A stretch of DNA of 64,000 nucleotides from Antedon mediterranea (taxonomy: Eukaryota; Animalia; Echinodermata). The stretch is taken from assembly GCF_964355755.1 (NCBI RefSeq), contig NC_092672.1, positions 37,702,437 through 37,766,436 of the forward strand, given 5' to 3'. Made by a program: the position numbers and the translations under genes. Within the stretch, counting starts at the first letter, position 1; every line of letters begins with the position of its first letter. Shown piece after piece: positions 1-64,000 of this stretch. The notes under the pieces were generated by a model. The model made no database searches. It was not told where the DNA came from and saw only the letters and a list, made by a program, of their open reading frames with translations.

Positions 1-39
1 TGTGAAGTTTGCTCCTAAATGGAAGAAGAAATATCTTAC

Positions 40-2567
40 GAATCCTTGATAGTTTTTTGTCCTTTTTTCTTCTTTTTCTTAGTTGCTATTGGTCGTCCTT
101 CATCATCAACAATAAAATCATCCACATCTAAGAGAAAGTGAAACAGATTGTGTAATTGAGTTCTAATTTAAGACATGTGGAAAAAGAAGTAGGTATACAT
201 TTTTTTTAAATCAGTTCAGTTTCAGATTTATTTCACACAAAAATAATAAATATAACACAGTAAATACATTTTTTATAAATAATAATAAAATGTGTGTGGA
301 AATTACTATATTGGCTTTAGGTCTGAACCTCAAAACAAACAATCTTTATTTTAAAAATGTCATTGTCATTATAGTTATGTTGTAAATTTGCTGAGCATGC
401 AGCTTGTATCAACATGCTGAACTATGTGAGTTTACAATGCAATAAAGGAAAGATAAAACCCTTATTAATAGCTTAAGCTGTGATATGCCCAAATATGGTA
501 GTGATATGACATCATCATGTCCATCATATTTTTTGGACACATAAAGTTTGATAGTGTAGACAGAGCTTTAGGTGTATGTGTCAACAAAGCATTGGCACTC
601 ACCAGACTCCTCCTCTGACATATCAATTGCATCTCCTGCTGGTAACTGCTCAACTTCACGTTCATCCTCCTCAATCTGATAAAATTATAGACAATATTTT
701 AATTTTGAAAGTAAAATACGTACACAAGTATGTGCCACCCTCTGGTCTTTCATGTTAGGATAGGGCTTATGGGCATAACTGTTTAGTTTTAAAATTTATT
801 TAAATAAAATTGGAAATCTACCTCATCTTCATCCTCGTCTCCTTCCCTCTGAAATATTTCACGAGCGATAGCATCTCGTTCCGTAAATTGATGATGGTCT
901 TCTGTTCCACCCGCTTCCTCGTCACTCTCTTCTTCATCAGAAATTTGTCGTAAACGCCTGAACTTTTTCTAGAAAGCAAGAAAATAACATGATTTAAGAT
1001 AAGATGACAACAACATGAACCAACCAGGAATTGTATATACTCAAGTGGCAATTTGTGAAAATTGAATGTTAAAAACATAATTAATCATCATTTTTATCAC
1101 ATTATTCCTTTTTATTAGAATTTTGCAGCCATATTTGATGTATTAATAATTAATCTGATTCAATTAGTACACAGTACTTACTCTGGCTACTTTTACACCC
1201 AGGTTTTCCTCAATCAAATCATAATCTTCATCCTCTAACCGATCGTCTAGTTCTGAAAAAAAATATGATAGTACATTAGTGGCAATTTAGCTAATATTCT
1301 TTCCTTACTCTTCTAAAGCCTATATACAGAATGCTGACTGAGATAACAATATTGCATGCGCTGTACTAATATGCCAGTAAATTGAATGAGATGAACTACC
1401 TCTGCGATCTCTTTTCCTTCGACCAATCTCCTCATCTGAATCTGATGTCACTTCCTCCTCCACATCATCATTGATGAGATCAGCAATATCTTCATTTCCG
1501 TCTTCTGTGAAAAGTAAAAAAATAAGAACTTTTAAAATCAAGTGAAAAAAGGGTATTATTTAAAAAAAAAATAGGTTTTTATGGTGGCCAACAGAATTTG
1601 AATTACTTGAATTAGTATTGCTTACTGAATTAATTTAATTTCTTAAATGATGCAAGTGATGGTCAGCTAAATGAATCCTGCTTGGAGGTTTGGGTGCTAG
1701 CTTGGAGGTTTGGGTGTTAGCTAGGTTTGGGTGTTAGCTAGGTTTGGGTGCTACAGTAGCTAGGTTTGGGTGCTAGCTAGGTTTGGGTGCTAGCTTGGTG
1801 TTTGGGTGCTAGCTTGGTGTTTGGGTGCTAGCTAGGTTTGGGTGCTAGCTTGGTGTTTGGGTGCTAGCTTGGTGTTTGGGTGCTAGCTTGGTGTTTGGGT
1901 GCTAGCTTGGTGTTTGGGTGCTAGCTTGGTGTTTGGGTGCTAGCTTGGTGTTTGGGTGCTAGCTAGGTTTGGGTGCTAGCTTGGTGTTTGGGTGCTAGCT
2001 TGGTGTTTGGGTGCTAGCTAGGTTTGGGTGCGAGCTTGGTGTTTGGGTGCTAGCTTGGTGTTTGGGTGCTAGCTTGGTGTTTGGGTGCTAGCTTGGTGTT
2101 TGGGTGCTAGCTAGGTTTGGGTGCTAGCTTGTTGTTTTTGTCTATTGTTCTCTTCCTTTTGGTTTCCACTTTTTCTCTTTATTGTCGAACGCTAAAGCTT
2201 GGTTCCCACTAGCGACGCAACGTAAGAAAATTGCCTTACAATATTAATTGCACGTTTGCCCTCACCTCCGTGAAATCAAACCTGCCATGTTTGCAGCACT
2301 GTTGCATCATCGGTTCCCACTTGTGATTACGCAATACAGCACTTTATCTCGATATGTTGCTGCGTTGCGTTCTAGTGGGAACCACGCTATAGAGACATTG
2401 TTTATTTGCGCTATATAAATCTATCTATTATTATTATTAAATTGATTGTGATAATGACAATGACAACATCACTACTATGTACCTGGATATTCCTCTTCGT
2501 CACTGCTGTTGTTTACATCTTCTTCTTCGGAAACTTCTGCTTCATTTTCCAAGAAGTTGGTAGACAT
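40..2567 (-). CDS. SUPT6H: Transcription elongation factor SPT6, first six coding exons (2483-2567, 1400-1504, 1182-1252, 822-968, 603-675, 40-127); gene continues beyond the left edge
   Basis: GT-AG exons join in phase to give MSTNFLENEAEVSEEED...[36 protein letters not shown]...DVDDFIVDDEGRP, matching the acidic N-terminus of SPT6 (human [33 protein letters not shown]). Confidence 0.93.
476..570. mobile_element. Partial copy of MITE family A (PIF/Harbinger-like)
   Basis: Ends in agtttgatagtgtagacagagct+tta, the same terminus as the full copies (e.g. 9513-9663). Confidence 0.7.
1680..2135. repeat. Minisatellite of mixed 19/16-bp units (gcttggtgtttgggtgcta / gctaggtttgggtgcta) in an SPT6 intron
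   Basis: Direct tandem array visible in the sequence. Confidence 0.95.
2196..2388. mobile_element. MITE family C
   Basis: Terminal inverted repeats ggttcccactag...ctagtgggaacc plus acgcaacg/cgttgcgt; related copy at 29452-29587. Confidence 0.7.
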
Positions 2568-4696
2568 GATTCCAAGTGAAAATTTTGAAACTTCAAAAAG
2601 TTTCTAAATCGTCCTGAATAAAAAAATGTGAACACTTCTTCAAATTTAGTGTGCTTATATAATTAGGCCTAGCCTAGGCCTATATATTATTGGGAGTCAT
2701 GCAGAGTAATTATTCCATTATTTTCATAATAATAAACTGTGAATAATACAAACTAATGGATATCAAGGTCTAGGCCTAGGCCTATATTAGGCCTACTGTA
2801 GTCTAGTTAAAACACCAAAGAGTTTGCACAAGCACATTTAGACCCAGTTACTGTAGGAGTCTAGGGCCTATGCCTAAAAAAAGTAGGTCTAGGCCTAGCC
2901 TAGGCCTATATTTGAATTGAATAAATGTGAATTGATTGTTTATAAATTTAGACAAGTTTATCTTATTATTTTTTAGCCTATAGGCCTATATAGTCTTATA
3001 GACTAGGAGGCTAGGCCTATATTTTTTTATTTTCTAGCAGGGTCTACCTGACCACATACACCAAGACAAAATTAAAGCAAGCCTAGGCCTAATAGTGTAG
3101 GACAACAAATTAAGCCCGTCGGCCATTTCTGCTTTCTAGCTAGGCCTACATTTACATATGACACCAGGTAGCTTCAAAGGGAAGCGTCGTCGGCCTGCGT
3201 CGAATAGGAATCAGAGAGAGCGCGGTTCCTTAACTCGCAGTCATCATGTATTGCCTAGCACTTTTCTTTATATATCGTAAAATATAGCAATAAAAATGTT
3301 AACATATAAAAGGCAAAATAATAATACCTTTAATAACCAGTTTCAAAAGCCATATAACTTTAAAAGTACTATTTTTATTGATTTTTTTGTGATTTCTGTC
3401 GACCGAAACTACTTCGACAAGCGAAAACGCAAGTTCTGTGGAGTAACTTTACAAAACCAACGCACGCCAATTGAACACCAATAGAGAACGCTCTATATTA
3501 TTGTTCCCGTTTCCGATGCTATCTAGTATCTCTTCTTTTATTTATGTCAACAAGATACATAAAAACAAACTTTCATTTAAAAAAACATGTTATTAAAAAA
3601 ACATGTTATTAAAAAAAAGTCAAAATAAACAGATCCTGTTGGCGTCCATTGGATTCTTTTTTTTTGTCTTGTGTGAGTTCTTCTCACGTTTATTTAAATT
3701 CAATTATATACATATAAGTACTATTTGTGACAATTAAAAGTAAGTGTTTAGAGTAGTTAAAATACCGGTATATTTACATAATAAGATGCTAGAATTCAGT
3801 ATTAACCATATATTTTCTCATTTAAAATTTTAGATACGATGTAATTTAAAATGTTGAAATGAAAAATGGCGGTAAAATACATGATATTTTCTTGTTAAAC
3901 TATCTTATTTGTGTTCTTATTTGTGTTCGAGTAGAGAGGCTATAATCTCATGGGAGGAAAATGTAGTATCCTCCCTCCATCCATTGGATTCTTGGTTTAC
4001 TATTTGTTCCTAATTATCATGGTTTATCATCATTTTTTAAATCCAATTTTTTGGAGTGTATTTTTAAATTATTTAAATCATCTAGTATTTGTATTCTTAT
4101 TCAACAACGAGAATGAAATGAGAGATTTTAAACATAAAGTCTGCTGTTTTTGTTACATTTTATTAGTTTTCATAAAATTTGAAAAATATAATAGCATACT
4201 GTACAAAAATAAAACTTACTTTACTAGCTTACAACGGTACATGATTGCTTTCACATAATTATGTCAATCTATGTGCATTAGATGTAACAACTAAATTAAA
4301 TCGTAAGGAAACATGATACATGAATACTTTGAACTAACTCAGTATTTGTAACTATAGACTTGTGTGACTGATATGTAGCAACTTCATAGTTAAATGATAT
4401 AATAATTTGTGTATTTCTGTGTAATACTGTATAATATATGGACAACTGTGTAATAACAAAATTAAATAGTTGATGTAAATTTTGCAGTACACCACGTATA
4501 TAGTGAAAAGAATTGTTGAGTTTCTCAACGTTTTGATCAAAATACTTTTCATCCGGCAGGAGTGAGAATGGAAACTTTCAAACAATGTCAACTGAAGCTT
4601 GACACTGAATGCTTTGATTCAACTCAGTACTATATGTTACAGTAACATTTTGTTACCAGAACCTTCGTTTTAATTCAATACCTTTACATATATTCT

Positions 4697-5160
4697 TTAG
4701 AGACAAATTTAGGTATGTTCTACTTTTTTTATGTCCTCCTCAGTTGAGAGATTTTCCCGGGCCTGTATCACAATGTCTTCTAATTCACTGGTTGTCTTTT
4801 TAGAGATAAATTTGGTTGAGATATGTTCTATTTCTTTGATGTAGTCTTCTCAGTTGAGAGATTTTCCCTGTATCACAATGTCTTCTAATTCACCGGTAGT
4901 CTTTTTAGAGATAAATTTGGTTGAGATATGTTCTATTTCTTTGATGTAGTCTTCTCAGTCGAGAGATTTTCCCTGTAGCATAATGTCTTCTAATTCACTG
5001 GTTGTCTTTTTAGAGATAAATTTGGTTGAGATATGTTCTATTTCTTTGATGTAGTCTTCTCAGTTGAGAGATTTTCCCTGTAACACAATGTCTTCTAATT
5101 CACCGGTAGTCTTTTTAGAGACAAATTTGCTTGAGATATGTTTCATAGTTCTTTGATTTC
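4697..5160. repeat. 105-bp tandem repeat (about 4 copies) covering the stop codon and proximal 3' UTR of the Roco gene
   Basis: tagaga(t/c)aaatttg recurs at 4801, 4906, 5011 and 5116. Confidence 0.92.
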
Positions 5161-8100
5161 CAGCTTTGTTAACAGATGTTTGTCAATCAGGCGTACCACA
5201 TCGCCACGCTTGATGTCGATCATACACTTTTTGAGATCTTCCAATGACCAACCTTTCTCGGACCATCCATTCATGATGCACATGGTAGGGCTGTCTTTTC
5301 TGGCCAAATAGTTGATATAGTGGTCATATCCAAGCTTACAAGCTACGCCACGCCAGTCATTAGCAAGTGGATGCTCAGGGTCCAGGAGGACACAGATCTC
5401 AGTCATGAGATCAAATGGCAGGATGGGTGCAGAGATCTCTTTGAAGATTCCACTGAGAGATCGCAGGAATACTGGTACTTTTGGCTTTACTGGAGAAGCA
5501 GTAACAGTGGCTTGGTGGCCTTCTGAAACATAATTTAAATTTTAATATTTAACTAAACTTTTTTTAGAGCCAGTCACTATATATATGAAGTAAAGTTGAC
5601 CAGGTAGATTTCCGTGACAAGATAGTTATTTTATTATTTATCATTTGAGGCTTAGGTGAGGCTTAGGGGTGGAGTAGGAAAAGTTGAGAGTTAAAACCTT
5701 GCAAGCATGTTAACCACCAACCTACAGCTCAACTACTACAGTTAGCTACAATAATATATTTTCTTCCACTACCTTGCTTTGGCTTGCTATCTCCAAACAA
5801 ACGTCTAAACCTCGCAGTCTTCATCCGTTGCAGCCCACATGGAACAAGTTTTGAGTTGAGGCATTTCTTAAGCTCATGCAAGTGAGTCTTCTCTTTGTAA
5901 CAGACACGACACAACACAAAGAAGCCGAAGTGCACACGCTTCATCCAGGTGTGACCCAAGTACAGCAGGTTGTTCTCTAGCAGTTCCAGTACCTGTAACA
6001 AGATGTTGTAGAGACCATTGAGACAGGCAATGTGACAATCATTACAAACTAACTAATATTAATTAATTAATAACTAAATTTGAACAAGAATTTTATAGTG
6101 ACCATTGAGACAGGCATTTCTAAAATTTTATTGAACAATTCAAAAAATCAATATATAATTTATGTGGTTTTTTCATAACATGTAGAAATTTGTTTTAATT
6201 TATAAATTCATGTAGAAATTTGTTTTAATTTATAAATTTTACACCTTGTTCAAATTGGAATTAAAATTTCCCCCATTCTTCAACGTCCATCCCAGACTAT
6301 TTTGGGCTGGGAGTTATGCAACTCAGCTGGGTTAGAAACGTAAGAAATACAAAGAGAATCGTCCAATTAAGAGAACATTGTTATTAAGAGCCAATCAATT
6401 CTCACCATTTTGCAGACACTTGGGCATGGTTCAACTTCATCTTCTTCATCCTCTTCTTCATCATCGCTGCAGACTGTACTAGCTCGCAAAATCACCACCT
6501 GGCGATAGAAGAACCAAAAAAAAGGAAAAAAGTTTAGATTCAATATCACTGTCACCGTGCCGATTAACATGGTTCTCCTGGGTTAAAATTCAAACTTTAG
6601 CGTATTTACCGTTTTCTTGTAGCTATTTTGGTCTACAAATGCAGCATGAAAAAATTTAAAGTTAAGACTTTAAAAACAGAAATGAAGATACAATAATGGA
6701 AACAGAAAACTGGGTCATGAACTTTGACATTCAAGGTCACATCCTTAACAACCGTTGTAGCCTACCTGGATGCAAGACCTCTTGTTCGGCAAGATTCTGA
6801 TAACCATGTCATGATCTTCATTCACGTACAAGTTAGCTTGTTGGAAGAAAAGTCTAGGCTCATATCCACCCTTGAGCTGCGACCACTGCACAAGCCTTAC
6901 AATGAGCCGATAGAACAGTCCTTCTGGCAGGAACCCATTGAAGTCAATGTACAGGACAACGGCAGTCTTTGACTTCATTAGATGTTCAAGGCAGATGACC
7001 TCATCTCCTTGGTTCTTCAACAGAGATGGCACATAGAAGAGACGATTGCCTTCCACTGCAGCTTGTGTCTATCAGAATATAAAATTATATATTTATATAT
7101 ATATCTATCTATCAGTATTTTAAAAACATATACAATTAATAGATGTTACAGTTAAGTATTATAATATCCCCAAACTTCAATTGACAGATTACTATCTACA
7201 AGAACCAATCAGAATATCCATACCTCAGTGGATTGTGTCTTGACACACAGCAAGTCAAATTTCTGCATCAGTTGTAACAAGCCTTCTAATTGGTCAAGAA
7301 AGTCATGCCACATGTGTCTAATTAGTCTCTCTTCCAGGAGTCCTTCTTCATCAAGTCTTGCCCAAGCACTTCTGAACTTTGCCCACTACACAAAAAATAA
7401 TTTTAACAACAATTACACAAACTCGCAAAGTGTGATTATTAAGAGTTAAAAATAATAAAATTAAACAAATTCTCATACTTGTTCTGAAGGATCTTTCACT
7501 GTGATGACTCTCTTGAAGATACATATTAACCACTGCGGACTGAGAATGATGATGTCATTGAGGGCGCTGTCTGGTGTGTCACGTTCTCCATAATATATCA
7601 TGTTACCAAGATCATGGTAGAAGTGCAACATAGTAAACAGTTGAATATCATTGAGGATACCACAACTAGAGGCCAGATCTCTAACCTGAAAATAATAACA
7701 CTTTTACTTACGGTTTGAAGGGTGGTTTCTAGGCTGAGCATTTTAAACCCCTTGTCATGCCAATGTTTATCAAGTTGTTTTTTTAAAGTTAATAGAGTTG
7801 GTGCGCTGACCAATTCTAATTTCAAAATCAAATAAAAGGGAAAAATGACTTGCCTGCTTGTAGCTAATTGAGTGTTTCTCTTTGTTGCGCAACTGCTCAA
7901 TCTCATTCAAGAAGTCCAGCCACTTCAAGGGGATTTTCTCACCCATGTAGTGTTCTTGCTTAGCTATCAATGTGATGTGATCCCTCAAATCAATTATGGA
8001 TTGATCCAATGGTCTTAGGCTGTTGTCAATGGCATAGAATTTGCACACAACATGACCTTCATATGGCGTTCCTTTCAATGATTTCTTAACCTCTGCTAAC

Positions 8101-11100
8101 TTTTCTTCGGCCTACAAAGTAAAACAATGAATTTGTAAATACAACATGACAAATTTCAATGCTGACATATACTTGTTCATGAAAAAGCATAGAGGAATTA
8201 ACTGATGTATAAAGAACAATCTAGTTTATGGAAGTATATCTATATAAAAGCAACGTATTTGTATTGGTTTATGCACAAATTTAAGTATGTATACTCAAAT
8301 CTACACCCTGGTAGCTTAGAGTTATCACAGCAGCAGTATGTGCTTAGACAATCATACTCACAAGAGCTTGTCTTTGTTGAGCGTTTGATAGCTTAGAGTT
8401 ATCACAGCAGCAGTATGTGCTTAGACAATCATACTCACAAGAGCTTGTCTTTGTTGAGCGTTTGATAGCTTAGAGTTATCACAGCAGCAGTATGTGCTTA
8501 GACAATCATACTCACAAGAGCTTGTCTTTGTTGCGCGTTTCCTGGTAAACTCTCTCTGTGAGTACCAACAATAAACACAGGTGGTGACAACTGTCTCTGC
8601 TTTGACACGGATGCATTTTCAGTTGTGTGTGAATAGATTGAACGTAACCAGAAGATCACAAAGTCCTTGTTGTTCATGTAGTGGTCAGAAACTGAAATCT
8701 GTAAGAGATAAGCGTGTTCATATTTATTACAATTAAAGTGTAACTTCTATTTTTAAACTATCCATTAGGTGTACATCCCCATTAGAACTTTTTGGTCAAA
8801 ATCCTTATCAGATAAATCAACTAAGCAGGTGATTAATTACCTGAATCCATACCCCTGTGATTTTATTAGCTCTCTTGTAATTGATTGATTAGGACAAGGT
8901 ACATTCTTCAGTATTCAAGGTTTAACGACCTCCCTATCAAAGTTTGACTTATATAAACACATGTCACAGTAGGAGGTTAAGTGACATTTACCCGAAGCTT
9001 TGAAAAACTTCGGGTAAAAATGAACACATTCTCTAATGGGGCTGTACACGTAATGTCTGTATTAATAGAGGTATTCATCCAATGTTGAAACACTGCTAAA
9101 TTAATTAATTAATTAATTAATTCCAGATTGTTAAAAAACATATTTCCTAACCTTTCCACCATCTCTGTTGAATACTTCAACTTTAGCAGGTGCATTCAGG
9201 TCGTGACAGAGATTGAAGCAAATTATGTAAATGGCACGTGATACCAGGAACACCTGTATATTTAAATAAAACAATTGTGTAAAACAAATTCTAATTCTTT
9301 TAAAATTTTTTATTTCATTTCTAAGAACACAATAGATAAAATACAAAAAAAGGTTTTAAAATTTATCATTGAAAAAAACATACTGTAATATAACATAAGA
9401 AAATTAAATAAAAACTAATAAAGTTGTTTGTGGTATAAAAAGTCTTTTGGTTTAGTTATACCATCACCCATCAAGTACTGTATTTTCTGTAAGTGGTTTA
9501 TTCAGGGTATTAAGCTCTGTCTACACTATCAAACTCTGTGACAAAAAAATGTGATGTGCCCATAATATGATGTCATATCACTACCATATTTGGGTGTATC
9601 ACTACCATATTTGGGCACATCACAGTTTTTTTGTCAAAATAGTTTGATAGTGTAGACAGAGCTTTAGCTGAATATGGATAAAGTAAATACTAAAAGATGT
9701 TTAACTGGAAACATCTTCTCACCTGATGAGTAATGTAATAAAGATCTTGTCCGGCAAAATCCCAGATGCTGAGAGTCAAATCATCAATCGTCTCGTCATC
9801 AATCACTTGATCCAACTCTTCAGTCTGTCCGAGCTTTTCCTTTTCTACAAGAATGTTCAAGACCATTTGAATGACCTCTTCGGGGACGTCAGGGGTCGTT
9901 GGGGTTGTTGCTTCCTCTTGTGAAGATATGCTTACTGGTGCATCAGTTTGATCTTCAGCAGAGTCACTATCAACATAATCTGTAGCGTAAAAGAACTTAT
10001 TAGATCACACATTCTTGTCAGCAATACACAATATGTTTGTTTGTTATTATTTATTTATACTAGGTGACCTCTTCAGTCAAAACAGTTCTCCCAGAGGGCT
10101 CAGTTATGATCAGTGGCTGTGAGTACACTAGTACACCGAAGTAACCCTCTACTTATCTCGAACGATGTACTAGGTTCTTTAAAGTGCAGCTAGATGTGTA
10201 CACTGGACCTTCGGTTTATAGTCCTTATCAGACAGTGCTAAGCTAATGTACTATTATTAACATATTAAAAACATACTGTACCTTCATAGGTAGAATCTAT
10301 GTAATCCTCATTGTAAGAAGAAGAATAAGACGCTGAATTCCCATCCATCCCTTGCTCTGCTCCACTACTATTACATTCTTGTTTCTTCCTTTCATCTTTC
10401 TTTGATGCCTGTGTAATTTAGAATAATGAAACACTATACTGATGAGTTATATAAAGCCTGTTATCCATTATCAAACGAAAATTTGTTTAGTTAAAATAAT
10501 AAAATAATTTAATCCAACCGATATGGGCTACTAATGTTATCAGGCCTAGATCCAACATGCATAATATAAGTCTTTCTATTTGCTTTATCCTGTATGTTAA
10601 CTAACCTTTTTCTTTTTCTGCAAAAGCTTTGTTGCAATTTTTTCTGCAACAGCTCTTAAATACTGCTGTCTTGCCTCACTTGTTTTTCCTAATAAAATAC
10701 AATTATTCAAAAAAGAGATTCTGAATACATTTATTTAAACAAATTTACAATGTAAAATATTATATTATACATAAATTAAATAATTTTATCCGTTAATAAT
10801 ATCATTTCAGTAATCTTTTTTACCATTTTCTGTTACAGTATATTTACTATAAATAATGATTTATAATTTAGTTTTTTTAAGTTGTTATCACATTGTGGTA
10901 CAGGTACTAAAATCAAAACCAATTCTTATTAATGTAAATACCTTCTGTTTGTTTTGGTTTCCAGTTGGTTGTGTGTTTAACACTGAGTGTGCATGACAGT
11001 GATGTTTCTATTCCATCTGTAACTTCTTCTGTGTCATTAAATCTAAAGTAAAGATCAAAGGTAGTTAACTGTTTACTATATTTACAACTTCTAATGTTCT

Positions 11101-14100
11101 ATAGATAAAATTATGTATCTAAACTGTTGAAAATGTGGGTAATATTTGTAGTGTCAGTCCAATACATATTTTGATAAATTTTGTTACCTTTCTAAACAAT
11201 CATAATGTTGGCTGTGAGTGCTCTAGCCCACCTCAACCCAGCACATTATTTAAGATCAATCACAATTACTTACTCTTGACCAGTGAGGGCTTTGGTAAGG
11301 CTGGTTTTGCCAACACGCTCTTGTCCAACAAGCATCAAACGTGTTTGATAGATAGATTTGCTGCCCTCTTCAATAGCATCGAGAAATGCAATATTAGCCT
11401 CCAGCCCCCTCGCCAACACTTCAAGAGGCACCTGGCCTGGGTTTGAGAAACAAATAAAAACAGAGAGATTAAACAAACTGTATAAATCAAAATAAGCTAA
11501 TACCACCAGGGCCAAGTGTTCAGGTAACAACATTTAAGTAATTTAGTAGCATATTTTACAAAAATATGAAAAAATAACACATTAGTGGCATTGAACACAA
11601 TTTTTGTTAATGGGTAAGTTTGAAGGCTAACCACTTCCCCCTCCCCACCCCCACCCAATATTTTCAAAAGAAGTGAAGCAAAATTGTGGTGGTCCCACTC
11701 CCTAAATACTAACCTCCTTTAATATCTGTAACTTCATCTCCATAACGTATCGTTAGCTCGTCTTTGACCACTACAGCATTCGATGCATACCCAGTGTACA
11801 AATACACCTCTTTTAAGCCTTTTCTTTTGAACTTAGTCATAAATCGGTGGATAGCATTCAGCATGAGATAAGAGCACTGATACTCGCCGATGGATGTATA
11901 GCGGTTTGAGATTATAGGAAGTACAACCGTCTCTACGCCAGCTTGTTCTGCCATGTTCAAACAATCAAAGGTGCATGTTTCAATCTGTAGGCTCTGTTGT
12001 GTGAAGTCCGTAGCGTTCTCATCGTTACCACGTACATGGTAAAGTTGCTGAAATGGAAGCTTCCCAGCTGATGTTGCAACTGTATTTTTCTGGTGACCTT
12101 TTGAACTTGCAAATGCTTCCTGTATCGTGTCAGTTGACAGACCAGCTGAAAATTACAAATATTTTGTTTTAACTAAAATTTGTAAATTAAAACAAAATTT
12201 ACTCAAACATAAGTAATGTAGTTTCTTTTGCCAAAAGAGTAACATATTGACCTTTGACCTCTTGAGGAACTTACCTGGTATACAAAATAGTGTGTTGTTT
12301 TCAACCAATAGATTTCAAATCTCTTGCTAAAAAGGAGGCTTGAATTTAGCACCTTAAATAATATAACTGAATGATATAAAAGTCTCTGCAACCAAATAAT
12401 TAAGCACTAAGTTGGTGCCTGGTCAAATTAAAATTTCAATCACCTCACATTTTCCTAAAGAAGCCAATTAACACTAAGTTGTAATTACCTTCAACTAGTA
12501 TTCTTGCCGTCAATCCAGAATAAGAGACGTTGTAGTTAGCTGTAGGATTCATGAGCACGTCTGCAGACTGTTTCGTTGGATTCCCGGTAGCAACAATAAG
12601 ACGGGTTTGCGAGTCAGGGTAGGTGTACTCACAAAATAATTGAGTAGGTATGCGGTAGGGTCTTGATGCTTCAAAGAGAAATGTATCATTTTGAATAAAG
12701 CTAGGAGAAAGATGAACGTGCTGTTGCAATGAAAAAGTTAACAATTGCAATATTTAACATACACTTGTAGGTTGTAGGAGAAAACAACATGGATTATAAA
12801 CTACAACATGATGAATTTATTTTTACCGAAATCTGACTAAATTTTTTAAACAAAATCCTTGTAGGATTCAAAATGTTTATCTGTTTTTTGATACAATAAA
12901 ATGAGAAAAATTAGCGATAAATTAACCTCGACAGTTTTGCTGTCCTGATCGGACAGAATTTGCCCTCTAGAGGTCAATTATTTAATGACATATTTGTCTT
13001 TCTTAGGAAGAAGCTGTCCAATCAGTCAATTTAAAATCCTTGTAGACTATTTACTGCAAGCACTTTGTGCTCTTAATGCAAACAATAAGTTAAAACCTTC
13101 AACCAAGGTTAAAATCTATTGTTAGTTGTTACCTACCTTTTCTCTCAACGACATACTTTTCCAAAGCCTTTTTAAAAGCCAAAGCTTTTGTAGGAATCTT
13201 ATCAATAAATATCACTTTTCTGATACTAGATCTACTAGACATGTGTAAAAAGTAATCCAGGACTGCAGACACAATGACCTCAGCACACGTATGTTCCATC
13301 TCACCCCTTCTTCCTAGATTGAAATGCCAAAACGAGCTGTACAGGAGGGGAATGGTGATAGACACGCATTGTAGATCTTTTTCACATTTTTGCAATGATT
13401 CAGTTATGTTTTGTGTTAATATGCATTTCCATGTTAACGTGTCATCTGTGTCTGGAACATTCACATGAATGATATGTTTACATTTGAGATCTCCGCCAAC
13501 AGTTGCAACAACTTGGTTGTTTACTGACCTGGAACGACGCAAAACTGACAATGTTGCAATAAATTTTTCCAATACATCTTCTCCGGCTAAAAAAAAGAAG
13601 AAAATCATACATCGATTACTAAAAATAGGCCAAGACATTTTTTTTTTTAATAGGTTTTTACTCTGAAATTCACAAGATATGACCTTGCACAAAAGATTCA
13701 TTTTATAGTATGCACTATAAAGAGGCTATTTTATGTAAAAAAAAGGAACAATTACAATCTCACCAATTTTTAGTGCTGCTACTCCTAAACCAAAACCAGC
13801 TCGTTCATAACGTTTGTCAAATGTAGTTACAATTATCGCATCGGTAGCTTGATAAAACATATCATCGCAAAACACTTTGAAGGTAACATTGTATAAGTCT
13901 TGTTGGGATAACACTCTGTTTTCTTCAGGTAGTGTCACTCTTGGTAACACTGGTGTAACCAGAGGAAATAAATGTTCATAGGAACTTTCTGTCTTTGCTT
14001 TGAGAGAGTCATCTTCTTCATTGCCTAAAAAATGAAATACTTAATTAATTTTGTCATTCATGAAAGTTGAGTGGATAGGATGTTGACATATTCGGTATAT

Positions 14101-17100
14101 ATCTGATTTGATAGATTATTATATTTGGTAACTATTATTACTGTACAGTATTTGGTAGCTATATTACTGTACTGTATTTGGTAGGTATATTAATGTACTG
14201 TATTTGGGAGGTATATTACTGTACCGTATTTGGGAGGTATATTACTGTACTGTATTTGGGAGGTATATTACTGTACTGTATTTGGTAGCTATATTACTGT
14301 ACTGTATTTGGTAGCTATATTACTGTACTGTATTTGGGAGGTATATTACTGTACTGTATTTGGGAGGTATATTACTGTACTGTATTTGGTAGCTATATTA
14401 CTGTACTGTATTTTTTATTTATTTTTTTATTTATTCGGTATATAAAAATATATTACAAAACGACAGTCAAGGACTGAAATGAAATGTATTACAAATGACT
14501 AAAAATTAGTTAAAATTGCTATAAAAATAGAAACATCTTAATAAAATTAGATATCGTACCATACAATTAAAAACATACATGAATAAAAAACCTTAAAACC
14601 TTCACTTATTACATATCTAAAAAAGAGCTAGTGGTGCCTATTAATTATATCCACCATGGTGGGAACTGGAGACGACCTAAGTCTGCTGGTTTTACAATGA
14701 GGTACTTCTAGAAAGCGGTTGACTCTGAGAGACCGAGCTGGCTTATGAAGAGGGGGAAGTATTTCTCTAAACAGCTCGGATTTTAATAAGCCTTCCCCGA
14801 AAGACAACACAAGTTTGTTTCTTCTCTCTACAAGAGTAGGTAAACCAGTAACAGACAATGCATGATCATAGCACAAATAGTTGTTACCTAGCATGATACG
14901 CAATGCTCTCTTTTGTACCTTTTCAATAGACTTGGACATGTCCTTAGTGATAGCGCCATGCCAAACAGGGGCAGCATATTCTAAAATAGGTCTTATATAC
15001 GCCATATAAACAGTCAACAGATCATTAATTAAGATTCCTGCTTTCTTCAAAATGCACAAGGAAAATAAACGTCTAGAAGCTCTAGACACAATATTATTAG
15101 TGTTAAGTTCCCATTTCAGGTCATTTTGAATGATTACACCAAGAAGCGTCATGTGATCAACTACTTGTAAAATGGAACCACTCAGACTAAAAGAAGGCGA
15201 TATAATATCATCCGACTTGTCCTTAAGAAAATTGACAACCAAGATATGGCATTTGGAGGGTTTGGGTATCATATTATTGGATGAACACCAAACACTCAGA
15301 TCATCTAACAGGGATTGCATGGAAGGCAAATCACCTTTGCGAACGACCTCCCCAAGGGTGAGGTCATCCACATATTTCCATCGTCTGCAGCAATCAACAC
15401 AAGCATCGTTAATAAGTACTAGGAAAAGTACAGGGCCAAGCAATGTCCCCTGTGGGACCCCACAAGTCAGTGACTTTGAAGATGACAAAATCCCAGCAAA
15501 CTTGGTGTTGAGAGAACGGGAAGTGAGAAAGCTGCAGACGATGGGAATTATGGACGACCTCACACCCAGTTCAATCAACTTTATAATAATAACATTATGA
15601 TCAACACGATCAAAAGCTTTAGTAAAGTCAGTGGCACATAGGTTAACATAACATTTACCCTTCTCAACATCTTTGAGTGTAGAGTCAATAAGACTAACAA
15701 GATAGTGAGTTGAGGAAGCCTTTTTCCTACTACCAAATTGACGAGAATCTAATTTACCCTTAATATCTTCAAGAATCCACTTAACAATAAAAGATTCAAA
15801 TACCCTGGCAAGAACATAGGTAAGGGAAATAGGTCTAAGGTCAGAGACAGAACTAGCATTCACTGTTTTAGGAATGGGAACTGCAGTAGCCCTTTTCCAA
15901 AGGTCGGGGAAAACACCATCCTTCAATGCATGATTGAAGATATCCGCAACAGGTTCAGCAAGTTCAGGAGCAAAATCTCTATATAGTTTAATAGGAGGTT
16001 CATCTGGATGGCCAGCTTTGTTAGGCTTAAGATTACAAAGGGCTTTTAGGACCTGACCAGCATATATTAAAGGTGGTGGCCCAGGGGCTGGGAGATAAGC
16101 AGGCAAATCGTTTAAATTAAGAGGAGGGATGGCATTACAAACACTAGAGAAATGGGCATTGGTAGCTATATTACTGTACTGTATTTGGGAGGTATATTAC
16201 TGTACTGTATTTGGGAGGTATATTACTGTACTGTATTTGGGAGGTATATTACTGTACTGTATTTGGGAGGTATATTACTGTACCGTATTTGGGAGGTATA
16301 TTACTGTACTGTATTTGGTAGCTATATTACTGATACTGTATTTGGGAGGTATATTACTTTACTGTATTTGGGAGGTATATTACTGTACTGTATTTGGTAG
16401 CTATATTACTGTACTGTATTTGGGAGGTATATTACTGTACTGTATTTGGGAGGTATATTACTGTAGCTGTATTTGGGAGGTATATTACTGTACTGTATTG
16501 GGAGGTATATTACTGTACTGTATTTGGGAGGTATATTACTGTACTGTATTTGGGAGGTATAATGTACTGTATTTGGTAGCTATATTACTGTACTGTATTT
16601 GGGAGGTATATTACTGTACTGTATTTGGTAGCTATATTACTGTACTGTATTTGGTAGCTATATTACTGTACTGTATTTGGGAGGTATATTACTGTACTGT
16701 ATTTGGTAGCTATATTACTGTACTGTATTTGGGAGGTATATTACTGTACTGTATTTGGTAGCTATATTAATGTACTGTATTTGGTAGATATACTGTTACA
16801 GTGTATTTTGGTAGCTAGATTACTCTATTTGATTGATGATTGATTACTGCCTCTGCCGACATTTCCGCTACTGTTACTGTATTTGTTAGATATACTGTAA
16901 TGTTACAATGTATTTGGTAGCTAGATTACTGTATTTGGTAAATATAATGTATTTGGTAGCTATGTATTAACTATATTAATTTATTAATCAAAATAAGTTG
17001 GCAGAAGTGTACCTGCTGACTGTGAGACACTATTCTTGAAAGCTGATATTGGTACACTTTTTGCTTTTACTCTTGGAGACTTCTTTTTCTTAGATTTATC

Positions 17101-17999
17101 TACAATTTAAAATATATGTACGTAAAGAATTAAATTCATGTTTGGTATAACCTAATAATATATTAAAATAGTAGATCATCACCAGTGTAAACTAATATTC
17201 ACTTTGTTAACTTCACCAAAGTACTACACTACCATTATTTAATTAATTAATTTAAACTTTACAAAAAGTACACTACCATTGCTTTCTGATAGTAATGGCA
17301 CTTTCTGCAGTGGTGTACCACTAGTGTTAACCCTTAGTTTTGGAGAATTTTTGACGTCAGTACTACCACTAGTAGTAGATCCTTTTTTGGATGGCGACTT
17401 AGAATCTATAAAAACAATTTATCATTATAAATAATAATCATTATTCAGTATTGGAATGTTAATGTTAATTGTTATAGGCCTATAGGCCTAGGCCTATAGG
17501 CTATATATAATATTAATAATACTGTACTGATTATTACTGAAATTTGTTACATTGTTGTATTTAATCAATCATCCTGCTACTCTAAATAACAATGTAAACT
17601 GGAAGCCACTGACTTACCACTACTTTTACTTTTAAGCTTAGATTTGCCTGACAACGACGTGTGCTGCTGCTCCATGGGGCCTTCGTTGTTTACTTGGCCA
17701 GTATTTAGGTCCTCGTCCCTTTCCGTTGGAGGAACCCTAGGCCTAGAAACTTTTAAGTCGTTTAGTAAAGCGCTAGGCAGCCTTACCCTAGTGTGTGGTT
17801 CATACGATGTATGGGTGGGATCGATATCAAGTTGTGAATAAGCGATATCAGTAATTTCATTGAGTAAAGCAGCCGGTAATTTCCGGACTTTTAATGATTC
17901 GGTTTCCTCCTCGGTTTCATACCAAATAGCTCCATGATCATTATCATACTTGTTTCGCCGATCGGCGGCGGAGGAGGCCTCTCTGCTGCTGCTCCTCAT
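5143..17999 (-). CDS. Roco-family protein with architecture Macro-Macro-Roc-COR-Death, about 1488 aa. 20 exons: 17618-17999, 17013-17099, 13764-14024, 13133-13586, 12489-12700, 11714-12145, 11274-11436, 10942-11042, 10606-10688, 10282-10408, 9723-9979, 9152-9253, 8516-8698, 7854-8111, 7479-7685, 7224-7385, 6766-7068, 6406-6498, 5773-5992, 5143-5522
   Basis: Exon phases all join and total 4467 nt. Roc motifs: RLMLVGQERVGKTSL, VTDGIET, SIWDFAGQDLYYITHQVF, PVFIVGTHRE. COR: IPLKWLDF, LHFYHDLGNMIYY, IILSPQWLICIFKRVIT, LPEGLFYRLIVRL. Death domain: LLDPEHPLANDWRGVACKLG. Macro-like segments: ATDAIIV...TVGGDLKCKHIIHV and SADVLMNPTA...TSAGKLPFQQLYHV. Confidence 0.88.
8312..8540. repeat. 77-bp tandem triplication that includes the end of Roco exon 13 and its splice donor
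   Basis: tagcttagagttatcacagc recurs at 8312, 8389 and 8466; each unit contains ctcacaagagcttgtctttgttg. Confidence 0.93.
8769..9049. mobile_element. Short terminal-inverted-repeat element (MITE)
   Basis: gtgtacatccccattaga ... tctaatggggctgtacac inverted termini. Confidence 0.6.
9513..9663. mobile_element. MITE family A (PIF/Harbinger/Tourist-like), complete copy
   Basis: TIRs agctctgtctacactatcaaac / gtttgatagtgtagacagagct, TTA on both sides, internal ~21-bp subrepeats. Confidence 0.85.
10050..10235 (-). mobile_element. SINE fragment with Deu/Nin-like core
   Basis: Minus strand reads gataaggactataaaccgaaggtcc...gcactttaaagaacctagtac...agtagagggttac; related to 50037-50400. Confidence 0.6.
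14135..14410. repeat. 26-bp minisatellite (tatattactgtactgtatttgg(g/t)ag(g/c)), left part of an array split by a LINE
   Basis: Tandem units visible; array resumes at 16159. Confidence 0.95.
14411..16158 (-). mobile_element. 5'-truncated non-LTR retrotransposon (CR1/L2-group-like) with an uninterrupted reverse-transcriptase frame (14628-16158)
   Basis: RT motifs LRPISLT, QFGSR, DFTKAFDRVDH, GVPQGTLLGPVLF, KYVDD; A-rich (TAAA)n-like tail at 14411-14435; no endonuclease present because of the truncation. Confidence 0.92.
16159..16790. repeat. 26-bp minisatellite, right part of the split array
   Basis: Same unit as 14135-14410. Confidence 0.95.
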
Positions 18000-19029
18000 A
18001 TCCGATCGCACAAAAAAAGAAGGCGCGAAGGCCGGAAGGGTATATTACCGGTCCATGCTTACTGGAGCGTGACTTTATTATGGGATTTTAAAGTTTACAG
18101 TAATCTCTCTACTGTAGTGTCTATATACTGCTTGTTCCATAAATCCGTAGACAATGGTTGACCATGGTAATATTGAACTGTCATACTCATGACTAACCAA
18201 AAAAAATTAACGTTCATAAAAACATGTTTTTATGGTATAGTTTTAAAATTTTCTTGGTCAGTTAGTGCCGTGTCATTAGAAACCCGTGTCATCATCTTAC
18301 GTATATCTGCTCCACTCCATTGAATTTTTTTTTTTTGTAAAAGGTATATTTAGGTCTTGTTACATGGACCTATAAAATGTATAGCTCCATGGTCAAATCA
18401 AGAAGTTACACTTGAAAACAAATTCACACAGAATCTTTGAATTATTTGGATAAAATGCAATCATGTCAATTTATTATTTCACATCAAGACGGATAAAACG
18501 GAAGAACAATTAAACTCATTTGTAACAACAGAATAAAACATGTTCACCGTTTTATCTCCCTAAACAAAACTCAACCATAACTCTTGCAGGCTTAGTATTA
18601 TATCTTAGTGAATAGCCTCCCTTACTGTTATCCTGTAACCTTTCTCCCTGGTATATTTCTGAATAACCTCCCTTATTTTTATAAAGAAAACAGATAAAAA
18701 AATGCAATAACATTCTTAAAGTATCTGTCTGTATCAGCAACTATGAATTCTAAACATTTTAATGTTTTGTTATCAGAATGTTTTGAGTTCATTTTAGTGA
18801 CATGATTAATAAAACAAAAATAACAACATAGTAATAAATGTAATAATAATAATGTAATAAAATTTTATATTTAATGTTTCTCTTAATGCTTGCCAATAAA
18901 ACCAGTCAAATATATCCCCTTTTTGTATTTTTTTTTCAAATAAATAATGAATGTTGGAAGAAAACAATTTTTGAAACGATTATGTCTTACAAAATGATAT
19001 GCACTTTTCTAATAAAGGGAATGATATAC

Positions 19030-19400
19030 CACCTGTATACAGGGAGACTTACCTGTATGCAGAGAGAACCACCTGTATGCAGGGAGAACCACCTGTATGC
19101 AGGGAGAACCACCTGTATGCAGGGAGAACCACCTGTATGCAGAGAGAACCACCTGTATGCAGAGAGAACCACCTGTATACAGAGAGAACCACCTGTATGC
19201 AGGGAGAACCACCTGTATGCAGGGAGAACCACCTGTATGCAGGGAGAACCACCTGTATGCAGGGAGAACCACCTGTATGCAGAGAGAACCACCTGTATGC
19301 AGAGAGAACCACCTGTATGCAGGAAGAACCACCTGTATGCAGGGAGAACCACCTGTATGCAGGAAGAACCACCTGTATGCAGGGAGACCCACTTGTATAC
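19030..19400. repeat. 20-bp minisatellite (acctgtatgcag(g/a)gagaacc), about 18 copies
   Basis: Direct tandem array. Confidence 0.96.
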
Positions 19401-20616
19401 AAGTATTTATCTACCAATTAACCACACGTGTGTGGGACATAATGAATACACAGTTAGAAAGCAACAAGGTTTGCAAGTGAAAATTAAAACAAATGTTGAA
19501 ATCAATAGCAAACCTTACATAATCTTAATGAACACTTACAAATAATAAATATATCTAAATTTTCATTCTGTTTATCCACGGGTCTTTGATGATACTAGTA
19601 ATTAGCTACACATGTCCTTATATAAACCAGTTATTACAATGTATGGAATAAGAATGCCAAGTTTGTTTGTTTTGAATTGAAGTTACCATAAAACCCCATC
19701 GACTTGTTTAGTCTTTTCTAAAAAAATGTGTGATTTAATAAAACCTCACATTTGAAACCTAATATCAATCAAATGTTTATTCCAGGAGTAATGTAGCAAA
19801 TTTAATATCATGGTTTGTTTCAATTTCACAACTTCTCATAATTTTATTTCGCCAGTTTTAGCCACTTAAATTGAAATTCATTAACACCCAAATAATGTAT
19901 CACTGAAAATTGAATTAATACAATTTGAGTTGGGTTTATAAAGAGGACAAGGTAACTTTCAAAAAACTTTACGAATTATCAATATTCATGAATTTTAATT
20001 AAATGGATCCAAAATGATATACGCCTGTAATAGCAAGCAACCTGTATCTTTCAATTAGGTGTACATATCTAAATTTGTAGTTTATGTTTGAAACTGGTTG
20101 ACTCTTGGTACGGTAAAATCTAGAATATAAGAAGACCAAATCATTTCTTCATTCTAAAAAGATAAAAACCTTTCCGAAACTTGATATATTTCTGTACCTA
20201 ACATCAATGTAAATCTTAGGCTTAGGGGCTTGGGAAAACTACTTCAGTTATCATAAAATTGTCTTTGCATCATTCAATACAGGGCTGCTCAGCTGTCTGT
20301 CAAGTGTATAAGCAGCATATTGTATCCAGTAACATTCAAAGTGTACTCCATCAATTAAAACATCACATTCAAGGGGTAGTAACATCAATTAGGGAGATCT
20401 TGTAAGTCTATAAAGAAAATTCTTGTTAATAAGCATACTTTTATTCCATCTAATATCCAATAAAGTGAGAAAAAAAAAAGTGATTCAAAGGTTCGAACCC
20501 TTACCGATGTTAATATGATTATCAAAATGTAGCTAACCCTCGACCCCTTAAGAAAGTAGATACTGTACTTACTTAACTTTTTTTCCCCCCCCAAGTCATT
20601 TTATTTAATACTGCTC

Positions 20617-23600
20617 TTAGTTGTTTTGTTGGTAAGCTGCAATTGGAGGGTGTTGACCTTGTCCGCCTAAAATTAAACAATAAAGTTTGTTAAAGCTGAA
20701 ATTATGTTAATAAAATGTATCATGAGGGACAGGATTATTTACTTAAGGGGAAAATTAAAAAGCAATAAGGTTTACCGCAAATAGCGTTAGTGACGCATGG
20801 TGGGAATGATTTGGGAGCAAGCGCCACAACGCGTACGTATATGATTTACTTTTTGATCCCAAAACCTTCCCACCATGCACTGTACAATGACGTTCCTTGT
20901 GTAATGAAGCTATTTGCGATAAACCATATAACCTGATTACCTTGTTGTTGTTGTTGTAGGTATTGTATATTGCCACTTGGCAACATGACTGTATGTGAAT
21001 GTAGTTGTCCAGCTGTTCCTCCTCCTCCTCCTACATACATCATGTTAGGTTGCACGTGAGGATGTGTATGCGGACTGGTGTGTACAGTTGTCATATTTGT
21101 TATACTATGAGAGGTTGCAGAGTATGGCTGCGGTTGTGGCTGCTGCTGCTGTGGTTGTTGATGCATCATGACCGTCGTTAAGGCCTGTTGTGATTGTGGC
21201 GTGTGGCCTTGAATTTGTTGGCTATGTTGAGGGACACTATACAGTAGTAGACCTGGTTGGGTAGGCTGTGATGGTGATTGTATAGGATGTTGTACAGGAC
21301 TTGGGGTTGGTCTATGCCCTTGTGGAGGCTGTTGAGGGTGTTGGTTTAAATTCTGGTTTTGTGCTGGTTGTACTGGCTGTGGATTAGGATGAGGATGATT
21401 GACTGACTGAACCATTTGATGGTGAGTAGCTTGGCCCTGGGGGTGTTGTCCTTGCTGAGCAGACTGGGGATGATGAGGGTATAAAGATGCTTGTTGCTGA
21501 CCTGGATAGACTTGATTTGGACCTTGTGGTGTTACTGAAATTAAACAAAAATAAACCATAATAAATAATCAACAATTGTTCCAAACTGGTTTCTGTTGTG
21601 GTGCTATTTCTTTATTATGCTAATTACTGCCTCTGTGTGATAGGTATACAAGTACTCTAGGCTTTGATTACAGCTCTGATGATAAGAAATATTTTTATAA
21701 TTTTAAGACATTTTCATTAAATGCCTTTTACTGATTCTCGCTCGTATTGATATGACTTTTAAATATCCAATCTTGTATTTATTATACACTGGACTGCAAT
21801 AACGACTATTTGATTGAACACTATGATCCTTAACACTACTTTTCCTATAAGTCAAAAGTTGAGCAGCATTTTTTGTAAGAAATATTTCTTGTTTTTATAG
21901 TTTACTCACCAAATACTGGAGGATTACCATCTTGCAGTGAATGCATCTGGGCTTGTGATTGCTGTACATTGGGTATTTGATTGGGATGACCTGAACGGTA
22001 AGGCAGCTTTGAAAAATAAAACAAACAATAGATGTATACATAGTCGGAAATCTACTCCATTTACAGAATCGGACTTCTAACTAGTAGTCCAAAACACTAG
22101 TAAAATAAAACAAACAATTGATGGATACATAGTCGGAAATCTACTCCATTTACAGAATCGGACTGCTAACTAGTAGTCCAAAACACTAGTAAAATGAAAC
22201 AATTGACGGCTACATAGTCGGAAATCTACTCCATTTACAGAATCGGACTGCTAACTAGTAGTCAGAAACACTAGTTAAATAAAACTGTGAACATTTATTT
22301 CTGATATAAATGAAAAGATAAATTGAATACAGTAGCTCGTGGCCGTTTATATTAGTTTTAGGATTAGGTTTTAGGATTAGTGCTTGCTTCATTTATTCTA
22401 TTGTCCAAACATAGATCTTTATTCCATCTACATTGTGTGGTATAGAATAGCACTGGGTTGTATGGCACGCAATAAGTGCATTATAACATTGTATAGGGTA
22501 ATTATTTACCAGACTAATAAGTTCAAATCGTACCTTTGGTTGGTGTTGCACTGGCACAAATTGCATTTGGTGATGATGCTGCATTATATGCGGTCCTGGC
22601 ATCATGTGACCAGGATGGGAACCCGGAGGAAAGGGGGCAACTGAGTAATGTGAAGGGGCAACTAGTGGTGAACCTGTGACTGCTTGAACTTGACCAGATT
22701 GTAAGTCTCCTTGTTGCTGAGGTCGTGGGGGCAGATTACTTGCCTCTGGAAATAAAAAAAAAAAAACAATATGATTGAATCAAAACGGTAAGACAATTTT
22801 CTGAAATATATTAAAGGGGGATTCGGGGTTTAAAATTGCTTTTAAATATCGTTTATTTATTAAATAAAAAATATTATAACAATATAGACATGTCAGAATG
22901 AAGAAGTAATAACGAGAAATTAAAAAAATTTAATTTCATATACATTTTAGGGGAAATTCTTGGAAAGTCTGTTTTTCAGCAGCTTAGGGAAGCTCATTAA
23001 TATTCATGAGATATTCACAAAATCACGTCATCAGTGAATTCCAAACTCGCGACGTCATGTACGTTGTGTTTGTCAACTAATTTACATCTCTCTCCCCTGT
23101 CAAACGACGACCACCCGATCATTGTGAAATACATTTTTTGTAGATTTTCTAAGCTAGGCCTAAAGTGTAATAATAACAGTAGTAGCATTTATTTGAAATT
23201 TAATAAAATACAAAATTTAGTACAGATTACGGAGTCATAAATTATATACTATTTTCATACCTCGAATAGTACAGACAGATTGTGTTATTGGCTTCACGTA
23301 CTAGGTTAGCCTAGCCTAAATAATTTTTTTTCATGGGTGAGAGCCATTCTGACTAGGGATTCCATGCCACGATGGCTACGTTAAAACATTGGGGCCCATC
23401 ATGGGCCTATTACTAAACGATTGGCCCATAAATAACAAAACTCAGTGAATTCCAAAACCCATCCTATCAACCAAACTCCTAAACAATCTAAACCTAAAAC
23501 ATTCTACAAAATCGGCTGTAAATATTGAGGCAAAACAAGGTCCGATCGCCGTCCGCACGTATGGTGTCCCGATCGTCTAAAGTAGGCCTAAAATAGGCCT

Positions 23601-26600
23601 AGTTTACTCTCCAAAAACTGCATCAAGCAAGTAGACCAGGTAGTAGGAAGGAGACCTAGCCAATCCGGCCCAGTTAAAAATTGAGCTAGCTAGTGTAGTA
23701 GACCCTATGCGAATTGATACTACCAGGCCTTTTACTATAGGCTACACTTGTTAAAATTAGCAATACTTATGTTTACAAATATTCCAACTCTCTCATTCGA
23801 GCTATATTATCTATACCATTCCGGTAGATCGAGCCGACCTTCAATCAAATACTGTTATGTATGTACATCGTTCATGTTGTGATTATAGACGGGGTATACT
23901 CGACCCGACCAGTTTGGTATTGTATACTGTATCTGCTTATCACGTAACGATGCCAGGCATGGGCAGAGAGAACACGTGTATCGTCGTCTCGCTCTCCTAG
24001 CTCGCTCAGCAGGAATGTATACGTTACGCTTCATTGATTTTGAAGGCTTTCCCTAAGTCAGTGCGAAAATCGGCAAACGTAAAGTGCAAACATATCTAAT
24101 TTTTCACTGTTTTGATGAATTTTCATAGAAAATTGACTTTATAAATGGGAAGACCGACTAAAATTACATCAGATAAGTATAATTTTACAAAAGTAATTGA
24201 TATGGTTAATGATAACGAGTCGTCGGAAGATTGACCATTTCACAAATTTCCTATTCTGTAACAGTGTCATATCGCCGTAGCTGCACTTGTAATCTGGCCT
24301 CATTTCACAGCCTTCGTTCTACTTCACTGGGCGCTTATATAAATTGAAACTTTTACCGTTCAAGAGACAAATATATTTTACATTTTTTACTATTCATTTT
24401 AAACCCGGAACCCCCCTTTAATGTTTATTTTATTATTTATTAATTAAACTTCACAAGGCACATACTAAAACAAAGAAGGGAGAAACTAACAAGCTCAATG
24501 TTTAAAGAAATTGTAAAACACAAAAAAAATTATATATACGTTGTTACTAAATAATAAAATTAGTAGACAAAAAACCTACCCATTATCAAAAACATTTTTT
24601 TTTTAATGTCGATTCTTTAAGAGACATTTAATAAGATGATGATATACAAATTTTATACAAATAACTTACGTTTATGATATTTTTTATGTAAAGGAATTGG
24701 AGTGTAAACCATAGGCATTTGATTTAGAACCGCCGTGTATGGGGGGTGTCCAGCAACAAGTTGTGGCATTGCCATTTGCGTGTGTATCGTAGGGCTTTGA
24801 CTCTGTCGTGAATGTGGTCGTGGCGGCGTTGGTGTTTTACTGAGAGACACTTTGCGTAGCGAGTTCTGAAAATAAAATATACAAGAATAAATAATGACAT
24901 TCACCTAAAAAATGTTCTAAAATAGAATATTTATTCTATGACATTCATGTCATTTCAATATTTATTCTATGACACCCATGTAATTTCAATTTTCTTGGAC
25001 AATAAAGAGCTTTGTATTTTGTAAAAAACATGGTTAAAGAAGATACAATTACTAAGTACCATCATGATACAGTAAAATTGATTGTATCATTATCATTATT
25101 AACAAATTCATTTACTGATACTTACTGCAGGTGTGAAAGGCTTAGCTGATGGGTTCAAGATAAACTCCTTGGCATTCGGATTTAACTTAAATCTGAAAAA
25201 AAAAATATTGAAAACATAATCTATACAATACATTTTGAAATTGGACATGCATGATTTCCAAGCAAATAAATAAAATACATTTTAGTTAAGTCCTAACATA
25301 TTATACCAAATTTGAAGATTACATTTTATTTTTAGTTCTTAGTAGTTCTTAGTAGTACTCCGGTGCTTGGTATGTTTATAAGTGAAATTAGTACCTGGTT
25401 GTATATGTGTTGGTGGAACCTCTTCAAACACCTTTATAATATATATGAAACGCTTTAAAGGATTCACACATGATTATTCAAATATTTATTCATTATTCTT
25501 CAGTTCCATGTGATTTCAAAACTATAAAATCTGAGTGAACTAAAAATTAGTATACATACTCTTGTTTCTTATCTTCAGCTATTCGTAGAGGTTGCTGAGC
25601 TGCAGCTTGTGGCTTCGGCTGCTGTTGCAGAATTATTTGTTGCTGCTGATTAAGTTTCTGCGCAGCCACTTGAGGTAACTGCTGCGGTGGTATAACCTGC
25701 GTTATTGGTGCTTGAGGGTGGCCAGATGGCTGCACATTCTGTATAGGGCGTGTTTGAGATGACTGTAATGGTTGTGCTACCTGCTGTACTGGAGGCTGCT
25801 GGTTTGGTTGCGATGAAGCAGCTGGATTTAAAGGCTGCACACCAGGCTTAGGTTCACTGACTTGTGTAGGCCCATGGTTATTAGTTTGTACATTTTGGGT
25901 ATCTTGCAACTAAAAAAATTAAACATTTTTAAAATCAAACAAATAAAAATTGAAGCAATTCAAATTGACGGTAATCACAATAAATATAAAATGCAGTATA
26001 AGATAAGAATCATTTAATAACTTACCCTAAAATTGGCACTAAATTCATTTAATTCATTAATTTTTTGCGCTGAAAAAACAATGTAAAAATTAAATTACAA
26101 ATTGATTGGCAAATTTCCTGAAACTGATCATTTAGGGGCCTTGGAAAAAAAAAAGCAAAACATGTATTGAATATTCAAATGAACATTACAATATATTCAG
26201 GCATTTTGAAAATTGTAGGTGTGATACAAATTGCACTTCTCAGTACATATTCAGATGTGTCATTTGTATCTTGGGTTGTAGAAGTGTAAAGCTTTGTTTA
26301 CACTATCAAACTTTATCCGACAAAAAAGTGTGATGTGCCCATATATAGTAGTGATATGCCTAATTATGGTAGTGATGTGCCCATATATAGTAGTGATATG
26401 CCTAATTATGGTAGTGATGTGCCCATATATAGTAGTGATATGCCTAATTATGGTAGTGATGTGCCCATATATAGTAGTGATATGCCTAATTATGGTAGTG
26501 ATGTGCAAAGTTTGATAGTGTAAACATAGCATAAGAGCTCAGTTTAGGAGACATTCATTGAGGCGATAGCTTACATTTCTGTGATTTCTGTGGTTTCTTA

Positions 26601-29600
26601 TCATCAGCTTGTTGTGTAGATTCCACCATTGGACTTGGTACTCTGGGTATATCCTTGTTTGGTTGTTTAACCATGTTGGCCGGAGGTCCAGGACTAGACG
26701 TTCGTATTGATTCTGGTTTTACTTCTAAAAACAAAAATAAAAATTACTTAAATACAGAAGCTTTTAATTTTTCGTTTCCATTCCTTAATATTTGAGAATG
26801 TCAGAGAAGATCAACCACAAAAGTGACTGCTGATGCATAATAAATAATATTTACCTCTGTGAGACACCATATTTCCATGCTGTGAATTGGTTCCTGCCAC
26901 AACTTGAGCCGCTGATCTTGGCGGTCGGGATTCATATGAAAGTCGTGCATCCTGCGATGAAAGCCTAACATCTTGTGATTGTTGTCTATTGTCCATTCGT
27001 GTATCTCGTTCGTCAATGTGCCTAGGAGGCCTTGATATATTCTGCATCGGGGGTCGTTGACCTCCTTGTGTTGGCGTATTAGGTCTGTGAGATGATTGGT
27101 TGTAATTCCTCGGAGGTGGTTTTTGATTTGATCGTAAATGTGGTGGCACATATCTATTCGGAAATAACAGGAAAATGTAATACATTATTAAATGCATACT
27201 TCTGATACGACCTAAATGCTAAAATGCTTGAAGGTATGTTTTATTTCTGAGAATCTTAGTGTCTTCAACTAAAAATGACTTAAATATTCATAATATATAT
27301 TATAGCCACTTTTCATTTATTTATGCAACACAATCGGTCAAGGGGTTGCGACAACTACAATGCACTATACAACAAACTACAAAATACAATTATAAAAATA
27401 TATAAAACAAGATAATTAAAATACACATAAAGAGAACAAAATATTATATACAAAAATTATTTATATTTTTTAGGTCTTTTTGGCAAAAGTGAACTTTATT
27501 AAAACTACAAAATGACTTTAAACAGAAATATATCAGCTCTCTATTAAAAAATATCAAATTAAATTTTGTTGTATCTAATTGAACAGTCTAAAAAAAATAT
27601 CAAAACAGATTTATATTGAATCTTTTGAGTTGCAGGATCAACATAATAATGATCTGTATTGATAATACTGTAGTAGTATTAGTTTGTAGTTTATTGACAA
27701 CTTCACTTCCGCCACTAAGTCTGTGCTTTGATTGTAAAACAGCTGCTATTGCTCTAAGGCACTGGACTTGGTCAGGTTAATAGCCATAAATAGACGGATA
27801 CAATTACATGCATATTTATGTATATATTTAAAACCAGTACAATTCATTTAAAATGTATTAGACAAACATTTTTCTAAAGCCTGTTTTGATTAGACAATTT
27901 TACTTGCTGGAATTAAAAGCTTTAAGGGTCTTTCACACCTGTTCCGGCATGGTTCTGGTCCGGCGGCGGAAAATCCAATCGAACATTAATGTGTCATTTT
28001 CACGCGGCTACGCACATATCGATTGGCGCATAGCCGCTGGGAGCGTCGTGAAAACGAAACATTAATGTTCGACCAGAACTGTGCTGGAACAGGTGTGAAC
28101 GACCCTTTATGCTTGTCCATATTTGTATTTTGATGTAAGAAATGCACAACCAATCAGCACCCAGGAATGCTTGAGTTTTGCCAATAGATTTACCTTGTGA
28201 GGGCATGTGGACACAGTGTGTTGGACGTTCGACTCCTGATCACGAGATCAAGCATTGCTTGTATCGTTAGGCAAGATACTTTACTTACATTTTCTTCTCT
28301 CCACACAGGTCTATAAAATTGGTACCCGGTTAGATCAAGACACAACTTTGCTCTGATTACTAGCTGCATTATGGTAGTATGTTTCCATACATATTTGATC
28401 CAAAAAAATGACTAGGGTAATACTGTTTCACAATAAGGCGCTATATAAATCCAGGATATTATTATTATTGTAGAAAACAGATTTAATACATGAAATGTTG
28501 AATCCTACTTACTTCTGAGGACCTGTATTTCCTTCATTTTGTGTTTTTGGACTGCCAGATCTATTTTGTTGAGATCCTGGGCTCATCCTAGCCTTTGGAC
28601 GCTGGACAGCACTAAACTTGTCTTCTTCTGTTAAACCGTCATCTAATTCCATAGCAGTACGTTCCTTGTAACCCGTACTTCCTTCAATTTCTGCTGCTAA
28701 ACGGTTTGCACGTTCTTGCTTCGATCGATATTCTTCCGAATCATCTTTATGTAATACAGTCCTGAAAAAATAATAAACAATTTTGATTAAAAGACTAGGA
28801 AGTTTTAGATTTGTGACTAAGCTCTTTTTACACCATCAAACTTTGTGTGACAAAAAAATGTGATGTGCCCATATATGGACATTGATGTCATATCACTACC
28901 ATATTTGGGCACATCACACTAGTTTTATAGTGTAGAAAGAGCTTAGGAACTAGGAACTAGTTACGTCATGTTGATTATATGTACGAATTTACAGATGATG
29001 GAATGTGCTTCCTTACTTGATTCACAGTTTTGGTGAAATTTAGACAACGATAACACAATAATTTAGACAGGCAATGAACGATAAAAACAATATGAGTAGG
29101 TCTAAGGTAAAATGCCAATGCCAATAAAAAATTATTTTAAAGTTATTCAGGATTACGAATTAGGAAACGTTTACTACATAACTTTAAAATAAAATGTCAA
29201 CGTTTCGTAACCATCATGGAACTATTCTCAAGAACAAATGAGTAAAATTAACAAAAAATCAGGATTATATTGTAAAATATGAAGCAAGTAGGAGGTAAAA
29301 CTTACGTGTAATCTTGTAGAGTTTTATCATATGAAGATTCATACCCAAATTGTTTTTCATTAGCTTTAAACATATCTTCTACACTCCAACCATTCTGTAA
29401 AAAAAAAGAAGGGAAATTCAAACTAGGCCTATTTTTACTCTTTTGTCCTTAAGTTTGGTTCCAACTAGAGATACAATGCAAGGACGTAGAATCAACGCAA
29501 GCGAGTTGACCAATAACAAGCGACTGTTAGAATAATCCATTACCTGTGATTGGTCAAATGCATTGCATCTCTAGTTGGAATCAAGAATTACTAATAAGCT

Positions 29601-32600
29601 CAGACAACCAGTAGGAGGTTTTGTTTCATTTACATGATGTAAGATAAGATAAGATAAGATAACTTTTATTGATCCTCAAAAAGGAAATTCATTGCTCGTC
29701 ATAATAACAAGAAAACACAATAAAAACAAATATAGCATAAAACCATTCATATAAAAACATCAAAAAATACAAGATAAAATTATCTTCTTGACTTTCTGTC
29801 GTACTGGATGATACCGGAGGGAATAAAGGATTTGGCATATCGATTTGTTTTCACACTGAGGAGCCTCAATCTACCACTTGGATTAAGTTGGTCTATGATC
29901 ACTTTGTGAAATGGCAATGATGATTTATTTATTTCATACTCATCCAACAGCGAGTAACCCGCCAATTACAGGATGGATAAACTATTTGAAATTTCACAAG
30001 ACAAACATATACACAAGATGCTCTACATAAACAAAGACTTATTATTAAGTCTTTGGGAGTGGAGTTGTAAATTGTCATGAGAAAAAAACCCTGACATATG
30101 ACAGGACTTGAACCCAGGACCCTTAGATTGGTAGCCAAGCATCATAACCACCAAGCCACAGCTCCACTCTGATAATGATGAAATAGAATAGATAATGATG
30201 CTGACCTCAATGAATATATAATAAATAATAATTTAATCAAAATAAATATAACTGGACGTACCGTATCACCATCTAAAGATAAATCTGCTGATGCATCGTT
30301 GCTTGGCGTCCACTGCTCAAGTTCTCGTTCACCCGCCTGACCATTTGATTTCTTCCCGCTGATATCTCCATCCGTCATGAAACCGGACTGTGAATCACCT
30401 AAAACAAATAAAAAAATTTTTATCAAAACTCTTTGAATAGATATAACTATATAAACCAATTAAAAAAAAATAAAATATCAATATATATATCAATAATATT
30501 ATCAAAAATGGTTTTACTACTCTAAACCCCTTCACTATGCCCTCTCTTAAAATTATGCAATTTGCCGTTAACCATTTATAAATAGCATTTTACCCTATAA
30601 TTCAACATTTATTAGTTTCTATCAATGGTATACAATAAAAAAGAATGATAATTTATAATGAGAAAATACAAAAAATACCATTAATAGAGGATCTTGCAAG
30701 AAGATCCTTGTAGGTTAAAGACTTACATGAACCCCTACAATGTGGTACAGTCAACTCTCCCAATACCGGACACCTTTGGGCCGGCCAAATAAGTCTGGTT
30801 TTCCGGAAAGTCTGGTATTCGGAATGTGTTTTTAATGGTAAATATAAATTTGGGACCTTTTGGTCCTCAAAAAAAGTCTGGTATTGGGAGAGTTTCTGGT
30901 TTTCAGAGAGTCTGGTATTGGGAGAGTTTCTGGTTTTCAGAGAGTCCGGTATTGGGAGAGTTGACTGTATACGCTTTGTACAAACTCAATAACACATTGT
31001 AACAATAACTACTAACTTCATGTTATTAGTGATTTCAATAACAGGATGGTTTCAATTTAATTGTTAATTAGCGGGTGGAAAACCACTAAATGTTTCAATC
31101 CTATCAATCATAATTTAGGTCATTATAATAATCGGCTTGCTTAAATTGAGTGTACAACCACATTGTTGACATTGTTATCATTGGAGGTTGATATTGACAA
31201 GTCATTTGAACAGGACCTTAACAAATCTGAGTTTATTCAATGATAAAATTGTATAAAAAGAATTTGTAACCATACATTTTAATAACGATATGACATAAAT
31301 GCTGTTTTTTCTTTTATAAGGGTTACGTAATGTTTTTTGTGGTGATGTTTTTTGTTGTTTTTAAATCTTACTATCCTATCAAGTACTGGTAGAGGCAAGA
31401 CTTTAATATTGCTAAATTGGTATACTACTTAGCAAGCTACAATTATTAAACAAGCCTATTTGGTAATCAGTCAACTCTCCCAATACCAGACTCTCTGATC
31501 AGATTTTTCGGGCCCAAAATTCTTCTTTAAAAAAAAAAAATAAAAATAAAAAACACATTTGGAATGGCAGGATTTTCAAAATATCAGAATTTGCGGAAAG
31601 GGTGACCAGTATTGGTAGAGTTGACTGTACAGTATATAATGTAGTTTAACATACTTTTAACAGCGTATTCAACATCAACATCTCGTGCTGTAAGAGATAC
31701 TATATCTTTGGCTTTAATCACCAGTTTATCTATAACTCTGTCCTTATTTGGTACTTCATTTGTGTTACCTTCTATCATATGTACCACTTCTAATACAACC
31801 TCAGCCTGAAAGAAGAATAACAAAATACTGTACATCACCATTTAACATACAGGACACAATTGACATTTGAAATACAGGAATAAAGGGTCTTTCACACCTG
31901 TTCCGGTACGGCGCCGGAAAATCCAATCGAACGTCAATGTTTTGTTTTCACGCGGCTACCCGCATAGCAATTGGCGCATAGCCGCGTGGAGCGTTGTGAA
32001 AACGAAACATTGATGTTCGATTCACCGGACCGGAACCGTGCCGGAACAGGTGTGAAAGACTCTGGGAAGAAGTTTTAATTATTTGAAAAATGTTTATACT
32101 TTTTTTTATTTTATAAGCTACTGTACAGTACCACTACCGTTTGAAAAACTAGCAAAAATATTGACAGAAAATTTACATATATTATAGAAATGTTATCCTT
32201 TACATAAATATGAAACAAATACAATCCTCTATCAAACAATACTTCAAAAAAAAGAATAGGGGAATTACAGTATTCCAATTGCTGTGGTACAAGGTGTACA
32301 ATCCACTGTCATTCTTAAATTGAATAATTAGGAATAATTTGGACATAACCACTTCCACAGGTTGCTATCCTTCTTCCTGTGCTTACATTACACATGACTA
32401 ACATGGCAACAGTTGCCAGTCTTACAACCAACATATGGTACAGTGTATTGCATTCAGTTTTAGTAAGAATGTAAAGGAAAATGGACAGAAAAGAATGGTT
32501 AACTTTCTAGCCCAGTAAGAAGAGTGAAGAAACACAAATTATATTGAGCACTAAATTATAATAAAAATCAACTAATTTTGTATTCAAAATCTACTTTTGA

Positions 32601-35600
32601 ATAATTATTAAAAATTAATGTAGTTAAAAAACTGTTAATATTACTCACTGTTCATATTTTAAATAATTTTATATCTAATTTTAATTCATTGGTAACTACA
32701 GAAGCTTTAGTTAATAGGATTACTATGCATCATCATTGTGTTCAGTGAAGCTAATATAAACTGAATGATGCCATTTCAGATATACAGTACTGTAATCATT
32801 TTATATTTATACCAAGTCTGTACACATTTCCTAATTATAAAAGAAAGCAAAACAAACTAAACAAAATACGGCTTTACCACGTTGAAACATCGGTTCTCGT
32901 CAGATAACCTAAGTTAAGCGACGTTGGGCCTGGTTAGAGATTGGATGGGAGACCATCTGAGAATAGCGGGTGCTGTATACGGAGCTGGGGTCCCGTCAGG
33001 CATTTGAAATCAGCACTGCTGACTCTTATAGCAGCCCCTGCATCTAGTATATAGCCTCAGACCTCTGGTCAAGGTGGGCACTGGACGAGAGAAGCCCTTG
33101 ATCAATTTAGGACCAATCAAAGTGCTTTAAACAGTCCTGGCTTTGTTTGTATCAAACCTGTTAGTGACGGTAATTATCGATGTTGGTTTCGATTGAATAA
33201 AATAAAAATAAAACTACCGTACCATAGATGCCTTGTTGATCATTTTAAATACTGACACTACAGTACAAGAATGAAATACACAAAAGGTTCATCATTTTAT
33301 ATGGCACAGTATTTTTTAGAAATCGCAACAATCAAACTAAAATTACACCTGCTGGTGGATAAAAATGACTTCTGCTTCTGTAAAATATATCCTTTTTGTA
33401 GAAGGTGGCTTACTTACTGGTTATAATGGGATATAATTCCTCTACGAAAGGAAATGCTTTCTAACCAATTATGAATAGGATACTTCCTAGTCACTTACAA
33501 TAAGCAGTTGCATAATTGCAAAAAATACATAATTACATAAATTATAGATAGAGAATTCACATCAATATTTTAAGAAATACACCTTGGCAACATAGAATAT
33601 CCAATGGTTGGGGTAGGGCCACTAAATTTTGTCAAAAACAATAATATTAATATATTTAGAAATCTTGATCCGACACTAACTATATGTTTCCATCAAATTC
33701 AAACTTCTCAATGTTATAGTACTACTACAAACTTTATGTGACAAAAAAATGTGATGTGCCCATATATGGACATAATGATGTCATATCACTACCATATTTG
33801 GTCATATCATTACCAAATTTGGGCCCCATCACACTTTTTTTGTCAAACTACTTTAATAGTGTAGACAGAGCGTTAACATTGTAAAATTTCATATAAATTT
33901 CAGAATAAACATTTCATTCAGAAGGCATCTATCTAAATTCTATGTTGTCTAATAATACCGCATGCAAATCAAGCTCATATACAGTAGTAGGACAGTCAAG
34001 TGTAAAATTTATCTACAGCAAAAGTAGGTCACTCATTATTTATTCATTATCTGTAATGTTACATGGTAATGATAGAACAGTGTAGTAATACTATACTATG
34101 ATCATTCTCTTGCATTTTTCCTTTTGCTTCTCTCGTTCCTGCTCTTTTTTATCTCATTAATTATGTGATAAAACATTGTCATTTTTTTTTAGTTCTCGTC
34201 AATCTTTTTTTTCCAGCTTTTTAAAAATAATTAAAGATTTATATGTATCTAATTTAATGGAACAATGCTATTTATAGTTACTATTAGCAGGGCTGCAAAT
34301 TAACTTTTTTACTTGGTAGCACTATCAAATTTGTATGATGGCTCATAATAATTTTTGGTAGCACCACCAATTTTTTTAGTAGCACATTTTCATCGACAAC
34401 TAACCCCTTCCCTCAAACCCCATCCGCGCAGATCCGTTTTTAGTTTAGGTGGGGGGGGGGGGGGTGTATAAAAATGAAATACAGTACAACCTTAGGCTGG
34501 GGGTCAGGGGGCCGCCAAGGGGGCCGCCAATGGCCCGCTTTGGGGGGGGGGGCGATTTTTGAGTAATTATAGGTTGTTTCAATCGATTTCTGAGCACATA
34601 AAAATTCAGCACTGAAGAATTAAATTAATTTGGGTTATGCACATTTAGACACTGGTCCTGATGCGCCACTTATATTCACGCAAGATCTATTATTTTTACG
34701 GTACAGAAAGAAATTACTGCTTTGTATATGCGCGTAACCTTTCGTAGCCTACGCGTAAATAGATCGTAGGTCATTGTTCGCTAAACCATGGAGGAAAAAA
34801 TTTCCTCCATGGCTAAACATATCCTGTAATTTCCAAAGTTTTGTTCGTTGCCATGCCTACGATTTTATAATAATATCTACGCGTCGATCGTACGGTGGTT
34901 CGTAGGGTTAGTAATTTGTAAACACCAATGTCATCGCCTTTAGTTAGGAGCATAAACAATGGAAACAAACATGTATTGTTGGCTAATTAAAATCCTATTC
35001 CTAGACGTTAATTTTTGTAGCCGCCCTACACATCGGTTGTCCTAATTTGGCAGGACATCCGCTGACGAGACGAAATCGGGCCCTCAGCTCACGCAGAGAG
35101 AGTTTCGGCGGCCTACATGATTCAATCCTACCTTTTTAGCGAATTATAAAAACAACACCTTGGCTAGGACACCAACAAAATATATGCAAAATAAATATAT
35201 ATTCCATGTTAAGATTTAACATAGGCCTTTGTAAATTATTATTACGACAAAAGACCCGACCAGAATTTGGAGGGGAAAAACGTGCGAACCGTGGGAACAG
35301 TTTAGAGCTGTATTACGTTTCATGTGACGCAAAATTCAGGTACACTGTTTTGTAGCCATCCCCCTCGTACCGAGTAAAAAAAACATGCGAGAGGTTTGCG
35401 GTGGTAAAACAGAGTATCGCGTTTCATGACATGTGACCAAAAAACTAGGTCTGTATTAATTACGGTCTTCTGTCGGCAGTCTTTTTGAGCGACCTATTGA
35501 ACGTTCTGATACTATATTTAGAATGAATTGTTTACGATCTTTTTGTTTGCATGTTTCTGGATCGACTGGACGTTCGCTATATTATTTTTATTAGTTGGCA

Positions 35601-38600
35601 TAGTTCATTGTGTTGGATCGTGTCTCTACGTTTACATTGTAGGAAATTTATATTCGCCGTTGAGAGTAAAAAAACACACACGAATGAAATATTTACGAAT
35701 AAAAACTATTATATTATATATTTCTTAATAATGTACAAATTGGTCCTCCTCCGCCACTCAAAAATAACACATTAAATAATAATTTTCACACCTTGTTACT
35801 TACTAAGAACATCGTGAGGTTGTTTATTGAGGTTTATACTAACGAAGCCAAACAATGTAACCTACATACAAAGCCAACAACGTAGCCTGTTTTATCTACG
35901 AAGCTACTTCGTAGGAAAAGTTGCGGTATTTTCTCTGATATATAATTTTCGATAATCAGAATCTGGAATAAAGTATTAAATCTACTGATAAACAATACTG
36001 CTGTTTAATCTATATAGTGAATAGATATTATTATATATATCATTAATTACATTATTTATTAATCATGATATAACCATTTATACTGCCTAAAAAATGCTGA
36101 TGACTGCGCGGCGACAATCCTTTGTATCTACCGCGCCCGCCCTGGCTAACTTCTGTGTACAGCGGTGATTTTCCACGAGGTTTGTGTCGTCCGCGCGTCA
36201 CACTGTGCTGTGTGTTTGGTGTCCTTTTGTGTGATTGGGTAAGGCAGCATGCAATAAATGGACGAACTTCCAATCACAACGAGTGTAAAATGTTTAGGGG
36301 CTTTGTACGCTTGAATGAACCTGACACCTTTGCGGCGGCGGTGACTAGTGGAAACTCCTGAGCCTTCCGTAGTAGAGAGATTAAATTACACAGTGTTTGA
36401 AATAGGGAAAACACACCCGACTTCAATTTGAAACAACTCGCACAAGCAGACGATCTTGTCGCGCTATGCGCGACCTATTCTGTTTCTTAAGTCGCAAACA
36501 GAAAAATTAGGTCGCAAATGCGACCAAATACCCCTTAATTTGCAGCCCTGTATTAGTACATTGTTACAGACTTACTGATTTTTTGTGTGATTAGAATAGA
36601 ATATATTTTCATAAAATTGCATTACTAGTCTTAATTTATTATACATTTAAATTCCTCAGAATTTGTTAAAATTGTTACAAAATTATGTTTATTCTTGATG
36701 GACCAGAGATTTGAAAATAAACAATTGAATTAATTAAATACAATACATTATAGAGCACTACAGTATAATTATTTGTACTAGAAATACTTTCAATTCAAAT
36801 AATTATAATGGCAATTAATAAGTACTTACACTTTGACTGATTGTGCTAAATATACCTTCATACTTCTTATCTGATATAACTTGTACTTGAACTTTTATTC
36901 CCTGTGAATACATAATCAAACCTCATGAATATTCATTATGTAAAGAAATACCAATTTCACATTTAATTACTTACAGTACGTGACTAGATATAGTATCTAC
37001 ACACTGTACAGTTACAATCTTTTGAGACAATCTCTAAAAGAATACTTAGTATAAATAAATGTTTATAAATTTATTAAAATAAGATATTTGTATTAGTAAT
37101 ATTTGTATTTTGTCTTGTTACTAGGGGGTCCATTTTATTTTTTGGAATGTTACAGTATTTTAATGATTTCCTGTCAGTATACTACTAAAGCCATTAGTAA
37201 ACCCATTACACATTTTTTGAATGTTTTACTTAGTTACATTAAGTTTAGGTACTAACATTGGGTGGTAGGTCAAATAAATAGGTAAAATATTTTAAGTGGT
37301 CAATGCCAAGTATAGCTTCAAATAATATAATCCAATGAACTATAAAGGAATCATAAGGCATCATAATCCAAGCTTGTGGGGTTCGAACACCCTTCCCCCA
37401 TGAAATTCCCTTTTAAAACAAACTAGCGGAAATTCAAACGAATAGGACTAGCTAGGCTTCTGCCTAAATATACAATGACATTTAAGCTTGCTTAAAAAAA
37501 GATAAGAACCAACCTTAAGTACAGCTGCTGTGTGCACAAAGTGTGCATTTGAATATACTCCAGGTACAGCCTATTTAGAAAGAAAGTTACTATTTTAGCA
37601 CCGTGACACAAGCAAACAGTTATGTCATTTCTACTGTATACCACCAACTAAACCATTTAAAGGGTGTAGCTCAAAGCTTACAATATATGGTTTTTAGTCG
37701 CGTGGACGCGACTATAGTTCACTATGTCGGTTGGTCGGTCGGTCTGGTATCACTATGCTTAGCACGCGACTTATGGCTGTTGGCCTTGTTTAATAAAAAA
37801 TAAATCCAAAGGCAAATTACTGAAAAAATGACAATGCTGTGGGTATCAATATCATCAGTGGCTGGATCTCAATGGAGACAAGTAAAGTAATCAAAAAGCT
37901 AAATCAAAAGGATAAAGTAAAACAGCCAGAAAAATTAGCAGAGCTTTCGGGCAACACTGGCCCTTCATCATCGCAACTATTAATTATTAATAAAATATAT
38001 CCGCTGTAACAACATTGATACTGATTATAGACAGCAGTGAAGTACTGTAGAAATACTGCTGCTACATGACTTTTTTTCTATACACTATATAGATTGTTGC
38101 AAACATACACATCTAAACCTGGAGCTACCCTTTAAATGAACTATTGTTAATGTTATTGATATTTATTATGATTTAAATTATAGAGCATCAACCGTATGGA
38201 ATAATCTTCCTGTACATATCCGTAAAAATTATGACACATTTACTGTAGTCAAGTTGAATTTAAAAATCTTGTATAACTACTGTACATAGTTTTATAGCTT
38301 TTACTTATATTTTTTTTGTATCTTTTTCAAATCTGGACCTCTTGGGAGACCAGTACTTGTGTATTGAAAGAGCTATTCCAGAATAAAGAAAGATTTGTAT
38401 TGTATTTAAATGGAATACAGTATATTTTACTCGTTACTAAATAAACAAATACATTTTACAAATACTTTTATGTTTATGTGAAGCACGAGGGATAGAGGCT
38501 TTATGCATTACAGTATGTGCTTAAAATTTATTATCTGAAAATACAGTAGAAATGGAGAGAAAGTTACTTAGTTAGCATGGTTTTGAGGAGAAAGGGCTAT

Positions 38601-41600
38601 TGTCGGTTTATCCAGGTAAGCTAGGCACGAAATAGACTATGGATTTACCTGTGATGAGTGAGACTGCGAGTTTTGTATGGAGCCACTATTGTTACCACGT
38701 GGGTTTCGATTTCTGAAAGAAAAAATAAATAAGTTTCTTCATGATGAACAAATATAAATATTCAACAATGGCTTGCCTCACTTTTAATAGTTTGTTTATT
38801 AAAGAAAAGTACAGTAACATCTACAAATTAAAGGCAATGGGCAAGCTCTCTCAACCTGGAGGAAAAAATTACTGAAAAAATTACAATGTGGATCAGCAAC
38901 TGGATCTAAATGGAAATGCATTAAAATAAAGGCTATAATATAAATCAAAACGATAAAGTAAAACGGCCAGAATTAAATTTCAGACCTTTCATTCTTATCT
39001 TAGCTAACTGTATTGTCCTTCTTCAGTGCAAGTTTAGAGTATGGTACATTTATAAGGTAAAATTCTAGATTCAAAAATATTTAGCCGCCTCATGAATGCT
39101 TCAAGTAAAGTATCAAGCCTGCAATGCTGAATATTTTATGATTGTAATCATGATTTATGGACTCTCTCTGATTTTTATTTTCTCATAATTGTAAAAACAT
39201 GATGACAGTACCCATAAAAGTTTAAAATTATATTTGATTATTGAATTTTTAAATCTTCAACAATTCTAGAGTGGGGTTTACTCTTTTTCTTCATGGATTT
39301 TATTTATAAGAACACAAATATTGTACAATTCTTCAACAAAGACATAACATGTATTCAGCCTGCAATAATTTAAAGAAGGCAACAAATAATACACATACTG
39401 CAAACTGTACTGTAGTATAGTATACAGTAGAACACCTTAGGGACACCAAAAAAGTCCCCTTAGTAGTCCCCTGAATAGGGGTTGGTCATACACTCCTCAT
39501 TCATTTCAGGTGAAAGTGTCCCTTAACTGAAGTGTCTAGGGGTTCTTCACATAAATAGGGTACTGTAGGTTTTTATCAGTGCCATTATTAGTGGTCATAA
39601 TAATACATGTTCTGTGTGTCTACTGTATTAATTAGCAGAAATAAAAATTAAGATTATTGGGCCTGGAAGGAATCTACCCAAAAAAATGTAAGCCTGGGCA
39701 AAATATACTAGTTCTTGGATACAACATGCATACAGCATTATATCAAGTCAACTCCAGTTTTTAATGATCAAAAGAAATAGTGAAAACCACAAACGAAAAG
39801 ACATTTAGCGTATTACGATCAGAAAATCAATACAAGTAATTAAAGAGCTTCATAGTGAAGAGAAAACCCATTTAAAATGCTTATTGTCATTATCCAACAA
39901 CCTACTACTATAAACTGTAATAATAGCTAGGAATGTAACTAGACAGAATCAAGGAAATCACTTGGGTAAACACTGACAAATTTCATTTAAAATTTTGTTT
40001 AGCAATATTGCTAATCAAATTGATTTTTAAGTCGAGAAACATACAATGGTTTTGTATTGTATTTTATTTTATGCTACAAAATTGTAGAAAATGTGTAGCA
40101 AGAAGGTTGTTTTGTATAGCTTTTTGCTATGCTACACTGGCGAAATGTGTAGCAATACAGTTGTTTTGTATAGCTTTTTGCTATGCTACACTGGCGAAAT
40201 GTGTAGCAATAAAGTTGTTTTGTATAGCTTTTTGCTATGCTACACTGGCGAAATGTGTAGCAATAAAGTTGTTTTGTATAGCTTTTTGCTATGCTACACT
40301 GGCGAAATGTGTAGCAATAAAGTTGTTTTGTATAGCTTTTTGCTATGCTACACTGGCGAAATGTGTAGCAATACAGTTGTTTTGTATAGCTTTTTGCTAT
40401 GCTACACTGGCGAAATGTGTAGCAATAAAGTTGTTTTGTATAGCTTTTTGCTATGCTACACTGGCGAAATGTGTAGCAATAAAGTTGTTTTGTATAGCTT
40501 TTTGCTATGCTACACTGGCGAAATGTGTAGCAATAAAGTTGTTTTGTATAGCTTTTTGCTATGCTACACTGGCGAAATGTGTAGCAATACAGTTGTTTTG
40601 TATAGCTTTTTGCTATGCTACACTGCCGAAATTATTCCCTGGGTGAATTGTTAAATATAAATGCTATTTAGAGGGTAGGGGTGGGTTGTATTTTTTATTA
40701 AAAACTCCCATCTCTTTCCCCCAGTCTTTTTTGACTAAAGCATGCCTGATGGCACTTAAGCACTTGGTGTGTGCATAACAAATGTTATTATATAATATAG
40801 TATTCAGCAGAATTTCTTTTTTTTTTCAATATTGAATACAATTACAATTAATACATCTCCATTTTTTACACAATATAACCTCTATTAGTATTAAGGGGAC
40901 TCCTTCAGAACCCAGCATAGTGTTCTCTTAATAGGGGCCAATATACATGTTTGTTAAACTGAAAATGCCTCTTTAAATAGGGTTTTCCGATGAATATTGT
41001 GTCCCAAAAAAACTGTAATATATACTGTAGTGACAGTACAGTAGTATAAAATAGTATGCACTTGATATCAAAATATACTACAATGGATACACAAGACTAT
41101 TGCATCCCTGAGATAACCACTGCACCGCAAAGACCTAATAACTTGTCGCATATTTAATGAACTACTGTACAGTAGCATCAGTGGATTTTACTGTACAGCA
41201 TGATTTACTATTTACTAGATTTACTATTGTAACATGTTGTTTTTGTACATTATATTCTTAACACAGTTAACAGTGGAGTGCAATACAATTACAATTCACA
41301 CACACTCTATGCTATCTCAAACAGTATTGATCTATGATAGAAACAAAGTGATTTTAAATGTTCAGTACAAAAGTACTGTACATCATATTATACAGTGTAG
41401 TTATTATGTTTGCGCAACTCAACTTTAAAGTAACTTATATCAATGTCTAATAATATTATTATTAATTAAAATAAGTATTGTTCATTTGTAGCACTTTTTT
41501 ATATACTGTAATACCGTACTTGAATAAATGCCTCAAGGCCATGCTATAGTTTGTAATTATCATATCCCTCACTGTATCTTCAAATAACTTATAATTATAA

Positions 41601-43200
41601 TGCTACACAGTATACTACAGAGTATGGAACAGACTAGCTAAATATTAACATTCATGAGTATAGCTGCACATTGTACACTGTTTAAAAGGGTGTGGCATGT
41701 CTAGTGTTTATATGCAGGGGTACAGTACTTATTTTTAGCATGGTACTTAGATTCACCTATACGGGAACGTTACTGTATATATGTATTACTGTACAGTAAT
41801 AGTATTTTATATTAATATTTATAGTATCTGTTGTAAAAATGCACAATATTACTTGTTCTTCAGGATAAAGTGCATTGTGTGTCTAATGCAATAATATTTT
41901 GTACGCAACAATAAGCCTGAATCACTCTTTAACCTTTTGATTTGTTTTCACTTGCTATGCAATAATGGTCAATCATTTGTGTGTATTATTTACAAACAAG
42001 ATGTCTAGAAGTCAAGCTATGTGAATAATTGGTATTTAGTTAATTACATCAACCAAGTAACCTTGATGAAGAGAGACAATAACAATTCAAAAAATATTGA
42101 AATTTAAAGAATTATTGTAGACAACTGTAGCCTAAACAAAGTTAAGTGCACTTTGATATTATGGATTAAGAATTAAATGTCAATGAACTTAACAGAAAAA
42201 AAATTATAACAGTAGGAAATATTTTCATATTTCAGTCAATTTTTAATCCAAATTTTCACTTTCTATATTTTGAGAGCATACTGTGTTTTCTCACACTTTC
42301 TCTTTTCTGAATATAAATCTGTATTTCTTTATTATTAAAAAAAAATCCTTACAATAAATGTTTAGTATTTGATGTTTATTTATTAATTTACAATTTACAT
42401 TAATCATAAATAAGCAACTAACTAATGTTTTTGTGCTGTGAAATAAAACATAGACATTGCACGTTACTTAAACAACAAAGATTCCGCACCCCCCATCAAC
42501 CTCCACAACGCATGTCCCCAACCCTGAAAACAAATTTTTTTGGCCGATTGGGTCCAAACTTTCCTGGGTTGAAACGGCCATACTTCATTGGCATACTCCC
42601 CAAAAAGTTGACTTTTTACCAATAAGCATCTATACTTAATTTGTGTAGGCTAGGTCACAGGTGATGATGGCAAATGACAGGTCTATTATTATTATTAGTA
42701 TTAATAATAATAATTATATATTACAAGGATCAGGTAGATAGAGGACATTAATTAAAGCTAGGCCTAGTTTTTTTGCGTTTTACTTTATATATCCCACCAT
42801 CATATAGGCCTAGAGGTATTATAGGTATGTCTCTATAAACAACAAAGTGACCACCATGGATCCACCATGACTTACAACATGCACCAACAACACTGTAGTA
42901 GGCAAACCCAATCGATCCTCTTTCCATCAACAAATTGCTAAATAAAATTTAGAGTGATTTTCTTTCTTTTGTTAGGCTGAATGAGTGTAAACAAATGTTA
43001 TAATTAGTCAATAGCGGGAATTTAATCAATTGTATTGTGTTTACAGACAAATAAGAGTACACTTTGGGTGTTTTTAACCCAATTTATGTTAGGCTAGAAC
43101 GGCTCCGGTTAGAACTACGTTTATCTGAAAACTGATAGGGTACAAACCTTCCACTGCCTCTCCCCAATTTTCGCTTGTTATGTGGTGGTTGCGTACTCAT
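20617..43200 (-). CDS. ATXN2: Ataxin-2, about 976 aa. 18 exons: 43148-43200, 38649-38712, 37514-37570, 36830-36901, 31655-31805, 30262-30398, 29306-29394, 28513-28761, 26855-27153, 26575-26724, 26026-26069, 25560-25909, 25126-25192, 24670-24865, 22534-22745, 21910-22006, 20941-21534, 20617-20666
   Basis: LSm domain GVYSNAHF...VQVQVISDKKYEGIFST; LsmAD NGWSVEDMFKANEKQFGYESSYD...ERANRLAAEIEGS...EEDKFSAVQR; KYVPPHLR; PAM2 LNPNAKEF; Q/P/H-rich C-terminus. Exon phases join (2931 nt). Confidence 0.92.
22015..22285. repeat. About 85-bp tandem repeat, 3 copies
   Basis: catagtcggaaatctactccatttacagaatcggact recurs three times. Confidence 0.9.
22815..24417. mobile_element. Non-autonomous DNA transposon, Kolobok-like (1.6 kb)
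   Basis: TTAA on both flanks; TIRs agggggattcggggtttaaaat / attttaaacccggaacccccct; AGG termini argue against piggyBac (CCC termini). Confidence 0.75.
26290..26531. mobile_element. MITE family A with an expanded internal 42-bp (2x21) array
   Basis: Family A TIRs, TAA flanks, four repeats of gtgatgtgcccatatatagtagtgatatgcctaattatggta. Confidence 0.8.
27925..28106. mobile_element. MITE family B (Harbinger-like)
   Basis: TIRs agggtctttcacacctgttcc / ggaacaggtgtgaacgaccct, TTA flanks; second copy at 31884-32063. Confidence 0.8.
28195..28470 (+). mobile_element. Degenerate tRNA-derived SINE with CORE-like middle and L2-like tail
   Basis: ggcaagatactttac...ctctccacacaggtctataaaattggtacccgg, then ggcgctatataaat...(tat)n tail. 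Confidence 0.55.
28820..28943. mobile_element. MITE family A
   Basis: Degenerate family A termini and internal atatcactaccatatttgggc. Confidence 0.75.
29195..29236 (-). ncRNA. Degenerate minimal hammerhead-ribozyme-like motif (Penelope-type)
   Basis: Minus strand TGTTC-TTGAGAA-T-AGTTCCATGATGGTTAC-GAAACGTT-GACA; homologous to 43861-43901. Confidence 0.45.
29452..29587. mobile_element. MITE family C
   Basis: ttggttccaactagagatacaatgca ... tgcattgcatctctagttggaatcaa inverted termini. Confidence 0.65.
29640..29924 (-). mobile_element. 3' fragment of a LINE
   Basis: RT C-terminal remnant LNPSGRLRLLSVKTNRYAKSFIP followed by a (taaga)n tail on the plus strand. Confidence 0.65.
29925..30168 (-). 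mobile_element. tRNA-derived SINE (family D)
   Basis: A box TGGCTTGGTGG, B box GGTTCAAGTCC, 3' end ttactcgctgttggatgagtatgaaataaat; related copies at 48750-49105, 51000-51120 and 52291-52395. Confidence 0.75.
30748..30967. mobile_element. Tc1/pogo(Tigger)-like MITE
   Basis: TA flanks; TIRs cagtcaactctcccaataccggac / gtccggtattgggagagttgactg. Confidence 0.85.
31468..31627. mobile_element. Second, degenerate copy of the Tigger-like MITE
   Basis: cagtcaactctcccaatacc ... tattggtagagttgactg. Confidence 0.7.
31884..32063. mobile_element. MITE family B
   Basis: Homologous to 27925-28106. Confidence 0.8.
32867..33213 (+). mobile_element. 5S rRNA-derived SINE (SINE3-like)
   Basis: 32867-32977 is a diverged 5S rRNA (gggcctggttagagattggatgggagacc...gggtgctgta), followed by about 220 bp of body and an (aataa)n tail. 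Confidence 0.75.
33718..33875. mobile_element. MITE family A
   Basis: Family A internal sequence and right terminus tagtgtagacagagc. Confidence 0.75.
34288..36550. mobile_element. Non-autonomous hAT-like DNA transposon (2.26 kb)
   Basis: Perfect 16-bp TIRs cagggctgcaaattaa / ttaatttgcagccctg; tattag directly repeated on both flanks; no transposase ORF. Confidence 0.8.
39425..39566. mobile_element. Degenerate Tigger-like MITE
   Basis: ta|cagtagaacacc ... ggggtactg|ta termini with internal gggacac/gtgtccc repeats. Confidence 0.5.
40085..40630. repeat. 54-bp tandem repeat, about 10 near-identical copies
   Basis: Unit gaaatgtgtagcaataaagttgttttgtatagctttttgctatgctacactggc. Confidence 0.96.
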
Positions 43201-43860
43201 GCTTCGGATCGCCGGTAGCTACTTCTCAGAAGCACTGGCCTTGCAAATTCAGTTTATTTGTAAATTAAAATAATCAACAACGCATATCGATAACGATACT
43301 TGTATTAATATTCACAACTGCTTTTCACCACCGGAGAATGACTTCAAAGGCAATGTTTTTGATCAATCGACAATGCTTTGGCCTTCGACGTGAGACCAAA
43401 AGATATGCTAAAGGCCAATGGCGGAACGATATAGGATATTCGTTATGAATCACACAGTGGGGTCAAACTATGTCAATGCATTTTATGTCGATCTTAGTAC
43501 AAATAAAACAATTTATTGTATTGAATTTTTTTGTTATTATACGCAATTGATATCAACCGTAACTTCACAGTTGCTCGGTGTAGCCTTGCTTAATGTGAAA
43601 ACTTTGATCTATTTTATCTTATATCAAGTGTGTAGTAAGTGACGTGGCGTACCGTACATACATTTTCACTAAAAAATTGAGATGCAGCCTGCGCGCATTT
43701 TGATGAAGAATTGGAAAACGACGAAAAGTCATGTTTTTTATTTCTTGGAAAATATGAAAGCGCCCTCACTCCAAATTATACGCGCGAAAATATCATGCAT
43801 AATTACGTCATTAATTTAATAATTTTCAATTACAATATAAAATTTAATGACAAAAAGAGA

Positions 43861-43901
43861 GATCGACGTTTCGGTACCATCATAGAACCATTTTCAAGAT
43901 C
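43861..43901 (-). ncRNA. Minimal type I hammerhead-ribozyme-like motif, probably in the 3' repeat of the Penelope element
   Basis: Minus strand GATC-TTGAAAA-T-GGT(TCTATGATGGT)ACC-GAAACGTC-GATC: U3-A8 core variant, palindromic ACGT stem III, GUC cleavage triplet. Confidence 0.6.
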
Positions 43902-43964
43902 AAGTGAATACAAAACAATAATAATTATGTGCACTAAGCACCAAAGTTGGTGACAGGAAATGCA

Positions 43965-45080
43965 ATTAATAATAATTTATTTGGAGATTACACTTTTACA
44001 ACAGTGGCACTCGACCAAATGGAAGGTGCATCCAAAAGAAATGTAAAAAAAAAAAAAGCATGATATAGAAAGTAACAATTACAATAAAAAGTCGACGTAG
44101 GTCAATGTCAAAACAATTCAACTACAGAAACTACAATACCATTGATAATTAACACCAGCAGGAAACCCACTGACACCTAAAAATACAAAATTACAAGAAA
44201 TAATAGAATTGGTAGGAACTGTACAATATAAAATGAATTGCGGGCAACAACAATGTAGACCTAACACTATAATGAGATAGATATCAATCATTTAGTTGAT
44301 TGATATGAACATTACTCGCCTAGAACATTACATCTGTGTGCCCATGCTCTTTTAACATAGTGCTTACAGTAACAATCAAAGACATTTGATATGGAATCGA
44401 CGTCATACATATAATGATAGTAATTATCAGTTCCACCTAATACAAGATTTAATTTGGTGTTCAGGTCACCAGAGATACAATTTTCCCATACATCTAAATG
44501 ATTGATATCGATTAACATATATTCTAATTTGGTATATTCTTCAATCCTTATGCCATTGAGTTGGTTACATGTGAATAGAAAATGTTGAATGTCTTCTAAA
44601 CCATTCTTACACATTTTACAGATACCATCATATTCAGGAAGCCACTTACAACTCCTGCCTAAAGGAAGGGTGTTAGAACGTAGTTTGAATTTGAGGCTAG
44701 ATCCTAGAAAGTCTACAATCCAATAAATATTTTTCAAGGCACGGATTAGACTTAATAAGAGAGTATGTCTGGAGTGACGATTTTCTTAGCATTTCACTTT
44801 TCCAAAGTGCAATGTTTGTGTCATGCATCAACTCTTTAAATCTCTTAACCCAATGACTATCAGGGTCATTGCCAAGGTAGGAAGTTCCGAAAATTGAGTC
44901 GATGTCCATATTAATAGACGCACACGTCTTAGCAAAACTGGGAATTAGTTTATAGAGTGGTTCTACATTTGTAGTTGAACTTAGACACGTATTAAGCATA
45001 AAGTTAGGCCAACGGTGTTTATCCATGTTCATTAGGCCTACATAATTAATAAATTTGGCTCTAGATATATCTTGAATAAT
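43965..45080 (-). mobile_element. 5'-truncated, frameshifted non-LTR retrotransposon 3' end with a C-terminal CCHC motif (RTEX/L1-like)
   Basis: ORFs 44697-45032 and 44312-44737: LKFKLRSNTLPL...CKMC...EDIQHFLFTC; AT-rich tail at about 43965-43985. Confidence 0.7.
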
Positions 45081-45116
45081 TGAGGGCTAATTAAGTAATT
45101 AGCTCCTCCTACTGAG

Positions 45117-46250
45117 TTAGATAAACAAATTAGCTTTGATGGAATCCGATTGTTTATTGAGTGTAGGTTTTATCTCTTTGATCCACAACATCTCCTTAAT
45201 TAGGCAATCAAACTTATTGTTACATTTAGATAAGACTCTAAAGTATTCTGAGATATCACCAGTTATGCCATGTTTTTAATACTTTTGTTATGTTCATTAA
45301 TGTGGTTGTAAAGGTGTCGGCAAGTGTAACACAAACCGCATTGAAATTTGTACACACCGCATTGTGAATTAATGATTCTGGGTTTCATTTCTTTAGGTTT
45401 TAAGGTATCTTACGACTAGTAAATACTGGTAAAATATCATTTTCAATCTTCGCACTAAGTTGTTTAAGTTGTTTAGTAACCGTGTTCCAACAAGTTTGAT
45501 CCTTGTGCGGTAGTAAAATCCTAATAGGCTGGGGAGATTCATCAGTTAGCATATCTTTATTAGACTAGGAGTCACACAAGTATTAATGGATTGGTTGAAA
45601 GCCTTAACAATATTACTAATAAGATCTAAAGGATAATTCAACTTTTGAAAAATCTTTGTTTACATTATCAACCTCTGATAGGAAAATGTCATGCGTAGAT
45701 GACAATTTGTAGGCCCTATTAAGCATTGTGTGAATTAGATTACGTTTATGTTTGATATCCACATGGCTATCATAATGTAATAATAAGCCTTTATTGGTGG
45801 ATTTCTTATATACTTTGGTTTCAAGAGATACATCGTTTTTTGAGATAGTCATACCTAAAAAATGTATTGAGTTATCTCTAGAAATTTCCATTGTAAAATC
45901 AACGGCATCGTTTGAATTGTTCAAAGTGTTCAAAAAATTCTGTGTTGAAACCTGGTTTGGCATGAATACGATTGTGTCATCAACGTAACGAAGATAGAAC
46001 TGCGGCATTTTCCCTGTTGCTTGTAAGGTATCTTCAATGTAACACATGAAAACATTTGCCATCAGTGGTCCAAGCGGTGAACCCATGGCTACGCCATCAA
46101 CCTGCTCGTATAGATCACCATCATATTGGAAAAGTTGATTTTTGGTCGCAATTGTAAGTAGGTCCTTAAGACCTTGTTTATCGATAGATAAACCGTGTTC
46201 AATGTTAAACCAGTCATCTTTAAAGGCCTTATGAACAAGAATGTTCAATT
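45117..46250 (-). mobile_element. Decayed Penelope-like retroelement (RT plus GIY-YIG endonuclease remnant)
   Basis: YEQVDGVAMGSPLGPLMANVFM, YLRYVDDT, FLGMTI, VYKKSTNKGLLLHYDSH; downstream VYKFQC...FRVLSKCNNKFDCLIKEMLWIKEIKPTLNKQSDSIKANLFI*. Confidence 0.9.
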
Positions 46251-46499
46251 AGAAAATATGATTGATATGGGGTAGCACATTCTTATTTAAAACTTCTAGT
46301 TACATAAAAAATGTGTGTCAGGTGTATGACTTTTTCTAACTTTGGAACACATTCATTGCCTTTATTTCATTTACTTAAAATATTAGATATAAACAAACTT
46401 TATACTGTATGTACTGTACTCTAATAAACAAAACCATATCAGTTCAATAGATAATATCTGATGGATTAACAATATATAAAACATTGTAAATTATAGATT

Positions 46500-46760
46500 A
46501 TTCTTTTATATACTTAAATAAAAGTAATTCTTTAAGTTGTTTAGAGAAAGCAAATCTAGATGTAATTGTTCGTAATTTTCTAAAGGTAAATTATTCCAAA
46601 TAACAGCACCAGAAAAAGAGATTCTAAATCGTCCACAATTAATACGACAATGGGAAATGGCTAAATTAAAATAATGATTAATTCTTGTATTATATGCATG
46701 ATCGGTAGTTTCAAAATAATCTGTGAGGTAATCTATTATTAAATTTAGAAACACATACAT
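46500..46760 (-). mobile_element. LINE RT C-terminal remnant (L2/Crack-like)
   Basis: HAYNTR...FRISFSGAVIWNNLP motif. Confidence 0.6.
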
Positions 46761-47526
46761 TATGTTATGTTATGTTATGTTATGTTATTTATTTATTATT
46801 CAAAATTTTGTTTTTGTTTTTGACGTTATCAAATTGTTTTATTTATTCTTTAAGTTCTGTTATTTATTTGTTAATTTCGTAGCTTAAGTTAGTTAAGATT
46901 TAAAAGGTACCAAGCTTGATTAGCTCCGGCTATATCTTGGTTACCTTTTGTATTTATTGTTTGATACAATAAAAGAAAGAAGAAGAAGATAACTAATATA
47001 TAATGAAACTACTTAGGCCCTAGGTGGGAATAATACGGCAACTATATTTTTACCAATAAATACATGCATTGTAGTAATTAGATAGGCCTTCTATAGTTTT
47101 TCTAACCATTACTGTATAACCAATTTATACGGCCAAATTACATAACATTTTGTTAATAAATTTTGTATAATTATCTTGATTCTCATTTAATAATTATTTA
47201 TTTGATAAAATTACTAAATCTTTAACTGACTATAATTAATTGGATAAATATTTATGGAATTAGAAACGATGTGTTCTAAATTAGATCAATGCTGCTGCTG
47301 TTTTTAAATATTAATTTTTTTGTGCCTTGTGACACAACTTTGTTGTTGGCATTATTTAAAAAAATGTATAACATTTATTTATTGTTTGGATTGCCTGTTT
47401 TTTTGCCTTTTAAAAACCTGAAAAAAAAGTGAAGTTTCCAATAAATCATTATTTTTACTTTTATTATTAGAGATTATTAATAATGCTCAAAAAATATTAT
47501 TAAATAAAAAAAGATAGAAAAATAAG

Positions 47527-47598
47527 TTCCCACACCGGGAATCGAACCCGGGCCGCGGCGGTGAGAGCGCCGAATCCTAACCACTAGACCATATGGGA
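47527..47598 (-). tRNA. tRNA-Glu(CTC): tRNA-Glu (anticodon CTC)
   Basis: TCCCATATGGTCTAGTGGTTAGGATTCGGCGCTCTCACCGCCGCGGCCCGGGTTCGATTCCCGGTGTGGGAA: intact cloverleaf, anticodon arm CGGCG-CT-CTC-AC-CGCCG, downstream T-run terminator. Confidence 0.97.
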
Positions 47599-47987
47599 CT
47601 TGCTTAGGAAAAGAAAAATTAACCTATAAGACCTTTCACGTACACAATTCTGACAAAAACCTACTGAATATAGTTGATTTTAAATCAGTGTTTTTTAAAA
47701 TGCATAATTGTATTATATCCTTTATATATTGCTCTATATAATTATATTTTAGCAAAAATGTGACAAATTGAAAAAAGTAGAGGGCGTTTGATGTTAATTA
47801 ACATCTATTAAAACGCGTTACATTATTTGCTGACGCATTTCTGTTGTTACACAAAAGAGGTCATCCTGGCTGGAAGATCAAAACAATCAAGATTTATGAA
47901 GTCAAATCAGAACATAAATATGTAGGATTTAGGGTAATATTAACCCCTCTGATCTGATTTTTTTGCAGATTAAACTATATTAGAATA

Positions 47988-50900
47988 ATGGCTACATCTA
48001 GTAGCGTTAATGATAACACACAGTGGCTATCTATAAGTGAAGAAACACTATTTTTGCACAATGGTTTACTACGAATTCTTGACCTGGTCGAGCTTCCGCA
48101 GCAGGCTACTGATAATTCTGATAGCCAAGGCACCGAAGCGAACGAGAATGATGTTGTGTCATTTGATTCCAAAGATCCAAAAGAGCTTACCGAAAGGCTT
48201 CTAGCTGTTTGTGGTACTAATAACAATGTATTCGCATACTCTAGACTGCTTGATTACAGGCGCAATGCATTAAAAGGATTGTGGAATGCGCAACGACAAC
48301 TCGCTGCTACGTCGGAGAAAGCAGTTGAAAAAGAAGCAGCGAGCCAAGAGGAAACATTTAATCTGCTTAGAAAGCAAGGGTTGTGGCAACAAGGTGATAC
48401 TGTCAGCTTTTCCAGCAGGGTTAGTCTTCTACTCGTCTTTCCTCTCCTGAAATCTCAGAGTGTCGTCGATCCAGCTTTGATCGGAACAACAACAAAACTA
48501 CTCCTCAATTGTCTGCAAGACTGCCCTCCGTTGAGTCTAACGAAAGAACCGACAGATTGTCTTAATGGCTTGGAGAATCTCTTGTGCACTTGGCTCGGAG
48601 AACATTCTGAAGTTGAATCATTGCGTACGATTACAGATATTGAACAAAAAGAAAGTGCCGCTGCAGCACTTACAGCTCTAGCTTGTGCAAGGTGTGTTTA
48701 ATTTTAAATTTATTGCCGTAAATATAATTTTCATGGTATATTTTATAAGTAGTGGAGCTGTAGCTGGTTAACGTGCTTGTCTTCCAATCCCAGGGCCCAG
48801 GGTTCAATCCTAACCTACAGTGTAGTGCCAGTGTTGTAACTCACGACTCCTTCACCTCTACTCCTAAAGCCTAAAATGAGACTTTATAAGCATGATTTTA
48901 ATTTTTTTAATTTTTAGAGGATAAAAAATAAAATTAATAATAATAAAATAGATATTGCACCTGTTTTACATATGGTCAAGTATTTTGAACAATAGATTAA
49001 AAACATTCATAAAATTATTTTAAAAAAAAGTTACATTCATTTATAAAATAGTTTATCCATGTAATTAGCAAGTTACTCGCTGTTGGATGCGTATGAAATA
49101 AATGGAAAAAAACACATTTTTGTTTGTAGCATTACAAATATTTAATCAATGTTTCATTTGCTATTTTCAATAGAGGATCTATAAAAACCCTGATTCACAC
49201 GGTACACCTTCTACAAAAGCTGTCCAATGAAATCAAATCGTTACCGGTTGCAAAGATTCTTTACAAGTTACTACAGCTGGCAGGAGGACCAGGATGTCCG
49301 TCTTCTCTGTTGGGTACAAAGCATATTTTGTGTTGGGGATTTGAAGATATGTTGAGTATTACAGAAAGAGGCAGTGACCAGGATAAAGATAAAGGTATGA
49401 GGCATGATGTTAATTGTCTCAGGATTATAATGAATGGAAATACCATGAAAGGATAACAACAAGGATATCCAGCTGCCATTCGGGTACTGAATACTTGTCA
49501 GTATTCCGTACGAGAGTGATGTGACACTTTTTTTATTGTTTTTGTTATTTTTTTATTTATCTGTTTTTGTATATCAAACATAATTTCTATGTATAAGTTA
49601 AAATGCAAATGGCAATAAATGGAAGTAATTTTCCACTAATGAATGAATGTATAATCTATCATTCACAGACTCAACCTTCATGCAGATTATATTTTTACCG
49701 TTTACTTTAAATACTTTTATTTTACAGAGAATGAGTTTGGTAGAAGTGTTGGAAGTGATGGTAATTTCTTATACGTGACCGGATCATGCGGACGCGGTAT
49801 TGCCAAGATCGGTACCGGCCTCCATGGTACTCTAAGGGGATATGTGTACACTACGAACCTGGAAGTAGACTCAGGATGGGTGGCTTATGGCGATGGTTAT
49901 CTTGTTCATAGGCCTACCTCATTTGATGGAAAGAGTGGAATACTGTTTACAATGGTAGATATGAATACATTAAAGGTAAAGGTCAAAGTAACTCTCTTGC
50001 CTCCAATTATATTAGTCCAAATATCATTTTGTTAGTAGTGAGTGGCCGAGCGGTTAAGACAGTGGAACCGTAATCCAGCCATAAAATCGGCAAGGGTTCA
50101 ATGCTCACTTGCTCCAAGGTTCTGGTGGTAGAACAGGTCTTCTCGGATAAGGACTATAAACTGTGAACACATCTAGCTCATATGCACTTTAAAGAACCTA
50201 ATACATATTTCAAGATGAGTGGGGGATTACCCTGGTATACTAGTTCACACTCAGCCACTGTGTTGTGGACAGATGAGAGAGCGCCTTAACGTGGCTGCAC
50301 TGACATGACGTGACCCGTAGGGGAGAAGCACGTAGTTGAAATGTGTGAGTCCACAGTGCATTGAGACCATTTGTATTATGCCCTATACAAATTTAACACC
50401 ATTAACCATTTTAATTAGTTAAACAACGAAATCCATAATGTCGTTAATACAGTCATAAATATTCATCTATCCAGGTAATAGCATATGAAATAAAGTTTAA
50501 ACTTATATTGTTTAAAATTTACTTTATTTCCATTTAAAATTAAAAAAAATATTGTCAAATTTTTAAGAAATGATGAACAAAATGCATAAAAATGTGTTGC
50601 ACTACCTTTATACAAAAAAATTGATAATTTTTAGGTCTACATTTATAGGATGAAAAATATATTTTTTATTGAGTTTACATTAATGGCAAAAATTCAGAAT
50701 TGATTTGTAATTTTTCTTCTTAAGATGAAAGAAGTGGTAACATTTGAACAGACTTGTGAGATTGCTCTGACTGTATCCCTTTGTAGTGATGGTCTGTACT
50801 TCTATTGGATATGGTGTCCAGCTAGTGTCGTAGACAAGAATGGCAAAGGTCAAAATGTTTACTTGGAAGTGTTCAAAATACAGGTATTTAGTAACTGTAT

Positions 50901-53900
50901 ATCAATTTTTTGTTTGGTTTGTATATTTAGGAAAATTGCCAAGGATAACCACAAGCGAATTCATTCACTATCCTTCTCAAAGGTGGCAATCCTGTTCACA
51001 AGACAAACATATATGCAACATGCTCTACATAAACAAAGTCTTATTACAAACATTTTATTAGAAAAAATCCTGACATGACAGGACTTGAACCCAGGACCCT
51101 TGGATTGGTAGCCAACTCCACTCCAAATCATCAATAAAACATTGTTTCATTATCACAGATGTCACCATCTTTGTTATTAGTTTATAAAAAAAAGAGCAAT
51201 AATCTATACAAAGATTAATCTGTCCATTGTCCAAATCCATTCAATGTATAGGGAATGTATTTGGGTGGTTTAAGGTTTGTCTACCATCCCAAAATGAAAG
51301 GTACCCATAATAATGTTAATATTTACAGAAATCAGAAGAGAAATATCAAGCAATACATGTACAACAGCCAGTAATACTGCAACGCAAAGATGAAGGAACG
51401 AAGACAGACACAAACACTCTAATGGCAAGACTACGTAACTATCGTTCTACTACCATGGCATTGGTTGCTGGTAGTCCTGTGCAGAATGCTGCTAAAGATG
51501 ATTTATGTAAGCTTGATATTCACGTAATTAAGGTTTACTAAAAAACCTTTTATTTGTTTTGTTTATTGATCTTCCAAACCGCAGGATTTATAACAAGCTT
51601 ATAACTTCTATGAACTTCTCTTACAGCAAACACCAGTTGTGGTTTAGCGTTAAAGGTGCTAAGAAAGTCTCCAGTGTACGTCTGTGGCACTAACGTGGTG
51701 ATTATAACTTCTCCAGTTGGCGGCAGTAGCGCAAGTTCTAGGTTTGGCCCTGGATCAACTCTGAGCAGCAGTAGAGGTAAATTAACTTAATTGTTGTAGT
51801 ATACAATAGTAACGTACAACAGAACAGTAAGACAGTAGAACCGTAATACGTTGCCATAACATCAGCAAGGGTCAGCAACAACTCTTCTTGGATAAGGAAT
51901 ATAAAATCATAGTGTACACATCTAACACATGTGCACCTAGTACAAAATGAGTAGGGGTTACCCTGGTGTACTAGTACACACAGGGCCACTGTCACACATC
52001 ATAACTGGGCCATTTGAGGTAACAGTCTTTGACTGAAGAGGACATAATAAAAATAACAACATTAATACACATTTTTTGGAAATTAAGATCCGTTTTTATA
52101 ACTTTTAAAAGTAGTAAATCAGTCTTGTTTTGTCTAGCATTGTGTACAAACCATATATTTAGTGTATCAAATGGTAACTTCAATGTAAGGGTTGATTGTA
52201 CTGATGCTCCAGCCTGTGCTATGGCAAGAGGATCAAGTGTCCAGTCTATAGGTAAGATATCACATTAATTGTTGATTTGTGCTTATTAAATAGTGGAGCT
52301 GTCCAATTCTAAAGTCCAATGTTCAATCCTGACCTGGGTGGAACTGTCTAAGCCTCAAACAAGACTTATTTTATAATTATAGTTTATCCATCATCATGTA
52401 CTGTAATAATGCAAACATTTTAATATCTCTAAACATTTAGTTTAAATACTGATGTATTCTTAATTCATTACTTAATATCTGGTGTTCAGACACACAGACA
52501 CGTATCATAGCTCAGCATGAGGGCTCCTTGATTGTCAGCATACGCTGTTCAGGGTCACCCGCTATCAATAAAGTGAAATTAAAAATGAAAAAGTGTTTAT
52601 GGTTTGAATAAATTGTGTCATTAGGTGTTTGTTATGATGTGGTGAATGACATGATATGGACATGTTCAAATGATTGGATTGATCAGTGGTACAATCCTGG
52701 ACTTAGAGCTCCTCATCATGTTCATCGGCAACTTGGAGTAGAACCACTTCCTCAGCTGCAACCGCCTACAGGTTATTGACCTCTTTATTATCTGTTTTTG
52801 TTGCTTACTTTGTTTGTTACAAGCATTACACACAAAATAATGAAAACAAAGTTACACTGCAGATAGAATGATGAACAGTACATAACATCATGTAACAATA
52901 CACGTTTGAGTGTCTTAATTTATATCAAAGCATTTGCTTAATTCCCAGTAATATTATGCTTAAGCTTGAAATACAGTTCATTTATTATGGAGTACCACAC
53001 AAAGTCTGTAGAGTGTTAGAATATGTGATAATTTTGCTATAAGTGAATAGCGGTTTCCTAAAGCCTTGCCTACACTATCAAACTTTATGTGACAAAAAAA
53101 ATGTGATGTGCCCATATATGGACATGATGTCATATCACTACCATATTTTGGCATATTACTACTGTATTTTGGCATATTACTACTGTATTTGGACACAATA
53201 CACTTTTTTTGATAGTGTAGAAAGAGCTTAAGAGAAAAGCTTTACTTACTTACTGTATAACATTCTTCCAGAAGATTCGTTGCCAATATCTGACGTGATT
53301 AGCCAACTTCTTCTTCACATTGGAAGTACATGCTGCCATAAAGCTCACAGTGACCTCTTGATGACCTCTCTTGGACGCATCCTTCTTGGACAACAAGTTG
53401 TGGACATGCCATTCCTAATTCGAGTCTACCAGATCTTGAAAATTGCCCTTGATACCGGTAACATGCAGACGGCACAGTGTATGTTGATGGTATCACAGGT
53501 AGTGATTAAATCCTCTATGTTCAAAAGAAAGACAGAGGTTGAGATACAGCTACTGAAGAACAATCGAGAAGCTCTCTGGTACATCTTGACGGCTAATGAT
53601 GATCGTATTACAGAAGGAGCACAGAGAGAGGCCTGTCTTGTTCTTAGGTTAGTCTCTGGCTAACTTACTATTTACAGTAGAACCTAAATTAGTGCAATAA
53701 GTTAAGAGAATGAGTGAGAATGTTCAATAATGCCAGCATAGCCACTATAATGGATATAACTTGTGTTTCTTATTAAATTACAGTGCTGGGCTGACTGTTC
53801 TCTACCCAACACAACAAGAGCAAACGTCATTGATTCACCAGCTGTTAAGTTGTAGTGACACCACCCCGGCATTGAGTAAATTAAGTGATGTACTACTGGT

Positions 53901-56900
53901 GAATTTATCTCAACAATTAAGACAAGAATGGAATGATAAGGAACAGCCTGTCAAGTAAGATATTGTTTAGTTTTGGATTGAGAACACAAATTTAGCATCT
54001 TCTTAAGAATTGAACTTAATGATACTTATTTTAACTACTACAAAGTACTGTACAACCAGAAACTTTCGCGACATGAAACTTTAACGAATTGGTTACATCG
54101 GCCATTTTCGCGACATAAAACTTTCGCTAAATTGAAAAATAATGTACCAGTAAATTCTGTAACAATATCGTGTATGCGCGACCTTTGTGTTATAAAGACG
54201 CTAATGTGTAAGCTACATAGGCCTATTGTATGTTCTAAAAATTATTCTCGGCATGACATATTCACGAATTTCACACGAGTTTAATGTGTACAAAAGTTGC
54301 TTGTTTTACAGTATTGCACCAGGAAGCTATATTTATTCTTACTCCTATTCTGAACTAATGTTAAGTACGTTGAGAACAATTTGTAAAAATATAGGGGAAA
54401 AAAAAAACTGTATACAATAATTTAGTTTGTTGTTACCATTTCAATGAAAAACACTATGTTCAATTTATCCTAAAGCTCTGTCTACACTATCAAACTAGTT
54501 CAATAAAAAAAAGTGTGATGTGGCCAAATATGGTAGTGATGTGGCCAAATATGGTAGTGCTATGACATTTGATAGTGTAGTCAGAGCCTAACATATGATT
54601 CTTCTTTTCAATCGTAGGCTAAGTGATGAATTAGTTAATTATATTTTGAGGATAACAGTGAAAGAATCCTGTATTCTGCTCAAGAATTGTCTAACATTAC
54701 CTGATGACGAGTTTCAAGTATTTCTTGCTGGCACACCAGTAAGTTTATTAATCTTTACATTGATGTTTGATAAATATTTCTTTTTAATGAAAATACAAGG
54801 CCGTCTGAAATTTTCAGTTTTCAACATCAACCTCAATTTCCCAGCCCAGATCGTTGTATTTTATATTAATAATTATATTTAAAGCATCTTTAGCAAGTTC
54901 AAACCCAGTGTTATACTTATTCTTGATTCTTGAAGCCAATATAACTTTTTTTTTTATTTTTGTTTGATCATATTATTAAATATCTATGGTGCATACGTTA
55001 CCATTTTATATTTACAATTTATGTGATGTTTACAATTTATGTTATGTTTTATTTACTCATATGTATTTATAATTGTCTTTTATATATTTATAATTGTCTT
55101 TTAATGTAAAGCAATCAATTAGCTGCTTTATATTTTTTACCATAATAAATAAATTTAAAAAAATTATAGCAAAGTGATTTTTCTCTTTTTAATTGCAGCA
55201 TGCATCACCATGTCTTCAGTATATCATGGGAATACTGACATACCAGACAAGAAATTTGATCCTAAGCTCAACAGAATCAGAGGCAGCTGTTGAAGACCAA
55301 GAGAATGGCAATTCTTCACTAGAACCAGAGTCATCGTTTCTAGGCCTAGCTTCCAGCATTTTGAAAGGCAGTGAAAAGGTAACAGATAATTCAAAGAAAT
55401 ATCAACACTTCACTCTGAAAAGAACTGTTGAGTATCTCGATGTTTCGATCAATATGCTTTGATCGTCCTCAGTAGTGAGAATGCAGAAAGTCCAGGAAAC
55501 TGGGAATATAAGCGAAATAGGGTGGTACTGGTGTGAAAGCTAAAAACAATAGCAATTACAAACCTTCAAACAATGTATGTATGTATGTAACATTAATTCA
55601 AACTGGTTAATTTAGCACCTGAAATTCTCTTCCCTTGTTTCAGGTTTTAGAAGTCCTCCTAGACGTTGTTGGTAACCTGGTAAATGAAGAAGGCAAGACA
55701 TCAACTAGCAGAATAGAAGGACTGGAAAGAGTGTTGAAGGGAACTGTATTAGGGCACCTATTGCCGCTAATAACCACCTCTCTAACGCATCCCAAGTTGT
55801 GTTGTCTTAGCGTTGTAAAACAACTGATGCCTCAACTAGTACAGCTTGTTCTGTTGAGCAGTAAGGTGAGATGTTATATAGTTAAGCTCTGTCTACACTA
55901 TCAAACTAGTTTGACAAAAAAAGTGTGATGTGCCCCAAATATGGGAGTGATATGCTTAAATATGGTAGTGATATGACATGACATGATGTCTATATATGAG
56001 CACATCACATTTGTTTGTCACATAAAGTTGGATAGTGCAGACAGAGCTTTACATTAGGAACCAATTCTATGCTGATTCTAAACAATGTCTCAAATGTCTC
56101 TGCCTGGCTCAAATGTCACAATACATGGTTTCATCTTATTTATTGTAAAGTTACCTTGTGTCATTTTGATTTACAATTTTAGAACTGTGTTTTACTTTCT
56201 CTAATAGGTTGCACTCTGCTTGAAGAAGTACATTGGAAATTCTGATGATTGTTCAGGGAAACTCTACACATCCAGGTATATACATGATATAATTGATGAT
56301 ACAGTAATTGGGTTTACTAAGGTGCTCTATAATTTGACTCTGATTACTATTAGCTATTGCATACCTAGAAGGAGGACAGTAAAGAATATCCTGCTGTAAG
56401 TGCACACCAGTGGCAGATCCAGGGCCTAAGTGCTGAACTTAAATTAATGCCCTTTCTTTGTCCTGTGTGCACAACAATTACACTGTATTTGTTTGTTTGT
56501 TTAATTGTAGTACATCTGAGAGTAAAAGTGGATTCCTGGGTGGTTTCAAGATTCCTGCTCCTTGGTCATCTGGCAAAGTTGTTGAGACAATTCATCCTGT
56601 GCGGGACAACTATAAGTTTAGAGAAACCATCCACATACCAGGTGCACGGTGTTTGTACCTTAGATTTGAGCCCAGGTGTGCGTCGCAGTATGACTATGAT
56701 AAGGTACGTGATACCAAAGTATGAGGTTGCCGTTTTTCAACTTCAGTAGCTAATAACGTTAAACCGATTTTCCACCAGGCGGATTTGTTCGCGTGAATCG
56801 AAAGTGACAGTTTATATGCATACGTAGAGAGGGAAAAATACGTAAGATGGAAAAATAAATACGCATGCGTATAAGCTGATGATTTTTTTTTTTTTTAAAC

Positions 56901-59900
56901 AGAATAATAGTAAAACTAATAACAAGGATGTAGGTGCTAAGTGCTCAATGATTTGTTTAATCATCAAAGATCTAGTTTATATAGTTTATTTATTATTTAA
57001 TCAATTTTGATTTGTATTATAGGTTGTTATCTATGCTGGACCAACATCTAGTTCAAGAAAAGTGGCCGAGTATGGTGGGAACACATACGGATATGGAAGT
57101 AGAAGTGTGCTTGGTTCTGGTTGGCCTAAAGATCTTGTCAAGGTAAACATACACTTTTTAACTTTAATTCTATTGCAAAAAAACGAATTTAGCCGGTCCT
57201 AAATTCCCTCTCTAATTGTTTGTAGGTTGAGGGCAGCACAGTGACTTTCACATTTGAGATGCGTAGTGGTCGTGAGCACAATACTCCCGATAAGGCATTG
57301 TGGGGATTTAGCTGTATGGTGAGGGCGCACGAAAGTTCAGAGCTACCATCCAATCATCTTCCATTTATTGTTGATATTGCTCTTGGCCTAGCAGTGCTGA
57401 CCTGCACACACCTACATGTATTGTATGATGGGCCAAAGGAGACAAAACATGAGAAACAATGCCAACATATTTTGAATTCTAAAATATTACGCAGGTAGGT
57501 ACACATGCTCTATTTCATACCAGAGTTTGTATTCTGTATTTTACATAAGTTAAAGTTTATCAACACAAACTAATATTTTTATTTTAAAAAAAGGTATTAT
57601 GATTGTTATATATTAATTTGTTAGATGTGTATGGCAGACATCATCTACTGGTGCTAAAGCTTTCAAGATTCCAGCCCCTGTGGCACGCATTCAATTGTCT
57701 AAAGATGTTCTGCAGAGACTTAAGAAGTTGTCAGGAAAAACAGAACCAACTTTAAGACCAAGTGCTAAGTAAGACCTTCAACTTTTCTAAATTTGTGGAC
57801 CTCCAACCTTTGTTTGGATGTCTTCGTTCCATGTCCAGTGCCGTAACAGCTATGAGCACTCACTGGAGCTTTCGGGAATCCCTGAGATGTGCCCAGAGAA
57901 AAAAACAGGCATTAAAATATGCCTAAAATGCTAAAAACTCCCAAGGTCTCCAGCATTGGAACTTGGAGGGCCACTTAGGTTTCCTAAACCAGGGATCTCA
58001 GGCCTTTGCGTTACGCCACTGAGTGGTCCTCTCCTTTTCTCCAGTCTATTTACATGCTTCTCTATATTAATTTGATGTTGCAGAGAAGTTATCCAACCTG
58101 AAGTGCTACAAGAGGTAATCCTATCAGCTGTTATCAAACACCTCAACTTACAGCACCAAGTTCATTCACACTCGGAGGAAGATGGGGAAAGAATGAAACT
58201 AATAAATACCGTTCAAGAAATCTACAAGAGAATTTATGCACTAGAACGTCAACTGCAGGTTAGTATTAAATTGAACATTGCACCAGCTTATGAAAAGACA
58301 TGCTTTTGACCATATATAGGCATATCATCATACTATAAGAGAATATACTAACCATATTAGGAGTTATGCTTGTGTATAACTATTAGTTTGAAATATCTTG
58401 ACAATATGAGTGTATTTATGTTTGTAGGCCATGTGTGAGTTGGAACAAAAATGGAGAAATGATGTTGAAGAAATGAAGAATTTAGAATCCGCAACTGAGA
58501 ACTACACTCCATTCTTTGCTGATTATCATCACCAGGAGGTTTGTTACCTACTTTCTGCAATTGTATTTGCAATTATGTTAATGTAGGTAAAGTAAAAGAC
58601 AAATGACTGGATCAGAGATAATCATATCAAATGATAGAATTAGATCAGACATCCTTACAAACAAAATTATCTGATTTCTAAATTGAATTGTTAAAGATGT
58701 ATTGTCCCCCAAAAACATGAAAAATGAAGATTAATTAAATCAGACTTTGAATATGTTATTTTATAGTTTTAATAAAGTCACTTCCATAGAAAAAAAAAGA
58801 AAAAAATTATGTTTACACTTATAAAATGACAAAATAAATGGTTAAATTCAACCAAAAGTCCACTGGCTGGCAGCCAATTTGACCATTGTTTTGCTTTAAA
58901 TTACAGTTTTTTTCAGGTAAATACATTTTTTTTCGATCCTATGTTTGGTCAAAGTGGATAACTATTATGTTACATTAAAATGGCATATTCAACAAAAATT
59001 TTTGTTAAGAATTATTTTTCCAGGGGGTCTTTAATCAACATATCTGTCTAATTTCGTATTTTTTTCTCATGACTATACAGTCCAATACATAAAGTTCAGT
59101 GTTATTAAAAGTGTCTACTATCTTTTCTTTTCAGACTAAGTTATATGAACTTGAGATGCTATGTTACATTATTGATGTACCATTGGATATTATAAACCAA
59201 GAAAAGTCAGTCAAAGTGCTAAGGTATGCAATAGCTAATACATATTAATGTACTAGTGTTTTTGCCTATTCTGTATATTATTTCAGGTTAACTGCAGTAT
59301 GTCCTATGTCTTATGTATATGTTTGTCCTGTTGAACATGAGTGAAGTGGAATAGTGGATGTGGATTACAATCTTGTTTATTTTTAATTACTTTATATGTA
59401 ATTTTACTTTCTATGGACCAGAGATTCCAAATAAAAGATTGAATGAAATGAATAAACAAATGTGGTCTCAGGTCGAATTGAATTTCAATATATATAAATA
59501 ATCTCCTCATTAACTTTCTGTATTCAATATGTTGCAGAGAGAAACTTGAAAAGGAAGTGAAAATTAGTGACATTAGACCCAAACTAAGCAGAGTGAAAGC
59601 ACTTGTTGCTGGAATTATAGAAAGAGCCGAATTACTGTTACTTGTTACTATAGCAACCAGAAAATGCCCTCCAGAAGGAATATTAAGAAGTGTATCTGAT
59701 AGCAATGGCCAACAAGTGCTCGGTAAGGCAGAGTTCTGTATTGCATTCAAAAACAAAAACATTCAAAATAATTTTAGGATTTATGTACTTATAATATCAA
59801 ATAATACACTAATATTTTGATGTTCATGTATATATTTTTAGCCCGAAGTGTTAGTAAAGATTCAAGCAAGAAATCCAGTGTGTCCTCTGCTTACTCACGC

Positions 59901-62900
59901 AGTGTTTCTGTTCCATCTGGGCTACGACAAAAAACACAGTCACGATACCATAAGTAAGTGAAAAGTAAATCCTGCCTTGCTCAATGCCAAACTTAAGTTT
60001 GACATTGCTACATGAGCCTTTGTGAATAATTCAATAAAGTAAGTTTTCATATTTTAATCAAAGGCGACTGGAAAGAGAAGGTTCCGTTTCACTGTTACAA
60101 GATTCAGTATTAAAAGAGGACCAGGAAGGCTTACCTGCATACTTAACATTTCTAGATGACATTCTTACATTTATTGGAACCAATCCTGAATGCACTGTGA
60201 GTTATTTTATTATTTTTAAATAACTGATGAGATCAAGTTTATAGATTCTTTCAGTTTTGCTTCACAAGTAAACCGTACGCTTTCTACGACCCATGTTAAT
60301 AGCATCCATGCTTCATAGTATCACACTTCTTGGTGCTGCAAACACAAACAATTGATAAATTAAAACATTTTTAATTTTGTTACAGTACATATTGCGAAAC
60401 AATAGCATCATGCTGAAACAATTTGTATTTCAATGAAAAATTTGAAACAAATATATCATTGGAAACATCACAATTTAGCCAAAAAAATATATATATTTTT
60501 AGCCCGAAAAAAGGTGTAATAAACATATAGAAATAACTAATTAGCTTTCTTAATATCTTAAAATCCACTTTGTGAGGCACCTCTGTGCAAAATTTAAAAA
60601 ATATCTAATGACATGAATATTATTTTTATGTAGGTGTCATGCCAGACATTCTTAGCAGCTGCTAAGGTACGGCAAGAACGTGCTGAGAGTCGTAAGCAGG
60701 CTCTAGGACACATACGAGAACTTCTCAATGCAGCTTGTAGAATTGGAGAGGGTACACACTTAATTGTAGCAGTAACATTAGTACTGCAACATGGACCAAA
60801 GTAAGTTAGCTAACCTCTCATTTCATACTGTACTTTATAGAGTTTTTTTTTTAATTATTAATCTTTTATTTTATAAAAAACAATGTCACATATCACAAAT
60901 ATCATATCTCGTGGCTCATGGCCAAATTGCACATGATTTAGGAAGCGAGAAAAACAAAATGAAGAATATTGGACTACAAGCAAAATGTTTTGTTTTACCA
61001 AAAGGGTCTTTTGTAAAACCATTGTTCATAATGCCATTTTGTATTTATGTATAGAATTAGAGAGCTGTATTGTGGGGGTATGGTGGAAGACATCCGACAG
61101 GCCTTCTTGGAAACGATGACATCAGTGGTGAAATTAGCAGCTATGCAGCCACTGGCATGCGGCAATAGTATAGCACTGTTATGTACAATACCATACACAA
61201 GAAATGAGGAACAGTGTTTAGTAGATAGTGGTCTAGTTCAACTGCTTGATCAACTGTGTAGCCTTGGCACGGCTGACACTGGTGGATCCGCTATGCAAGG
61301 GAATAGGCTACATGTTTCAACTCTAGCATGGGCTGGCTTTCAGGTACACAATACTCATTTGTTTGTGGTAAAACCATATGAAATTGACAGGAGGGTTTTA
61401 AAAAGCAAACGGTACATTTACAGGTAGTTTATTGTAAGCATTTATTGGATTGGTACTATATGTACAGTATATATTTGCCTTTAAAAATGTAGTAAGAGGT
61501 ATAACAACATATTAGTTCACCTTTGACCTTCCATAGCGATAGTCTTTTGCATCGATATAATTTGCTGGACGGAAGTGAGCAGGAAAATCCATCTTTAAAG
61601 TTGCCCATCCAGGCTAAAGCTTATTTTACCCACTCACAACGCCTGAAAGTATTTACAGATAAATTATCAAAATATTTGTGCCAGTCAATGCAAGTTGAGA
61701 TATAGTTAGCGAATGAAAATCTAAATTATGTAAATTGTTCATTCTAGGTGCTAGCTAATCGCTGTGTATCCTGGGAGAGTACTGAGGATTTACCACATGA
61801 CTTTGGCCACACAGGCCTAGCACGGCATGTGTCTGCTCTGCTAACAAACCATTTAGCAAGGGCAACTGATAACAAGGGAAATGAGGCTGCAGGGAGTGAG
61901 GCCCTTCAAGAAGTGCTTTCACTGCTAAACGATTTATCAAGGTGAGTTATATGGTAGGAGCTAAACCATGTTTCTGTCCAACCTTTTGTTGTTGAGTGTG
62001 AGAAATGGGAGAGCATATAACAGTCTCAACAAACAGCGTAAATTAAAACTCCTTGAAAAGAAAATAGAAAACGATTTATCAAGGTTAGTTATATGGTAGG
62101 AAAAGAAAAGTCAATGTGGACCTTACAAAACACCTTTCTTCCATACATTACATTGTGTTCAAATCGCCTACTCTAACTACATGTGTATAACGTGAAAAGG
62201 TGTTGATTGGTTGAGTGGGCTTGTATCATAACGCTGGTTGGGGAAATACAAAAATATATATATATATATATGATAAGCTACATGTTTTATTTCCTTTAGG
62301 AGCCGAATGGGACGTTCAATTCTAAGCCAACCAGCTTGTGTCTCAAAGCTTCTCTCACTACTACTAGACCAGCGTCCTTCCCCCAAGCTGGTGCTCATTA
62401 TCTTACAGCTATGCAGGGTAGCATTACCTCTGATGAATGCTGATGATTGTGAGAAGGTAGAGTTACCTCCTTGGGGTCAGGATGTGACCTCATTTGGAGG
62501 TCAGGATGAGGCCTTGTCAGATCCACCTGCTAAAATTGCGAGTTTACTATTAGCTAAACTTGGTGACTACATTGTTCCAGGTAAGTCTTGTTGATTGGTA
62601 AATGTGTGAGTATTTATATGTGATACTAAAGAAAGACATTCAAATGTCAAATATTATCTAGTCAGCAGTCTAAAACTCTGTCTCTACACTATCACACTTA
62701 CTGTGACATAAAAAATGTGATGTGTCCATATATGGACATAATGAGTCATATCACTACACATCAGATGTTTGACAGAGCTTAGGACTGAAGTTTGATTTAA
62801 TTTATATTCAATTTGACAGGCTTCCAGACTACTGCAATAGTTGAACCTTGTGCTTCATATCACTACCATATTTGGGCACATCGCTACCATATTTGGGCAC

Positions 62901-63885
62901 ATCACATTCTTTTTGTCAAATTAGTTTGATAGTGTGGACAGAGCTTAAGACTAATATTTGATTGTCAGATGAAGCTAATTTGATATTACATTTTACAGGC
63001 TGCCAGACAACTGCAATAGTTGAACCTTGTGCTTCTACACCTGGTTCTGCCTCCAGCAGTTCCAAAGTGTTGTCATGTGATGAGGATAACGCTGACATGT
63101 ATGAGGGACAGCTTTCAATATTTGTGCACAAGAGAGCTGATCAAACATCTCATGAAGTCATACAACCTTTAATAAGGTGATTAAGAGAATAAAACATTTT
63201 AAAACATTAGGGTTGTAGGGCTGACTATGATATACAGTCTTTCCATACATTACATTGTGTTCAAATCGCCTACTCAAACTACATGTGTATAACGTGAGGA
63301 GGTGTTGATTGGTTGGTTGGGCTTGCATCATAACGCTGGTTGTGCCAATACAAAAATATAAATTCTTTAAGAGGGAATACATTATCTAGGGTTATACTGA
63401 CTATGCAATAGAGTAAAAAGAAAGATTCAATCTTGGAATTGTTTATTCAGTATTTTAACATTATTTTAAAACTTTTAGTGCTGATGGACGTCCATTTCGC
63501 CTCGGAAGTGGACCAAACATGGAACGAGTTGTTCGAATGGATCAAGAACTAAATCGAGTAAGTGTCTTTCTACAGTATTTTTGGTGTTGGGGAACACATG
63601 GGGAACACGATTAAAAATATATACAAATAAATTCATTCTGTACAATGTAGTACAGACTATATTTGTTTATGATCTAAAAACACTTTTTTTAAATTAGAAT
63701 GGTAAAACTGAAGTGTTAACAGATGAAGCCAGAGTAGCCATGAGACGTGCCGCACGTTGGGCTCAATGTGGTCTGGTCCTAAGCTCATGCCCTCCTGTTG
63801 AGAACACTGCCACTGATGCTGGCCGCGAAAAAAAGAAAGTCAACTCAGAGTCAGTTTGTAAAGAAAGAAATACTGAACTGGCACG
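47988..63885 (+). CDS. HECTD4: Probable E3 ubiquitin ligase HECTD4, 5' part (about 30 exons, e.g. 47988-48691, 49174-49394, 49728-49975, 50725-50883, 53272-53647, 56511-56703, 57226-57494, 61055-61343, 62300-62580, 62999-63176, 63698-63885); continues beyond the right edge
   Basis: QWLSISEETLFLHNGLLR, YSRLLDYRRNALKGLWNAQRQLA, LNCLQDCPPLSLTKEPTDCLNGLE, GIAKIGTGLHGTLRGYVY, VETIHPVRDNYKFRETIHIPGARCLYLRF and RPSPKLVLIILQLCRVALP match vertebrate HECTD4 as recalled. Confidence 0.93.
48750..49105 (+). mobile_element. tRNA-derived SINE (family D), interrupted
   Basis: agtggagctgtagctggtt...gggttcaatcc head and ttactcgctgttggatgcgtatgaaataaat tail. Confidence 0.65.
50037..50400 (+). mobile_element. 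tRNA-derived SINE with Deu/Nin-like core
   Basis: A box tggccgagcggttaag, B box ggttcaatgctc, core tcttctcggataaggactataaac...gcactttaaagaacc...gagtgggggattaccctggt. Confidence 0.7.
51000..51120 (-). mobile_element. tRNA-derived SINE (family D) fragment
   Basis: gacaggacttgaacccaggacccttggattggtagccaa is shared with 30100-30140. Confidence 0.65.
53062..53228. mobile_element. MITE family A
   Basis: Family A termini, TAA flanks. Confidence 0.8.
54046..54313. mobile_element. MITE with TACTGTA...TACAGTA ends and internal ttcgcg repeats
   Basis: tactgtacaaccagaaacttt ... aaagttgcttgttttacagta inverted termini. Confidence 0.6.
54474..54588. mobile_element. MITE family A (short copy)
   Basis: Family A TIRs, TAA flanks. 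Confidence 0.8.
55436..55479 (-). ncRNA. Hammerhead-ribozyme-like motif in a HECTD4 intron (antisense)
   Basis: Minus strand CTCACTA-CTGAGGA-C-GATCAA(AGCATA)TTGATC-GAAACATC-GAG: CUGANGA core, 6-bp stem II, GAAA. Confidence 0.5.
55885..56048. mobile_element. MITE family A
   Basis: Family A TIRs, TTA flanks. Confidence 0.85.
62672..62948. mobile_element. Rearranged MITE family A copy or copies enclosing a duplicated HECTD4 acceptor and exon start
   Basis: Left TIR at about 62675, right termini at about 62780 and 62945, with 62810-62856 duplicating 62990-63035. Confidence 0.65.
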
Positions 63886-64000
63886 GTATGAATATTTCTA
63901 CATCAATCATAATAAAAATTATTGAGAACTGGCATGGTATGGATTCTTATAAATGGGAAACATGGGGGAAAATAACAAAAGAATATTTGTGAATTATTTG

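Follow-up and report, generated by a model that had tools for sequence, protein, structure and literature searches.

The minus strand of the window (the whole 64,000-nucleotide stretch of Antedon mediterranea DNA analysed here) carries a gene for a Macro-Macro-Roc-COR-Death protein, hereafter Macro-Roco, running from an ATG at 17999 to a stop at 5143. Splicing yields 21 exons in a single 4560-nt frame of 1519 aa whose sole stop is terminal, letter-identical to P0004, the RefSeq protein XP_071946532.1 of this crinoid. An earlier sequence-only reading had counted 20 exons; its exons 3-6 are numbered 4-7 in the present model, and what it called the 6-7 junction is the 7-8 junction. Nineteen of the 20 introns are GT-AG, while intron 15, which follows exon 15, has a GC donor (GC-AG). 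The neighbouring genes are housekeeping genes (SPT6, ataxin-2).

All features described below lie on the minus strand. Exon 1 (17618..17999; aa 1-128), RefSeq-identical from the ATG at 17999, encodes a low-complexity N-terminus without a Pfam family. It is followed by a Ser/Lys-rich linker in exon 2 (17277..17405; phase 1-1), placed by RefSeq identity rather than direct reads, and by a basic linker in exon 3 (17013..17099; phase 1-1), the end of which is read by a loose contig end at 14026 in sequencing run X1. Intron 3 contains a LINE-like reverse-transcriptase open reading frame of 522 codons (14628..16196; Pfam RVT_1, E 1.4e-18), embedded in a 26-bp minisatellite with tandem arrays at 14122-14413 and 16159-16792; it is removed by splicing and lies outside the protein.

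Macrodomain 1 begins in exon 4 (13764..14024; aa 200-287, including Asp254) and ends in exon 5 (13137..13586), which holds the diphosphate loop P366-L-L-Y-S-S371. Macrodomain 2 occupies exon 6 (12489..12668; G465-N-P and loop 1, S487-G-L) and exon 7 (11714..12145; diphosphate loop P573-I-I-S-N-R578-Y-T-S). Each macrodomain is thus a two-exon phase 1-1 unit, and exons 5 and 7 individually exceed the 22-bit Pfam Macro cut-off (22.8 and 29.0 bits). Exon 8 (11274..11436) encodes the pre-Roc helices and the P-loop, G678-QERVGKTS, and exons 9-12 (9723..11042; 11042-10942, 10688-10606, 10408-10282 and 9979-9723) the switch I/II region, with switch I at T703-D-G, a low-complexity insert of ~145 aa and switch II at W871-DFAGQ. 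The remainder of Roc, with G4 at G963-THRE, and the start of COR-A fall in exons 13-15 (7854..9253; 9253-9152, 8698-8516 and 8111-7854). COR-A and COR-B follow in exons 16-20 (5773..7685; 7685-7479, 7385-7224, 7068-6766, 6498-6406 and 5992-5773), assigned from Pfam (COR-A, E 1e-16; COR-B, E 6e-4) and pieces of spliced contig; exon 16 alone exceeds the COR-A cut-off. Exon 21 (5143..5522), likewise above the Death cut-off by itself (E 1.7e-9), encodes the Death domain (aa 1434-1507) and the stop, and its tandem acceptor gives isoforms of 1519 and 1518 aa.

A single 1527-nt contig of run X1 carries part of exon 5 through exon 12, joined at 12668/13137, 12145/12489, 11435/11713, 11042/11274, 10687/10941 and 10407/10605. 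The third of these joints is the macro-to-Roc junction, where the contig skips the 277 nt of intron 7 (11437..11713; phase 1), ending in CT..AC. The sequence-only reading had placed the macro and Roc exons in one transcript and had singled out the 11714/11436 junction for confirmation; the spliced contig, which extends at a depth of 17.6 from macro 1 as far as switch II, bears this out. The splicing evidence comes from this one run of one study, with its data kind recorded as a guess of RNA, and run X2 is unspliced over the same stretch, with none of the X1 joints present. Spliced contigs cover the coding sequence in pieces, with no single one spanning all of it, and the exon 12-13-14 joints are taken from RefSeq and from the colinear arrangement of homologues.

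A Pfam scan of the whole protein recovered Macro (two stretches), Roc (49 bits; cut-off 27), COR-A (61.5 bits; cut-off 35.3) and Death above cut-off, with COR-B at 20 bits, under its 27-bit cut-off. As the sequence-only reading had stated, there is no kinase, LRR or ankyrin domain: none of the eight Pfam families found at E<=0.1 in the whole protein is of these types, and aa 1-235 are low-complexity with no N-terminal kinase or ankyrin match. The NACHT or NB-ARC ATPase with a repeat sensor that marks NLR/STAND receptors was likewise absent from the Pfam scan. The Roc G1-G3 motifs are intact (GQERVGKTS, TDG, WDFAGQ). G4 reads THRE, and across the 74 of 77 Roc-COR hits that matched there its fourth residue is N in 23, E in 17, D in 17 and another residue in 17; Roco G4-G5 are described as variable (PMC6337361). 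COR follows Roc directly, and the model of the paralogue P0008 matches LRRK1, the C. tepidum Roco and the Parkinson-gene product LRRK2 (E 2e-16 to 6e-15). The Death domain lies after COR, its best solved counterpart by sequence being that of UNC5B (E 6e-8). With G1-G3 motifs in Roc and COR immediately behind it, Macro-Roco classifies by sequence as a Roco protein.

The two macrodomain folds proposed earlier were recovered in the predicted structure. The pair was modelled by AF2 at a pLDDT of 86.7, and its best Foldseek match was macro 1+2 of the antiviral enzyme PARP14 (E 6e-23); the AF2 input alignment consisted of PARP14-like rows, so that the modelled fold is partly led by it, and Pfam Macro and a PDB profile search support the fold as well. 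A search of 1.84 billion representatives with the macro region returned two crinoid proteins at 817 and 727 bits, the next best reaching at most 123 bits. Roc-COR was found in none of the 148 further macro relatives. Pfam, run on 22 of these, found Macro in all 22, together with PARP or PARP14-type RRM/KH in 19 and a Deltex tail in 1, and Macro only in 3 (categories overlap).

The pocket is altered. In the diphosphate loop, a Gly five positions past the anchor Pro (+5) is present in 386/413 free relatives vs 0/10 crinoid and 0/5 brittle-star Roco macrodomains, and 373 of the 413 free domains combine it with a small residue at +3. At +3, Tyr stands in 9 of the 10 crinoid domains, which come from five related proteins of two species and so represent about two events rather than ten. 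In Antedon, the macro 1 loop PLLYSS has Tyr where relatives carry Gly or Ser, and the macro 2 loop PIISNR keeps Ser at +3; macro 2 also has Asn-Pro at the Asp-Ile position. Macro 1 retains Asp254, and macro 2 retains Asn477. Macrodomain loops of this kind hold the diphosphate and hydrolase motifs, the MacroD-type versions being N(6x)GG[VLI] and G[VIA][YF]G (PMC10470015). Both motifs are absent from macro 2, which aligns to PARP14 macro 1 and reads A..SGL and RYTS. The pair is therefore best described as PARP14-type without the usual ADP-ribose pocket residues. ADP-ribose reading, which the sequence-only interpretation had proposed for it, is doubtful because the diphosphate-loop Gly and the hydrolase motifs are missing.

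The earlier suggestion that the architecture was undescribed agrees with our literature search, in which no description of Macro-Roc-COR-Death was found. The architecture itself recurs in other echinoderms. In the crinoid Anneissia, Macro-Macro-Roc-COR(-Death) is likewise conserved: four proteins carry the fusion, and a tandem cluster on one scaffold shows three different N-termini. Macro-Roc-COR appears in a brittle star (Amphiura). Between Antedon and Anneissia, identity is 51-69% in the macrodomains and 43-46% in the Roc insert. The Antedon gene appears single-copy among the Macro-bearing hits. Neuralized (NHR) domains occur in 26 and TIR domains in 38 of the 77 Roc-COR hits, Macro-Roco belonging to neither set; with the NHR and TIR domains that Antedon itself has as queries, tblastn against the window gave nothing below E 0.07. 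In the tree, Macro-Roco groups in a crinoid clade (9 rows; starred value 100) outside a 19-row NHR clade (starred value 99), which is conserved and holds the Antedon NHR-type gene P0021. According to tree and Pfam together, related Roc-COR cores carry DED, Death, CARD, TIR, RIG-I helicase, Schlafen AlbA_2 and TAZ/KIX; for other echinoderms, the exotic fusions come from computed gene models, and one of these at least (P0058) seems to be an artefact. Macro-Roco belongs to a radiation of kinase-less Roc-COR proteins in echinoderms, whose members have swapped modules, and lies beside the Neuralized-Roc-COR-Death-TIR gene; kinase-less Roc-COR-Death appears as a widespread invertebrate core. The sequence-only reading had compared the gene with DAPK1, and the shared Roc-COR-Death ending stands. 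The ending is not special to DAPK1, given that core and the 26/77 hits of type Neuralized-Roc-COR(-Death-TIR). No DAPK1-named protein occurs among the 77 hits, and as far as tested Macro-Roco does not look DAPK1-like by descent.

We tentatively favour, somewhat short of an even chance, Macro-Roco as a GTP-switched death-domain adaptor whose pseudo-macrodomains serve as a decoy or docking surface. The macro pair would have been acquired from a macroPARP by exon shuffling of its two-exon phase 1-1 units; judged from sequence, it would no longer have hydrolase activity and would probably no longer bind ADP-ribose, with the fold kept under selection. Another protein, perhaps a pathogen factor directed against macroPARPs, would bind the macrodomains and shift the dimer-monomer cycle of the Roc-COR unit, which is predicted to change shape with its nucleotide. 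The death domain may then engage a death-fold adaptor and recruit an immune or cell-death partner. MacroPARP macrodomains are reported to be under positive selection and are proposed targets of viral antagonists (PMC4038475). The apparently single Antedon copy, unlike an expanded receptor family, the absence of any sign of diversifying selection where macro 1 differs between the window and X1, and the retained Asp254, Asn477 and macro 2 Ser at +3 speak against a decoy adaptor. A sensor-switch-effector logic, as proposed earlier, is plausible; its suggestion that the macrodomains gate Roc-COR dimerisation is weakened because GTP drives monomers, not dimers, in the best-studied Roco (PMC5714945).

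It is rather unlikely that the pair remains a reader of ADP-ribosylated proteins or of free ADP-ribose and thereby gates both the Roc-COR switch and signalling by the death domain. In favour, the two folds are intact and have the PARP14/PARP9/macroH2A readers as their closest matches, the tandem layout is that of macroPARPs, the adenine-contact position is Asp in 9/10 crinoid domains and three brittle-star domains retain Gly at +3. However, the +5 Gly is missing from 15/15 Roco-fused macrodomains, Tyr or Arg sits in the diphosphate loop, and Asn-Pro replaces Asp-Ile in Antedon macro 2. Some macrodomains bind nucleic acids, and we give a little less credence to pockets re-tuned to a different ligand, be it nucleic acid, poly-ADP-ribose or some other metabolite, which would make the pair a sensor of something new. 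The altered loops PLLYS and P-x-I-[YS]-N-R-Y are common to both crinoid species, which fits a kept function, but their conservation is equally compatible with a structural role or with an interface for another protein.

Less likely again is a non-immune scaffold, in which the macrodomains act as inert spacers, or cap and autoinhibit a Roc-COR-Death adaptor that serves development, regeneration or routine apoptosis. It draws on the low Antedon copy number, the housekeeping neighbours, the one-to-one conservation of the sister Neuralized-type gene across bilaterians in the tree, and the macro 1 differences that separate X1 from the window (10 synonymous, 8 mostly conservative), in which synonymous changes dominate. 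Against it, the Roc-COR radiation turns over class by class, repeatedly with immune-type modules, and Anneissia has its tandem cluster with varied N-termini. That the macro exons belong to one gene and the Roc exons to another, with gene prediction or rare read-through having fused them, is highly improbable: the single-run splicing evidence of guessed data kind and the piecewise coverage leave it room, but one contig of even depth crosses the 277-nt, canonically ended intron and the same fusion recurs in Anneissia.

On a broader scale, the Roc-COR GTPase might underlie an NLR-like family of immune receptors in echinoderms, through per-class expansion of one kinase-less Roc-COR-Death gene with grafted pathogen-targeted host domains as integrated decoys or sensors; this would be the first such GTPase-built system in animals, and we regard it as speculative and rather unlikely as matters stand. 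The grafted domains in question are dead-pocket PARP14 macros (crinoids, brittle stars), CBP-type TAZ/KIX (urchin, brittle star), RIG-I helicase and Schlafen. Macro-Roco brings to the LRRK2/DAPK1 family an input domain that has transcript support and is apparently undescribed, and it offers a small, kinase-free protein for studying the control of a Roc-COR switch and a death domain by an N-terminal module. The pocket Gly loss, repeated in all Roco-fused macrodomains, provides a sharp and cheap test of reader or decoy. Should they prove to be decoys, the Roco radiation of echinoderms would be a candidate for the animal equivalent of plant NLRs with integrated domains, and the domains fused in it would list the targets of marine pathogens.

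Among known systems, the nearest non-crinoid Roc-COR (up to 40% identity) is that of the invertebrate NHR-Roc-COR-Death-TIR proteins, already in print for Aplysia (PMC9334734) and for oyster, centipede and sea urchin (PMC5094078). They share with Macro-Roco the P-loop and switch motifs, the long Roc insert, the relaxed G4, Death after COR and the lack of a kinase, whereas Macro-Roco has a macro pair instead of NHR and TIR. DAPK1 (Roco group 3; PMC6337361) also ends in Roc-COR-Death without LRRs, but has the kinase and ankyrin repeats that Macro-Roco lacks. The placozoan Roco repertoire (PMC4104024) and the prokaryotic AP-GTPase counter-invader proteins, with their proposed immune role (PMC8195603), similarly surround Roc-COR with variable modules (CARD, death and Ras-like domains); they use LRR or TPR sensors, and the available portions of both reports mention no macrodomain. 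The macroPARPs PARP14, PARP9 and PARP15 have tandem macrodomains of the same type and are the best sequence and structure matches, but Macro-Roco lacks their PARP, WWE, RRM and KH domains, and its diphosphate loop and hydrolase motifs are altered. Plant NLRs with integrated decoys combine a nucleotide switch, a signalling domain and a host-domain copy that has lost its usual activity. By analogy, Macro-Roco would pair a switch and a signalling domain with an inactivated host-domain copy in a hypothetical decoy role, although the plant switch is a STAND ATPase and that of Macro-Roco a Roc-COR GTPase without a repeat domain; its likeness to NLR/STAND receptors is one of logic only.

Splicing the minus-strand exons from the ATG at window position 17999 to the stop at 5143 gave a single open frame of 4560 nt (1519 aa), letter-identical to the RefSeq product XP_071946532.1 (P0004), an uncharacterised Antedon mediterranea protein. 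The gene has 21 exons, not the 20 of the sequence-only reading, whose numbering runs one behind. Splice sites are GT-AG in 19 introns and GC-AG in intron 15 (7853-7686), where spliced contig pieces abut, and a tandem acceptor ahead of the Death exon (5525-5520) produces isoforms differing by one Glu (P0004, P0001), the longer variant being used by a contig of the sequencing run X1. In a Pfam scan the cut-off was passed by two Macro stretches and by Roc, COR-A and Death but not by COR-B; no kinase, LRR or ankyrin domain was found in the protein, as had been proposed. Residues 1-235 and 720-865 are of low complexity.

The tandem macrodomain folds first recognized from the sequence alone were borne out by Pfam, by an AF2 model with two macro folds (pLDDT 86.7) and by Foldseek, whose top match was PARP14 macro 1+2. 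A profile from four crinoid macro pairs matched PARP14, macroH2A, PARP9 and PARP15 in the PDB. Searching 1.84 billion representatives yielded 682 matches at E ≤ 0.001, led by two crinoid proteins (817 and 727 bits; third place, 123 bits). None of the other 148 macro matches listed carries Roc-COR, and the 22 of these scanned with Pfam are macroPARP-like or multi-macro proteins. The macrodomains are still under constraint: Antedon-Anneissia identity is higher in the macros (51-69%) than in the Roc insert (43-46%), and macro 1 differences in X1 comprise 10 synonymous and 8 replacement changes. Each macro of the gene is divided between two exons, with the break at the same motif in both macros, and introns 1-7 are all in phase 1; this organization suits exon shuffling as the source of the macro units.

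According to the accessible text of PMC10470015 and PMC10221186, the macro loop bearing the anchor Pro binds diphosphate; this loop and loop 1 are also where the motifs for hydrolase activity, N(6x)GG[VLI] and G[VIA][YF]G, are located. Both motifs are absent from the macros of the window's protein, whose diphosphate loops read PLLYSS and PIISNRYTS. For comparison we used 431 macrodomains from the 148 listed relatives without Roc-COR, 413 of them with the anchor Pro; counting from this residue, Gly occupies +5 in 386/413, and 373/413 combine it with a small residue at +3. Among macros fused to Roc-COR, Tyr is found at +3 in 9/10 crinoid domains and Gly at +5 in 0/10 crinoid and 0/5 Amphiura domains, the ten crinoid domains being close kin whose counts are not independent.

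We tentatively favour a reading in which the macro pair is ligand-dead. It would offer a docking or decoy surface, whose engagement would shift the Roc-COR cycle and thereby set the death domain free. Death domains are homotypic adaptors. In the accessible parts of the respective papers, Roc-COR is described as alternating between dimer and monomer depending on the bound nucleotide, with monomers favoured by GTP in the bacterial model (PMC5714945), and DAPK1 output as controlled via GTP binding to Roc (PMC6337361). The portions available of PMC4038475 report positive selection on macroPARP macrodomains, proposed targets of viral antagonists, and those of PMC8195603 propose prokaryotic Roc-COR proteins with variable effectors as counter-invader systems. 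That the pair instead reads ADP-ribose is unlikely: Asp254 and Asn477 are retained, which speaks against full loss of the pocket, but the +5 Gly is gone from every fused macro counted (0/15). A pocket re-tuned to another ligand seems less likely again, and a non-immune scaffold role ranks below that.

The fusion of a macro pair to Roc-COR is conserved in Anneissia japonica, and Macro joined to Roc-COR also occurs in Amphiura. The Anneissia proteins are Death-Macro2-Roc-COR-Death (P0002, P0006), DED-Macro2-Roc-COR-Death (P0003) and Ras-like-Macro2-Roc-COR (P0011), with P0002, P0003 and P0011 on one scaffold; among computed gene models, three Amphiura Roc-COR proteins carry Macro by Pfam, one as Death-TIR-Macro2-Roc-COR-Death. 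Five sequencing runs contained the region; X1, which is only guessed to be RNA, contained 38% of the sampled words. Over 10250-14100, X1 had zero depth in 7 of 30 bins, every one intronic, whereas run X2 crosses this stretch unspliced. A single 1527-nt X1 contig leads from the end of exon 5 to exon 11, and its skips, which include the macro-to-Roc junction (11435/11713), are exact and of the form CT..AC; its loose end reads exon 12, and another contig has a loose end at 14026 that matches the last part of exon 3. A second contig of 1803 nt covers exons 15-21, with offsets matching exons 17 and 19. Splicing support comes from one run of one study, through contigs for exons 5-12 and 15-21, with no contig covering the entire reading frame; the exon 12-13-14 joints follow the RefSeq model and colinearity with homologues. 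Separate macro and Roc genes, named beforehand as one of the outcomes that would overturn the proposal, are therefore contradicted by the spliced junction together with the Anneissia fusions, and the same evidence makes a prediction artefact highly improbable. Of the listed X1 coding differences, 19/27 fall within macrodomain 1 (exons 4-5, 13137-14024), most on a second haplotype of lower depth; they could reflect allelic diversity or contig ascertainment.

Several repeats lie in and around the gene. Intron 3 holds an open minus-strand reverse-transcriptase ORF of 522 codons (14628-16196; RVT_1, E 1.4e-18) in the gene's orientation, with an A-rich tail and a surrounding 26-bp minisatellite; this LINE-like element is removed by splicing and looks like a young 5'-truncated LINE. 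A short intron 12 element (9510-9666), whose summed depth exceeds 100,000 and whose joints lie on the opposite strand in both runs, is likely a high-copy MITE-type repeat. A 77-bp tandem repeat (8312-8540; 3 copies, 99%) has copied the exon 14 end and splice donor twice into the intron, and a 105-bp repeat (4714-5157; 4.2 copies) starts in the gene's last codons and occupies the start of the 3' UTR. Pfam identified SPT6 (1-2700) and ataxin-2 (20800-31900), both on the minus strand, as neighbours. A long plus-strand gene (47958-64000) we take to be HECTD4-like from how it reads, with no Pfam match in the two exons tried; ataxin-2 and HECTD4 also lie close together in the human genome. Between these two genes lie minus-strand fragments of a broken second retroelement (44312-46248; RVT_1, zf-RVT).

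Of 7009 candidates in a homologue search with aa 640-1400, 77 proteins reached E ≤ 1e-10; 26 of these matched our own profiles for Neuralized, 38 for TIR and 7 for Macro. The tree came from a quick search that gave long-branch warnings, and four coral rows served as its root. Its 53 rows were P0006 and 52 of the 77, chosen by setting aside isoforms and near-duplicates together with the weakest matches and some of the molluscan rows. One group of 19 rows (support 99) is a conserved Neuralized-Roc-COR-Death-TIR gene spanning molluscs, annelids, amphioxus, hemichordates and echinoderms, with P0021 as the Antedon copy. The other, 30 rows with support of just 81, contains only echinoderms and divides by class, with support of 100 each for sea stars, urchins and crinoids and of 90 for the brittle star Amphiura. 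Within the crinoid clade, the window's protein sits alongside four macro-less Antedon paralogues. Its Roc motifs G1, G2 and G3 are intact and G4 is THRE, the fourth residue being variable across the clade; an AF2 model of the paralogue P0008, whose Roc-COR is 58% identical, matches LRRK1, LRRK2 and C. tepidum Roco.

By Pfam on computed models, echinoderm-group Roc-COR also carries Schlafen AlbA_2, kinase plus ZU5, FN3 with TIR, CARD or kinase, and Ras-like and ankyrin modules. One RefSeq model from Amphiura (P0032) joins a complete CARD-RIG-I helicase-CTD to Roc-COR-Death, and computed models on separate tree branches combine CBP/p300-type TAZ or TAZ-KIX with Roc-COR (P0030, urchin; P0068, Amphiura); the protein model P0058 looks mis-assembled. 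TAZ/KIX domains are viral targets, and plant receptors possess integrated decoy domains; that the echinoderm Roc-COR radiation forms a decoy-bearing receptor family is, in our judgement, doubtful.

The sequence-only reading knew of no macrodomain Roco, and none turned up in the literature searchable by full text, with figures and most subscription papers outside its reach, or in the accessible passages and text supplement of PMC11378527 and the accessible part of PMC10499325. The Macro-Macro-Roc-COR-Death architecture thus seems undescribed, though visible in any RefSeq scan. The accessible sections of earlier papers describe the Neuralized-type Roc-COR-Death-TIR architecture in Aplysia (PMC9334734) and in oyster, centipede and urchin (PMC5094078), as well as death- and CARD-bearing Rocos in placozoans (PMC4104024). 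Roc-COR-Death cores without a kinase are therefore already known, and the novelty of this real Roco-type gene lies in its macro front end.
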